A stretch of DNA of 64,000 nt from assembly GCA_977017645.1 (NCBI GenBank), contig OZ360221.1, forward strand, positions 132,990,001-133,054,000. Direction: 5' to 3'. Origin of the DNA: Torpedo marmorata. Taxonomy: Eukaryota. The position numbers and the translations under genes are program-made. Of this stretch, positions 1 through 64,000 are shown piece by piece. The notes below the pieces were generated by a model that saw only the letters and a program-made list of their open reading frames with translations, was not told the DNA's origin and did no database searches. Every line of letters starts with the position of its first letter. Positions within the stretch are counted from its first letter, which is position 1.

Positions 1-292
1 ATTGCCCGTCTTGGGTGGCAATGGAATTGAAGTTTAAAAAAACATATATGTTAGCAATTTTAGGATCCTTTTTACCATTTTCATTTTCTAAATTAACTCA
101 TAACCCATTATTGAGATATAGGTTGAGAATATGGGCACAGTTTAGAAATTTTTTTGGATTTAATAGTTTTTCTCTGGCTAGTCCTATTATAGATAATCAC
201 CTTTTCCAGCCGTCTGTGATGGATGTAGGATTTAGGGAATGGTATAGATTGGGAATTCATAGTTTTAATGATCTTTTTATTCGAGATAGTTT
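1..292 (+). mobile_element. L1-clade LINE ORF2 fragment (C-terminal of RT), truncated
   Basis: ORF 15..473 begins with NPLLRYRLRIWAQFR...SPIIDNHLFQP...FREWYRLGIHSFNDLF, resembling the post-RT region of the other L1 copies here; similarity stops at ~290, where Gypsy sequence begins on the - strand. Confidence 0.65.
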
Positions 293-897
293 TGCCAAAT
301 CATTTCCTAATAATAACAAAATACCATCCACTGGTAAACTGGATCTAGCCCCAATTTTAACAGGTCCATTAACTAATTCTGATTTCAACATTATCTTGTG
401 CAAAGGTATCGATTCCGAATCACATCCAAAACCTTTAATCAAATTTATTTCACCTGTGGCAGTCTTATCATGAAACTCCAAAACATTGGCTAACACAAGT
501 GACTGAGCTGCCCCAGTATTTCTGAGTATTTTTACTGTTACCTGTGGTGATCCTTCCTCTAATGAAACTTTACCCTCTGACACAAAATATTCAAACTCCT
601 TCCTAATCTTACCAGCAGCTCCTTTTTTACTACCATGTATTTCATCTCTTTGAATACAATCCTCTGGTACGGATTCCTGTTCTCTCTTTCTCTTCAAGGA
701 AAAAACAGTTCACTACCACATGACCAGGTTTCTTACAATAATTACAAAATGGACCAGAAAGTTTCTCCTTTTCAGGCTTTTTTTCTTCTGTAGTAAACAC
801 GAAAATCTGTAGACACCGTAATAATGTAGTAAAAAACACAAAAGCTGGAGAACTCAGCAGGTCAAACAGTGTCTTTTATGTAGCAAAGGTAGAAATA

Positions 898-938
898 CAT
901 AACCGACGTTTCGGGCTTGAGCCCTTCATCAAAGTATG
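898..938 (-). ncRNA. Minimal type I hammerhead ribozyme-like motif (C3U core variant) in Penelope terminal repeat
   Basis: Minus strand reads CATACT-TTGATGA-A-GGGC-TCAA-GCCC-GAAAC-GTC-GGTTATG: UGAUGA and GAAA core boxes, a 4-bp stem II, a palindromic ACGT stem III, a GUC triplet and a bulged stem I. Confidence 0.7.
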
Positions 939-1123
939 AGAAAATGCCGGCAGGCGTCCGAACAAAGGAGTGAGGGGGGAAGGGGGGTGGCAAAGGCAGG
1001 AGATGATAGGTGGAGAAAGGAGGGAGGGGACAGCAGCAAAGAGTGGGAGGAGGGATGGCTGGGTGGGTGGAAAAAAACAGGAAGGACAGGTGAGGGGGGA
1101 GGGGAAGGGAACAACAAACAGGT

Positions 1124-2311
1124 TTAGTGGAAAGTAGAAAAGTCAATGTTAATGCCATCTGGCTGGAGAGTGCCGAGACGGAATATGAGATGTTGTTCCT
1201 CCAATTTGCGGGTAGTCTGGGTGGGATAGTACATGAGGCCATGGACAGACATGTGAGCGTGGGAGTGTGACCCAGAATTGAAATGGTTGGCTACTGGGAG
1301 GTCGCTGTTGTTGCAGACGGAGAGGAGGTGCTCAGCAAAGCGGTCTCCCAATCTACGACCGGTCTCTCCAATGTATAGAAAGCCACAAAGGGAGCACCGG
1401 ATGCAGTAGATAAGTCCTCTGGATGTACAAGTGAAGTGTAGTTTCACTTGGAAGGCCTGTTTGGGGCCCTGGACCGTGGTGAAGGGGGAGGTGTGGGCGC
1501 AGGTGTTGCACCTCCTGCGGGCACAGGAAAAGGTTCCGGGGGTGCGATGGGTGGGGAGGGACGAGTGCATGAGTGAATCGCGGAGGGAGCGGTCCCTACT
1601 GAAGGCCGAGAGGGGAGGAGAAGGAAAAATGTGTCTGGTGGTGGGATCCTGCAGCAAGTGCCGGAAATTCCGGCGGATAATGTGTTGGACGCAGAGGCTG
1701 GTGGGGTGGTAGGAGAGGATGAGGGGTACTCTATGTTTGTTGTGTCTGGGGGCAGAGGGGGCCAGGGCAGATGAGCGGGAAATGGAGGAGATGCGGGTGA
1801 GGGCTGAGTTGATGGTGGTGGAGGGGAAGCCACGTTTGTGGAAAAAGGCAGACATTTCAGAAGATCTGGAGTGGAACACCTCATCTTGGGAACAGATGCG
1901 GCGGAGGCGGAGAAATTGAGAGAAGGGGATGGAGTCCTTGCAGGGGACAGGGTGTGAGGATGTGTAGTCCAGATAGTTGTGGGAGTTGGAGGGTTTGTAG
2001 TAAATGTCGGTGGAAAGCTTGTCTCCCGAGATGGAGACAGAGAAATCCAGGAAGGGGAGAGTGTTATCGGAGATGGACCAGGTGAGTTTGAGATCGTGGT
2101 GAAAGTTGGATGCAAAGTGGATGAAGCTGACAAGCTCATCATGGGTGCATGAGGCAGCTCCGATGTAGTCGTCGATATACCGGAGGAAGAGATGAGGGGT
2201 CTTGCCTATGTAGGCTTGCAGCATGGATTGCTCCACAAACAGGCAGGCGTAGCTGGGACCCATGCGGGTACCCATGGCTACTCCTTTGATTTGGTGGAAG
2301 TGGGATGAGTT
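1124..2311 (-). pseudogene. Penelope RT C-terminal half plus GIY-YIG endonuclease, 5'-truncated inverted arm
   Basis: C-terminal ~395 aa of ORF 1124..2620 (NSSHFHQIKGVAMGT...RYIDD...YIGET...GINIDF); the frame is open across the arm but has no native start. Confidence 0.9.
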
Positions 2312-4662
2312 TCCCTCCATCCCCCCCCACTCTCTGGCTACCCTCCCTACCCCCCTCTCCCACCCTCCTACCTCCCCTACCCCCCACATCCCCCCTCCGA
2401 CTCCCTCCAACCTCCCCCACCCTCCACCTCCCCCCTCTGACCCCCCCAACCCTCCCCCTCCCCCCAACACCCTCCACGACACCGATCCCCACTCTAACCC
2501 CTGCTTGGTTTTTACTATCCCCCCGACCTTCCCCTCTCTGAGACGGAGCGCTCTGTCCTCAGTAGAGGCCTCACCTTCGTCCCCCTCCGCCCACACCTCA
2601 ACGAGTTCCACGCACGCCATGATGCCGAACTCTTCTTCCGTCGCCTACGCCTCCATGCTCACTTCCATGACCGTGATTCTCCACCCCCCACCCTAGACCC
2701 TTTCTCCGGCTTCAAGCTTTCTTCCTCTTCCTGGACACCCCGCCCGGGCCAGCTGCCCGCTCTGGACCTTTTTATTTCCAACTGCCGCCGAGACATCAAC
2801 CGTCTCAACTTCACCACCCCCCTCTCGTATTCCAACCTCACTTCCTCAGAACGCTCTGCCCTCCACTCTCTCCGCAACAATCCCAACCTCACCATCAAAC
2901 CCGCAGACAAGGGCGGTGTGGTTGTGGTCTGGCGCACTGACCTCTACCTTGCCGAGGCCAGTCGACAACTCTCAGACACCTCCTCCTACCGACCCCTCCC
3001 ACAGGACCCCACCACAGCACATCAAGCCACGGTCTCCAACACCATCTCCGACCTCATCACCTTCGGTCACCACCCCTCCACGGCCACCAACCTCATTCTC
3101 CTCCACCCCCGCACTGTCCGTTTCTACCTTCTACCCAAGATACACAAACCCAACCATCCGGGCAGACCCATTGTTTCTGCCTGCTCCTGCCCCACCGAAC
3201 TAGTTTCATCTTACCGTGACTCCATCTTTTCTCCCCTGGTCCAATCCCTCCCCACCTACATCCGCGACACCTCATGCCCTCCATCTCCTCAATGACTTCA
3301 GATTCCCTGAACCGGACCGCATCATCTTCACCATGGATGTCCAATCCCTTTATACCTCTATCCCCCACACAGAAGGTCTAAAAGCACTTCGCTTCTTCCT
3401 GGACCAAAGACCCGACCAGTCACCCTCTACCACCACCCTCCTCCGCCTGGCAGAACTTGTCCTCACTCTCAATAACTTCTCCTTCAACTCATCCCACTTC
3501 CTCCAAATCAAAGGAGTAGCCATGGGTACCCGCATGGGTCCCAGCTACGCCTGCCTGTTTGTGGGCTTTGTGGAGTAATCCATGCTGCAAGCCTACACAG
3601 GCAAGATCCCTCATCTCTTCCTCCGGTATATCGACGACTACATCGGGGCTGCCTCATGCACCCACGATGAGCTTGTCAACTTCATCCACTTCGCATCCAA
3701 CTTTCACCACGATCTCAAACTCACCTGGTCCATCTCCGATAACACTCTCCCCTTCCTGGATCTCTCTGTCTCCATCTCGGGAGACAAGCTTTCCACCGAC
3801 ATTTACTACAAACCCTCCAACTCCCACAACTATCTGGACTACACATCCTCACACCCTGTCCCCTGCAAGGACTCCATCCCCTTCTCTCAATTTCTCCGCC
3901 TCATCTGTTCCCAAGATGAGGTGTTCCACTCCAGATCTTCTGAAATGTCTGCCTTTTTCCACAAACGTGGCTTCCCCTCCACCACCATCAACTCAGCCCT
4001 CACCCGCATCTCCTCCATTTCCCGCTCATCTGCCCTGGCCCCCTCTGCCCCCAGATACAACAAACAGAGTACCCCTCATCCTCACCTACCACCCCACCAG
4101 CCTCCGCGTCCAACACATTATCCGCCGGAATTTCCGGCACTTGCTGCAGGATCCCACCACCAGACACATTTTTCCTTCTCCTCCCCTCTCGGCCTTCCTT
4201 AGGGACCGCTCCCTCTGCGATTCACTCGTGCACTCGTCCCTCCCCACCCGTCGCACCCCCGGAACCTTCCCCTGTGTCTGCAGGAGGTGCAACACCTGCC
4301 CCCTCACCACGGTCCAGGGCCCCAAACAGGCCTTCCAAGTGAAACTACACTTCACTTGTACATCCAGAGGACTTATCTACTGCATCCGGTGCTCCCTTTG
4401 TGGCTTTCAAAACATTGGAGAGACCGGTCGTAGATTGGGAGACCGCTTTGCTGAGCACCTCCTCTCCGTCCGCAACAACAGCGACCTCCCAGTAGCCAAC
4501 CATTTCAATTCTGGGTCACACTCCCACGCTCACATGTCTGTCCATGGCCTCATGTACTATCCCACCCAGACTACCCGCAAATTGGAGGAACAACATCTCA
4601 TATTCCGTCTCGGCACTCTCCAGCCAGATGGCATTAACATTGACTTTTCTGCTTTCCACTAA
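2312..4662 (+). pseudogene. Penelope RT-GIY-YIG ORF, 5'-truncated and disrupted
   Basis: Consecutive ORF pieces 2918..3295, 3216..3578, 3582..4202 and the end of 3559..4662 rebuild the RT-EN protein; frameshifts near 2530, 3275 and 4065 and a TAA at 3576-3578. Confidence 0.92.
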
Positions 4663-4847
4663 ACCTGTTTGTTGTTCCCTTCCCCTCCCCCCTCACCTGT
4701 CCTTCCTGTTTTTTTCCACCCACCCAGCCATCCCTCCTCCCACTCTTTGCTGCTGTCCCCTCCCTCCTTTCTCCACCTATCATCTCCTGCCTTTGCCACC
4801 CCCCTTCCCCCCTCACTCCTTTGTTCGGACGCCTGCTGGCATTTTCT

Positions 4848-4888
4848 CATACTTTGATGAAGGGCTCAAGCCCGAAACGTCGGTTATG
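4848..4888 (+). ncRNA. Minimal type I hammerhead ribozyme-like motif (C3U core variant) in Penelope terminal repeat
   Basis: CATACTTTGATGAAGGGCTCAAGCCCGAAACGTCGGTTATG, the exact reverse complement of 898-938. Confidence 0.7.
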
Positions 4889-6048
4889 TATTTCTACCTT
4901 TGCTACATAAAAGACACTGTTTGACCTGCTGAGTTCTCCAGCTTGTGTTTTTTACTTTTTTTCTTCTGTACCTCTCGCACTATTTCCCCATTTACTCTCT
5001 ACCTTAATTGGATACTTTAAATTACCTTCTTTAAAAGGTTTACCTTCTGAAAAGGGTCGATTGGGTACAAATCTCACTGTGAGTTAAGGCATATTCATCA
5101 GCTAACATAGCAGCCTCCTGCCAAGTTGTCACTCCCTTTTCATCTAAATATGTTTTGATATCATTAGGAACACACCGTTTAATTTCCTCAACTAACATCA
5201 ACTCTTTCAGACTGTTATAATCACCATTTATTTCTTTTGATGTGCACCATCGGTCAAAGCACAATATCATAGGCAAACTCCATATAAGACTGGTTCCCAG
5301 CTTTCTTCAAAGTCCTGAATTTTTGACTATATGCTTCTGGAACCAATTCATAAGCCTTAAGCTGTATCATAATCAGCGGCTTCTTGAATTGTAAGGGCAG
5401 AGTAAGCCTGGTAAGCTTTCCCTTTAATTACATTCTGTAACACGAGGGACCAATGGTTTCTTGGCCATTTCAAACTCTTAGCCACTTTCTCAAAGTGTTG
5501 AAAATATTTATCAATATCATCCTCATTGAATGGAGGAACTAACTTTATCTCTCTACTTGACATAAAATTGTCACGAGAACCAAGAGATGAAGCTCCTGCT
5601 CCTCTCATTTCTAGTTCAAACCTCCGTTTTTTTCTGCTTCTTCCGCCTCAAACCTCCTTTGCCGTTCTGCTTCCTCTTGCTCTAATTTCCTTGTTTTGAA
5701 CTCCATCTCCTTTACACGTAGTTCAATCTCCATTCTACGTCTCTTTAACTCACCCTGTTCCAGCTGTACTGGCTGCTTAAGAGATTTCATCTCAGGAAAT
5801 TGTTTTAACTCTTCTTCAAACTTCTCTTTTACAGTGTTCAGCCATAATTTTCTGAATTACTATCTTTTTCATTGACCGTTTTACCTCTAAGTTGCAACTC
5901 TTGAGCGATAAGCAACAAGTCATCCTTTGTCACCCCCTTCAAATCTGTAAAGCTTGGCTGTGTCAAAAACCCTTCAATTTCCATTGCTGTTGTTTATCCA
6001 TAAACACTATAAGCCTTTTAATTGATTTTCAAAAAGATATTTAGTTAA

Positions 6049-6066
6049 ATCGCGAATGAGCCCCCA
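6049..6066 (-). promoter_or_regulatory. Primer binding site, tRNA-Pro-like
   Basis: Minus strand TGGGGGCTCATTCGCGAT matches 15/18 of the canonical tRNA-Pro PBS TGGGGGCTCGTCCGGGAT and lies 4 nt after the LTR end (...GTAACA). Confidence 0.8.
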
Positions 6067-6070
6067 ATTT

Positions 6071-7092
6071 TGTTACAAACGAACAAACCCTGTTAGTACT
6101 AACAAAGGAACAGCAATGGAAGATGCACCAGACAATGGTAAATTCAAAAGAATATTTATTTAAACTATTAAAACATAACATCTCTTATCTCTAAACTTAA
6201 CTAACTTAAACCCCACTATGTGCAAATGTAAATGTGTGTGTTAAATTCCAAACTATTTCAGTTTAAACTTAATTCTGAAAAGTCACTGTTAAAGTCCAGT
6301 TTCCAACTTATTTTAAACTCATGAGTCTTTTGATGAGTTGTCTTCAGACGAGTGTTTTCACAAGTTTCCCCCTATATTGTTAAGGTTACTGAACTGTGAT
6401 CTTCACGATGATTTCTTTCTTAATCAGGAGTAACATACGGTGATGTCCTCTTTTCTTAGAAGCAGTTGAAAAGTGGTCTTACTTATTTTAAAAGCCACTT
6501 ATTATGTATTTCCTATGATAAGGATAATACAGAGACAGTACCTCTATCCATTCAGGGATCACTGCTCAAATAATTCTGTCTTTCCAGAACGCCAAAGTTC
6601 TTCAGACTTCTTCAATCCCTGTTCTTTCAGGGTTCTTAAGTTTCTTCAGTCTGGTACAATCTGTTTCAAAATGTCTGATTTTTTTCCATTATATATTTCT
6701 GACATCACGTGACGTGAACATTGTAGTTTCATTTTCAGAAGCATTACCTCATGCCTTTCTAACCTCAGCTCTATTTGAATGCCATGGCTCTGGAAAGTCT
6801 GGCAATGTCACTCAAATGGCACTTGAGTTTGCAACAGCTGCTAGCATAATGCATTTTAAAAAACCACACATCGTCCTTGAGTTTCAATTAAGAACCACTT
6901 CAGTTTTTATGGCTGTTTTTCAAGACGCATCGACTCCGAAAACTCCCAGCTGCAATTTCAAAAAGGACTCTCTCAGTAATGGTTTTTTTCTCTGTGTGTG
7001 ACCCTGTACCAGCCCACAACTAAATTTACTAAGATATATAATTCTATAACTTAACTTTAAATATTAATATTAACATTAACACATCCGTTACA
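6071..7092 (-). mobile_element. 5' LTR of the Gypsy element (~1.02 kb)
   Basis: Minus-strand termini are TGTAAC...GTAACA; it abuts the PBS; an AATAAA signal lies ~90 nt from its 3' end. The outer boundary is inferred from the terminal motif only. Confidence 0.7.
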
Positions 7093-7377
7093 ACTATAGC
7101 AGCATCAGTATAGATATATGAAGTATTAATACTAAATGAGCAGTGTTTGTACCTGCTTGTAATTAAAGCTGCTATTGTCTTGCTACATATAAAATTTTGA
7201 CAATTCCTATAATTTTCAAATTGATTGCCATTCCTGGTCTTCCAAAAGTCTGCATCTTTTATAGATGAATAATTCCTAAACTTAACAAACTTAATTTTAT
7301 ACACATAGATAAATGCATGATTTGCCAAACACTCTCCCAATCTTGATTTTATCTACCTGTTTTTAATTTTAAAAACA

Positions 7378-7625
7378 ATTTAGACATACAGCACGGTAAC
7401 AGGCCATTTCAGCCCACGAGTCCATGCTAACCAATTTACACCCAATTAACCTACACTCCCCGGTACGTTTCGAACGGTGGGAGGAAACCGGAGCCCCCGG
7501 GGAAAACCCACGCAGACACGGGGAGAACATACAAACTCTTTACAGACAGCGCAGGATTCGAATCCAGGTCCCGATCGCTGATGCTGTAAAGGAGTTGCGC
7601 TAACCAATACGCCAACTGTGCCGCC
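7378..7625 (-). mobile_element. tRNA-derived V-SINE (HE1-like) with CR1-type tail
   Basis: Minus strand has a tRNA-like head with A/B boxes (TGGCGTATTGG, GATTCGAATCC), the V-domain GTATGTTCTCCCCGTGTCTGCGTGGGTTTTCCCCGGGGGCTCCGGTTTCCTCCCAC and the tail GGGCTGAAATGGCCTGTTACCGTGCTGTAT. Confidence 0.88.
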
Positions 7626-7723
7626 AACGTTTGTCGTCAAGAATCCCTACATTCTTAAATCTTGCACGAGGTCTCAGTGTTCCTTGTCAATTTGTGAATT
7701 ACTCCAACACAACTATATAATTA

Positions 7724-7945
7724 AAGTTTCCATTATTGTCAAGTAATACTACATTTAGAATGTAACATACATGAAATTCTTTAATTTTTGTCTAACGTAA
7801 GGCAGACAGAGGGTCGCTATTTTGTCCAGCGCCCCTCACAGAAACCTACAGCACCTTGTGTTCCTTGGTGGTCTCCCCTCCAAGTACTGACCAGTCCTAT
7901 GCCTGCTTAGCTTCTGAGATCAGACAATCCCAGTCGTATCCAGTT
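7724..7945 (-). mobile_element. 5S rRNA-derived SINE (SINE3-type) with Rex1/Babar-like tail
   Basis: Minus strand GTCTGATCTCAGAAGCTAAGCAGG...CTGGTCAGTACTTGGAGGGGAGACC...GGTGCTGTAGG follows 5S rRNA, then a ~120 nt body/tail shared with 44366-44590. Confidence 0.85.
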
Positions 7946-8657
7946 TCAACAATAAAAAACAAAAACCTTTATTTGTTGCAGATACTGATTTTAGGACTTT
8001 AGCTATTTATTAATTACAATGATATTATTATAGGGTTGGAATAATCCACAAATTGATAAGGACTAAGACCACATGAACGATTTAAGAACAGAAATCCACT
8101 AATTTTCTTTTGAACAATCTACATTGTAACAGGTCATTTATGAAGACATGATTGTTGGCAGGTGTCTTATATACCATTTTAAAAAGCTTTCAGGTTGTCA
8201 GTTCTTACTGGGCTATCATCTTTTATTAAAGTGACCATTTATGATCTTCTCAATAATTTTTTTTCTAATTCGTTTTTAAAGAGGTTTATTGGTACAATTT
8301 ATACACTTTTCCATTTTTAATCTAATATTGAAGTATTTTCAATTATAAAAGTCCTCATAATTTTTCTATATATTTTGAAATTTTGTCAAATCTGTTTTCT
8401 ATTTATTAATCAATCACTTTTCATTAGCCTGCAGTGACTACAAATTGAAATGTAATTTCTCCTGTATTTGTATCGTTTGTTTTCTACTTAAATTTACAAG
8501 GCTAAACTAGCCTTGATGAATTTCAACACGTTAAGTAAAAACTGGTTTCAGTGTTTTAAAGATGGTCTTACATACCCGGTAGTTAAGTGTAAAATCTTAT
8601 CAGTCCTAATCCATGCAGGTTGTCAGTCTAATGAATTTTCTAAAGTTTGAGATTTAA

Positions 8658-9770
8658 GATTAGTGATTGTTTTGAAGCTGGGAAATTTATTACTTTTCAA
8701 AGAATGAAAGATAAATTTAATATATTAGATAATACACTTTTTGCTTATTATCAAATTAGAGCTTTTCTGATTGAGAAATTAGGTTATGCTTTGATTTTAC
8801 CAAGACAAAATGAATTAGAATTATTAGTTACTAATGGAGATGTTAATACATTTATTTCTCAAATGTATAAATTGTTTCAGAGGAAAATGCCTAAAGTAGG
8901 ATTGCATAAATCAAGATTAAAATGGGAATTAGATTTGAATGTAAGAATAGATGAAAATCATTGGAAAGAATTATGTAAATTAAGTATGACGAAGATTATT
9001 AATGTTAGACATAGATTAGTACAATACAATTTTTTTCATCAATTATATTTAACACCTAAAAAATTAAATAAATTTAATCCGACACTATCAGGTTTATGTT
9101 TTAGATGTAATAAAGAGGAAGGGTCTTTTGTACATTTTACATGGTTTTGTCCAAAAGTTTATGATTTTTGGTTGAAAGTTAAAAATTTCTTAGATAAAGT
9201 ATTTAAGATTACATTTCCAATGGATCCTATGATATTTTTGTTTGGAGATATTAGAAAATTTAATATTAAGATGAAATTAAATATGTATCAAATAGAATTT
9301 TTACGAATTGCTTTAGCTGTTTCAAAGAAATGCATTGCTATTACTTGGAAATCTGATTTAGATTCAGGATTAGAAAGATGGCATGCAGAACTTCGTTCGT
9401 GTATACCACTTGAAAAAATTACATATAATTTACGTAATAAATATCATTTCTTTTTAAAAATTTGGAGCCCATATATGAAAGCTGTTGGTTTAAGGATTTG
9501 AAGATCTCTGGATATCGGATCTACTGGCATAATTGACCTCCATAATAGAGTTAGTTTATAGATTGGCATTACCCTTAATCTATCTTTTTGTTTTTCTTTC
9601 TTTTTCTTCTTCTTCTTTTTCTATTTTTATTTTTTATTAGATTAGTGGGGTTGGGAGGGTTGGGGAAGGAAGGGAGGGAGGGGGGGGTGAAAATGTATCA
9701 CAAATAATTTGATAATTTTATATTCTATTTTATGTATTTTGTGATTTAAAAATTTTAATATATTTAAAAA
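8658..9770 (+). mobile_element. 5'-truncated L1-clade LINE (ORF2 C-terminus, 3'UTR, poly-A)
   Basis: ORF 8647..9501 has the L1 CCHC motif (CFRC...H..W.C) and ends in F.KIW.P; G-rich 3'UTR; 16 bp TSD AAAGTTTGAGATTTAA at 8642-8657 and 9771-9786. Confidence 0.93.
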
Positions 9771-10577
9771 AAAGTTTGAGATTTAATAATCACATGTATT
9801 TTAACTTTTTCGTTTGAGTAATTTATTTGGTATACACAGGTTGTTTTTTCTCAATGCACAGCTAGGTTAATTGGCTTAGTTTGCCCTTTGTTTGAAGCCA
9901 TCAAATCTAAATTCCATTAATAGAAGGCTAAATTTTGATAGTAGTGGGAAGTTTGCAGGTACGTGGACAATTCAATTTTATAGATACCAGGATTATTGAT
10001 AATCTTTCCCACTACTGAGAGAGACTTCAAATGCAAACACATTAGTACAGCAGGCAAATTAGATTCAGAAAATCACAAATCACTAACAAATGCTGAATAA
10101 AAACTAGTTATTGATATCCATGAACAGAGTTTTGATGAAGGTGAATCAACTGTTTATTTTTGCAGAATCTACCTGAACGACAAAGCATTTTTGTTTTAAT
10201 TTCAAATACAGTATCGGCAGCTTTTTCTTTGTATTCAGCTGTGAAGTTTGCTCCTTTTACTTTATAAAGAGTACCTGAAATGAGGACTTCATGTTAAAAA
10301 ATCTGAAATACAAGTTTCCTGATTGCGTACTGTTCTTTGCAGCAAATGTGACGGTGTACAATTTCTTGATTCTGATTCAAGTTTTGCAAGTTCATAAACA
10401 TGTTCTCTTGGCAATTCCTAAATATTAGTCACAAATTTCTAAATATCAACATATGTCTTTTGATACTCAAGATTAGATTTCTTCTCAAACTTTCTTAATG
10501 AGCACACATTTTGTTATTAAATATCTTATTTCTGAAAACATTTAAAGACTCTGATGTAAATCAGGTCTATATATGTT

Positions 10578-10790
10578 AGGCCAAACAGTGTACTTTATGT
10601 AGCAAAGATAAAGATACATAACCAATGTTTCCGGTTTAAGCCCTTCATCATACCTTCATGAAGGGCTCAAGCCCAAACTGTTGGTTATGTATTTCTTTGC
10701 TACATATAGTACACTTTTTGCCTTGCTGAGTTTCTCCAGCATTGTGTTTTTACTTCAATCATGGTGTCTGCAGACTTTCATGTTTTACTC
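10578..10790. mobile_element. Palindromic Penelope-derived mini-element (two head-to-head hammerhead-bearing ends), left arm shortened
   Basis: Arms are reverse complements around TACCT (10651-10655) and resemble 4854-4954; the right arm carries the extra tail TTCAATCATGGTGTCTGCAGACTTTCATGTTTTACTC. Confidence 0.85.
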
Positions 10791-10904
10791 CTATATTTGG
10801 TATTGCTCCTCATCGTTACCAGAATCCCATCTGTTTAAATCAATTGATGGTCAGAATTATTTTATAAAATATGAACCAGTTTAGATTTTATGACTTTAAA
10901 AGTC

Positions 10905-11030
10905 ACAGACATTTGGATAGGCTCATAAATAGGAAAGGTTTACAGGCCAAATGCAGGCGAATGGTATTAGCTTGGGAAGACACTGTGGAGAAGTTGGGCA
11001 AAAGGTTCTGTTTCCAAGCTGTGTAGCTCT
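10905..11030 (+). mobile_element. Old CR1-type LINE 3' fragment
   Basis: AGACATTTGGATAGG...AGGAAAGGTTTA...GGCCAAATGCAGG...TGG...TAG...GTTGGGCAAAAGG resembles the reverse complement of the CR1 tail at ~32725-32880. Confidence 0.5.
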
Positions 11031-14000
11031 GACCAAAAAATGGCAATAGTTTTCAATTAACATTTTCTCCCCTTCTTTAAGCTTTGCAAGGTAATTTTTA
11101 ATCATCTTCCAATCACGTTTAGATAGACACAGTCCATTTGATCTAAACTGTGAATCATTTTTGAAATTCAATTTTAAAAACATCTTTCTAATTTGTAACA
11201 CATTTATTAAAGATGTCATAATTGCAAAATTGAGTTACATTTCCAACATGTGATCACAGTTCTCTGACACTCCCAAATTTAGGTCACATTGCCCTATCGT
11301 CAGAAGAGAATCATGTACTACAGTTTGGCAACATTTGCATTTTAAGCAATTTGAGATTGTGCAACATTCAATTTGTAGACAAATTACAGCATCAGGATAA
11401 GTTCACAATTTAGAAAAATTGTAACTGAACCAAATGTATGTGTCCATTGCCATGATGTTGAATGCTTACATCAGAACATTGTTACTGTAAACATGGCTAT
11501 TCATCCTATAGCCTATGCCAGCATCTTGTAGAGCAATCTATTCAGTCCCACCCGCTCTGTCCTTTTTCTTGAAACTCTCCAAATTATTTCCCACCACACA
11601 AGCATCTATCCAATCATCTTTTAAAAGTCCTGGTTGACACAGTTCCCTCCCACACAGCACATTACAGATTATTCTGCAGAAAAGGAAGTTCACATTCCTT
11701 TGTCCATGATCTGGAATCTGTCACCTGGATCTTGAATCATCAAATGGGGAGGGGAATGGGGGAAATCACTTGCCATTTAAAATCTGTCATGGTCTGGTTC
11801 ACATCTATCAAATTGCCTCTTAATGATTTACAATTTTGATTCAATTGGCAAAGCCCTCAATTTGTATGCCCTCAATTAAGTCTTTTTGACACATTAATAA
11901 TCCAAATTACAATTTCTTTGGTCCTTTATTCTTTCTAGCCATTCCCCAAATCTTCTCCCATCCATTCTTGTGGCTACACAAGTGTTGGCTTCTCTGATAC
12001 CTCTTCCAACTGTAAATTCTTTATTTTAATGACCAGGTAGTTGACATTGATTAGGTTACTCATCATGGTGATCTTTATACCCAAGTCTAACTGGATTCTA
12101 ACTGTATTCACAACCAAAAGCAATGACAGATAATATTTCTAGTTTAATTATTCATTATCCCCATAAGGACTATTTCCATTAAAGTTTTGAGTCTCAAACT
12201 GTAGATGTGAAATTAACATAATTTGAAGGAATGAATTCAATTTGCCTTGAATCATACCTGTGATTAATTAATAGCAATCTCATTAACAGTGGTATATGGA
12301 ATGAAATTTAAATGCTTTACAATCACATCCATGCTTTCCCCTTTCCAGATCATGTACACATCTCATGTTTTTCGTTTAATACCCATTTCTTTCTACAAGT
12401 GTCAATTGCAGTCAGAAAAAGAGATTAAAATTCCACCTGGTATTCCAGGATTTCACATTATAATTGTAACGTTTAGTTTGGAGCTTCATTGCTGGAGATA
12501 CTACTCATCACGACATACATTAAAAATTATATGATTATACAGAAACATTTAATATGTTAATTACATTGAACTATTATCTCAATAACTTTAGTGAATCTTT
12601 TAAAATTCCATAACCACTATTTGCACAAAGCTATTTTATCTCCATCCATCAATATTCATCACAGTACGATCTTGTAACATACAACCATTTCCAACGTTAA
12701 TTATGAAACCAGAGTAATTTCAAAATTTAAGGATAGTGGTTGAATAAAAAGGGGAAAAAAGATATGAAACACCAACATGGATTAGTTTGCTGAATGCTCA
12801 CATTAATGCTTTAATTTACAATTCACTTAATATGACTAATTTAATGCTTTATCTTCCTGTAATGTTCAATAATTCCTTGGCATGTCCAACTGCAGAAATG
12901 AAATATTCATCAAAGCAGCTGAAGCAGTTAATAGATGATCCTATAGCAAACTACATAAATACTTAATTCTAAAAAGAACATATTATTTCTACACCTTTCT
13001 AAGTCTTTACAAAATGATTTATTCAGTCAAAAATATATTTTTGATAAAGTTAATTTATAATTTATAACTTAACTAATTTATAATTAACTTTGTACCAGAA
13101 ATTGAGTGAAAATTATTTTTAAACAAATGAGCACAAATCCATGAATTTTAATTTTGTTTTAAATTAAACCATTCAGATTAAAAATAATACTTAAAATAAT
13201 CCATTTGAAGGAATCATTTGCAGTTTGTTAATGCAAATCTTTCTCATTAGAATCTTTAAAACTTTATGAGCAATTTACAAAATAGTTCAATTTTACATAA
13301 TCCAACAGGATTTTCAGTTTTCAAATTATTTAATAATTATCCATTAATGGCAATGTTAAAAAAGAACGAATATTACTGCAACTTCGTTTTTGCGAATCAA
13401 ACCCGGTCAGAAATTTCTAGCAAACCATTTTATAAGCCACTTGAACAACTGAATACCTTTTCCAAACAAAGAAAAAAAATCTACAAATCAAAAAGTAAAT
13501 ATATTTGCTTGTAATTAATTATTTTAATTTATACTGCATTTTAGGATTTGAATCAGTAGATTAAAGGAGTATTAAAGTAGATCCCACAGTAATTTCCATA
13601 GGTACGTTAGGAAAGGAACAGGGGGATTGAACTAAATAGACAGCTCTTTCAAATACTAACTTTGGCACAAGGGAGTGAATCATTTCTTTGATGCCTTTAT
13701 TTAATCATTGATAGAAATTATGACATAAAAATAGTTAAATCAGGCAAAAAACACATTCGAAACCTTAACTGAACTTTTAAAAAGTGATTTTAGGAACAAA
13801 TGTTATTTTTTGAATTATTAAACCCAAATGTTACTATCAAAATCTGCCTCCATCTGAACTATATTTTCTTGTTACTCAATCAAGCTTTTACTTCAAACTA
13901 ATGTAATTCTTGAGAAAAAAATGATTATACAAATCGCAAGTAGAACTGACTACGCACAAGTATGAACTACTAATGTTTTGCAGAAAGGCATCACACAATT

Positions 14001-14182
14001 AATTGTTCACTGCTCTCTTGATAGAACATTACTATCCATTTAAGGCTATCCATCAAAAATGTTCCTCTTTCTTCCAATGCACTCCCAACACTTAACCCAA
14101 TTTTGACTGTTATTTGTCTTTCTTTGTACATCTAAATTTTATTTTACAAATCACATTTATTTCCACACCATCTCCATACTCA

Positions 14183-14260
14183 CTGTCTGACCTGCTGAGT
14201 TTCTCCAGCATTTGTGTTTTTTACTTCAACCACGGTGTCTACAGATTTTCGTCATTTACT
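14183..14260 (+). mobile_element. Isolated Penelope 3' terminus/tail fragment
   Basis: CTGTCTGACCTGCTGAGTTTCTCCAGCATTTGTGTTTTTTACTTCAACCACGGTGTCTACAGATTTTCGTCATTTACT matches the tailed ends at 793-870 (rc), 10715-10790 and 42600-42671. Confidence 0.85.
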
Positions 14261-17099
14261 TCAATAGTTCAGGAAGTCTTTTCCATTCTGAGACACATTG
14301 AATCATGCATATTGACACTATGATATCAAAACCATTGTCACTACAATGGCATTAACCATTTATAGTTTGAACATGCAATATTTTGAAAATTTAATGAACT
14401 GAGGATCATCCAAATATTGTTTTGCACAAGACAGATTTTAACATTTTCAATGGTAAGAAACTAGATGTTGGTGAAGATCGAAACAATTTAATCGTACCAA
14501 GAAATGAATAAAACAGCAATATTTAATTATGACCTACTTAAATTAAAAAGACAAAGCGTGACCGTCTTTGCTTTGTTTTTGTTGCTAGGATATAATAAAT
14601 TATCTACACTTCTTGACAAACAGAATAAAAGTCATGCAAAATGCATAATATGTAATTTAAGATGAATGGTAGTTTTGAAAGACAATGAAGATATCAATTT
14701 ATGGTCCTCAGAACAAGACAATTGTTCTTCACCACCACTAATGTCAAGAGAAACCTATCTTTTTATGCGATACTATTCCACTTTCATCAGAATGCATAAA
14801 AGTTTATATTTGCTAATGAGTTAACTGGAATTTATTATTAAAGTGTCTCAATGAATTGATTGCAAGATAAAGTGCAAGATTTATTCAGTCTTTGGATTAT
14901 ACTGACTTGGAAAGTTTATCAATCATTCAACTATATTACTTCATTCTGGTGTTTTACATAATTAATATGTAAACAGCCAAACATTTCAATATTATAAATT
15001 TAGAATATCTTACTGGAATAGATTTGTATTGCATCTAACACATGTATCTGAGTAAATATTCACAGTGACAGCAGCTTGCATAAAAACTAATAACATGAAT
15101 TTAAACATATAAAAAGTGTATAAATTTATACTTATTTATTGGTATATTTTACAAACAGTAAGAATAATTCATCCCACTATGTTAATATATTTTGTTTTGG
15201 ATCAGACATTTTTAATGTACTTACAATATGGATATATTAATGTTGCTTCAAAACAAATAAAATTATTGTTGGTGTGGTATGCAACAGATAGATAAATTGA
15301 TTACGTATATTGTCCACTATTCAACACAAAGATCACATGCTTCAGCAAAAAGTTCAAACAAATTTATTAGAAAGTTTCCAAAGATAGAGTGCATGATTTC
15401 CAGAATCTTTTGTGCATAATTTGATAATTCTAATATTGTGAGAGGAATACAGAATCATTAGTGATATTAACATGATAGTTTTACAACTTAACATCAAAGA
15501 AGGGGTATCAAATTCCCCACTGAACAATAAATTAATCACTAAATTTACTTGAACAAAAGAAAAAACTCAATTCCAATGACTTCCACACATAGACTTAAAA
15601 AAAAACATTTTCCTATCCTGCTTAGAATTAAATCTCATTTAGTCTAATCAAATCTAGTTTTAAGTTGCCTGGACCCAAATCAAGGTACATTAATAGTTGC
15701 ATTTGCATACCTATGCATCAGAATTATGCAGATGTTTGCATATTATCATGAATATGCTTAAATTAAAATGGAAAAATATGTCTTGGATTTAATAGGAACA
15801 CAACCCATTTTGTACTTATCAAAATAATTCTCAAACTTATTCTTCCATGAACAATGTGGATCTTTCATGTTAGTTTAAAAATTAAGTTTAAAGTTTCACT
15901 TTTATTTATGCATTTCTTTCAATTTATCAAATATCACAAATTCTAAAACCCAAGATGTACTTTGTAAGTCAGTCAATTCAATACAAATCAGTTACTTGAA
16001 TTCACTGTCAAGATTACCTCTAACGTAACAAAAGAGAGCCGTTTCTTTTTCACAATGCCATTTATATGAGAGCAATAATTTTTTAAACCAGATTTAATCT
16101 CCACTTCATTTGTACTAATGAAAACCTGGTTTCATTCAACTTTTCAAACATTTTAAGATTTTAAATAATTGTATACTGTTAGCAAGGATTACAATGCCCA
16201 AAGTAATGTACTCATTCAAAGTACGCCTATTACATCAGCTTTAAAAAAAAAGTATTTTAAAATATTATGGCAGAAAATGCAAAAAAGTTCCAAAACCTTT
16301 TATACAAATAGAGGTTAATTGACAAGTTCTTTTCACATAGACCTGCTGCAAAACTACACATTTTCCCCCTCAAATTAAGCAAGGGTGGTCAAATATATTA
16401 ATGTTTGTTTAACAACATTAAAATACTGAGATACAAAAAGTTCAAAAAGATTTTTTTTAAACCACAAAGGGAGTTAAAATTCTACATTTTCAAAAACTCA
16501 GTTTCTTAAATTAAAACAATATGCTATTAAGAATACAAGTTTGTAACCAATATTTGATAACTTCCATATGAATTTCGTTGGCATTTCATGGATTTAGAAC
16601 CAATTCAAAAGTAACCGTTGACGAGTATTAAGATTTGTTGCAAATTTGATCTGGATACTTAAATACATTTGCTGCACAGAAACATTTTTTTTCCTCCAAT
16701 TTTTCCATTTATAAAATTGTATACTTTATACATTGTGCATTTTTTTTTAATGCCAGGACATATTTCAGAAAGTAAGTTTCTGGAAATATAACTTTGTTAT
16801 ATTTCCAGACACAAAGTCCAATTTTGGTCCTTCCTATATATTTATATTGGAGTTTTAGTGATTCAAATTTATCAATTAACCTTAACCAAATTAAATGAGT
16901 ATTTTCATGTTTTGCTGGTTCTACGGATAGTTTTATTTGTTCTCAACATAGGCGGTTATTTTATCTTGTTTATTTGTACAAATTTAAGTGTCCCAAAAGT
17001 GGAGAATTGCACAGATATTGCACTGAATCACAGATTAACAATTATTCCACACTATTCGTACTCTGGAAAGCAAGAAGTGCACAATTTGTTTTTGTTTAG

Positions 17100-19189
<2,090 letters not shown>

Positions 19190-20078
19190 TGAGAGGCCTA
19201 AAACAGCTGCTTACGTCCTGGTTTAGTAGAAACTCTGGGGAGAGGAGGGAGGTTGCTTGCTATCGAGCACTTCAAAAAGAACTCTTTTCAGAGTACGCGC
19301 GTAAACTACACTTGCTCGGGCGTTAACAAAAGAAATAACAAACTTTTCTTGTTTCAGTTTTTAATTTAAAATTATTGACGTTAGAACCCATTCCATCCTT
19401 TTGCAGCGGCACGCGATTTTTTTTCCCTTTATGAAATGTAAGTCGTGGAAGGAACTAATCGGAAATCAACGGTGGGCGGAATGTTTTTATCATTTACTTT
19501 TTTAACTAATTGAGTTGTGATGAGTTTTTTTTTAAACTTAAAAATGGGCAAGTCAGTTCGTAATGGTATTGTAGGCCTATAACGATCCTGGCGGCAGCTC
19601 GGAGGCAGCATTCAAATCAATGCGCGCCCAGGAAGGGAGCGCGTATTTGTGTTTTTATATTTTGTAGTAGAAAAATAAAGGACAAATGCAAACTTATTGT
19701 CCAAGAACTGTCCAGTTGTCAAGTTTATTATCGTTCATTGCGTCTGACAACGTGAATTCGTATTTAGTCAGCCATACGGAGTCCCAAAAGTGTCCTTTAG
19801 GACTCGGCCACCAGAAACATGGCTGAAAATTAGAATACATAACAATTGAGTCCACGACTTTTTCTAATCTATTTATTTACATCACTTGGGAGTGCAGTTA
19901 ACTGTTTGCTGTTGTATTCGTAAACCTGTTGTTAGTCCGAATCAAATATTTGGGATGTCGTTACCTGGGAAACTATTGATCAGATCTACACTCTTGGATA
20001 GACGCACGTAAAGCAACCGGTCATTATTTGAAATGTTGAACTCCTTGATAAACACTTGTATTTTGTATATTTCCGCAG

Positions 20079-20139
20079 GTAAAGTGGAGCTGCACGGAAA
20101 ATCTATAGAAGTGGAGCACTCCGTTCCGAAACGACAAAG
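20079..20139 (+). CDS. IGF2BP3: IGF2BP3 coding exon 2
   Basis: Acceptor TTTCCGCAG|, 61 nt in phase with exon 1 encoding (G)KVELHGKSIEVEHSVPKRQ(R), donor AAG|GTAAAG. HGK.IEVEHSVPKRQR is the IGF2BP3 signature. Confidence 0.95.
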
Positions 20140-22475
20140 GTAAAGGGGCTAATTCATTTTAACTTGTCTATCCAAATTAAAATAGAACGCACTGGTTGTT
20201 CCATCTGTCTGTTTGGAGATAAATGTCATTGAAGCCATTTGTACGTGCGTTTCGCGTGTTTGTAATGTAGTATCCAATTATCCTTTTAAATTCGCTAGTT
20301 TTCTGTCTATTTTAAGGTAATACATTTTCTTCATAATCTTATTTCCTTAATTTACTTTCGTGCTTCGTTAAATGCTTATTTAGGTTCTGGAAATTAAATT
20401 AACTTTAAAGCTGTAGGACCTGAATCAACGTTTTTTTAAAAAGGTTTGCGGTGCAGCAGGAAATGCTGCGGTGTTTTACGTTATGTTAGCTGAGAAACAC
20501 GTGAGTTGTCAAGTAGGGGGTGGGGTGGGGAGAAGCAAAACGATTAAAGTTAAAACGTTTCCTTTATTGTACACGAATATGTATGAATCCATTTCATGAA
20601 GGATTGCAAACGTGTACTCTTCGCAAATGGTTTCCATATACTGTATATGAAGATCTGATCGGTTATTCATATATTGAAATTAAATGCTTTTTTGAATTGT
20701 CCAAGTAAACTAGTGTGACTAGATTTTGTAGAGATTAAAGTTGAAGTTAAACGTTGTTCTTAAATCTCCACGAGTCAATTTTAATCATCCAAAATTGTAT
20801 TGAAGTGGGTAATATTTTAAGCAAGTGATATCAACTGTTGTAAGTCTATTGACAATTAAAACGGCCATTGAAATACTGTACTTAGTTTCAGCACTTTATG
20901 TGGTCTTTCAAAAGTTTAATTGTTTGAGATGCTGGTTTCCAAGTGAGAGTTTTGTTAATTTGGTCATTGTAAGCTGTCTCTCAGAAACTGTACATGTACA
21001 CTTTTGTATTTCTATTTCCAAAAGTGAACACATATTTGAGAAATTGAGAAAAACATTTTCTACTCATCATATTAATTGACTTTTTTGAACTTGGACTCTT
21101 AATTAAATGTAAATTGTTCACTTGCATAGAATGTTGAGAGGAAGTTGCTGAAAATGTTTTGGAGATGGAAAATGATTGTGAAAGGTTTACTGTAGCATGA
21201 ACTTGTAGATAACATCATGTGTTGAATCTTCTCCACCCATAACTGTTCATTTTGAATGTTTTCCATGGTGTCAGTATTTAATAGAGCATTATCACTGTTA
21301 ATAAGTGTTTGTATTCTTTTTCATTGCAACACAATGGTTAACTTTTTTGGTATATGGATTTAAATACAAAATTGATGTAACTTGAACAGTTTAAGATTTA
21401 CATTTAAAATGTGACTGATTTATTTAACAGTTCATTTTTTCCAATATAATTTCAACCTGTTGTAAGTGAAATTTGTTTCTGTATAATTTTTCCATACACC
21501 TGAACAAATTAGTGTGATTGTTTTCGTTTTTTATTTGTAACTGGATAAAATTCATTGTTGTAGTAATAGTTTTGCACTTGTCTTTGTATACAGAAACTAA
21601 CTTGGAGATGTGGAGCAAATTAACATCCAGTTTTGTTACCATTAATTGGGCTTTTGTATCTTCATTAAAATTTGGGGTCTATTTACATATTTATATTTTT
21701 AAAAAAGTAATTTAGTGACCAATTGTATCAGCAAAATTGTTAAAAAATAAATATTCCTTTGAAAATTAAATTGATTCTGAAAATTAACAAGATTTTGAAA
21801 ATGAAACAGCAGGTACCAACTGATCTTGCAATTTATTTTTCCCGTTGCTTTTGTCTTGGAATTGCCCCTTTGTTCATAATCTGGTTTAAAAAGCTTATGT
21901 TTGCATTGTTTATTTAGAATGATATTTATAAACCAAATGTGGGTAACCCTTCAAACTTGGAACAATGTATATTTGAAAACATCGTATGCTGAGTTTGTTA
22001 CTTGGTTGTGGTTCTGTTTCTTTTATGCTAAATGTAATTGGAATGGTTTTGATCAGCTATAATGTAAATATGTGTTCTACACCAATCTGATATCTATGCT
22101 CATGAAAATATGCAATGAGAAGACTCCAAAAAATATTGTTTAGTATAATCTTGATGTGAAGATGGAATTTAAAAAATACTTGTTCATTGACTTGCCTCGT
22201 ACATTAAAAGAAAACTTTACTTTCCAAATGATAATGCGCTGGTATTAGACTTAAGATATGACCATTTTGGATATTAATAGATGCAAGCAAGGATTTCCAT
22301 GCATACCTTTTTGACAGTAGAGTACAGTGTGACTGAAGCACAACTTTGTGGCTGCCATCTTGCATTGTGAAATTGGTATTGCATCTGTACCATGCGACAA
22401 ATAATTATTAATGGTCTCCATATTGAAATTGGGATAATTTGAAGGACTTGTTTCTTCAAAAGGAATTTTTCTTGT

Positions 22476-22508
<33 letters not shown>

Positions 22509-25500
22509 AAAGAAAACAAAGATACATTTTAGTAAAAACTTTGTAATCTTTTGCACACTAACTCAAACAGCACCCTTGATTAGTTTTTGAGGCATGTGCA
22601 TGCATTTCAATGTTCCTCTATGGAGGAACAAAGGGATACTTTATGTTGGGTATGTGGAATTAAAGTAATTTATCAGAAATGTGTATTGTCGTGAATTGAA
22701 AGTAACATGAAGGATATAAAATTCTTGATCTAGACGTGTTCGTGGCTAAATTTTGTAGTGGCAGAGAAAGGCTTGTTGACTGTATATTGAGTAATTTAAA
22801 CAGTGCCTTTTAGAACCGGCTTGAAATTAATGCACAAAATATCTTTGTTCTGTGTATATGTGGAATAACGAATTGAAGAAATAAAGGGTTTTATTTCTAA
22901 GTGTTAATAACCTTTTTTAAATTAAATTGGCCAAATTTGTATATAATGTTTTAAAAATACTTCCACTTTTCAGTGTGCAAAATTGATTTCAGAAGCATTT
23001 CTTCCTGCTTCTAAGAGTGTTATTTTTAATGAAGCTTGGTGATTGTGATGTTTTGTTACTTTGAAGGTACAAGATAAAATGTAGGTTTTTTTGTATCTCT
23101 TGAGGTGTTCTGTTGCTTTGGAGACTTAACAATCTCTTGATTTTCAAAACATTTTGGGTTTGTTGCTAAAATACTTTTCGTACATGAAAAATAAATTGTG
23201 TGTTTTAGTTAGCCTTTGGGGTTAGTATGCAAGTCAGCTGAAATATTTTGGTGTTGTAATGTGTGGGGAAAAAAATTGATCAGTTACTTAGCTTTATTAA
23301 GTAATGTTACTTCTACAGTATTTGGAATCTTGCATATGCACCAGTATAGAAGCCCACCCAGTTTGCTGGTATGTGGATTCTGTGAGCTGTACATAAAGCC
23401 TTTCCTACACAAATATTCACTTTGGTCTGAAGGATTGGATTTGGAGAACATACCTTTCTAGATTTTTTGAATAATACCTTATTTAAAATGTAACTTTTTT
23501 TGGAAGAGGTGTGGTATAGTTAGAAATGGTAGTGATTTCAAATGGAAAAAACATGCTTTACTACTAACAGATCAACAAATGACATATGCAACTGTTTCAC
23601 CCTGGTCTTCCTGCTTGATTTTTATCAATGCACAATGTGTATATTTATCCAAATGCCAGAGTGCTGCATATTTTCACTTCCAAGCTAGAAAATTCAGTTT
23701 GAATTATCTAGTTTTTTTTGTTACTTTGTTCACAGTTGAGCAGCTTCTGTCGTTCTGTTCACTTTGCCTTGAGGCTTGGAGGCAAATGTAAGGGGTACTG
23801 CTAATCCACATCCTCATCACGTAAATAAAGGTCAAGAGGTGGTGTCAGTTAGGGTTGCCTTAAAGTCGTTTTTGATGCCAGAGGACCAATCAGGGCAAAA
23901 TGTGCTTGATTTGTTATTCAAAGTGAAATTCTTGGGCCCAGCAGTCACTGCATTCCAGCTTGCGTTGGAACGTTCAGAATTGACGTGGGTACGCCCACCA
24001 TTGCAAAAGCGACCTTTGTACCTGCTGTGAAAGGCAGGTTGGGAATATGGTGCCATAGAGCATTTAGTGAAACGTTAAAAGGATGAGAGATTTCACACTG
24101 CAATTGGAGGAGGAATGATTAAATTTCACTTGGTAGAATAGTGGAGATTTATAATGGGGGATGGGCAAAACCCAAGATGACTTTGGACCTTGTATTTGAA
24201 TATATGCCTTTAATTCTCAAAATACACAACAAATCTATCTGCCAGTTGTGCAGATTATTTTCTCCCAATACTTGGGACCATCTGTTACCTGTTACTGGGA
24301 ATAAATTGAAGAAAACAATTTGGATATAATCATTTACCTTTTAATTCCTTAGAGCAACTAAGATTCTATTTTTGCTTGTGTTCAAGCTCTCACATTGATG
24401 TTTGTTGTGGAGTTCTGTAGTCTTGCTGTGATAACACAGCAGCTGGTGTATGGTGGGAAATGCACATGCTCTCAATCTGATTATGCAATCAGCCTGCTGT
24501 CATTTGTTGTTCATTGGGCAGTTTAGATGGGGGGGGGGGTGTGTATGTATATGGGTGATGATGTGACACTTGGCACCTGGGGTTAGAATGTGTGGTTAGA
24601 ATTTTGACACCAACTGTAAGCAAAAGTATTTCCTTTCATATAAAACAACTTTTATTTTGAGAAAAATGTACATGCCTTCTGAAAGTAAAAAGCAATTCCT
24701 TCATGTGCATCCTGGTGAGTGAAAGTTGATGCTGAAATTGATTTGCAGTGCCTGTAAGGTCATGAAAAATGGCTGAAGTGGGTGTTCCTTATTCTGTCTT
24801 GGGTTATTTCCTCCTTGACCTCTGGCTACATTCCATAAAAGGGCAGCCATTGCACACAAGACAGCCTGGCTGTTTGTGATGGGTAAAATTGCATCGGGAG
24901 TGTGTTGTGGCTTCCTACAGCTATTAGCTTTTTGGATGTATTGAGGTTAAAATTGTGGACATTTTCCTTGTGTCACTTGATCTTTATGAACATGCAAAGT
25001 GTTTTATGGACAGGCACATGAAAAACATGCTCTGAAAGTTTCTGAAGACTTGTTTCTGGTAGATTTGTCTGCATTCTGGTATTTCTTTGCAGCAGAAATT
25101 TGCTAAATAAAGAAAGCGTAGTATGGGACCTGACAAGTTTGTTCAGTGTAGTGATTTGAACTACCTAACAGTTCTTCATTTGTATTTTAACAGGTTTTGT
25201 TATTCACTTATGTATTTTTTCAATGTGGCTAATTTCTCTTGGAGTTAATTTTAGTATTCTTTTGTTTACCTGCTTTTAAAAAAAAAATAAAAAAAAATCA
25301 GCAAAACTTCAGGTACAAGTTTTAAGTATGTATCATAAGTTTCAAAGTTGTGTACTAATATTTAAACGTGTCTTGGTCAACTAGATCAAAATTATTTTTT
25401 TTGTGTTTTAAAAAGCTAGAAATTGGGTGAGGCTGTCACCCAGTATGTCTACAACAATTTTTGTTTGGAGAGTTGTTCATGTGTGGTTATAAATTTTGAT

Positions 25501-28500
25501 TTTTATAGCCACACCTTACCCTTGTCACAATCCCAAATAGTTGATTAAATTGTATAGTGATAAATGTACAATAAGTCCGAGATTTGAGTTTGAATTATAT
25601 GGAATTGAAGACTTTGAAAAATTTGTTTTGGGCTCAAAGATATGGTACAAATATTTTGTACATTGAGATCTTTCAATGTTCTACTAGAAAACACAAGTTT
25701 TGTTTTAATTTGAAAGTATCTGCTGTTGTTCCAGTGGAATTATAAGTGAGTAATTGGATGCAATTAAACTTTTTTGGAAGTTTAAATAGTTTTTCATAAT
25801 CTATGGTTACAAACCTAGACATGGCAATTTTTATTTCGTCAATTGTAAACTACTCTGTATCATTTGTCTTTTGATGCCTAGAAAGTTGCACATATTGGGA
25901 TTTATTTTAACAGATTAACAGATGGCATGTAGTTAAACATTTTCTATTTTGAAAACAAACTTAATGGTTGCATTCTGAAATTTAACATTGAAGACTAAAA
26001 CTTGAATCTCTTTGAAATTCCTAATCATTGTTTACTTGTTTAGAGTTGTACTTGGTGTAGCATTTGTTTTAAAATGGCTATTTTAGTGTCGTAGAACTTG
26101 AATAAAAGTTATGTGAAATATTGATTGGGATCCTTGCCCAATAACATAGCTTCTACTTTGAATCTTTGTATTTAATAAATCAAATCATATGGAACTTCCA
26201 TTAAAGTCCAATTTGGAGATCTTTGGTGTGCAGTGGCATATTGGACATTTATTTCAGAATGAACTAATAACTGAATCCAGTATGACGCCAGATAACAAAA
26301 ACGTGCACATTTTCTAATGAAATATCTTCTGTAATATTCCAATGGAAACTAATATTGCATTAGATCACACAGCTGACCACAATATTGATGACAGCCCTTT
26401 AAAATTTTAATTCTGCTGGAGTTTATTTTATCATTCTCAACTACTGAAGTTTGTTTCTACCCCCACCCCTTCCAAATCTACAGTATGCAGTACTTGTTTG
26501 CTTAGCTAATTAACTTGAAACATGATATATGGGTTTGGTATTTCTAAAACTGAAATGAGAAGTTATATCTTAAATTGCATAAATAATGGGATTCACTTGG
26601 TTGCAATTTCTTTTATATTGAAAATTGTTGCTGTAGATAGCAAGTTTGATATGGCTTGTCACTTATTTTTGAAAATGTTGATTATAAATATGAATTGTTA
26701 AAGGCATATCATTTATGATTTGTAATTCCTACACTCATATTTGTTGTTAAAATACAGAATCATTAATGTAATTTCATGTTGGGGGGGCTTAACTCTCCAG
26801 GGAGCAATTTTCTGTAGTATTCACTCCTGAAAATAAAGGCACAAACTATATGGAAATAATTTCACAGCATAGTCTGTACTTTTTCCTCCAGGGTGCAAAT
26901 AAGTCATTTTAATACAAGAATTTGTCCTGGTACTTTAGTCCAGAAATGGAGATTTATCTGTGGACTCGAAGAGTAGGAAATAATAGTGTAAGGGAAAGGA
27001 TCAATTATAAATGAGCACAAATATATGGGTACATCCTTTTTGGTATTCATAAATTGGCTAGTTGAAGTTTTTTTTTATACCATTTCTATAAACCGAGCAA
27101 ACTGCATATTGAAGTTTAAATACATCAAAATTTTTTTAAATATAGTGTTGCATATTTTTTAATATTACTCTTGTAAATCTCAACTTTGTAGCAATATTGC
27201 ATTAGAATGAAAACTGTCATGAAGTTCTGTAAATTCTTAGTGTCCATTTCATCTTCATTGAAACTCTTGCAGTGAGAATTTGCTTGGTTCAAATAAAATC
27301 AAAAACATGCAATGACATTTTGAGTTAATCATTTGCTTATGAGTAGCCTATATGGTAGGCAATGAAATGTTAGAAAATTTATTTAATTGATCCATTTCTT
27401 AAATATTGTTCTACAAAGTGGATTTTTAAAAATCTGCTCTGCTTGTTGTTAATTTGTCAGTGTTAATGTTTTATTCTCTGATCATGCATCATTAAAAATG
27501 ACTTGCACCATGACCAAATGTTGAATTATTATGTGCAAATGGTGATGTTTCTTTGTAATTACCACTTGTACATTAACATAATCCTCTCTGCCACCATTAC
27601 AGATTTAAACTCCTTTTTAAGGAAACGTGTAAACCTATTCTTGCTGTACAAGTGACTCAAATGGCAGCAGCTGCAATTGAGGAGGTGGAAAAAAGTGAGC
27701 AGCTGAGACTAAGTTAATGAATATTTTCTAGATTTTTAATTCTTGCATTAACATTCATACAGATTTAAATTTTGGGGAAACAAAGAATTTGACAAAATTT
27801 CCACTTGGTCAAATGTGTTCCATTCTTAAAAAAAAAAATGAAATGATGTGGCATTAAATTTGAGTTAAACCAATGCTACTTGCCAGTTATTTTAGGACAA
27901 ATTGATAGGTAAAATTAAATTTGTTGGAGCAAAATTAAACCTGTCAAGCTTGTCAACGTTTCATTGATACTTGAGCTCTTCAGAATGCCATGTTTAGCCA
28001 TCTGCAGAAAACTTTGTTCTTTGCATCCCTAAGCTTTGCTTTCTTTCAACCTCTCATTATTTTTGAGATGTTCTTAAACCTCCCTCATGAAGAGTACCTG
28101 AGTATCTTTAGTTTGATGTCAAGTTTTGTTAACATTTATGTGCAGGATGTGGAGGTTTAGTTTGAATGTTATTTTTTTTAAAAGTTGGTGAGATTGTGCT
28201 GGGGAGCAACATTTACTTTGCGCAAGTGCAAACTTTGATTCACTAATCAAGATTCCATTTAATCTCATGAAGACAAAATACAGAAATACTTGTCCTTTGC
28301 CCTGTAAAGACACACAAAGAGGTGTTACTGGTCTTAATGCCACTATCAAGGCAAGAAAGAAAAACTACTATTAATCTTGCTCAATTATGCATTTTGAGGG
28401 GTCACATAATCAAGTTTTGGGCTTGGGATTCTTTCCCTTCTCTCTAAACCAGGTAAATTATGATCCTTTCTAAACTGCTCTCGCTAAAATGAGAGAGCAA

Positions 28501-29599
28501 TCCAAGTTGTATGATAAACCGAAGACTATATAAGCACTTTAATTGGGGCTATTAGCTGCATCTACTTAAATGTTCAGATTCAAAGGTTATTGTTATGTGT
28601 GGTTCATTTTAATCGTTGAGGAAAATTAACATGCATTTTAGTAACTGGAGAAATTCTCAAGTTTAAAGCCCATTATTGAATGATGGGTGTAAAAAAAACT
28701 GGGAAAGCTAGGAGTTGGATTACATGATTTTTCTGCTGATTTAAGATTCTCTGCAAAATTTATGCAGTCCACACCCAATTTTTTACTGAATAACTTTAAA
28801 CCCCTTGTACAAAGAAATGCATTATACTTTGGAAATTATAATACAAAAAAAATCAATGTCCTGTGAATGTATAAAATAATGTCACCAAACTGAAATAAAG
28901 AAATTCTATTTGTATTGTAACTCCTATAGAAGCATTGCTACACAACATATCTAAAGCAGAACCTTTTGTTTTCTCCTTGGTTCAATATCTGACTCTGCAC
29001 TTTTTCATTACCGTGTCAAGTTGACCTGCTTTGTCATTTCAGCAAGACTTGTCCAGCCGGTGGTACCATCTTCTGCAATTCATTCTTAAATCTTGTCTCC
29101 AGTTTTGCAACCTCTCCAACTCACATTTCTGATGTTCAAAACCACTATCCACTAAAGGTTTGTGTATTGGTGAAGGGAAAATAATCTGACCAAAACTGTC
29201 ATTGAAATATTGACTGTTTTATTTTGAAGACTACAGTGCAAGGAAATTTGCCCTCCAGGGAGAAGCTGCAACATTCTATCCAAAATTGAATACTGAAACT
29301 CCAGAAAATGTCTATTGTCTCTGGAGAGTATATGAAAAGAATAAGGATAATACCACTGTCTTCTATAGCCTCTGGTGCCTGGTCTCAGAGCAATTCCATC
29401 AACTTAATGGATTGAGCAGCACTCTGATGTGGAGAAATATGGGCTTAATCATTCTTTGACTCATCTCAACTCCTGCTTAGTTTAAAAAGAAGTTATTCTT
29501 AAGATACCGTTGAGAGTGTAGAAGCCTTTTAATTTGGGGGTTTTCCATTTTACCGTAGAATTGCTGCTTTCACCTAATCTGCCAAAGTAGAGACCCATT

Positions 29600-30396
29600 T
29601 GGCTTCTGCCGGTGGTGCGGACCCGCGGGGAGCAAGGGAGCGGAGATGCAGCGCTCCCACGGGGTCCAGCCACCCAGTCGACTGCCGTCAGCTCCGCACG
29701 GGCTTTGAACGGCCTGTTGAGGGAGCCGACGGTGGTTTTATTTGAGATCCCGCAACCGCGGGGTCTGCGCCCAAGATGGCAGTGTCTGTTAATCGGCAGC
29801 AGCCACGAGGGGCTGCAGACTCCGGGGAAGCGGAGGACTGGAGCAGCGCACCAGAGGACGGAAAGATCAACCCCCCGTCTGAGAAGTGGTGGAGTAGATG
29901 ACCCACGGGACGGTGACCACGGCGGTGGACCAGTAAGGGGCTCTGAGGCTGAAGGATCAGTGCGTGCGGCGGCTGCTGGTGACTCGAGGCGAGGAACCCG
30001 TGGAGGCTGTGGGCAGCTGGAGACTGCTGTTGGGAGACTTGCGCCGGACTGCTGTAGACTTGCTCGAACTGGCTGGAGGAGTACCAGGTATTGGAACCGG
30101 GGTGCCGAGGGCGCCGAAGGGTTCCTGACCGTGTCGGAGGCTCGGATCTGGAGCTCGGGATGCCGATGGTTTGGACTGGACTCTGTGGTTGCGGAGGCTG
30201 TGGAAGCGCTGGAGGCGAATCTACGGACACTTGGTGACTCTGGGGGGGGTCTCTCTTTTGCTTCTCTTTCTCTGACTGTAAGGCACTTAGGCAATTTCTG
30301 CCGGTGGCGAATCTGTCTGCCTTGCAGCAGGCAAAAAGAAATTTCATGTAATATGACACTGTTTTATTACTATGACAATAAATTGAATCTTGAATC
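29600..30396 (+). mobile_element. GC-rich non-autonomous retroelement with Rex1/Babar-like tail, copy 1
   Basis: Colinear with 62818-63654; ends AAATTTCATGTAATATGACACTGTTTTATTACTATGACAATAAA followed by (TTGAATC)n; no recognisable protein. Confidence 0.8.
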
Positions 30397-32724
30397 ATGA
30401 AATACTGGCTTTTCCCACCCAGCTTTCACCTGCCCATCTTATCTTCCCTAACCATCAACATCATTAGGCAAGCTAGACAATGGAGTTGCTTAACTTGTGA
30501 TCACAGTTGCTAAGTTAAGGGTAAAAATCCAAACTAGTGTTTTTTAAATTCCTTCTGGCTCTTCAGCGATTTAAAATTTTCACAAAGGAAGTTCACATTG
30601 AATTCTAATTGGAAAAAGAAACCTAAAATGTGTGCAAACTAAATTACCTGCATGACTCTTTTTTTAACTGGCAGGTGTTTTCAGGTTTAAACTTCAGACA
30701 AAAGAAAAATATTTTTCTTAATCACCACATTGTTTTAGGGAGGTGGGGGGGTGAGGACAAGTGATGGTGTTTCCACATAGATTGGAATGCTGGTAATAAT
30801 TTTGATGTGTAATATTTAGTACATTTGCAAGTATAGCTCTTGGTGCATTTAGAATATTGTGCTTAATTTTGCGTCTTATTTCTGAACCATTTCCAGGCTA
30901 TGTTGAGAGTGGATGAGATTCATGAAAAAGCTGTCAAAATGAAGGGAAATTAGAAAGATTTGGACAATATGGAAAATACTCTATTTGGTTTTCCAAACCA
31001 GATTTTTGGCTGAATGTGTATTTATTCAAAGCTATCTACCCTGTTTACATTATCAAGAAGCTATAAATTTGGATGTTGTCAAAAGAATGAGGAGATATTG
31101 AGCACAATTTTACTTAATAAAGACTGATGTAAGGACATGAGGTGTCTTACCAGAACTACTGGTTGATGTAAAACACCTATTGTTTTAATATTCTATGGAT
31201 AAATACCGGTAGGTAAAATACTGGGATGAGAGAGCATGTGAAGAGTAACCCTTGGGTACAGTATCTAGTTCTGTCGGAGCTAGCCTAGGCATGTTGGACC
31301 AAGTACGCATTTGCATTGCACTTGAAGCTGATTTTTTTTAAGCTCCCATTCTTGGAGTTCACCCTGCCCAAATACACCAAAATTATAAAGCAGTTGATTT
31401 GGGTGGATGTGGATAAACTTTATCATCCATCCGAAAGCATAAAAATCCCAAAGTAAATGCAAGAGCTATTGAAAGATCAAAAACTTTTAGAAAGCAGTTT
31501 AAAAAGCAGAAATGTTAAATTTGCTGCCTTGTGCAGAAGAAACAAAGCACGCATGGGAGAAAAGAGTAGGGAAGAATTGGAGTGGAAGGACTTTATCTAG
31601 AGAGAAAAAAAACATTTCAGCAAAACAATAGGTTATTGTTCTGTAGATTCCAAAATGTGCGCTGCTTAAGATGGGGGTGGGGAAAGGGGGGAAAATTATT
31701 TCTGGACAAACTAAGAATAAGGGGTGCCTATGGAGAATTGATAAATAATTTGGCAAAGATAAAATTTAAAAGGAAATAAACTAGAACCTACTTTGTTTTT
31801 TGATGCAGTAGTGGAGTAACTCAGGGAAATTCTTGATAAAATCCCTCAAATTGAAATGCAAATCATGGTATAATTCTCCCAGTATTTAGCTACCCATGGT
31901 GAAATAACACATTTGCACATCAGGCCAATCTGTTCCAAACTAACTTTTTAAAAGCAAACTTAACGACAGTATTTGAGGTTTGGTGTGCTGAAATTGTGCA
32001 TCTGGAAATCATTTTGTGAACAAAATGAAAGTTGCCATTCTTAAATTTTCAAAGAGCCCACAAACTGCATACAATCAAATAGTGAATTGCCGAGTTACAA
32101 GACTTTCTTAAAAATTGGAATGCAACTGGTAGTAAATTAAAGATGACCCACGAGAGCTTCAATGTTTTTTATACCAAAAGCATCTTGTCCTTGGGTTCAA
32201 ATCTCTCATTGACTTTCCTTATCTCTGTAACCTCTTCAATTTCCAAAACGACATTCCTCCAAATTTTATCTTGCGCATATCCAGTTTCATCTGCCTTGCT
32301 ATCAGTGGCTGTGCCCAAGGCTCTCTGACCTGGAATTTCCTCCATATTTCCTCTTCAGCAGTTCTGTGATTGAAAACTAATTTAAACAAGTTTTGATGAT
32401 CAGTTCTGGGACCTCCTTTGTTCTGATCAATTGTATTCCTGATAAGTGCCTCAGTCGCTTTTAAATGCAAGTTGATTCAATATATCCCACTACCACTCTC
32501 CAAGGACCCTTCAAACCAATTCATTTTGCATTGGGAATACATCCCAACTGAGTTATGGTGAAAGTATAGATTCTACCCAACATTATGTACAAAGTATTAA
32601 AAATCTTGAACATAAGAGGCAAAGTAGTTAAAGTTAAGTCATGCATCTCTTGGCTCTTCGGTTGTGATGACCATCTATGTATTTTTTGTGGGTTCTAAAT
32701 CTCACCAGCAAGGCTTCTCTTATG

Positions 32725-33070
32725 CATAGAGTTTTGTAGCATGGAAACGGGCCCTTTGGTTCAACCTGTTCATGTTGACCATGTCCACCTAAACTGATCC
32801 CATTTGCCTGTGTTTGGCTCATATCCCTCGAAACGTTTCCTATCAGGCATCTAAATATTTTGAAACACTGCAATTGCACCTTCCTCTGATGGCTTGTTCT
32901 GTATACCCACCACCCTGTGTTTGGGGGGGGGGGGGAGTGGGATAGAGAGAAAGTGCCCCCCAGATCCCTTAAGGCTTCCTCCTCTCATCTTAAATATATG
33001 CCCTCCAGTTTTGGATTGGCCTATGCTGGGGAAAAAAACAGACTATTTATCTTATCTATGTCCTTCATGA
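32725..33070 (-). mobile_element. Old CR1-type LINE 3' fragment
   Basis: CATAGAG...AGCATGGAAACGGGCCCTTTGG...CCCATTTGCCTGTGTTTGGCTCATATCCCTC is a CR1-like 3' end on the - strand. Confidence 0.6.
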
Positions 33071-33399
33071 TCGGAATTTTTCCAGAATTTTCTGTAATTC
33101 AATATGCACGTCACTCATGTTCTTAATCTAGCTGCAACTAAATTTTAAATCTGCACTAAAATGCACCTCAGAAAGCAGAGCAGAAACTTTCATTGATCAC
33201 TTTTGTCCTTATTTTTGAATTTGATCTGTAAATTTATCATGATGGTTATAATCTGAGTTTTGATATCAATGTAGTAAATCTATTTTGCATCACTTAGGGC
33301 AGTTTCAGTTGAACAAAACAATACTGCAAGCCTTTGCACAGGTCAAATTAAAACCATATTCCTGCAATGTTACATGTATCTTCCTAAATGAAGGTAGAA

Positions 33400-33837
33400 C
33401 CAAAAAATTAATTACCCTGATTCTCCCGACAAGGGATATGTGTTACCTTTAGCTAGTCTCTTTATATACTTATAGAAGCTTTTGCAGTCATTTCTGTAAT
33501 CTCTTAAGTTACTCTCTTGCTCTAGTTTTCCCCTTCCAATTAGACCCTTTGTCTTCTGCTAAATTCTAAATTTCTCCAGTCCTTGGTCTGTTGCTTTTCC
33601 AAGCTAATTTGTATGTTCCTTCTTTGGTTCTATTTTCCTCATTAACCATGGTTGAGCCACTTTGCCCAATTTTACAGCAAATAAATGTAGTTTTTGAAAT
33701 TCCTCAATTATCTTTAAATACTAACCATTGTCATTTTTTTAAAATTTTATTTAAATTTTTAAATCACAAAATACATAGAATAAAATGCATATATTTGAAA
33801 ATACATGTGATATACATTTTCTCCCCTACATCCCCAC

Positions 33838-33872
<35 letters not shown>

Positions 33873-35450
33873 TTATATATATAAAAAAAATATAGTAAAA
33901 GAGAAAAAGAAAAAAGAAAGATAGAAAAATAGAGTGAGGAGAAAACAAGCTACAAACTAATTCTACCATAGAGGTTATTTTCGCCAGTGGATCCGATATC
34001 CAGAGAATTTAAATTGTTAAACCCATAATTCTCATATATGGGCCCCAAATTTTCAAGAAAAAATGATATTTATTACGCAAATTATAGGTAATTTTTTCTA
34101 ATGGTATACATGAACGTAATTCTGCATGCCATCTTTCTAAATTTAAATCTACATCTGACTTCCAAGTAATAGCTATACACTTTTTCGAAACTGCTAAAAA
34201 CTATACGTAAAAATTCTACCTGATACATATTTAATCTATTTCTAATACTAAATTTTCTAATATCTCCAAATAAAAATAACATAGGATCCATCGTAAACAC
34301 AACATTAAAAATTCTCTCTAAAAAATTCTTAACTTTCAACCAAAAGTCTTGAATTTTTGAACATAACCATGTACAGTGAACAAAAGAGCCTATTTCACTC
34401 TTACATCTAAAACACATATCTGATAATGCTGGATTAAATTTCTTTAATTTTTTAGGTGCTAAATATAATTGATGAAAGAAATTATATTGTACTAGTCTAT
34501 ATCTAACGTTCAAGACTTTAGTCATACTTAATTTACATAAGTCTCTCCAATGATTTTCATCTATATTAACATTTAAGTCTAGTTCCCATTTTAATCTAGA
34601 TTTATGTAACCCTACTTTAGACATCTTTCTCTGAAATAATTTATACATTTGTGATATAAACTTATTAATATTAACTTTAGTAATTAACAATTCCAATTCA
34701 TTTTGTCTTGGTGCTATTAATTCATTCCCTAATATCTCAGTCAAAAAGGCTTTAACTTGAAAATAAACTAACATTGTATTGTCTAGTATATTAAATTTTT
34801 CTTTTAACCTTTGAAAAGTAACAAATCTACCAGCTTCAAAACAATCTTCCAAGGTCTTAATTCCCTTTTGAAACCATAATTTAAGTAACTGATTATCAAT
34901 AGAGAATGGTATAAGCAAATTTTGGTATATTGGTGTATAACCATTGTCATCTTAACATCAACCCATTAAATGCTCTCTGCCTGTCTATCCAAGTCAATTT
35001 GTATTGGTCAAGGAAACTCCAGGAAATCCTTCACTGTATTGCTACAAGTTTGGTTCTCCTAATCTACATGCAAATTAAAGTTTCCCTTTTATAATTGCTG
35101 TACCTTTATTGCACACTTATTTCTTGATGCCATCCCCAATCTCATGACAGGTGTTAGGGAGTCTGTACACCACTCCCACTCTCACTCATGTTCCCTGTCC
35201 TCAGGTGTTCCACAACTCGACCCCTGCAGACGCTACGTTAAGCCGATGTCCTTCCTTGCAATTGTGTTAATCTCTTTAATGAGTAATGCTACCCTACCTC
35301 CTTTTCCTTTCAGTCTATCTTCCTAAATACTGAGTGCCTTTTGAATATTAAGTTCCCAAACTTGGTTGCCTGGATCCATATCTCAGTAAACCAATCAGGT
35401 TATCACAGCTAATTCTGCTTATTCATCCACCTTATTTGCAAATGCTCCTT
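33400..35450 (-). mobile_element. Highly decayed CR1-like LINE internal fragment, interrupted by L1
   Basis: Pyrimidine-rich degenerate sequence with endonuclease-region remnants (GCTACCCTACCTCCTTTTCC..., AAAGTTTCCCTTT) on both sides of the L1 TSD; boundaries approximate. Confidence 0.4.
33735..34937 (-). mobile_element. 5'-truncated L1-clade LINE
   Basis: ORF 34082..34918 is homologous to 8647..9501; 13 bp TSD TAACCATTGTCAT at 33722-33734 and 34938-34950. Confidence 0.93.
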
Positions 35451-36511
35451 TCTTTGAGAAATGCAACTTTGTCTTTTTTTAACAGCGTCTTTTTAGAATT
35501 TGACTGTTAAGGTGCCCTTTTTGTTCCTAGCTTAGGATTTTTCAGCCCTTTTTCTACATTCTACATCCCTCTGTCTCCCTGCATAAATTCCTATCCCCTT
35601 GCCTCCCTGATAGCACAAGCAAATAACACCCACCTCCCCCTCACCCCCCCCCCCCTCCCACTTCCAGAGCATTGATTCCAGCTCTTCCTCAGTGTAGACT
35701 GTTCAATCTGTTAAATTTGTATTGGTCCCACCTCCCCATACTCAATTTACAAGATCCAGGAATCAAAATCCTTCTCTTCTACACCAATGCTAACTATTCT
35801 ACTCCTACTCTGGCATTTGTAGCCTTTGGCTCATGAGCTGGGCCCTACCATTGAGAATGAGGATCTTCCTTTTTGTGCCACTTTTCCCTATTAGCTGTTG
35901 AATAGTCCTGTACCATTTGGGACTAGTAATGTCAAGTCTCCAGAGATTTGATTTGATACTTTTGGTTGTGAGTTTCCTTAGTTCTTTTTACTGCATGAGG
36001 TATTGTGCACATATATCTGTTGCAGCTTGGCATATTGTTTTGGGGTATGTTCAGTACTGTATCTGATGGGCACTCATCGATGAACTGGTGAATAGAACAG
36101 CAATAATAGCAGAATGAAGAATATGCCTGGCTATGAAGTACCAAATTAGGTTACATAAGCTTTGGCTGTTGGTCCACAGTGCATCATGGATACCTAATTG
36201 AGTTGACAGATCAGCTCAGATTTTGTTGTAAACTATTGTGCCATACAGCATTGAGGTGATTCTTCATGTGTAATCAGAACTTCCTCCTTGAGGACTCAGA
36301 TTTACCAATGTTACTGGGGACAGATTCTTCTGCTGCAGGTAAATTGGTGAGAATGTAGTCATATTGGTTTATCCATTGTCTGTTTCCTCACTACCTATTT
36401 ATGACAGTCTGACACTGTATTTCTAAAGGCTAGGCCCGTTTATTTTATCAATATTATGTGCTGAAAGCATGGAACTTCTACCACAACATTGTTGGAATAC
36501 TTCCAAGTAAT

Positions 36512-39272
36512 TTTCAGATTTATTGTCAGAGTGCATACATGACATCACATACAACCCTGAGATTCCTTTTTCCTGCAGGCGCAGCAGAATTACCACTAAT
36601 TGGTAGTGCAAAAAATAAACTGTACACAGCGTAAAACATGTAAACAAACAAAGAACTGTAAACAAACTGCAATACAGAGAGAACAAAGAAAATCAATAAA
36701 GTGCACAAGTAAGAGACCTTAAATGAGTCTCTGATTGAGTTTGTCATTGAGTCTGATGGTGGAAGGGTAGCAGCTGTTCCTGAACCTGATGGTGCAAGTC
36801 TTGTGGCACCTATACCTCTTTCCTGATGGTAGCAGCGAGAAAAGAGCGTGTGCTGGGTGGTGTGGGACTTTGATGATTGCTGCTGCTCCGACGGCAGCGT
36901 TCCCTGTAGATGTACTCAATAGTGGGGAGGGTTTTGCCTGTGATGTCCTGGGCGGTGTCCACTACCTTTTGAAGGGCTTTACGCTCAGGGGTATTGGTGT
37001 TTCCATACCAGACCATGATGCAGCCAGTCAGCACACTTTCTACCACACCTCTGTAGAAATTTGCCAGGGTTTCTGATGTCATACCAAACCTCTGCAAACT
37101 CCTGAGAAAGTAGAGGCACTGACATGATTTCTTCACAATGCCATTGGTGTGTTGGGTCCAGGAAGATCCTCTGAGATTTTGTTACAAAATCAAACCAGCA
37201 ACGACAGAAGACGCAATGCAAAAGGGGTAAAATTGAAATTTATATTTATTAAAGACAATTAAACATATAATTTCACAACAATTAACCCCACTATAAACGT
37301 CTATAAGCACTATTCTTATCTAAAAGGTGTGTGTGTAAAGCCCAGACCATTACAGTCTGTGCCCAACCCTTATGTAAAAATGGAAAAACTTTCCCCAAAA
37401 AAACCCCCAGTTCAGTCATAAAAACAAGTCAGTCCAAAAAAAAGAATAATACAGTCCACAAAATTCACTCTCTAAGTTCAGGCTTCAAATTCAGCTCTGT
37501 GTCTGGTAGAAGTACTTCTGAATGAACGTTGGAGAGAGACAACGACTGTTTATGCTTAGAAATACTTGTTTTTCTTCTCTGATGACATTCCCTTGTGTTT
37601 TCATATGGATTGCGAGTTCAGACCAGTATACCACTGATTGAGGCGTGTGCTTGGATCTCACAGCTAGTCTCGCTGATCTCACACCTGTTCTCCACAGAAG
37701 TTGCTTTTAACTCAGAATTTCTCTGAGACAGGAGGCCATGTGCTATCCTTCCAGCCTTTTCCTCTGGGAAGCACAAGCCTGGATTTGGCTGTGTTCTCTA
37801 GCCTTTGCAACTCCCAACTGTCTGCTTTTTGCAGAGGTCTGCACCTGCTTTTGCAAAAGTGCAACAAAGTATCTTTTCCACAGCCTGTCTCTCTCTGCTC
37901 TCTCTCTCTCTCTCTCTCTGGGTACACCAAGTCCTGGGCAAGTTAACTCTTTCAGTACCTGGCCCCAGTGTATACTCCAAAAGACTTCATCCTTCCTGCT
38001 GACCGTCCGCAGTCCAAATGGTCAGTCATGGTCCATAACAATAGTGACTCCCAAGAACTTAAATTTGCTCAAACTCTCCACCTCCGATCCCCCAATGATC
38101 ACTGGATTGTATACCTCTGGCTTTCCTTTCCTGAAGTCAACAATCAGCTCCTTAGTTTTGGTGACATTGAGTTCAAGGTTGTTGTTGCACCATTCAGCCA
38201 AGTTTTCAATCTCCATCCTGTATGCTGACTCGTCCCCTTCCTTCATACAACCCACTACCGTGGTATCATCGGCAAATTTGTAGATGGTGTTATTGTCGTA
38301 CCGAGCCACACAGTCGTAGGTGTAAAGTGAGTAGAGCAGGGTGCTCTGGAACTGATGGAGATTGTGGAGAAGTTCTTACCAATCTTCACTGATTGTGGTC
38401 TGGAGGTGAGGAAATCCATGATCCAATTACACAGTGGAGTGTTAACTCCCAGGTTTTGGAGTTTGCTGATCAGTTTTGAGGGGATGATGGTGTTAAATGC
38501 CGAACTGTAGTCAATAAGGAGCATCCTGATGTATGCATCTTTGCTGTCCAGGTGTTCCAGGACTTGGTGAAGAGCCAGTGAGATGGCATCCGCCGTAGAC
38601 CTGTTGCTACGATAGGCGAACTGGAATATATCCATGTCACCGCTCAGACAGGAGCTGATGTGCTTCATCACCAGCCTTTCAAAACACTTCATCACTGTTG
38701 ATATAAGTGCTACTGGTCGACAGTCATTAAGGCAGGTTACTGCACTCTTAATCACAGGTGGGTACCATGCCCTGTTGGAGTGAGATATTGAAGATATCCG
38801 TGAATACCTTGGTAAGTTGCTCAGCACAGATTTTTGATACTCGGCTAGGTACTCCATCTGGGCCGGATGCTTTCCTCGGATTCACTCTCCTGAAGGCAAC
38901 ACGCACGTCATCCTCAGATACGGACAGGATGGGGTCATCGGGGACACGGGGATGTGGAGGGGTGGTTCTTCGATGTTACAGTCGTCAAATTGGGCGTAGA
39001 AGGCGTTGAGTTCCTTTGGGAGAGAAGCTTTGCCGTCTGCTACTTTACCAGATTTGGTTTTGTAACAGGTTATGGCATTTAGGCCCTGCCACAGATGTCA
39101 GGTGTCCCTCGTTGTGTCCATTTTCACATCCGGAATCTCCACTTCGCCCGGGAGATAGCTTTCCGTAGGTCATACCTGCTCCTGATGTACTGATCTGGTT
39201 CTCCGGACTTAAATTCCTGTGATCTGGCTCTCAGAAGGTTCTGGATTTCATTGTTCATCCAGGGCTTCTGGT
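36512..39272 (-). mobile_element. Rex1/Babar LINE (subfamily D), 5'-truncated, decayed, split by an LTR-like insert
   Basis: [65 protein letters not shown]; tail ...GACAATAAATCTGA. Confidence 0.88.
37180..38040 (-). mobile_element. Probable solo LTR (~860 bp) related to the LTR at 6071-7092
   Basis: Termini TGTTAC...ATAACA. It interrupts the Rex frame at GVTI|SED. The first ~150 nt echo the 6071 LTR (ATATTTATT, AACCCCACTAT, TGTGTGTG). The TSD is imperfect (ATTT vs ATAG). Confidence 0.65.
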
Positions 39273-40066
39273 TGTTCAGTTTTGTTCACAGTTCGGCAAA
39301 TGTGCCTATTGAAAGCCCTGATAACATTCAGGCATGGGCTTATAAGCCGCAAAAGTACTGGACAATGGCAGTTTTCAACAAGAGTGTCTGATCTCACAGC
39401 CTTGGCAAATGTGGCCATGGTGGCGCAATTGAATATTATCATCTTGGGGTCACATTGATAAGAAGCTCAACTGCGCTAGCCCCCTCAAATACTTTGTCTA
39501 CAAGATTGGGGTAGATGCTGCATATCCTGCAGTAATTGACTTCTCCCCAGATACCACATTCTTTGCACCAAGCACAAGGCTGAAGTTGGTTGTGAAGACC
39601 TACTGTTCATTTTCCTGGATGATTGCAGCTTCAAGATACATTCAGGGTAAAGCACTCCATTTGATTGGTGTGCTCTCATCCTGAACTTTTACTCCTTTCA
39701 CCATAAGGATACCATGGCTGCAGTGTAGCATCACTTTTTTAATACTCAGATAGTATCTCCCAAGGCCATGTCTTCTGAAGGGCAATAGGCATATGGGAAT
39801 ACTGCAACCTTCAAGAAATGCCATTCCTTCATTGCCGGTTCTAATTTGTGAAACACTCGACCTACAGTATAGGATTGTGGGAGTACCTTCACCAGAGAAG
39901 TTGCAGTAATTCAAGCAGTTGGTTCAGTACCATTTTCTCAAGGAGAAATGGAGAGTAGATTGTCTTTAAACCAAAAGTATTAATAAAATCTTGCCAGTAT
40001 GAAATCAAAATCCGTAATGTGAACAAAGACTAAAAAGGGATTGTTGCCATTTCTCTAAAAGCTTTA

Positions 40067-40269
40067 CAGGTATAACCCGCTTTACGAAACTAGAGCGTTC
40101 CTATGAAACCTTAAGCAGAAATGGTGTAAATCGAAGACCCATTCACTACTATTGGAGGCTATTTTCGTAAAAGCGAAAACCCATTCAAATCCTTTCATAA
40201 AAGCGAACACAGGTTTCTTCATAAAAGCGAATTTTCGAAAGCAAGTATTCATAAAACGGGGTATACCAG
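40067..40269. mobile_element. Tc1/mariner-pogo (Tigger-like) MITE
   Basis: TIRs CAGGTATAACCCGCTTTACGAA / TTCATAAAACGGGGTATACCAG flanked by TA on both sides; internal AAAAGCGAA repeats. Confidence 0.75.
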
Positions 40270-40354
40270 TATATGGCATCTCCCACAGATTTGGGCTTCT
40301 GATAAATATTTAACAGTAAATGAAATGCCTTCTAATAACATGCTCAATGAAATA

Positions 40355-40887
40355 CTGTACAACTCTGATTATTCGAAGTGGTCGGGACCGGGCCTATTTT
40401 GGATAAACGACATTTTCGGATAACTGGTCATTTTTTAAAAAAACAGCCCAGTAACAACAGCAAATCACTTGTAACAGTGTTTAAACAACAACAAACAACA
40501 AGAGAAGGCTTTTTAAGCATGAAATAATGTTTAATTCTCACCAAAAAACAACCTGAACAAAATAAGATAAATCCAACACCAAAAACTTGAAATTCTACTC
40601 TGAGGTTTTTCCAAAATTCCAAAAACATTTTCAACCTGTGACGTCAGTTCGGCTCCGAAAAATTTTTCGGATAACTGAGGATTTCTGATTGTTTCGGATA
40701 TCCTCATTTATCTGAAAATTTTCAGAGGCGAAATGATGTCATTTTGGCTTCGATTTCTGATTTTTCTGAAATCCTCAATTATCCGAAAAAAATTTACGAG
40801 CCGAACAAACGTCACTTCCGAGTCCAAAAAAATTCGGATAACTGAGGATTTCGGATAATCCAATTTCGGATAATCAGAGTTGTACTG
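40355..40887. mobile_element. Pogo/Tigger-like MITE
   Basis: TIRs CTGTACAACTCTGATTATTCGAA / TTCGGATAATCAGAGTTGTACTG, TA TSDs at 40353-54 and 40888-89, repeated TTCGGATAA motifs and an internal inverted repeat. Confidence 0.85.
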
Positions 40888-42245
40888 TACCTTTTTTGAA
40901 ATACCGGTAGTTATTTGACTCCCCCAGGAAAATAGCCTGAATTAATGAAGAATTAGAAAATAAGTTTTGGAAGACTTGAATGGAAACAATACATTGTACT
41001 TGTAACAATGTCTTAAAATAAATTTTTACTTCCCTTTTTAAGATCTGCTCTAACTGCAGTTGTACTGAAAGGTTCTCAAATATTTTTGCACTGTCAAATA
41101 AGAAATATATAATAAATTTTATACTATCATTTTGGTACAAAAGCATTGCAATCCCATAAAACTAATTGGATAAATGCCACTGTAGTTTGTGGGCTGATAT
41201 TGCCTTCATCGACATTAAAAAAAGGTCTTGTGTGGATGGAGATTTTTGTTCCAACTGTTCCTTCCAAATCTACATGTAAGTCTGCAACATGCCAATCTTG
41301 CAGAAGAAGCAAGTCATCCTTTGAGCTCCAAGGGTCTACAAAAAATGGATAAATCAGTAAAGATCAATAGGAATTCTTTGTCAGCTCGTTATTTTGTTCT
41401 GATCTTAATATTAATGAGCTCTACATTTTCTCTTCAGGAAATTGTGATGGTAGGGGATAGTTGTATTGGCTTTCAGGGAGTAGGGTAAGGTTTTAGGAGT
41501 TCTCCATCAGATTGGGTTGTTTGCATCCTTGGTGCTGAACAACTTCCTACCAGAGATGAAGGCCATAATCGGACCACAACCAAATAAAAGCAAAATAACA
41601 GGCCGAAATGACAATGGACCAGTGGCTTTGGCATCTGCCTTTGTGAAGTACTTTGAGAGTTGGCCATGGCTTACTTCAACTCTAGCTTACCAACCAGCCT
41701 TGACCCACTTCAATTTGCTTATCGGCCTAACAAATGCATGCCAGGTGCCATCTCCCAGCTCTCCCCTTGTCCCTGGAGCACCTGGATACCAAGAACACCT
41801 ACATTAGACTACTATTGATAAACTACAGCTCTGCCTTCAATACCATTGACTCCAGCAAACTCATTCCCAAACTTCAGGATCTTGGCTCCAGTGCCCCTCA
41901 ACTGGATCCTTGACCTCCTGACTAACAGACATGTGAAGATGGGTAACAACATCTGCACATTCACTCTTGACACTGGCACTCCAAGTCCTGTACTATACTC
42001 CTCTGCACCCACAACTGTGCAGCTAAATACTGATCTAACAATTGTCTTCAAATTTGCTGATAACACCACAGGCCGGGTATAACAATGAGATGGAATATAT
42101 GAAAGGTAGTCTAGTGGCATAGTGCCAAGGTAACAATATTACTCAACTTTTAGACGAAGAATATGATCATTGACTTCAGGACAGTCCACACCCTGTCCAC
42201 ATTAATGGTGCTGAAGTTGAGTAGATATCTTGAAGTTTTTGACAA

Positions 42246-42733
42246 GGGCAGCACTGTTAGTGTAGTGGTTAGCACAATGCTATTACAGCGCCAGCAGCCC
42301 AGGTTCGAATCCAGCGCTGTCCGTAAGGAGTTTGTACGTTCTTCCAGTATATTTTTGGGTTTCTTTCGGGTGCTCTGGTTTCCTCCCACATTCCAAAGAT
42401 GCATGGGGTTAGTCAGTTAATTGGTCACAGAGTAAAAACACAATGCTGCAGAAACTCAGCAGGTCAAACAGTACTTTGTAGCAAAGATAAAGATACAAAA
42501 CCAATGTTTCGGGCTTGAGCCCTTCATCAAGGTATGATGAAGGGCTCAAGCCCGAAATGTTGATTTTGTATCTATCTTTGCTACATAAAGTACATTGTTG
42601 AAACTGCTGAGTTTCTCCAGCATTGTGTTTTTACTTCAATCACGGTGTCGACAGAAGTTTGTGTTTTACTCCTAATTGGTCACTTGGGTGTATTTAGGTG
42701 GCATGGGCTGGAAGGGCCTGTTACCGTGCTGTA

Positions 42734-42743
<10 letters not shown>
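42246..42743 (+). mobile_element. tRNA-derived V-SINE (HE1-like) containing a palindromic Penelope mini-element
   Basis: A/B boxes (TAGTGTAGTGG, GGTTCGAATCC), V-domain (GGGTGCTCTGGTTTCCTCCCACA) and CR1-type tail GGAAGGGCCTGTTACCGTGCTGTAT; homologous to 7378-7625. Confidence 0.85.
42429..42672. mobile_element. Palindromic Penelope-derived mini-element with 11 bp TSD
   Basis: ~100 bp inverted arms around AGGTA (42530-42534), each with TGATGAAGGGCTCAAGCCCGAAA; extra tail on the right arm; TAATTGGTCAC duplicated at 42418-42428 and 42673-42683. Confidence 0.92.

Positions 42744-42810
<67 letters not shown>
42744..42810. repeat. (TA)n microsatellite at SINE tail
   Basis: Uninterrupted TA run of ~67 nt preceded by (CT)n. 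Confidence 0.97.
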
Positions 42811-42812
<2 letters not shown>

Positions 42813-43749
42813 ATATGCTGGTATATTTATATATACCGGTATATAAAAAAAATCTCCAATGACCTGACCTGGGACAAATGTTGTTGGGGCGGTCAGGAAA
42901 GCACACCAATGCCTCGACTTGAAGAGATGAAGGGAGTTTGACATGTCCTCCTTGTCCCTCAACTTCCACAGGTGCACCATCAAAAGCATATTTGCTCAAT
43001 GCATCATAGCATGATATTGGGAGCTGCTCGGCTCAAGTTTGGAACAAGCCACAGAACGTAGTGAATGCAGCTCAGAACATAATGCAAACTTCCCTCCCTT
43101 CCATGGACTCCCATATATATTTCCTGCTCTCTAGGAAAGGCAGACAACATATTGAAAGACTCATCACACCCAAGACACGCTCCTTTCTCCCTCCTCCCAG
43201 TGGAGAGAAGGCTTAAATGTATTAAAGCACACACCAAAAGGCCATCTTCCCCTTGGCCATCAGGCTCCTGAATGAACCCCGTAACAGTGCTATCATACTG
43301 CCTTGGTGCTAATTGAACTTTTTTCATTGCAATCCTATATTTTGGAATTGTGCTCTGTGCACTGCTTACAGAAGAACCCTTCTCACTGCTCTGTATTAAT
43401 GGAATTTTTCTTTGGTGCTTTACCTTTTTTTGCTTCTGTATTTCTACTTGCCTTGTTTCCTGTTACTAAGCAATGCATATGGTTTGATATTAAGGAATAC
43501 AGAGAATAGATTGATTCCAATGAGAAAGAAAAATACCTAGTGATATCATCCATCTGTGGTTAACTAAAAATGTTGGTATCAAATTGAAAGAAAAAAACAA
43601 TTGCACGAAGAAGAGTTTTGGATCAGAAAACTGGACAACAATTTTAAAGGAACAGTGACTACATGTAAAGTTATTTTGTATATGAAGTAGCCAGGAGTGC
43701 AAATTAAAAAAAAAAAAAAGGTTCCTATAAGTATTTAACCAGAAATGAT

Positions 43750-44270
43750 GTACAGAGATTAATCAAATGCATGAAGATGTGGCAGATGGACTATGATGTG
43801 GAAAATTGTGAAGTTACCCACTGGTAGAGAAAATAAAGGCTTTTTTTTAAAATGGTGAGAGATTGGAAAGTGTTGTTCATGAGGGCCTTGTCATTCTGCA
43901 CAAATTGTGGAAAGTGAAATCTCACCAGGTTGAAATGTCTCTTAAGCAAAGACTAAACTAACTGGGCACATACTTCATTTTAGAATTGGAAGTGATCTTA
44001 CAGAAATACAAATTTTAAGATCTAGGTACAAGGATGTTGTTTCCTTTTTGGGATTTCTAAACCAGCGGGGTGGTCCCAGTCTCTTTAATGAGGGATTAAC
44101 CAATCAAGATAGAAAAGAACAGAACTTGCCTCACCTGATATCTTTTGGAGTCAGTTGTATTTAGTCTTATCAGTTCATAACCCGAGCTCCCCAAAACAGT
44201 TGGGAAGGCTCTGCCTTGAGTACATTCAGAAGTTTTTTCAGTATTAAGCGAATTGAGAGATGTAGGCTAA
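43750..44270 (+). mobile_element. Highly decayed CR1-like LINE 3' region
   Basis: TGGCAGATGGACTATGATGTGGAAAATTGTGAAGTTACCCAC (WQM.Y.V..CEV.H, CR1 RT thumb) and downstream remnants. Confidence 0.5.
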
Positions 44271-44365
44271 GCTCAGTGGTACAATTGAATTATTTGTCAT
44301 GTGCTCCGAGAAATGATGGAAAAGCTTTGCATGCTATCCAGGCAAGTCAGTTAACAGCACCAATA

Positions 44366-44590
44366 GCCTGAATATGACTGGGATTGTCTGATCTCGGAAG
44401 CTAAGCAGGCACAGGACTGGTCAGTACTTGGAGCGGAGACTGCCTAGGAACACCAGGTGCTGTAGGTTCTGTGAGGGGTGCTGGACAAAGTAGCAACTCT
44501 GTCTGCCTTACGGTAGACAAATTAAAGAATTTCATGTAATACTACATTTAGAATGTAACATACATGACAATAATGGAACCTTTACCTTCA
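44366..44590 (+). mobile_element. 5S rRNA-derived SINE (SINE3-type) with Rex1/Babar-like tail
   Basis: GTCTGATCTCGGAAGCTAAGCAGG...CTGGTCAGTACTTGGAGCGGAGACTGCCTAGGAACACCAGGTGCTGTAGG (5S box A/IE/C region), then GAATTTCATG-hairpin-CATGACAATAA and (ACCTTT)n. Confidence 0.88.
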
Positions 44591-44900
44591 TAGTTAATAC
44601 AGCAGTGCAAAAATACAACAAAGCTGCAGGACAAGAAAATGCAGGCAACAAATTTGGTTAAAGCTCCGCAGGGCACCATCTTGCTAATGAGGGGCCCATT
44701 CAAGTGTTTGATAACTCTGGGGAAGAAACTGCCTTTGAATCTGGTGGTGCATATTTTGAATACTTGTACCTTCTGCCTGACAGGAGGTGGTGGGTGGGGG
44801 GGAGGGGGGAGAGGGAGAGAGGAGGAGAAAGCGCGACTGTGACTGGAGTGAGTCGTTTGGTACATGTTGATTTTTTTTTTTGATGCAGTGGGAAGTGCAG
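44591..44900 (-). mobile_element. Old Rex1/Babar-like 3' fragment
   Basis: Translation remnants LLSGRRYK / TTRFKGSFFPRVIKHLN. Confidence 0.55.
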
Positions 44901-44907
44901 ATTGAGT

Positions 44908-47900
44908 TCAGAATCAGAATTTATTGTCATGAACAAGTCATGAAATTCAGTGTTTTGCGGCAGCATCATAGTGTAAACATTCATATAACCATTTTTCGAC
45001 ATTACTAGAAAAAAATATAAATAAGAGTGCACGAAAAGTAAGGCAGTGTCTTTGGTTCATTGATTATTCAGGAATCTGATGGCAGCGGGGAAGAAGCTGT
45101 CCTTGTGCCGTTGAGTGCTCGACTTTAGGCTCCTGTACCTTTTTCCTGATGGTAGCAGAGTGAAGAGGGCATGGCCTGGGTGGTGGGGGTCTTTGAGGAT
45201 AGAGGCTGCTTTTTTAAGACACTGCCTCATGTAGATATCCTCGATGGAGTGAAATTTGGTGCCTGTGATGTCACAGGCCGAGTTAACAATCCTCTGGAGT
45301 TTATTCTTGTCCTGAGAGTTGGCGCCTCCATACCAGGCAGTGATGCAACCAGCCTGAGTGCTCTCCACGGTACACATGTTGAAGTTTACGAGAGTCTTCG
45401 GTGACATACCGAATCTCCTCAGACACCTCACAAAGTATAGCCGCTGGCGAGCCTTCTTTGCGATTGCATCAATGTGGAGGCTCCAGAACAGATCCTCGGA
45501 GATGTTGACACCCAGGAATTTGAAGTTCTTGACCCTGTCCACAACTGAGCCCTTGATGAGGACTGGGTCGTGTTCCCCTGACTTCCTCCTGAAGTCCACA
45601 ATCATCTCCTTGGTTTTGCTGACGTTGAGCGCAAGGTTGTTGTCGTTACACCATTCAACGAGCTGATCTATCTCCCTCCTGTATGCTTCCTCATTCCCGT
45701 TTGTGATTCTGCCGACAACTGTGGTGTCATCAGCAAACTTGTAGATGGCATTGGAATTGTGCCTGGCCCCACAGTCATGGGTGTATAACGAGTAGAGCAG
45801 TGGACAAAGCACGCATCCTTGGGGTGTGCCTGTGTTGATAATCAGTGAGGAGGAGATGTTTCCAATTAGTACTGACTGTGGTCTTCCGATGAAAAAGTCA
45901 ATGATCCAGTTGCAGAGTGGGGTACAGAGGCCAAGAGTTTGTAGCTTCTTGACCAGCACTGAGGGAATAATGATATTGAAGTCCGAGCTGTAGTTGATGA
46001 AGAGCAGCTGTATGTATGAATTGCTGTTTTCGAGGTGATCCTGAGCTGAGTGGAGAGCCAGCGATATTGCATCTGCTGTGGAGCGATTGTGACGATAGGC
46101 GAATTGCAGTGGATCCAGATCTTTGCTAAGGTACGTGTTAATTCTGGCCATGACCAGCCTCTCAAAGCATTTCATCATAGTAGAAGTTAGTGCTACTGGG
46201 CGTTAGTCATTGAGGCAGTTCACAGTACTCTTGGGTACTGGGATGATTGATGCCCTTTTGAAGCAGGTGGGAACCTCTGACTGCAGCAATGAGAGGTTGA
46301 AAATGTCCGTGAACACTTCGGCTAGTTGGTTGGCGCAGATTTTCAGTACCCTGCCAGGTACGCCGTCAGGGCCTGACGCCTTGCGAGGGTTCACCCTCTT
46401 GAATGATGTTCTGACGTCGCCCTTAGAGACAGATATCACAGGGTCCTCAGCCTTTTGAGGGATTCTAGTAGGCACTGTTTGGTTCTTCTCAAAGCGGGCA
46501 TAGAAGGTGTTCAGCTCATCGGGTAGTGAAGCATCACAGCCGTCTATAGTGTTCGCCCTCGCTTTGTAGGCTGTAATGGCCTGCACTCCCTGCCATAACT
46601 GGCGTGTATCTGTCTCTGCCTCTAGCTTCCTCTGGAATTGCCACTTTGCTTCAGAGATGGCCTTCCGCAGGTCGTGCCTGGACTTATTGTAAAGATCCCG
46701 GTCCCTGGCCTTAAATGCCCTTGTTCTCACCCTTAGCAGGTAGCGAATTCTCTGATTCACCCAGGGCTTCTGGTTGGGGAACACCCGGTATTTGCGCATG
46801 GGCACACACTCATCCACGCGGGTCTTGATGAAGTCGGTGACACCTGTTGCATATTCATTCTGGTCGATGAATGAGTTCTTGAATATGTTCCCGTCCACCG
46901 ATTCAAAGCAGTCCTGCAGACACTCCTCCGCCCCCCTCGACCATACTTTCACCGACCTCACCACTGGTGCTGTGGTCTTCAGTCTCTGCTTGTTCGCCGG
47001 GAGTAGAAGTACAGCCAGGTGATTAGACTTGCCGAAGTGCGGTCGTGGTATGGCTCAGTATGCGTTCTTCATGGTGTAGCAGTGGTCGAGTGTGTTAGTT
47101 CCCCTGGTTTCGCATGTGATGTGTTGGTGATAGTTTGTCAGTGACTTCTTCAGATTGACCTGATTGAAGTCTCCCACAATGATCGGGAAGGCATCAGGAT
47201 GTGCTGTCTCATGGCTGTTTATCACAATGCTCAGTCCCTCCAGTGCCAGCCTGACGTTAGCCTGGGGCGGAATGTACACTGCGACCAGGATGATGGCGGT
47301 GAACTCCCTCGGCAGGTAGAATGGGCGACACTTGATCAGCAGATGTTCCAGGTCGAGGGAGCAGGACTGGGACATGACCATCACGTCTGTGCACCATGAT
47401 GAATTGATGATGGCATAAACGCCGCCTCCGCTGGTTTTTCCAGATGCTGGTGTTCAGTCAGCGCGATGGAGGGTGTAGCCCTTGGGTTGCATAGCCGTGT
47501 CCAGGATGTCTGCGTTTAGCCACGTTTCTGTGAAGCACATCACGCAGCACTCCCTGATGACTCTCTGATATTGAATTTTGGCTTGGAGTTCATCAAATTT
47601 GTTCTCAGAGGATGGTAGGGAGTGGAAGCTTCAGGTCCCCGCATCTCAGCTTGACCTGTAGCCCCCTCTGCATCCACGTGGTCGGGTCTTCTTTACTTGG
47701 CCCGTGAGTCCGCTGCTGGTAGTTTCCGCAGTGTTTAAATGGTCCGTGCGCTGCCCCTTTAAATCCTCCGTGATGTTTAAGTGTGCTGAGTGCCTGCTGT
47801 CTGCAACTCCCGCGAAGTTTAAATGGCCCGTTCTCTGGCTGTTTAAAACTCCCGCGGTGGTGTTATACTTGCGTGAGCTGTTTAAAGGTCCCGTGGCCCG

Positions 47901-48074
47901 ACGGAGTCTGCCGATTCCGAGGTCTGCCAGTGATCTTAGTATATCCATGTTGTCGGGTAAGTTTGATTTTGTTTCTTGTTTTTTTGTTTGATTTTTAGAA
48001 GTTCTGAACGGGAATATTTGATTATTCCCTTCAGAGCTGCACGCAAAGAGTCGCCGCTGTAAGGCGCCATTTTG
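44908..48074 (-). mobile_element. Near full-length Rex1/Babar LINE (subfamily B): AP endonuclease + RT, disrupted
   Basis: CFTETWL, CRPFYLPREF...VYIPP...GDFN...TLDHCY (APE); ORFs 46203..46964 and 45057..46178 ([31 protein letters not shown]); 3' hairpin TCATGA-n5-TCATGA with (TTCTGA)n tail; probable 5' end CAAAATGGCGCC. Contains stops and frameshifts. Confidence 0.93.
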
Positions 48075-48313
48075 GATGAAGAAGTTAGTTTGCCAGAGTT
48101 GTCTTGGATAAGCACCAACCTTTTTCAAAATACTAGCAGTTAATGCTTAAAAATACGTGTGAACTGTTATGGTCTGAAGCTCAGCATTAATGAAAAATTA
48201 AATTATCCAACAGTAAGTTGGTACTGGTCTCTAAACTAGTTTTGCTCTTCCATTCACTGGTAAACTAGCTTTATGGTAATAAAGTCGATAGAAGAATGAG
48301 TGATCCCCGAGAG

Positions 48314-49350
48314 CCGGGTTTCCCAAACTTTTTCTTTCCACTCACATACCACTATAATTACCGTAATTCCTATGCCATAGGTGCTCAGTAAGGGATTACG
48401 TAAAGTGGTATGTGAGTGGAAAGAAAAATCAGAATCAGAATCAGAATCAGAATTTATTGTCATGAACAAGTCATGAAATTCGGTGCTTTGCGGCAGCATC
48501 ATAGTGCAATTAACATTCATATTAACCATTCTAACGACATTACTATATAAAATTATAAACAATAGTGCACTAGTGTCTTTGGTTCATTGATTGTTCAGGA
48601 ATCTGATGGCAGCGGGGAAGAAGCTGACCTTGTGCCGTTGAGTGCTCGTCTTTAGGCTCCTGTACCTTTTCCCCGATGGAAGCAGCGTGAAGAGGGCATG
48701 GCCTGGGTGGTGGGGGTCCTTGAGGATAGAGGCTGCTTTATTAAGACATCGCCTCATGTAGATGTCCTCGATGGAGTGAAGTTTGGTGCCCGTGATGTCA
48801 CAAGCCGAGGTAACAACCTTCTGGAGTTTGCACTTGTCCTGGGAGTTGGCACCACCATACCAGGCAGTGATGCAACCAGCTAGAATGCTCTCCACGGTAC
48901 ACCTGTAGAAGTTCACAAGAGTCTTTGGCGACATACCGAATCTCCGCAATCGCCTCACAAAGTATAGCCGCTGACGAGCCTTCTTTGTGATTGCATCCAC
49001 GTGGATGCTCCAGGACAGATCCTCGGAGATGTTGACACCCAGGAATTTGAAGTTCTTGACCCTCTCCACGACTGAGCCCTCGATGAGGACTGGGTTGAAA
49101 ACCACTGTTTTAATCGTACCTAATTGATTTGTTATGTGCACGGTTTCATAACTCCAAAGGAAATGGGCCAATGACAATTTTTCTCAAGCAAAATATTTCA
49201 GTAACAATTGGGTCTAGAACAGTGGTTCTCAACCTTTTTTTACCACTCACATACCACTTTACGTAATCCCTTACTAATCACAGAGCACCTATGGCATAGG
49301 GATTACTTAAAGTGGTATGTGAGTGGAAAGAAAAAGTTTGGGAAACCCTG
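48314..49350. mobile_element. hAT (Charlie-like) composite MITE, interrupted by a Rex fragment
   Basis: Long TIRs C(C/A)GGGTTTCCCAAACTTTTTCTTTCCACTCACATACCACT; 8 bp TSD CCCGAGAG (48306-13) / CCCTAGAG (49351-58), 7/8 match; internal CAGTGGTT ends. Confidence 0.8.
48428..49095 (-). mobile_element. 5'-truncated Rex1/Babar LINE (subfamily B)
   Basis: Most of ORF 48584..49177 is nearly identical to the C-terminus of 45057..46178; (TTCTGA)n tail. Confidence 0.93.
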
Positions 49351-50887
49351 CCCTAGAGAATCAGTGACGTACAATGGGGAGCTCTGCATGCTGCGTGTGC
49401 ACAATGGAATTGTTACAGTATTTAAAAAAAAAACGGATCTTTTTAATTGAAGGATGTGAATGTTGATTGTAATTCAGCATACCTGCCCAATCTGTGCGCT
49501 GAAAATGACAGCAAGTTCACTCTTTGAATCATTTGATGTTTTTGGGGATTTTGAGATGTGTTGAGTGCAGTACAATTCCAAGCGTGCTGTATGGTGTTGA
49601 GTTATCTTGCAGGTTGATGATTCTTGTGCTCCCCCTGCACTTCATAAGGTGGCAAAGATTGCTGCGAGATTGCCAAACAAAGTGTACCACAACGTAACAG
49701 AGATGGGGTTGCTTAAGTGGTGGACTATTGTCTCCTGCATTCGGAAAAGGTTCTTGAGTGGTGTTGCAGGAATGTGAAGAATGTGAGCGTTTATCCTGTA
49801 TTTCAGCCTATTTTAAGTGGTCAGAAAGTTTTGGAAACAAGTCATTTGATGCGGGGGATTAAAAGAATTTCTGACCAGTTTTTGTTTTGAAACCACAATA
49901 GCTGTGTGACAGATCCAGTGCTGCAGATAGTTATTGTTTCAGCATTTCTGAATGTTGAATAATTCTTACCAGGCCAAAGCTTAAAACTGTCAAGGTCTTG
50001 CATGCATACACAGATTATTTGTCATTTTAAGGAATACTGATGGAACTACAAAAGGTCAGTAATGACCATGTCATCTGGGGGGAAAAAAGAAAATATTCCA
50101 CTTCTGATTCTAAGATCACATTGAAGCCAATGAGATCGAGTCTAAGAAACTTCGTGATGAGTAAATTGATAATCCAACAACTACAACTGTGTATTCATTT
50201 TCATGTTGAGCACAGTGCCAGTCAAGGGCATAACTCTCATCTAGACTCTTTTGGCATTCTCCTTGGTCATTTTATGCCTTGACCTGCAGTGTTGCTTCTG
50301 GAGTTCTGTTCACTGTTTGAACCAAAACAACAAGCTTCATTACAATCAAGTGGTCATGTGAAACACCAACTGAACATTAGCGAGCAGGTTATTGGTGAGC
50401 ACATGGGCAATGACAGTTTCTGGAAATGTTTGTGTAGATGGATGGGGTGGCTTTGGTAAGTGCTTTGGGGACAGAAAAAACTGACACTTTGCCATGTTCT
50501 TTGTTGGTGCCAGTTTGAAGTACTAGAACAACGCAAATTATCATTTTAGCCAAGATTACGGGACCCATGACCTTTTGTGCAGTACTCTTGGCTGCTGTTT
50601 GATATTACATGGAGAAGTCAATGGGCTGAAAAGTTTGGTGGATTATTCGCTCTGCCCTTTAAGGTGTGAAGTCAATGTTTTGGCTTTTCCATTTAATCTG
50701 CCACAAAAGATGGAAACATTTTGGTGTTTTAATTGCCGATTAAGGGTCAGGTAATGGTAATTGCTGGAGTCCACCCATCTCTTTAAATTTATTGGCATCA
50801 TCAATGACAAACTAATGGGGAGCTTGGATGGCTGTATTGATCAGAAACTTCATTAGTACCTTCTAGTTGATGTCAGAGGTATTGTGT

Positions 50888-51636
50888 GACAATAGACAAT
50901 AGGTGCAGGAGTAGGCCATTTGGCCCTTCGAGCCAGCACTGCCATTCACTGTGATCATGGCTGATCATCCACTATCAGTACCCCGTTCCTGCCCTCTCCC
51001 CATATCCCTTGACTCTGCTATCTTTAAGAGCTCTATCTAACTCTTGAAAGCTTCCAGAGAATTGGCCTCCGCTGCCTTCTGAGACAGAGCATTCCACAGA
51101 TCCACAACTCTCTGGGTGAAAAAGATTTTCCTCAACTCCGTTCTAAATGGCCTACCCCTGATTCTTAAACTGTGGCCTCTGGTTCTCGACTCCCCCAGCA
51201 TCGGGAACATGTTTGCTGCCTCTAGTGTGTCCAGTCCCTTAATAATCCTATGTTTCAATCAGATCTCCTCTTATCCTTCTAAATTCCCGTGTATACAAGC
51301 CCAATCGCTCCAATCTTTCAACATATGACAGTCCCGCCTCCCAGGAATTAACCTCGTGAACCTACACTGCACTCCCTCAATAGCAAGAATGTCCTTCCTC
51401 AAACCTGGAGACCAAAACTGCACACAGTACTCCAGGTGTGGTCTCACCAGGGCCCTGTACAACTGCAGAAGGACCTCTTTGCTCTTATACTCAACTCCCC
51501 TTGTTATGAAGGCCAACATGCCATTAGCTTTCTTCACTGCCTGCTGTACCTGCATGCTTACTTTCAGTGACTGATGAACAAGGACACCTAGATCTTGTTG
51601 TACTTCCCCTTTTCCTAACTTGACACCATTCAGACA
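50888..51636 (-). mobile_element. CR1-clade (HER1-like) LINE 3' fragment
   Basis: LYRALVRPHLEYCVQFWSP, TRGHSLRI...FFTQRVVDLWNAL; tail GGCCAAATGGCCTACTCCTGCACC followed by (TATTGTC)n. Confidence 0.92.
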
Positions 51637-53543
51637 GTGAAATATCCTCAGCTCAGATTAGCACACGATCTGTCTAGTATTAGTCTTTGAATAACCATTG
51701 TTTGGATATTCCAGTCATTTCTTCAAACAAGTCTAGTCAGATGGCATCCAAACATTATTACAATCATTAACATTGCCTATAATATAGATGTTCCCAGAAA
51801 GTCGAGCCAATCTTCAGGCCAACACTACAGAATGTACTTTATGAGTTGTCCTGTCAGTTCTTTAATGCTTTAATTCTTTAAGCTCTCAGGTATATAGGTA
51901 TTACTTTCCTTTTTCTATCAGAACACAAGTTTCTAACTTTTCTGCTGAGATCCAATGGAAAGTCATTTGGTTCTGCGAACCATTTTGGTGTTAATCTTGT
52001 CTTGATCCTCAGCAGTGTCATTTGCTATCTATTTAAAACCTTGGTCATACCTCCGATTTCCTTTACTGCTCTGGCTGTTCCATACAGGCGAAAGAAGATG
52101 GTGAAAAACTTTTGGCTCAATTACTGCTTTCTTCTGCCTTTTATTTGATACTGGAATCTCGGTCAATGATGGGACATGGCGAATGTAAGGCACAATGTAG
52201 CCCAAATAACACAATCCTGTCCAGTTCGGAGGTAACCTTGCACATGCCTTGTGTCCATAAACAATGTACCATTATAGGGATTAAAGTTTAATCGCCACCT
52301 GGGATAAACATGTGTTTCCAGAGTCCTTGTCACTTTGTACCATCTTACAACTTGCTGTCCCTCTCTATTATTTTGAGGTTCTGATCATATTCACTATCAC
52401 CCATAGGTTAACCCCCCCCCCTCATTCATTATTGCTTCTTCAATAAGCACAAGGGAGCTTGTGACCTTCCAACACCTGAGGTGTTAGTGGTGACCAGGAA
52501 TAGTGATTTATTGGATCAGTTGTAATTAGGAAAGCACCAGCCATTGAAGGTATTCGAGGAATATCCCGCAGATATACCATCTGTTTTTGTTGATTGGGTG
52601 TTAACTACTTAAACTGTTCTACCCAGTTGCCTGCCGTCATTCCAGTTTACCAGAACTTCCTTTCGGTCTTCCTCTTCCATATTGTCAAGTTTAATACGTC
52701 TTTGCCCAATGTTCTTTGCTGCAATAATGGCACTTCCCAGGCAGGCGGTCTCTATAAGTGGGGGTTTGGGCATTAAACTTGCATCACTCAGATCCTTGCC
52801 CCTACGTCATGATCCAGTCCACTTGCCCAGGCAACTAGTGTTTTAGTAAATGAACTGATCCATTTCCCACTCTGACACTGTAGCCTTTAATATTTTGGAC
52901 ATTTCTGGATTTAGGCCAGCCTTTAAATCACTTATCAGCAGGTGCAACGAGCTATCATCATCTTTAGGAATATTCATTACCATCCTAAATGTTCAATACA
53001 AGTTTATTGTCATCTGATTGTACAAGTACAACCCGACAAAACAGCGTTCTCTGGTCCTCAGTGCAAAAACATGCAGACATACAAACAGACAGGACAAGTA
53101 TTATATCTATAAAAATAAATATTGTTTTGTACAAATGAGAGTCTCGGATGGATAGTGTGAGCAGTTCCTTTGGTCGTTCAGCATTCTCACTGCCTGTGGG
53201 AAGAAGCTGTTCCTCAGCCTGGTGGTGCTGGCTCTGATACTCCTGTATCTCTTCCCTGACGGGAGCAGCTGAAAGATGCTGTGTGCAGGGTGGAAGGGGT
53301 CCTCAATGATTTTGTGCGGCCTCTTCAGACAACGATTCCAGTAGATCACGTCGATGGGGAGGGAGACTCCAGTGATCCTTTCTGCCACCCTTATGGTCCT
53401 GTGGATTGACCTCCAATCCATTTCTCTGCAGCAACCATACCACACTGTGATGCAGCTGGCCAGGGCGCTCTCATATAGCTCCTATAGAAGGTTGACATAA
53501 TGGTGGCTGGTAGCCTTGCCTGCTTCATTCTCAGGAAGTGCAG

Positions 53544-53814
53544 TCAGAATCAGAATCAGAATCAGAATCAGAATTTATTGTCATGAACAAGTCATGAAAT
53601 TCGGTGCTTTGCGGCAGCATCATAGTGCAATTAACATTCATATTAACCATTCTAACGACATTACTATATAAAAATTATAAACAATAGTGCACTAGTGTCT
53701 TTGGTTCATTGATTGTTCAGGAATCTGATGGCAGCAGGGAAGAAGCTGACCTTGTGCCGTTGAGTGCTCGTCTTTAGGCTCCTGTACCTTTTCCCCGATG
53801 GAAGCAGCGTGAAG
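53544..53814 (-). mobile_element. Short Rex1/Babar subfamily B 3' end
   Basis: (AGAATC)n tail plus 3'UTR, nearly identical to 48428-48693. Confidence 0.92.
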
Positions 53815-53828
53815 AGTGAGGAGATGTT

Positions 53829-56716
53829 AAAAAATACCGGTGAAATAACTTATAAACCCCAAGAAATAAATGAATCTTTTAAAGATTATTATCAGAATTT
53901 ATATAGATCTCAGGTTGATCATGACGATTTGAAGATTAATAGATTTCTATCTAAAATTACTTTACCTAAATTGAATATTCAGAATAAAAATTCTTTGGAT
54001 TTACCTTTTACGATGAGAGAAGTTAGTGAGGTTCTTTCGACGTTGAAAAGTGGTAAATCCCCTGGTGATGATGGATTTCCAGTAGAATTTTATAAGGAAT
54101 TTAAAGATTTATTAATACCTCCATATATGGAAGTATTGAATCAAATTACGGAAACCCATTTATTACCGAAAACATTTTTGAATGCTATTATCACAGTTAT
54201 ACCAAAGAAAGATAGAGATGTATTAAAAACTGAGTCATATAGACCTATTTCTTTGTTAAATGTAGATTATAAAATAATGGCAAAGATTTTGGCTAATAGA
54301 ATAGCTAAATATTTACCAAATTTGATACATCCAGATCAAGCTGGCTTTATTAAAAATAGATATTCAAAAGACAATATAGCTAGATTAATAAGTTTAATTA
54401 ATTTATATAAAAAGAAACAGGATTTACCATTGGTTGTAACGCTGGATGCAGAAAGGGCTTTTGACAGATTAGAATGGAATTTTTTATTTAAGGTGTTAGA
54501 GAAATTTGGTTTTGGGAATACTTTTATAAATTGGATTAAAGCTATAATATAGAGAACCTACAGCTAAAGTAATTACAAATGGACAAATATCGCCAAAATT
54601 TCCTTTAACGCATTGTACGAGGCAGGGATGTCCCCTGTCACCAGCCCTATTTGTTTTGGCAATAGAACCTTTGGCTGAATTGATTAGAATAGATCCTAAC
54701 AAAGTAGGGATTAAAGTAGGTATGGAAGAACATAAGATTAGTCTGTTTGCAGATGATGTATTAATATATATGACGAAATCTATTACATCACTTCAACAAC
54801 TAGCTATTATATTAACAGAATATGGTGAAATATCTGGTTATAAAATTAATTCAGATAAAAGTGAGATAATGGCTTTATCTCAAGGTGATTATACTAGATG
54901 TAGAGAGGTCACGGAATTTAAGTGGGCAAAAGAAGGAATCAAATATTTGTGAGTTAAAGTGGATACAAAATTAGAAAATTTGTATAAATTAAATTATGTA
55001 CCTTTATTTATGAAAATAAAGAAAGATTTGGAAAATTGGAAAGATTTCCCTATAACTTTAATGGGAAGAGTAAATTGTATTAAGATGAATATTTTTCCAA
55101 GAATTCAATATCTTTTTCAATCAATTCCTTTTGGAATTCCAAAATTTTTTAAAAAAGTTTTAGTTTATTATTAGGAAATTTTTATGGAAAGGGAAGTTAG
55201 CAAGAGTAAGTATGGATAAATTAACATGGAATTATGAGATGGGAGGATTGCAACTTCCTAATTTTCAATATTATTATAAAGCAGCTCAATTAAAATTTGT
55301 TAATGAATTTTTTGATTTAGCTAAATCTTCTGCTTGGATTAATATAGAATTAAATAATATAGGAGAAAATTATAAAGAGGATATTATTTATAAGTGGAAC
55401 TCTAAATTATTATCAGTAAAAAAGAAAAATTCACCGATTATTAAACATTTGTTGGAAATATGGACACAGGTAGATAAAGAAATAGGTGGAAAAGGGTTAA
55501 TTTACTTAAATATGCCATTATATCAAAATCCACTTTTACCATTTACTATTAATAATCAGTTATTGAAATTATGGTTTCAAAAAGGAATTAAGAATTTTAA
55601 AGATTGTTTTGAGGCTGGAAGATTTGTTAAGTTTCAAAGATTGAAGGAAAAATTTAATGTATTAGATAGTACATGGTTAGCTTACTATCAAGTTAAAGCT
55701 TTTTTTGATTGAGAAATTAGGGGATGATTTGATTGCACCAAGACAAAATGAGTTAGAATTATTAATAACTAAAGCAAATGTCAATAAGTTTATTTCTCAA
55801 ATGTATAAATTATTTCAGAGAAAAATGTAGGATTACATAAATCAAGATTAAAATGGGAATTAGATTTAAATGTTAATATAGCTGAAAATCATTGGAAAGA
55901 TTTATGTAAATTAAGTATGACTAAAGTTATTAATGTTAGATATAGATTAGTACAATATAATTTTTTCCATCAATTTATATTTAACACCAAAAAAATTAAA
56001 GAAATTTAATCCGACATTATCAGATTTGTGTTTTAGATGTAAGAGTGAAGTAGGTTCTTTTGTTCACTCTACATGGTTATGTCCAAAAATTCAAGATTTT
56101 TGGTTGAAAGTTAAGAATTTTTTAGATAGAGTTTTCAATGTTATGTTTCCATTGGATCCTATGTTATTTTTATTCGGAGATATTAGAAAATTTAGTATTA
56201 GGAATAGATTGAATATGTATCAGGTAGAATTTTTACGAATTGCTTTAGCTGTTTCAAAAAAAATGCATTGCTATTACTTGGAAATCAGATTTAGATTTAA
56301 GTTTAGAAAGGTGGCATGCAGAACTCCGTTCGTGTATTCCTCTGGAAAAGATTACTTATAATTTACGTAATAAGTATCATTTTTGAAAATTTGGAGCCCA
56401 TATATGAGAGTTATGGGTTTAATGATTTGAAAATCTCTAGATATCAGGTCTACTGGCGAGTTTAACCTCCATGATAGAATTAGCTTGTAGATGGTTCTCC
56501 CCTTACTATTAATCTATCATTTTCTTCTTTTTTACTATACTTTATATTTTTTTTAATTATTTTTTAGAATAGTGGGGATGGGGGGTTTGGGAAGGGAGGG
56601 TGGGTATGGGGGGAGGAAATATGTATCACATGTATTTTGAAAGCTATACATTTTAATCTATGTATTTTGTGATTTAAAAATTTTTAAATAAAATAATTAA
56701 AAAAAAAAAAAAAAAA
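53829..56716 (+). mobile_element. 5'-truncated L1-clade LINE with RT, CCHC, 3'UTR and poly-A; disrupted
   Basis: KSPGDDG, YRPISLLNVDYKI, DQAGF, LDAERAFD, RQGCPLSP, LFADD, IKYL, CFRC; 14 bp TSD AGTGAGGAGATGTT at 53815-53828 and 56717-56730. Confidence 0.95.
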
Positions 56717-56952
56717 AGTGAGGAGATGTTGAGTGTCCACGATAAGTCACTAGTTAAGTGAACTCCAAGGAACTTGGTGCTCTCAACTCTTTCTACTACA
56801 GAGTTGTTGATGTGTAGTGGAGGGTGGTCATTCCTGGTCCTCCTGAAGTCCACGATCATCTCCTTCGTCTTGTCCACGTTGAGATTCAGGTTGTTACTCT
56901 CGCACCATTTCACGAGATTTTCCACCTCTTCTCTGCACTGCAACTCATTGTT

Positions 56953-58704
56953 TTTTTTAAAATATTTTAAAATTTTAAATCACAAAATACATAAGATAAA
57001 ATATAAAATTGTCAAAATACATGTGATACATTTTCACCCCCCCCGCCTCCCTCCCCTCCCACCCCTTCTAATCTAGTAAAAATAATCAGAATTTATTGTC
57101 ATGAACAAGTCATGAAATTCGGTGTTTTGCGGCAGCATCATAGTGCAATTAACATTCATATTAACCATCTTACGACATTACTAAAAAAATTATAAACAAT
57201 AGTGCACGAAAAGTAAGGCAGTGTCTTTGGTTCATTGATTATTCAGGAATCTGATGGCAGTGGGGAAGAAGCTGTCCTTGTGCCGTTGAGTGCTCGTCTT
57301 TAGGCTCCTGTACCTTTTTCCCGATGGAAGCAGAGTGAAGAGGGCATGGCCTGGGTGGTGGGGATCTTTGAGGATAGAGGCTGCTTTTTTAAGACACCGC
57401 CTTAATAAAAAGAAAGAAAGAAAAAGATAGAATAAGGAGAATGTCAATCTAAAAAATACATCAATAACAAATTTTATTATGGAGGATAGGTTCGCCAGTC
57501 AGATCCGATGTCCAGAGATCTTGAAATCGTTAAACCAACAACCTTCATATATGGGCTCCATATTTTCAAAAAGAAATGATATTTATTACGTAAATTATAA
57601 GTAATTTTTTCAAGTGGTATACATGAATGAAGTTCTGCATGCCATCTTTCTAACCCTAAATCTACATCAGATTTCCAAGTGATAGCAATACATTTCTTAG
57701 AAACAGCTAAAGCAATTCGCAAAAATTCTATTTGATACATATTTAATTTCATCTTAATACTAACTCTTTTAATACCTCCAAATAAAAATGTCATAGGGTC
57801 CATTGGGAATGTAATTTTTAATACTTTATCTAAAAACTTTTTAACTTTCAACCAAAAATCATAAACTTTTGGACAGAACCATGTAGAATATACAAAAGAA
57901 CCTTCCTCTCTATTACATCTAAAACATAAGCCTGGTAATGTCGCGTTAAATTTCTTTAACTTTTTAGGTGTTAAATATAATTGATGAAAAAAATTATATT
58001 GAACTAATCTATATCTAACATTAATAATCTTCGTCATACTTAATTTACATAGTTCTTTCTATTGTTATTCAAATCTAATTCCCATTTTAATCTTGATTTA
58101 TGAATTCCTACTTTAGGGATTTTTCTCTGAAACAATCTATACATTTGAGAAATAAATTTATTTACACCCCCGTTAGTAACTAATCATTCTAACTCACTGT
58201 CTTGGTAGAATCAAATTATAACCTAATTTCCCAACTAAAAATGCTCTAATTTGATAATAAGCAAAAAGTGTATTATCCAATACATTAAACTTATCTTTCA
58301 TTCTTTGAAAAGTAATAAATTTACCAGCTTCAAAACAGTCATTTATTTTCTTAATTCCTTTTTGAAACCAAATTTTAAATAATTGATTATCAACAGTAAA
58401 TGGAATAAGTTCATTTTGATAGAGGCATTTTTGGAGAAATCAATCCTTTCCATCCTATCTCCCTATCCACTCTATTCCATATTTCTAACAAATGTTTAAA
58501 GATAGGAGAGTTCTTCCTTCTTGTTAATATTAATTTAGAATTCCATTTATAAATAACTTCTTCTTTGAAATCTTCTCCTATATTATTTAATTCTATTCTA
58601 ATCCAAGCAGAAGACTTAGTTAAATCAAAGAATTCATTAACAAATTTTAGTTGAGCTGCTTTATAATAATTTTGAAAATTATGAAGTTGTAAACCACCCA
58701 TTAG
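56953..58704 (-). mobile_element. 5'-truncated L1-clade LINE whose 3'UTR is interrupted by a Rex fragment
   Basis: ORFs 58411..58701 and 57477..58037; TSD TGCAACTCAT(T/C)GTT at 56939-56952 and 58705-58718. Confidence 0.92.
57084..57402 (-). mobile_element. Short Rex1/Babar subfamily B 3' end inside L1 3'UTR
   Basis: [19 protein letters not shown]...IRFLNNQ plus the subfamily B tail. Confidence 0.92.
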
Positions 58705-59950
58705 TGCAACTCATCGTTGTTGCTGATGAGGCAAACTACTGTTGTCATCTGCAAACTTGCTGACACTGTTGGAGCTGGATCTGGCGATGCATTTGTGAGC
58801 CAGTAGCGTGAACAGCAGTGGCTGAGCACACAGCCCTGAGATGCACCAGTGCTCAGCGTGACGGTGCTCGATATTCTGCTACCGACCTGGACAGACTGTG
58901 GTCTTTCAGTTAGGAAGTCCAGGATCCAGTTACAGCGAGGGGTGTTGAGTCCCAGCGAGGACAGCTTCTCCACAAGCCTCTGGGGAATGTTCATTTTAAA
59001 CACCGAGCTGAAGTCAATGAACAACAGCCTGGCATGTGAGGTGTCATTCTCCAGGTGGGCCAGGACAGGGTGAAGCGACAAGGCTATAGCATCGTCTTTG
59101 GAACAGTTTCTTTGAAATGCAAATTGAAATGGATCCAGCGTCCCTGGGAGGTGTGTTTTGATGCGTTCCAACACTTGACGCTTTTCATAATGGAGGTCAG
59201 TGCCACAGGGCGGTAGTCATTGAGGCCTGTTATTGTCGCCCTCTTGTGTACTGGGATGATGGTGGCTGTCTTGCACCCTGCAGGAGCGATGGACTGCTGC
59301 AGTGAGGTGTTGAAGATGTCCTTGAAGACCTCCGTCAATTGGTCTGCGCAGTCCTTCAGTACCCGACCAGGTATGTTTTTCTGGTCCCGCTGCCTTGTTG
59401 TGGGTTCACCCTGGATAGGGTTCTCCTCACCTCGGCGGCGGCTATGCGAGGGCGCCAGTTCATCAGGGGGACACGGAGCTAGACTGTTTTCCATAACTTC
59501 TGATTATATTCCATGACTTCCTCTCCTCAATCTACATCTGCTGAACTTGTTTCTCTGAGCTACTCTTGCATGTCTCCCCAGGCTGCTTCAATCTCCTGTT
59601 TGTCATTTTGTTTCAGTATCTTTTCCTGAGTCAGAGACTACCCGTACCAGGCACCATTACTGTCAGTATCTGAACTCTGTCCATGGGATGCAAGTTATAA
59701 ATGCCCCGTAACAGCATCATTGCATCCCATGACTTCATTCTCTGTTGTTTAGAGGGTGGAACTTTTTTAAGATAATTTATCAATTTTTTTTTTTCTGAAT
59801 CGACTAGCATGCAGCTGTAAAACTCCTGATATTCATTAGTCATCTGTTTTTCTGTGGATGTCAGTGTTCGGTGTTTTACCTTTTGCTATATCTTCAGGGA
59901 GCCTAAGAGATGCAGGGTTCCTCATTAAATTCATCAGAAAAGGTGTCCTC

Positions 59951-61619
59951 TACCATTGTTTATGAAAATAAAAAAAGATTTAGAAAATTGGAAAGATTTA
60001 CCTATAATTTTAATGGGAAGGGTAAATTGTATTAAAATGAATGTTTTTCCAAGAATTCAATGTCTTTTTCAATCAATTCCTTATGAAATTCCTAAAAATT
60101 TTAAAAAAGATTTAAACTCAATTATTAGGAAATTTTTATGGAAAGGAAAGTTGGCAAGGGTAGGTATAGAAAAATTAACTTGGAATTATGAAATGGGTGG
60201 TTTACAACTCCCTAATTTTCAAAATTATTATAGAGCAGCTCAATTAAAATTTATTAATGAATTTTTTGATTTAACTAAATCTTCTGCTTGGATTAGAATA
60301 GAATTAAATAATATAGGAGAAGATTCCAAAGAAGTTATTTATAAATGGGATTCTAAATTAATATCAACAAAAAGGAAAAATTCTCCTATTCTTAAACATC
60401 TGTTAGAAATTTGGAGCAAGACGGATAAAGAAATAGGAGGAAAAGGAACGATTTCTCCTAAGATGCCTTTATATCAAAATCAACTTATTCCATTTACCAT
60501 TAATAATCAATTATTTAAAATTTGGTTTCAAAAAGGAATTAAGAAAATAAATGATTGTTTTGAAGCTGGGACATTTATTACTTTTCAAAGAATGAAAGAT
60601 AAATTCAATATATTGGATAATACACTTTTTGCTTATTATCAAATTAGAGCATTTTTGGTTGAGAAATTAGGTTATAGTTTGATCTTACCAAGACAGAATG
60701 AATTAGAATTATTAGTTACTAAAGGAGATGTAAATAAATTTATTTCTCAAATGTATAGATTGTTTTAGAGAAAAACTCCTAAAGTAGGAATTCATAAATC
60801 AAGATTAAAATGGGAATTAGATTTGAATGTAACAATAGAAGAAAATCATTGGAAAGAATTATGTAAATTAAGTATGACGAAGATTATTAATGTTAGATAT
60901 AGATTAGTACAATATAATTTTTTTCATCAATTATATTTAACACCTAAAAAACTAAAGAAATTTAATCCGACATTATCAGGTTTATGTTTTAGATGTAATA
61001 AAGAGGAAGGGTCTTTTGTACATTCTACATGGTTTTGTCCAAAAGTTTATGATTTTTGGTTGAAAGTTAAAAAGTTTTTAGATAAAGTATTTAAGATTAC
61101 ATTCCCAATGGACCATATGTTATTTTTATTTGGAGATATTAAAAAACTTAGTATTAAGATGAAATTAAATATGTATCAAATAGAATTTTTGCGAATTGCT
61201 TTAGCTGTTTCAAAGAAATGTATTGCTATTACTTGGAAATCTGATGTAGATTTAGGGTTAGATAGGTGGCATGCAGAACTTCGTTCAGCTATACCACTTG
61301 AAAAAATTACTTATAATTTACGTAATAAGTATCATTTCTTTTTTAAAATATGGAGCCCATATATGAAAGTTGGTTTAAGGATTTGAAGATCTCTGGACAT
61401 CGGATCTACTGGCGAACCTATCCTCCATAGTAGAATTAGTTTATAGATTTAATTTTTAGATTGACATTCTCCTTACTCTATTTTTTTCTTTCTTTTATTT
61501 TTATTTTATTAGATTAGTAGGGATGGGAGGGGGGTGAAAATATATCACAAGTATTTTGATAATATATTTTATCTTATGTATTTTGCGATTTAAAATTTTA
61601 AATAAAATATTTAAAAAAA
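59951..61619 (+). mobile_element. 5'-truncated L1-clade LINE
   Basis: ORFs 59956..60768 and 60823..61386 are homologous to the other L1 copies; 3'UTR and A-tail present; no clear TSD. Confidence 0.92.
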
Positions 61620-61671
61620 CATCAGATTCTAATTTCTTTAGATTCTGATTATGGGGAAGCCTGTGTTCTTG

Positions 61672-62345
61672 TTTTTCAGATTTCAGATTTATTGAGTACA
61701 TACTTGACATCACATACAACCCTGAGATTCTTTTTCCTACAGGCCAGGCAGAATTACCACTTATTGGTAGTGCAAAAAAAAAACTCTACACAATGTGCAC
61801 ATGTAAACAAATAAATAAATGTAAACAACTGTGCAATACAGAGAGGAGAAAAAAAACCCAATAAAGTGCAAAAGTAAGAGCCCTTAAATGAGTCCCTGAT
61901 TGAGTTTGTTGTTGAGGAGTCTGATGGTGGAGGGGTAGCAGCTGTTCCTGAACCTGGTGGTGCAAGTTTTGTGGCACCTATACCTCTTTCCTGATGGTAG
62001 CAGCAAGAACAGAGTGGGCGCTGGGTGGTGTGGGTCCTTGATGATTGCTGCTGCTCTCCGACGGCAGCATTCCCCGTAGATGTTCTCGATGGTGAGAAGG
62101 GGTTTGCCTTTGATGTCCTGGACTGTGTCCACTACCTTTTGCAGGGCTTTACACTCGGGGATATTGGTGTCCCCATACCAGACCATGATGTAGCCGGTCA
62201 GCACACTTTCCACCACACATCTGTAGAAATTTGTAGGGTTTCCGATGTCACACCAAACCTCTGCAAACTCCTGAGGAAGTAGAGGTGCTGATGTACTTTC
62301 TTCCCAATGGCATTAGTGTGTTGGCTCGAGGAAAGATCCTCCAAA
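61672..62345 (-). mobile_element. Rex1/Babar subfamily D 3' fragment
   Basis: Homologous to 36512-37178 ([29 protein letters not shown]); (TCTGAAA)n tail. Confidence 0.9.
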
Positions 62346-62817
62346 ATCGCTCCATTTTCACTTCCTAATTTTTCTTCAAATTTGTGCTCTAATTTTTGTT
62401 TTGCTCTTTTAGTACTTTGAAGACTGCCAAATTCCTCTTTGCATTGTTTCATTCTTTTCATTAATTTCTTCTGACAATTTTACTTGGCTCATTAAACTAA
62501 CAACCATCGGAGTCTCTTTTTATCTCCCTTCAACAGTACCATCTTTCCCATACCCTTCTCATATCTCTTGGAGGCATCACATTTTTCACTGTCTTCCTTG
62601 GTCTTTTCCAGTTTGTTTTTTTCATACCCAATTTTTAGTATCTTTGGTTAGTTCCTCTATGGTAACTAAGAATACAGGACCTATTCTGTCAGCCTTGCTC
62701 TTTTTTTTTTATTTGGGGGATCCTGAGCTCTAGATCAATCTAGATAAAGGATTCCCACAATAAATCTATGAGAATTCTCTATCCAGGGGGTCGAGCTGCT
62801 GAATATGTTTGGGATAT

Positions 62818-63654
62818 CAAGATGGCGGTGTTGCCGGAGCCGCGGCAGCGCTGCCGCTGGTGCGGACCCGTGGGGAGCGAGGGAGCGGAGATGCAGTGCT
62901 CCCGTGGGGTCCAGCCGCCCAGTCGACTGCAGCTCCGCATGGGCTTTGAATGGCCAGTTGATGGAGCCGACGGTGGTTTTATTTGAGATCCCGCGACCGC
63001 GGGGTCTGCGCCCAAGATGGCGGCGCCTATTAATCAGCAGCAGCCACGAGGGGCTGCAGACTCCAGGGAAGCGGAGGACTGGAGCAGGTCACCAGAGGAC
63101 AGAAAGATCACCCCCCCCCTGGTCTGAGAAGAAGCGGAGGAGACGACCCACGGGATGGTGACCACGGCGGTGGACCAGTGAGGGGCTCTGAGGCTGAAGA
63201 ACCAGTGCATGCGGCAGCAGCTGGCAACTCGAGGCGAGGAACCCGTGGAGGCTGTGGGCTGCTGGAGACTGCTGTTGGGAGACTCGCGCTGGGCTGCGGA
63301 CTACTGGAGACTGGCTCGAACTGGCTGGAGGAATACCAGGTATCGGAACCGGGATGCGAGAGGGCGCCGAAGGGTTCCTGACCATGTCGGAGGTTCGGAT
63401 CTGGAGCTCGGGTTGCCAATGGTTTGGACTGGACTCAGTGTGGCTGTGGAAGTGCTGGAGGTGAATCTACGGACACTCGGTGACTCTGGGGGTACTCTCT
63501 TTTGCTTCTCTTTCTCTGACTGTAAGGATGTTAGAGGTGCTTAGGCAATTTCTGCCGGTGGCGAATCTGTTTGCCTTGCAGCAGGCAAAAAGAAATTTCA
63601 TGTCATATGACACTGTTTTATTACTATGACAATAAATTGAATCTTGAATCTTGA
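62818..63654 (+). mobile_element. GC-rich non-autonomous retroelement with Rex1/Babar-like tail, copy 2 (apparently complete 5' end)
   Basis: Starts CAAGATGGCGG, is colinear with 29600-30396 and ends GACAATAAA(TTGAATC)n. Confidence 0.8.
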
Positions 63655-64000
63655 TTTGCAGACCTTTACTGCTGCACTGGGGACACTTAATAGCTCCTTA
63701 CGATTGGTCTATTGTAGGTGTCAGTTTGGGGACGTGATCCTGCCAACCATGCCAATTGTGAGCATATTCTAGTTGTTTCTTCAAGCGAATCCGTAGTCTG
63801 ATAAAATGTGTAATTATCTTGTTCCTTTTATGAAGTAGGTGAACGGTTACATAGCAAAGTTTATCTACTGCTTCAGTTACCAGCTTCGAACTACTGTTAC
63901 AACTCATTTATACTGGCTTTCAACACAGCTGCATAACCATTGGTTCGTTTAAGCAAAGCTACTTATTGCAGTATACAAAAGGCAGTCGAATTTCGTGCCT

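What the first reader, a model, noticed from the sequence alone, without database searches (positions are those of the whole stretch)
42418..42683. Hammerhead-centred palindromic mini-retroelement with flip/flop centre (copies at 10.6 kb and 42.5 kb)
Seen: two elements of 210-245 bp (10578-10790, 42429-42672), each two Penelope 3' ends joined head-to-head. Both turn at the same position, immediately 5' of the hammerhead UGAUGA box. Both carry the extra ~35 nt tail on the right arm only, yet the 5-nt centre is TACCT in one (10651-55) and its reverse complement AGGTA in the other (42530-34). The 42.5 kb copy has an 11 bp TSD. Known: Penelope-like elements carry minimal hammerheads and can insert with an inverted 5' repeat. 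Inference: a shared turning point is unlikely for independent truncations, so this looks like a self-propagating non-autonomous fold-back family (retrozyme/MITE-like). Flip/flop isomers would point to snap-back or hairpin-transfer copying, or use of either strand as template. I do not know whether this family has been described.
Basis: partly seen in the sequence, partly recalled or inferred. Interest (0 to 1): 0.8.

Follow-up and report, generated by a model that had tools for sequence, protein, structure and literature searches.

The report
Recurrent head-to-head Penelope retroelement stubs
These small palindromes are real, but they look like stubs that an ordinary Penelope retrotransposon makes again and again when it copies its RNA into both ends of one DNA cut, not like a separate self-copying family.

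Summary
Both elements are Penelope 3' ends joined head-to-head, with the tail on one arm and centres TACCT and AGGTA. The self-propagating-family reading is not supported.

Among 170 tail-bearing copies picked without regard to junction, 65 carry an adjacent inverted arm, with turning points spread over about 1.4 kb. Only 8 turn near the hammerhead and 1 in this register. Fifty hammerhead-proximal junctions show 31 different centres; this register is the commonest (15 of 50), and joins are enriched for 1-3 nt microhomology. Flip and flop both occur (14:11; also 5:3, 3:1, 1:1 in other joins). The two arms of a copy match each other, and the same source variants recur across junction types. A 4.1-kb insertion in the window has the same anatomy.

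Best reading: twin target-primed reverse transcription from Penelope's two known start sites, joined at a quasi-dyad 5' of the hammerhead core. Flip or flop records which cDNA keeps the spacer. The anatomy is published; the flip/flop argument was not found in six searches.

The parts
42429..42672 (.). Head-to-head mini-insertion of two Penelope 3' ends (e42)
   Evidence: L118
42429..42529 (-). Tail-less arm; outer end at about +103 (T of TGATGA = 0), taken as the proximal RT start site; this arm keeps the parental spacer
   Evidence: two start sites from PMC11167929; assignment is inference
42530..42534 (.). 5-nt centre AGGTA = reverse complement of the parental bases just 5' of the UGAUGA box
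42535..42635 (+). Right arm, shared part, starting with the hammerhead-like motif (UGAUGA, stem II, GAAA)
42636..42672 (+). Penelope tail (~37 nt), ending at +136, taken as the distal RT start site
42418..42428 (+). Target-site duplication, left copy (11 bp)
42673..42683 (+). Target-site duplication, right copy
42247..42738 (+). Host repeat interrupted by e42; looks like a tRNA-derived V-SINE/HE1-type SINE (name recalled, not tested); second copy at 7477-7625
10579..10790 (.). Second head-to-head mini-insertion (e10): short left arm 10579-10650, centre TACCT 10651-55, tailed right arm 10656-10790
10567..10578 (+). Probable decayed TSD of e10 (10 of 12 identical to 10791-10802)
793..4954 (.). 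4.1-kb inverted Penelope insertion with the same anatomy: tailed arm 795-2311 (-), tail-less arm about 2312-4954 (+), broken RT and GIY-YIG reading frames
   Evidence: PF01541, E 1.6e-4, just under the curated cut-off
777..792 (+). 16-bp TSD of the 4.1-kb insertion (identical at 4955-4970)
14181..14269 (+). 5'-truncated, non-inverted tailed 3' end of the same element

Best explanation
The elements are the shortest products of ordinary Penelope (PLE) integration, each made independently from the RNA of an autonomous element. (1) The endonuclease cuts both strands about 13-16 bp apart (inferred from TSDs; two-strand cleavage is shown in vitro for another PLE). (2) Each DNA end primes reverse transcription: one at the distal start (+136, giving the tailed arm), the other at the proximal start (about +100, the tail-less arm). 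End positions are shown here; two start sites are shown in vitro. (3) cDNAs often stop just 5' of the hammerhead core (hot spot shown; cause unknown). (4) The two cDNA 3' ends, identical in sequence, anneal at 1-3 nt microhomologies in a near-dyad of the parent, and the gaps are filled (microhomology shown; annealing inferred). (5) Whichever cDNA ran further, or whichever strand of the mismatched centre survives repair, fixes the spacer as flip or flop (inferred). The products are most likely dead on arrival.
For: One tailed arm only in 48 of 50 junctions; TSD in 41 of 50, mostly 13-16 bp; short arm ends at +96..+110 in 39 of 50. The tail-less arm starts at +95..+110 in 42 of 65 unbiased inverted copies. 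The same anatomy occurs at every size, up to 4.1 kb in the window. Among 34 filler-free joins, overlap 0/1/>=2 nt = 8/13/13 against 18.6/11.0/4.4 expected, p=1e-5; this register is centred on a near-dyad of the parent. Flip and flop appear in each asymmetric join seen more than once: 14:11, 5:3, 3:1, 1:1. Arms within a copy differ by 6.9% against 11.7% between copies (16 intact copies of 30; 0 of 10,000 permutations). Three source variants recur across junction classes, and young copies differ from an autonomous tandem copy (L162) at only 0-3 arm positions in most cases. PMC11167929: the protein cleaves and extends both strands, the tail lies between two RT starts, and ribozyme cleavage is not needed.
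Against: All evidence is from genomic end products; no intermediate was seen. The cause of the stop near the hammerhead is unexplained: it is not at the predicted cleavage site (p=0.65) and does not match the 5' ends of upstream pLTRs. The tailed arm reaches further than the short arm in 28 vs 12 joins, a bias that fold-back of the tailed cDNA would also give. Twin priming on a palindromic RNA would likewise give matched arms and flip/flop, so some re-amplification is not excluded. Samples come from the first matches on contig C1 or the first 30 of 50 places, and need exact motifs. e10 and e42 are too decayed to assign individually (arms differ at 7-11 of about 60 sites).
Confidence: 0.78

Rival explanations
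1. Self-propagating non-autonomous palindromic family: palindromic copies are transcribed and re-inserted, so the junction is inherited and the spacer flips during copying.
For: One register is the commonest (15 of 50) and the exact junction occurs 50 times. Twin priming on a palindromic RNA would give mutually complementary cDNAs with a mismatched centre (inference). Four complex centres show repeated re-priming (L113, L128, L135, L139). Truly non-autonomous head-to-tail units of this element exist (L306).
Against: 1 of 170 unbiased copies is in this register. There are 31 centres among 50. No palindrome- or arm-specific diagnostic position was found, and three subfamilies are involved. Source variants cross junction classes. 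The two loci sharing an unusual filler centre share no private variants (L332, L339). The long hairpin sequesters the ribozyme core (-26 to -28 kcal/mol).
Confidence: 0.07
2. Single-cDNA fold-back (self-priming, in the spirit of PMC3846280, which proposed it on an antisense template): one cDNA snaps back at the near-dyad and copies itself.
For: Explains matched arms, a preferred dyad and the excess of joins where the tailed arm keeps the spacer (28 vs 12). It fits e10.
Against: Fold-back of a tail-primed cDNA can only give the e10 orientation; e42-type copies are 11 of 25. It does not explain why the second arm ends sharply at +96..+110 next to the TSD (39 of 50). Many inverted copies have very unequal arms or filler.
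Confidence: 0.1
3. Post-insertion inversion: all copies are born in one orientation and the loop later flips by recombination between the arms.
For: Short loops between perfect inverted repeats can invert (recalled, from organelle genomes). Arm-to-arm conversion could also homogenise arms.
Against: Very young copies, nearly identical to the source, already occur in both orientations (L148, L149 vs L315, L319). It does not explain the diversity of junctions.
Confidence: 0.05

Closest known systems
Inverted-pLTR insertions of EN+ Penelope-like elements (PMC3846280, PMC8557442; passages read)
   Same: Head-to-head inverted 5'-truncated copy, 30-40 bp tail on one end only, TSD, palindrome or overlap at the inverted junction.
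   Different: Here both arms stop within about 140 nt, so nothing but the pLTR end is left. Flip/flop ratios and junction spectra are not in the passages read; PMC3846280 explains the palindromes by self-priming.
Poseidon of Anolis carolinensis in vitro (PMC11167929; main text read)
   Same: Two RT start sites bounding the tail, both strands cut and extended, hammerhead about 100-140 nt upstream of the start sites, cleavage not required.
   Different: The text read does not describe how the two cDNAs are joined or a stop at the ribozyme's 5' edge. There the ORF starts in stem II; here the ATG lies about 50 nt past the tail.
Opposite-strand pairs of minimal hammerheads in Schistosoma (PMC4209133; parts 1-2 of 4 read)
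   Same: Two minimal hammerheads on opposite strands, ascribed to truncated PLEs.
   Different: Those pairs are 100-700 bp apart; here the two cores abut across 5 nt.
Non-LTR retrozymes (bioRxiv 10.64898/2026.07.22.740005, parts 1-2 of 5 read; PMC7229834, listing only)
   Same: Small, non-coding, PLE-derived, type I hammerhead motif.
   Different: Retrozymes are head-to-tail tandem repeats; these are head-to-head, and the hairpin masks the ribozyme.
LINE-1 twin priming (PMC2837659, abstract start in listing; mechanism otherwise recalled)
   Same: Both target strands prime; inverted structure inside a TSD; microhomology at the join.
   Different: L1's second primer anneals at variable internal sites, so the two pieces do not overlap. 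Here both primers start at fixed sites about 36 nt apart and copy the same stretch, giving a palindrome.

Membership tests
EN+ Penelope-like element, inverted-pLTR insertion | Parent encodes RT plus C-terminal GIY-YIG endonuclease | tested here: met
   Frames with an RT-type YIDD motif and a GIY-YIG hit (E 1.6e-4, 22.3 bits vs cut-off 22.6) end just upstream of the motif; Pfam gave no RT hit
EN+ Penelope-like element, inverted-pLTR insertion | Partial-tandem copies with pLTR followed by 5' UTR and ORF | tested here: met
   L162, L181; 30 loci
EN+ Penelope-like element, inverted-pLTR insertion | 30-40 bp tail on one end only; inverted 5'-truncated partner; TSD | tested here: met
   48 of 50 with one tail, 41 of 50 with TSD; e42 and the 4.1-kb copy
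Neptune clade of PLEs | Zn-finger-like motif between RT and EN; RT phylogeny | tested here: inconclusive
   A Cys cluster lies between RT and EN in the translation; feature from PMC8557442; no tree built
Minimal type I hammerhead ribozyme | Stem II hairpin followed by GAAA, stem I pairing | tested here: met
   Fold of the parental copy 4845-4900 (z -1.6, so weak)
Minimal type I hammerhead ribozyme | Core pair C3-G8 (or U3-A8) | tested here: not met
   U3 with G8 in both parental subfamilies; no Rfam hammerhead even at E 10
Minimal type I hammerhead ribozyme | Self-cleavage | not testable with these tools
   Needs an in vitro assay; no excess of 5' ends at the predicted cut
Non-LTR retrozyme | Head-to-tail tandem units, each with a hammerhead | tested here: not met
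   e10 and e42 are single head-to-head pairs
Non-LTR retrozyme | Circular RNA intermediate | not testable with these tools
   No usable RNA data
MITE (DNA-transposon derivative) | Fixed symmetric terminal inverted repeats and fixed-length TSD | tested here: not met
   Ends asymmetric, short arm ends +12..+110, TSD 9-18 bp
Self-propagating non-autonomous family | One inherited junction with family-specific diagnostic variants | tested here: not met

The most novel reading that the evidence does not exclude
The 5' edge of the Penelope hammerhead is a built-in stop-and-join site for symmetric double priming by a dimeric protein. Because twin priming on a palindromic RNA yields two fully complementary cDNAs with a mismatched 5-nt centre, some of these stubs re-amplify as self-regenerating palindromes whose spacer flips at each generation.
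Probability: 0.12. Interest if true: 0.72.

Novelty: new member of a known kind. Interest (0 to 1): 0.38.

Why it matters
How Penelope elements finish integration and form inverted repeats is still called open in PMC11167929 and PMC8557442. These stubs are a natural footprint library: over a thousand near-identical events with readable priming sites, cut stagger and join. For annotation, repeat finders may wrongly call such stubs a MITE or retrozyme family.

Tried and rejected
Transcription-start run-off as the cause of the hot spot: upstream pLTRs of copies carrying the 5' UTR start at scattered places (+112 to beyond -1340), and only about 1 of 23 that pass +10 stops at -20..+10 (30 loci, counted by eye); not supported.

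Ribozyme cleavage as the 5' end: 5 ends in +28..+34, no excess (p=0.65).

A spliced exon joined at stem I (as PMC4209133 notes for Drosophila): copies ending at -5..-9 share no upstream sequence.

One search was meant to count linear parents but its pattern was mis-specified; its 10 hits are not used. One fold (L109) used wrong coordinates and is ignored. One search crashed and was rerun.

Genome-wide counts of spacer orientation relative to the tail were not obtained, so the ratios rest on samples. No RNA holder was listed, and no reads were laid, so expression and orthologous-site polymorphism are open. ARAGORN found no tRNA in the host SINE. Two look-ups of earlier findings returned nothing. 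Dfam and Repbase could not be consulted, and no paper supplements were read.

Full report
Observation. Both elements are as described. e42 (42429-42672) has a 101-nt left arm, the centre AGGTA, a right arm with a 37-nt tail, and an exact 11-bp TSD. It splits a SINE-like repeat (the family name V-SINE/HE1 is recalled). e10 (10579-10790) has the centre TACCT in the same register, a short left arm and a decayed 12-bp TSD. Coordinates below count from the T of TGATGA = 0. The genome has 6.2 Gb in 4,566 contigs; I did not identify the organism.

Parent. The arms are the 3' end of a Penelope element. Frames with an RT-type motif and a GIY-YIG match end just upstream. In tandem copies the same end serves as pLTR before a 5' UTR and ATG. 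The spacer is simply the parental sequence at -5..-1, read on one arm or the other. The window itself holds a 4.1-kb head-to-head insertion of this element (793-4954) with a tail on one arm and a 16-bp TSD: the same anatomy at 17 times the size.

Unbiased sample. Exact 32-nt tail motifs occur 7,070 times (older subfamily) and 34,658 times (younger). I examined the first 80 and 90 of the 100 places each search listed on contig C1. An inverted arm was adjacent in 31 of 80 and 34 of 90 copies. Turning points run from about -1300 to +94. Both arms end within -20..+10 in 8 of 170, and the e42 register appears once (L076). The tail-less arm starts at +95..+110 in 42 of 65. There is a real hot spot: 50 5' ends in the 31 nt at -20..+10 against 43 in the 60 flanking nt (p=8e-5), and 15 against 13 in non-inverted copies alone (p=0.03). 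Older copies may have been broken after insertion, and BLAST ends are good to a few bases.

Junction spectrum. Head-to-head joins with exact 10-nt flanks number 1,362; the exact e42 junction numbers 50. The first 50 of the 1,362 were all read from the genome. They show 31 distinct centres in 12 length classes. The e42 register is commonest (15), then a -5/-5 register (11). Exactly one arm is tailed in 48 and neither in 2. A TSD was found in 41 (34 of 13-16 bp), and the short arm ends at +96..+110 in 39. Sixteen joins had filler or mutations and were left out of the next count. In the other 34, overlaps of 0, 1 and 2-3 nt number 8, 13 and 13, against 18.6, 11.0 and 4.4 expected from the parent sequence (p=1e-5). 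The axis of the e42 register, -3, is a near-dyad of the parent: four of the first five pairs in the young subfamily, three in the older one. A register with a 6-nt loop scores as well but was seen only once, so dyad strength is not the whole story.

Flip and flop. Of 30 of the 50 exact-junction loci, 14 have the e10 orientation, 11 the e42 orientation (one is e42 itself; two have complex centres) and 5 have no clear tail (p=0.69 against 1:1). One of those five, L120, has two tail-less arms inside a TSD. Other asymmetric joins flip too: 5:3, 3:1 and 1:1. Across all 50 the tailed arm reaches further in 28, the short arm in 12.

Descent. In 16 intact copies (14 truncated or complex ones dropped) the two arms differ by 6.9% within a copy and 11.7% between copies (0 of 10,000 permutations). 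No column separates tailed from tail-less arms, or palindromes from 76 linear copies, and the palindromes span at least three subfamilies. Nearest neighbours of the 32 arms were the partner arm (11), a linear copy (11), another palindrome (8) or tied (2). In the young subfamily, three source variants each occur in two or three junction classes, usually on both arms. The same source therefore gave different joins, and the same join came from different sources. Two loci with one unusual centre share no private variant.

Mechanism. PMC11167929 (abstract, main text and start of methods read) shows a PLE protein cutting and extending both strands, two RT start sites with the tail between them, a predicted dimer, and no need for ribozyme cleavage. 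Applied here, one DNA end is primed at +136 and the other near +100. Both cDNAs often stop just past the hammerhead, anneal at the near-dyad, and are filled in. End positions, TSDs, the hot spot, microhomology and flip/flop are shown here; two-ended priming, annealing and repair are inferred. Fold-back of a single tail-primed cDNA can give only the e10 form, which is why e42 matters. Why RT stops there is unresolved: neither the ribozyme cut nor a transcription start fits. In the palindrome the hairpin buries the core, and the core has U3 opposite G8 with no Rfam support, so ribozyme activity is doubtful.

Known or new. Inverted pLTRs with a one-sided tail, a TSD and palindromic junctions are described in PMC3846280 and PMC8557442 (passages). 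Opposite-strand minimal hammerheads are noted in PMC4209133 (parts 1-2 of 4). Retrozymes are defined as head-to-tail (bioRxiv 10.64898/2026.07.22.740005, parts 1-2 of 5). Six literature searches showed no paper on flip/flop spacers or on twin priming in Penelope, but I read only five papers in part, no supplements, and neither Dfam nor Repbase.

Verdict. A real and abundant class of structures, a new instance of a known kind, and not a separate mobile family on present evidence. Its value is as a footprint of the PLE integration mechanism. Interest 0.38.

Noticed in passing
L306 (G000:C5:20310600-20313200): A 363-bp unit spanning -73..+287 of this Penelope's pLTR and 5' UTR, in identical head-to-tail copies: 4.1 one way and at least 2.5 the other, meeting head-to-head. 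Retrozyme-like array; its core box is mutated. The preprint gives 363 bp as the mean retrozyme length for its one cartilaginous fish, which may be coincidence.
   Followed up: partly
L296/L297 (G000:C1:184927345-184930800): A similar non-autonomous unit of about 430 bp (-108..+318) in tandem and inverted arrangement.
   Followed up: no
L113, L128, L135, L139: Centres with short repeated segments that restart at about -7..-5, suggesting repeated re-priming at the hot spot.
   Followed up: no
L088, L104, L202: Inverted or truncated copies with 16-140 bp of other sequence captured at the junction.
   Followed up: no
young subfamily sample, L186-L275: A possible second cluster of 5' ends at -49..-35 (four at -35), also seen in some pLTRs.
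   Followed up: no
window 44350-44468 (+), with a related copy at 7711-7943: 5S rRNA-like head (Rfam RF00001, 39.6 bits) on a dispersed repeat; possibly a 5S-derived SINE.
   Followed up: no
window 48301-48428 and 49213-49363: Two further short palindromic repeats, related to each other, with no match to the Penelope end.
   Followed up: no
window 54999-61619: Large inverted and direct copies of a 1.1-1.7 kb repeat also found at 8651-9773 and 33734-34933.
   Followed up: no
L019/L022: The same palindromic insertion with the same flanks on contigs C928 and C11: a duplication or an unmerged haplotype.
   Followed up: no
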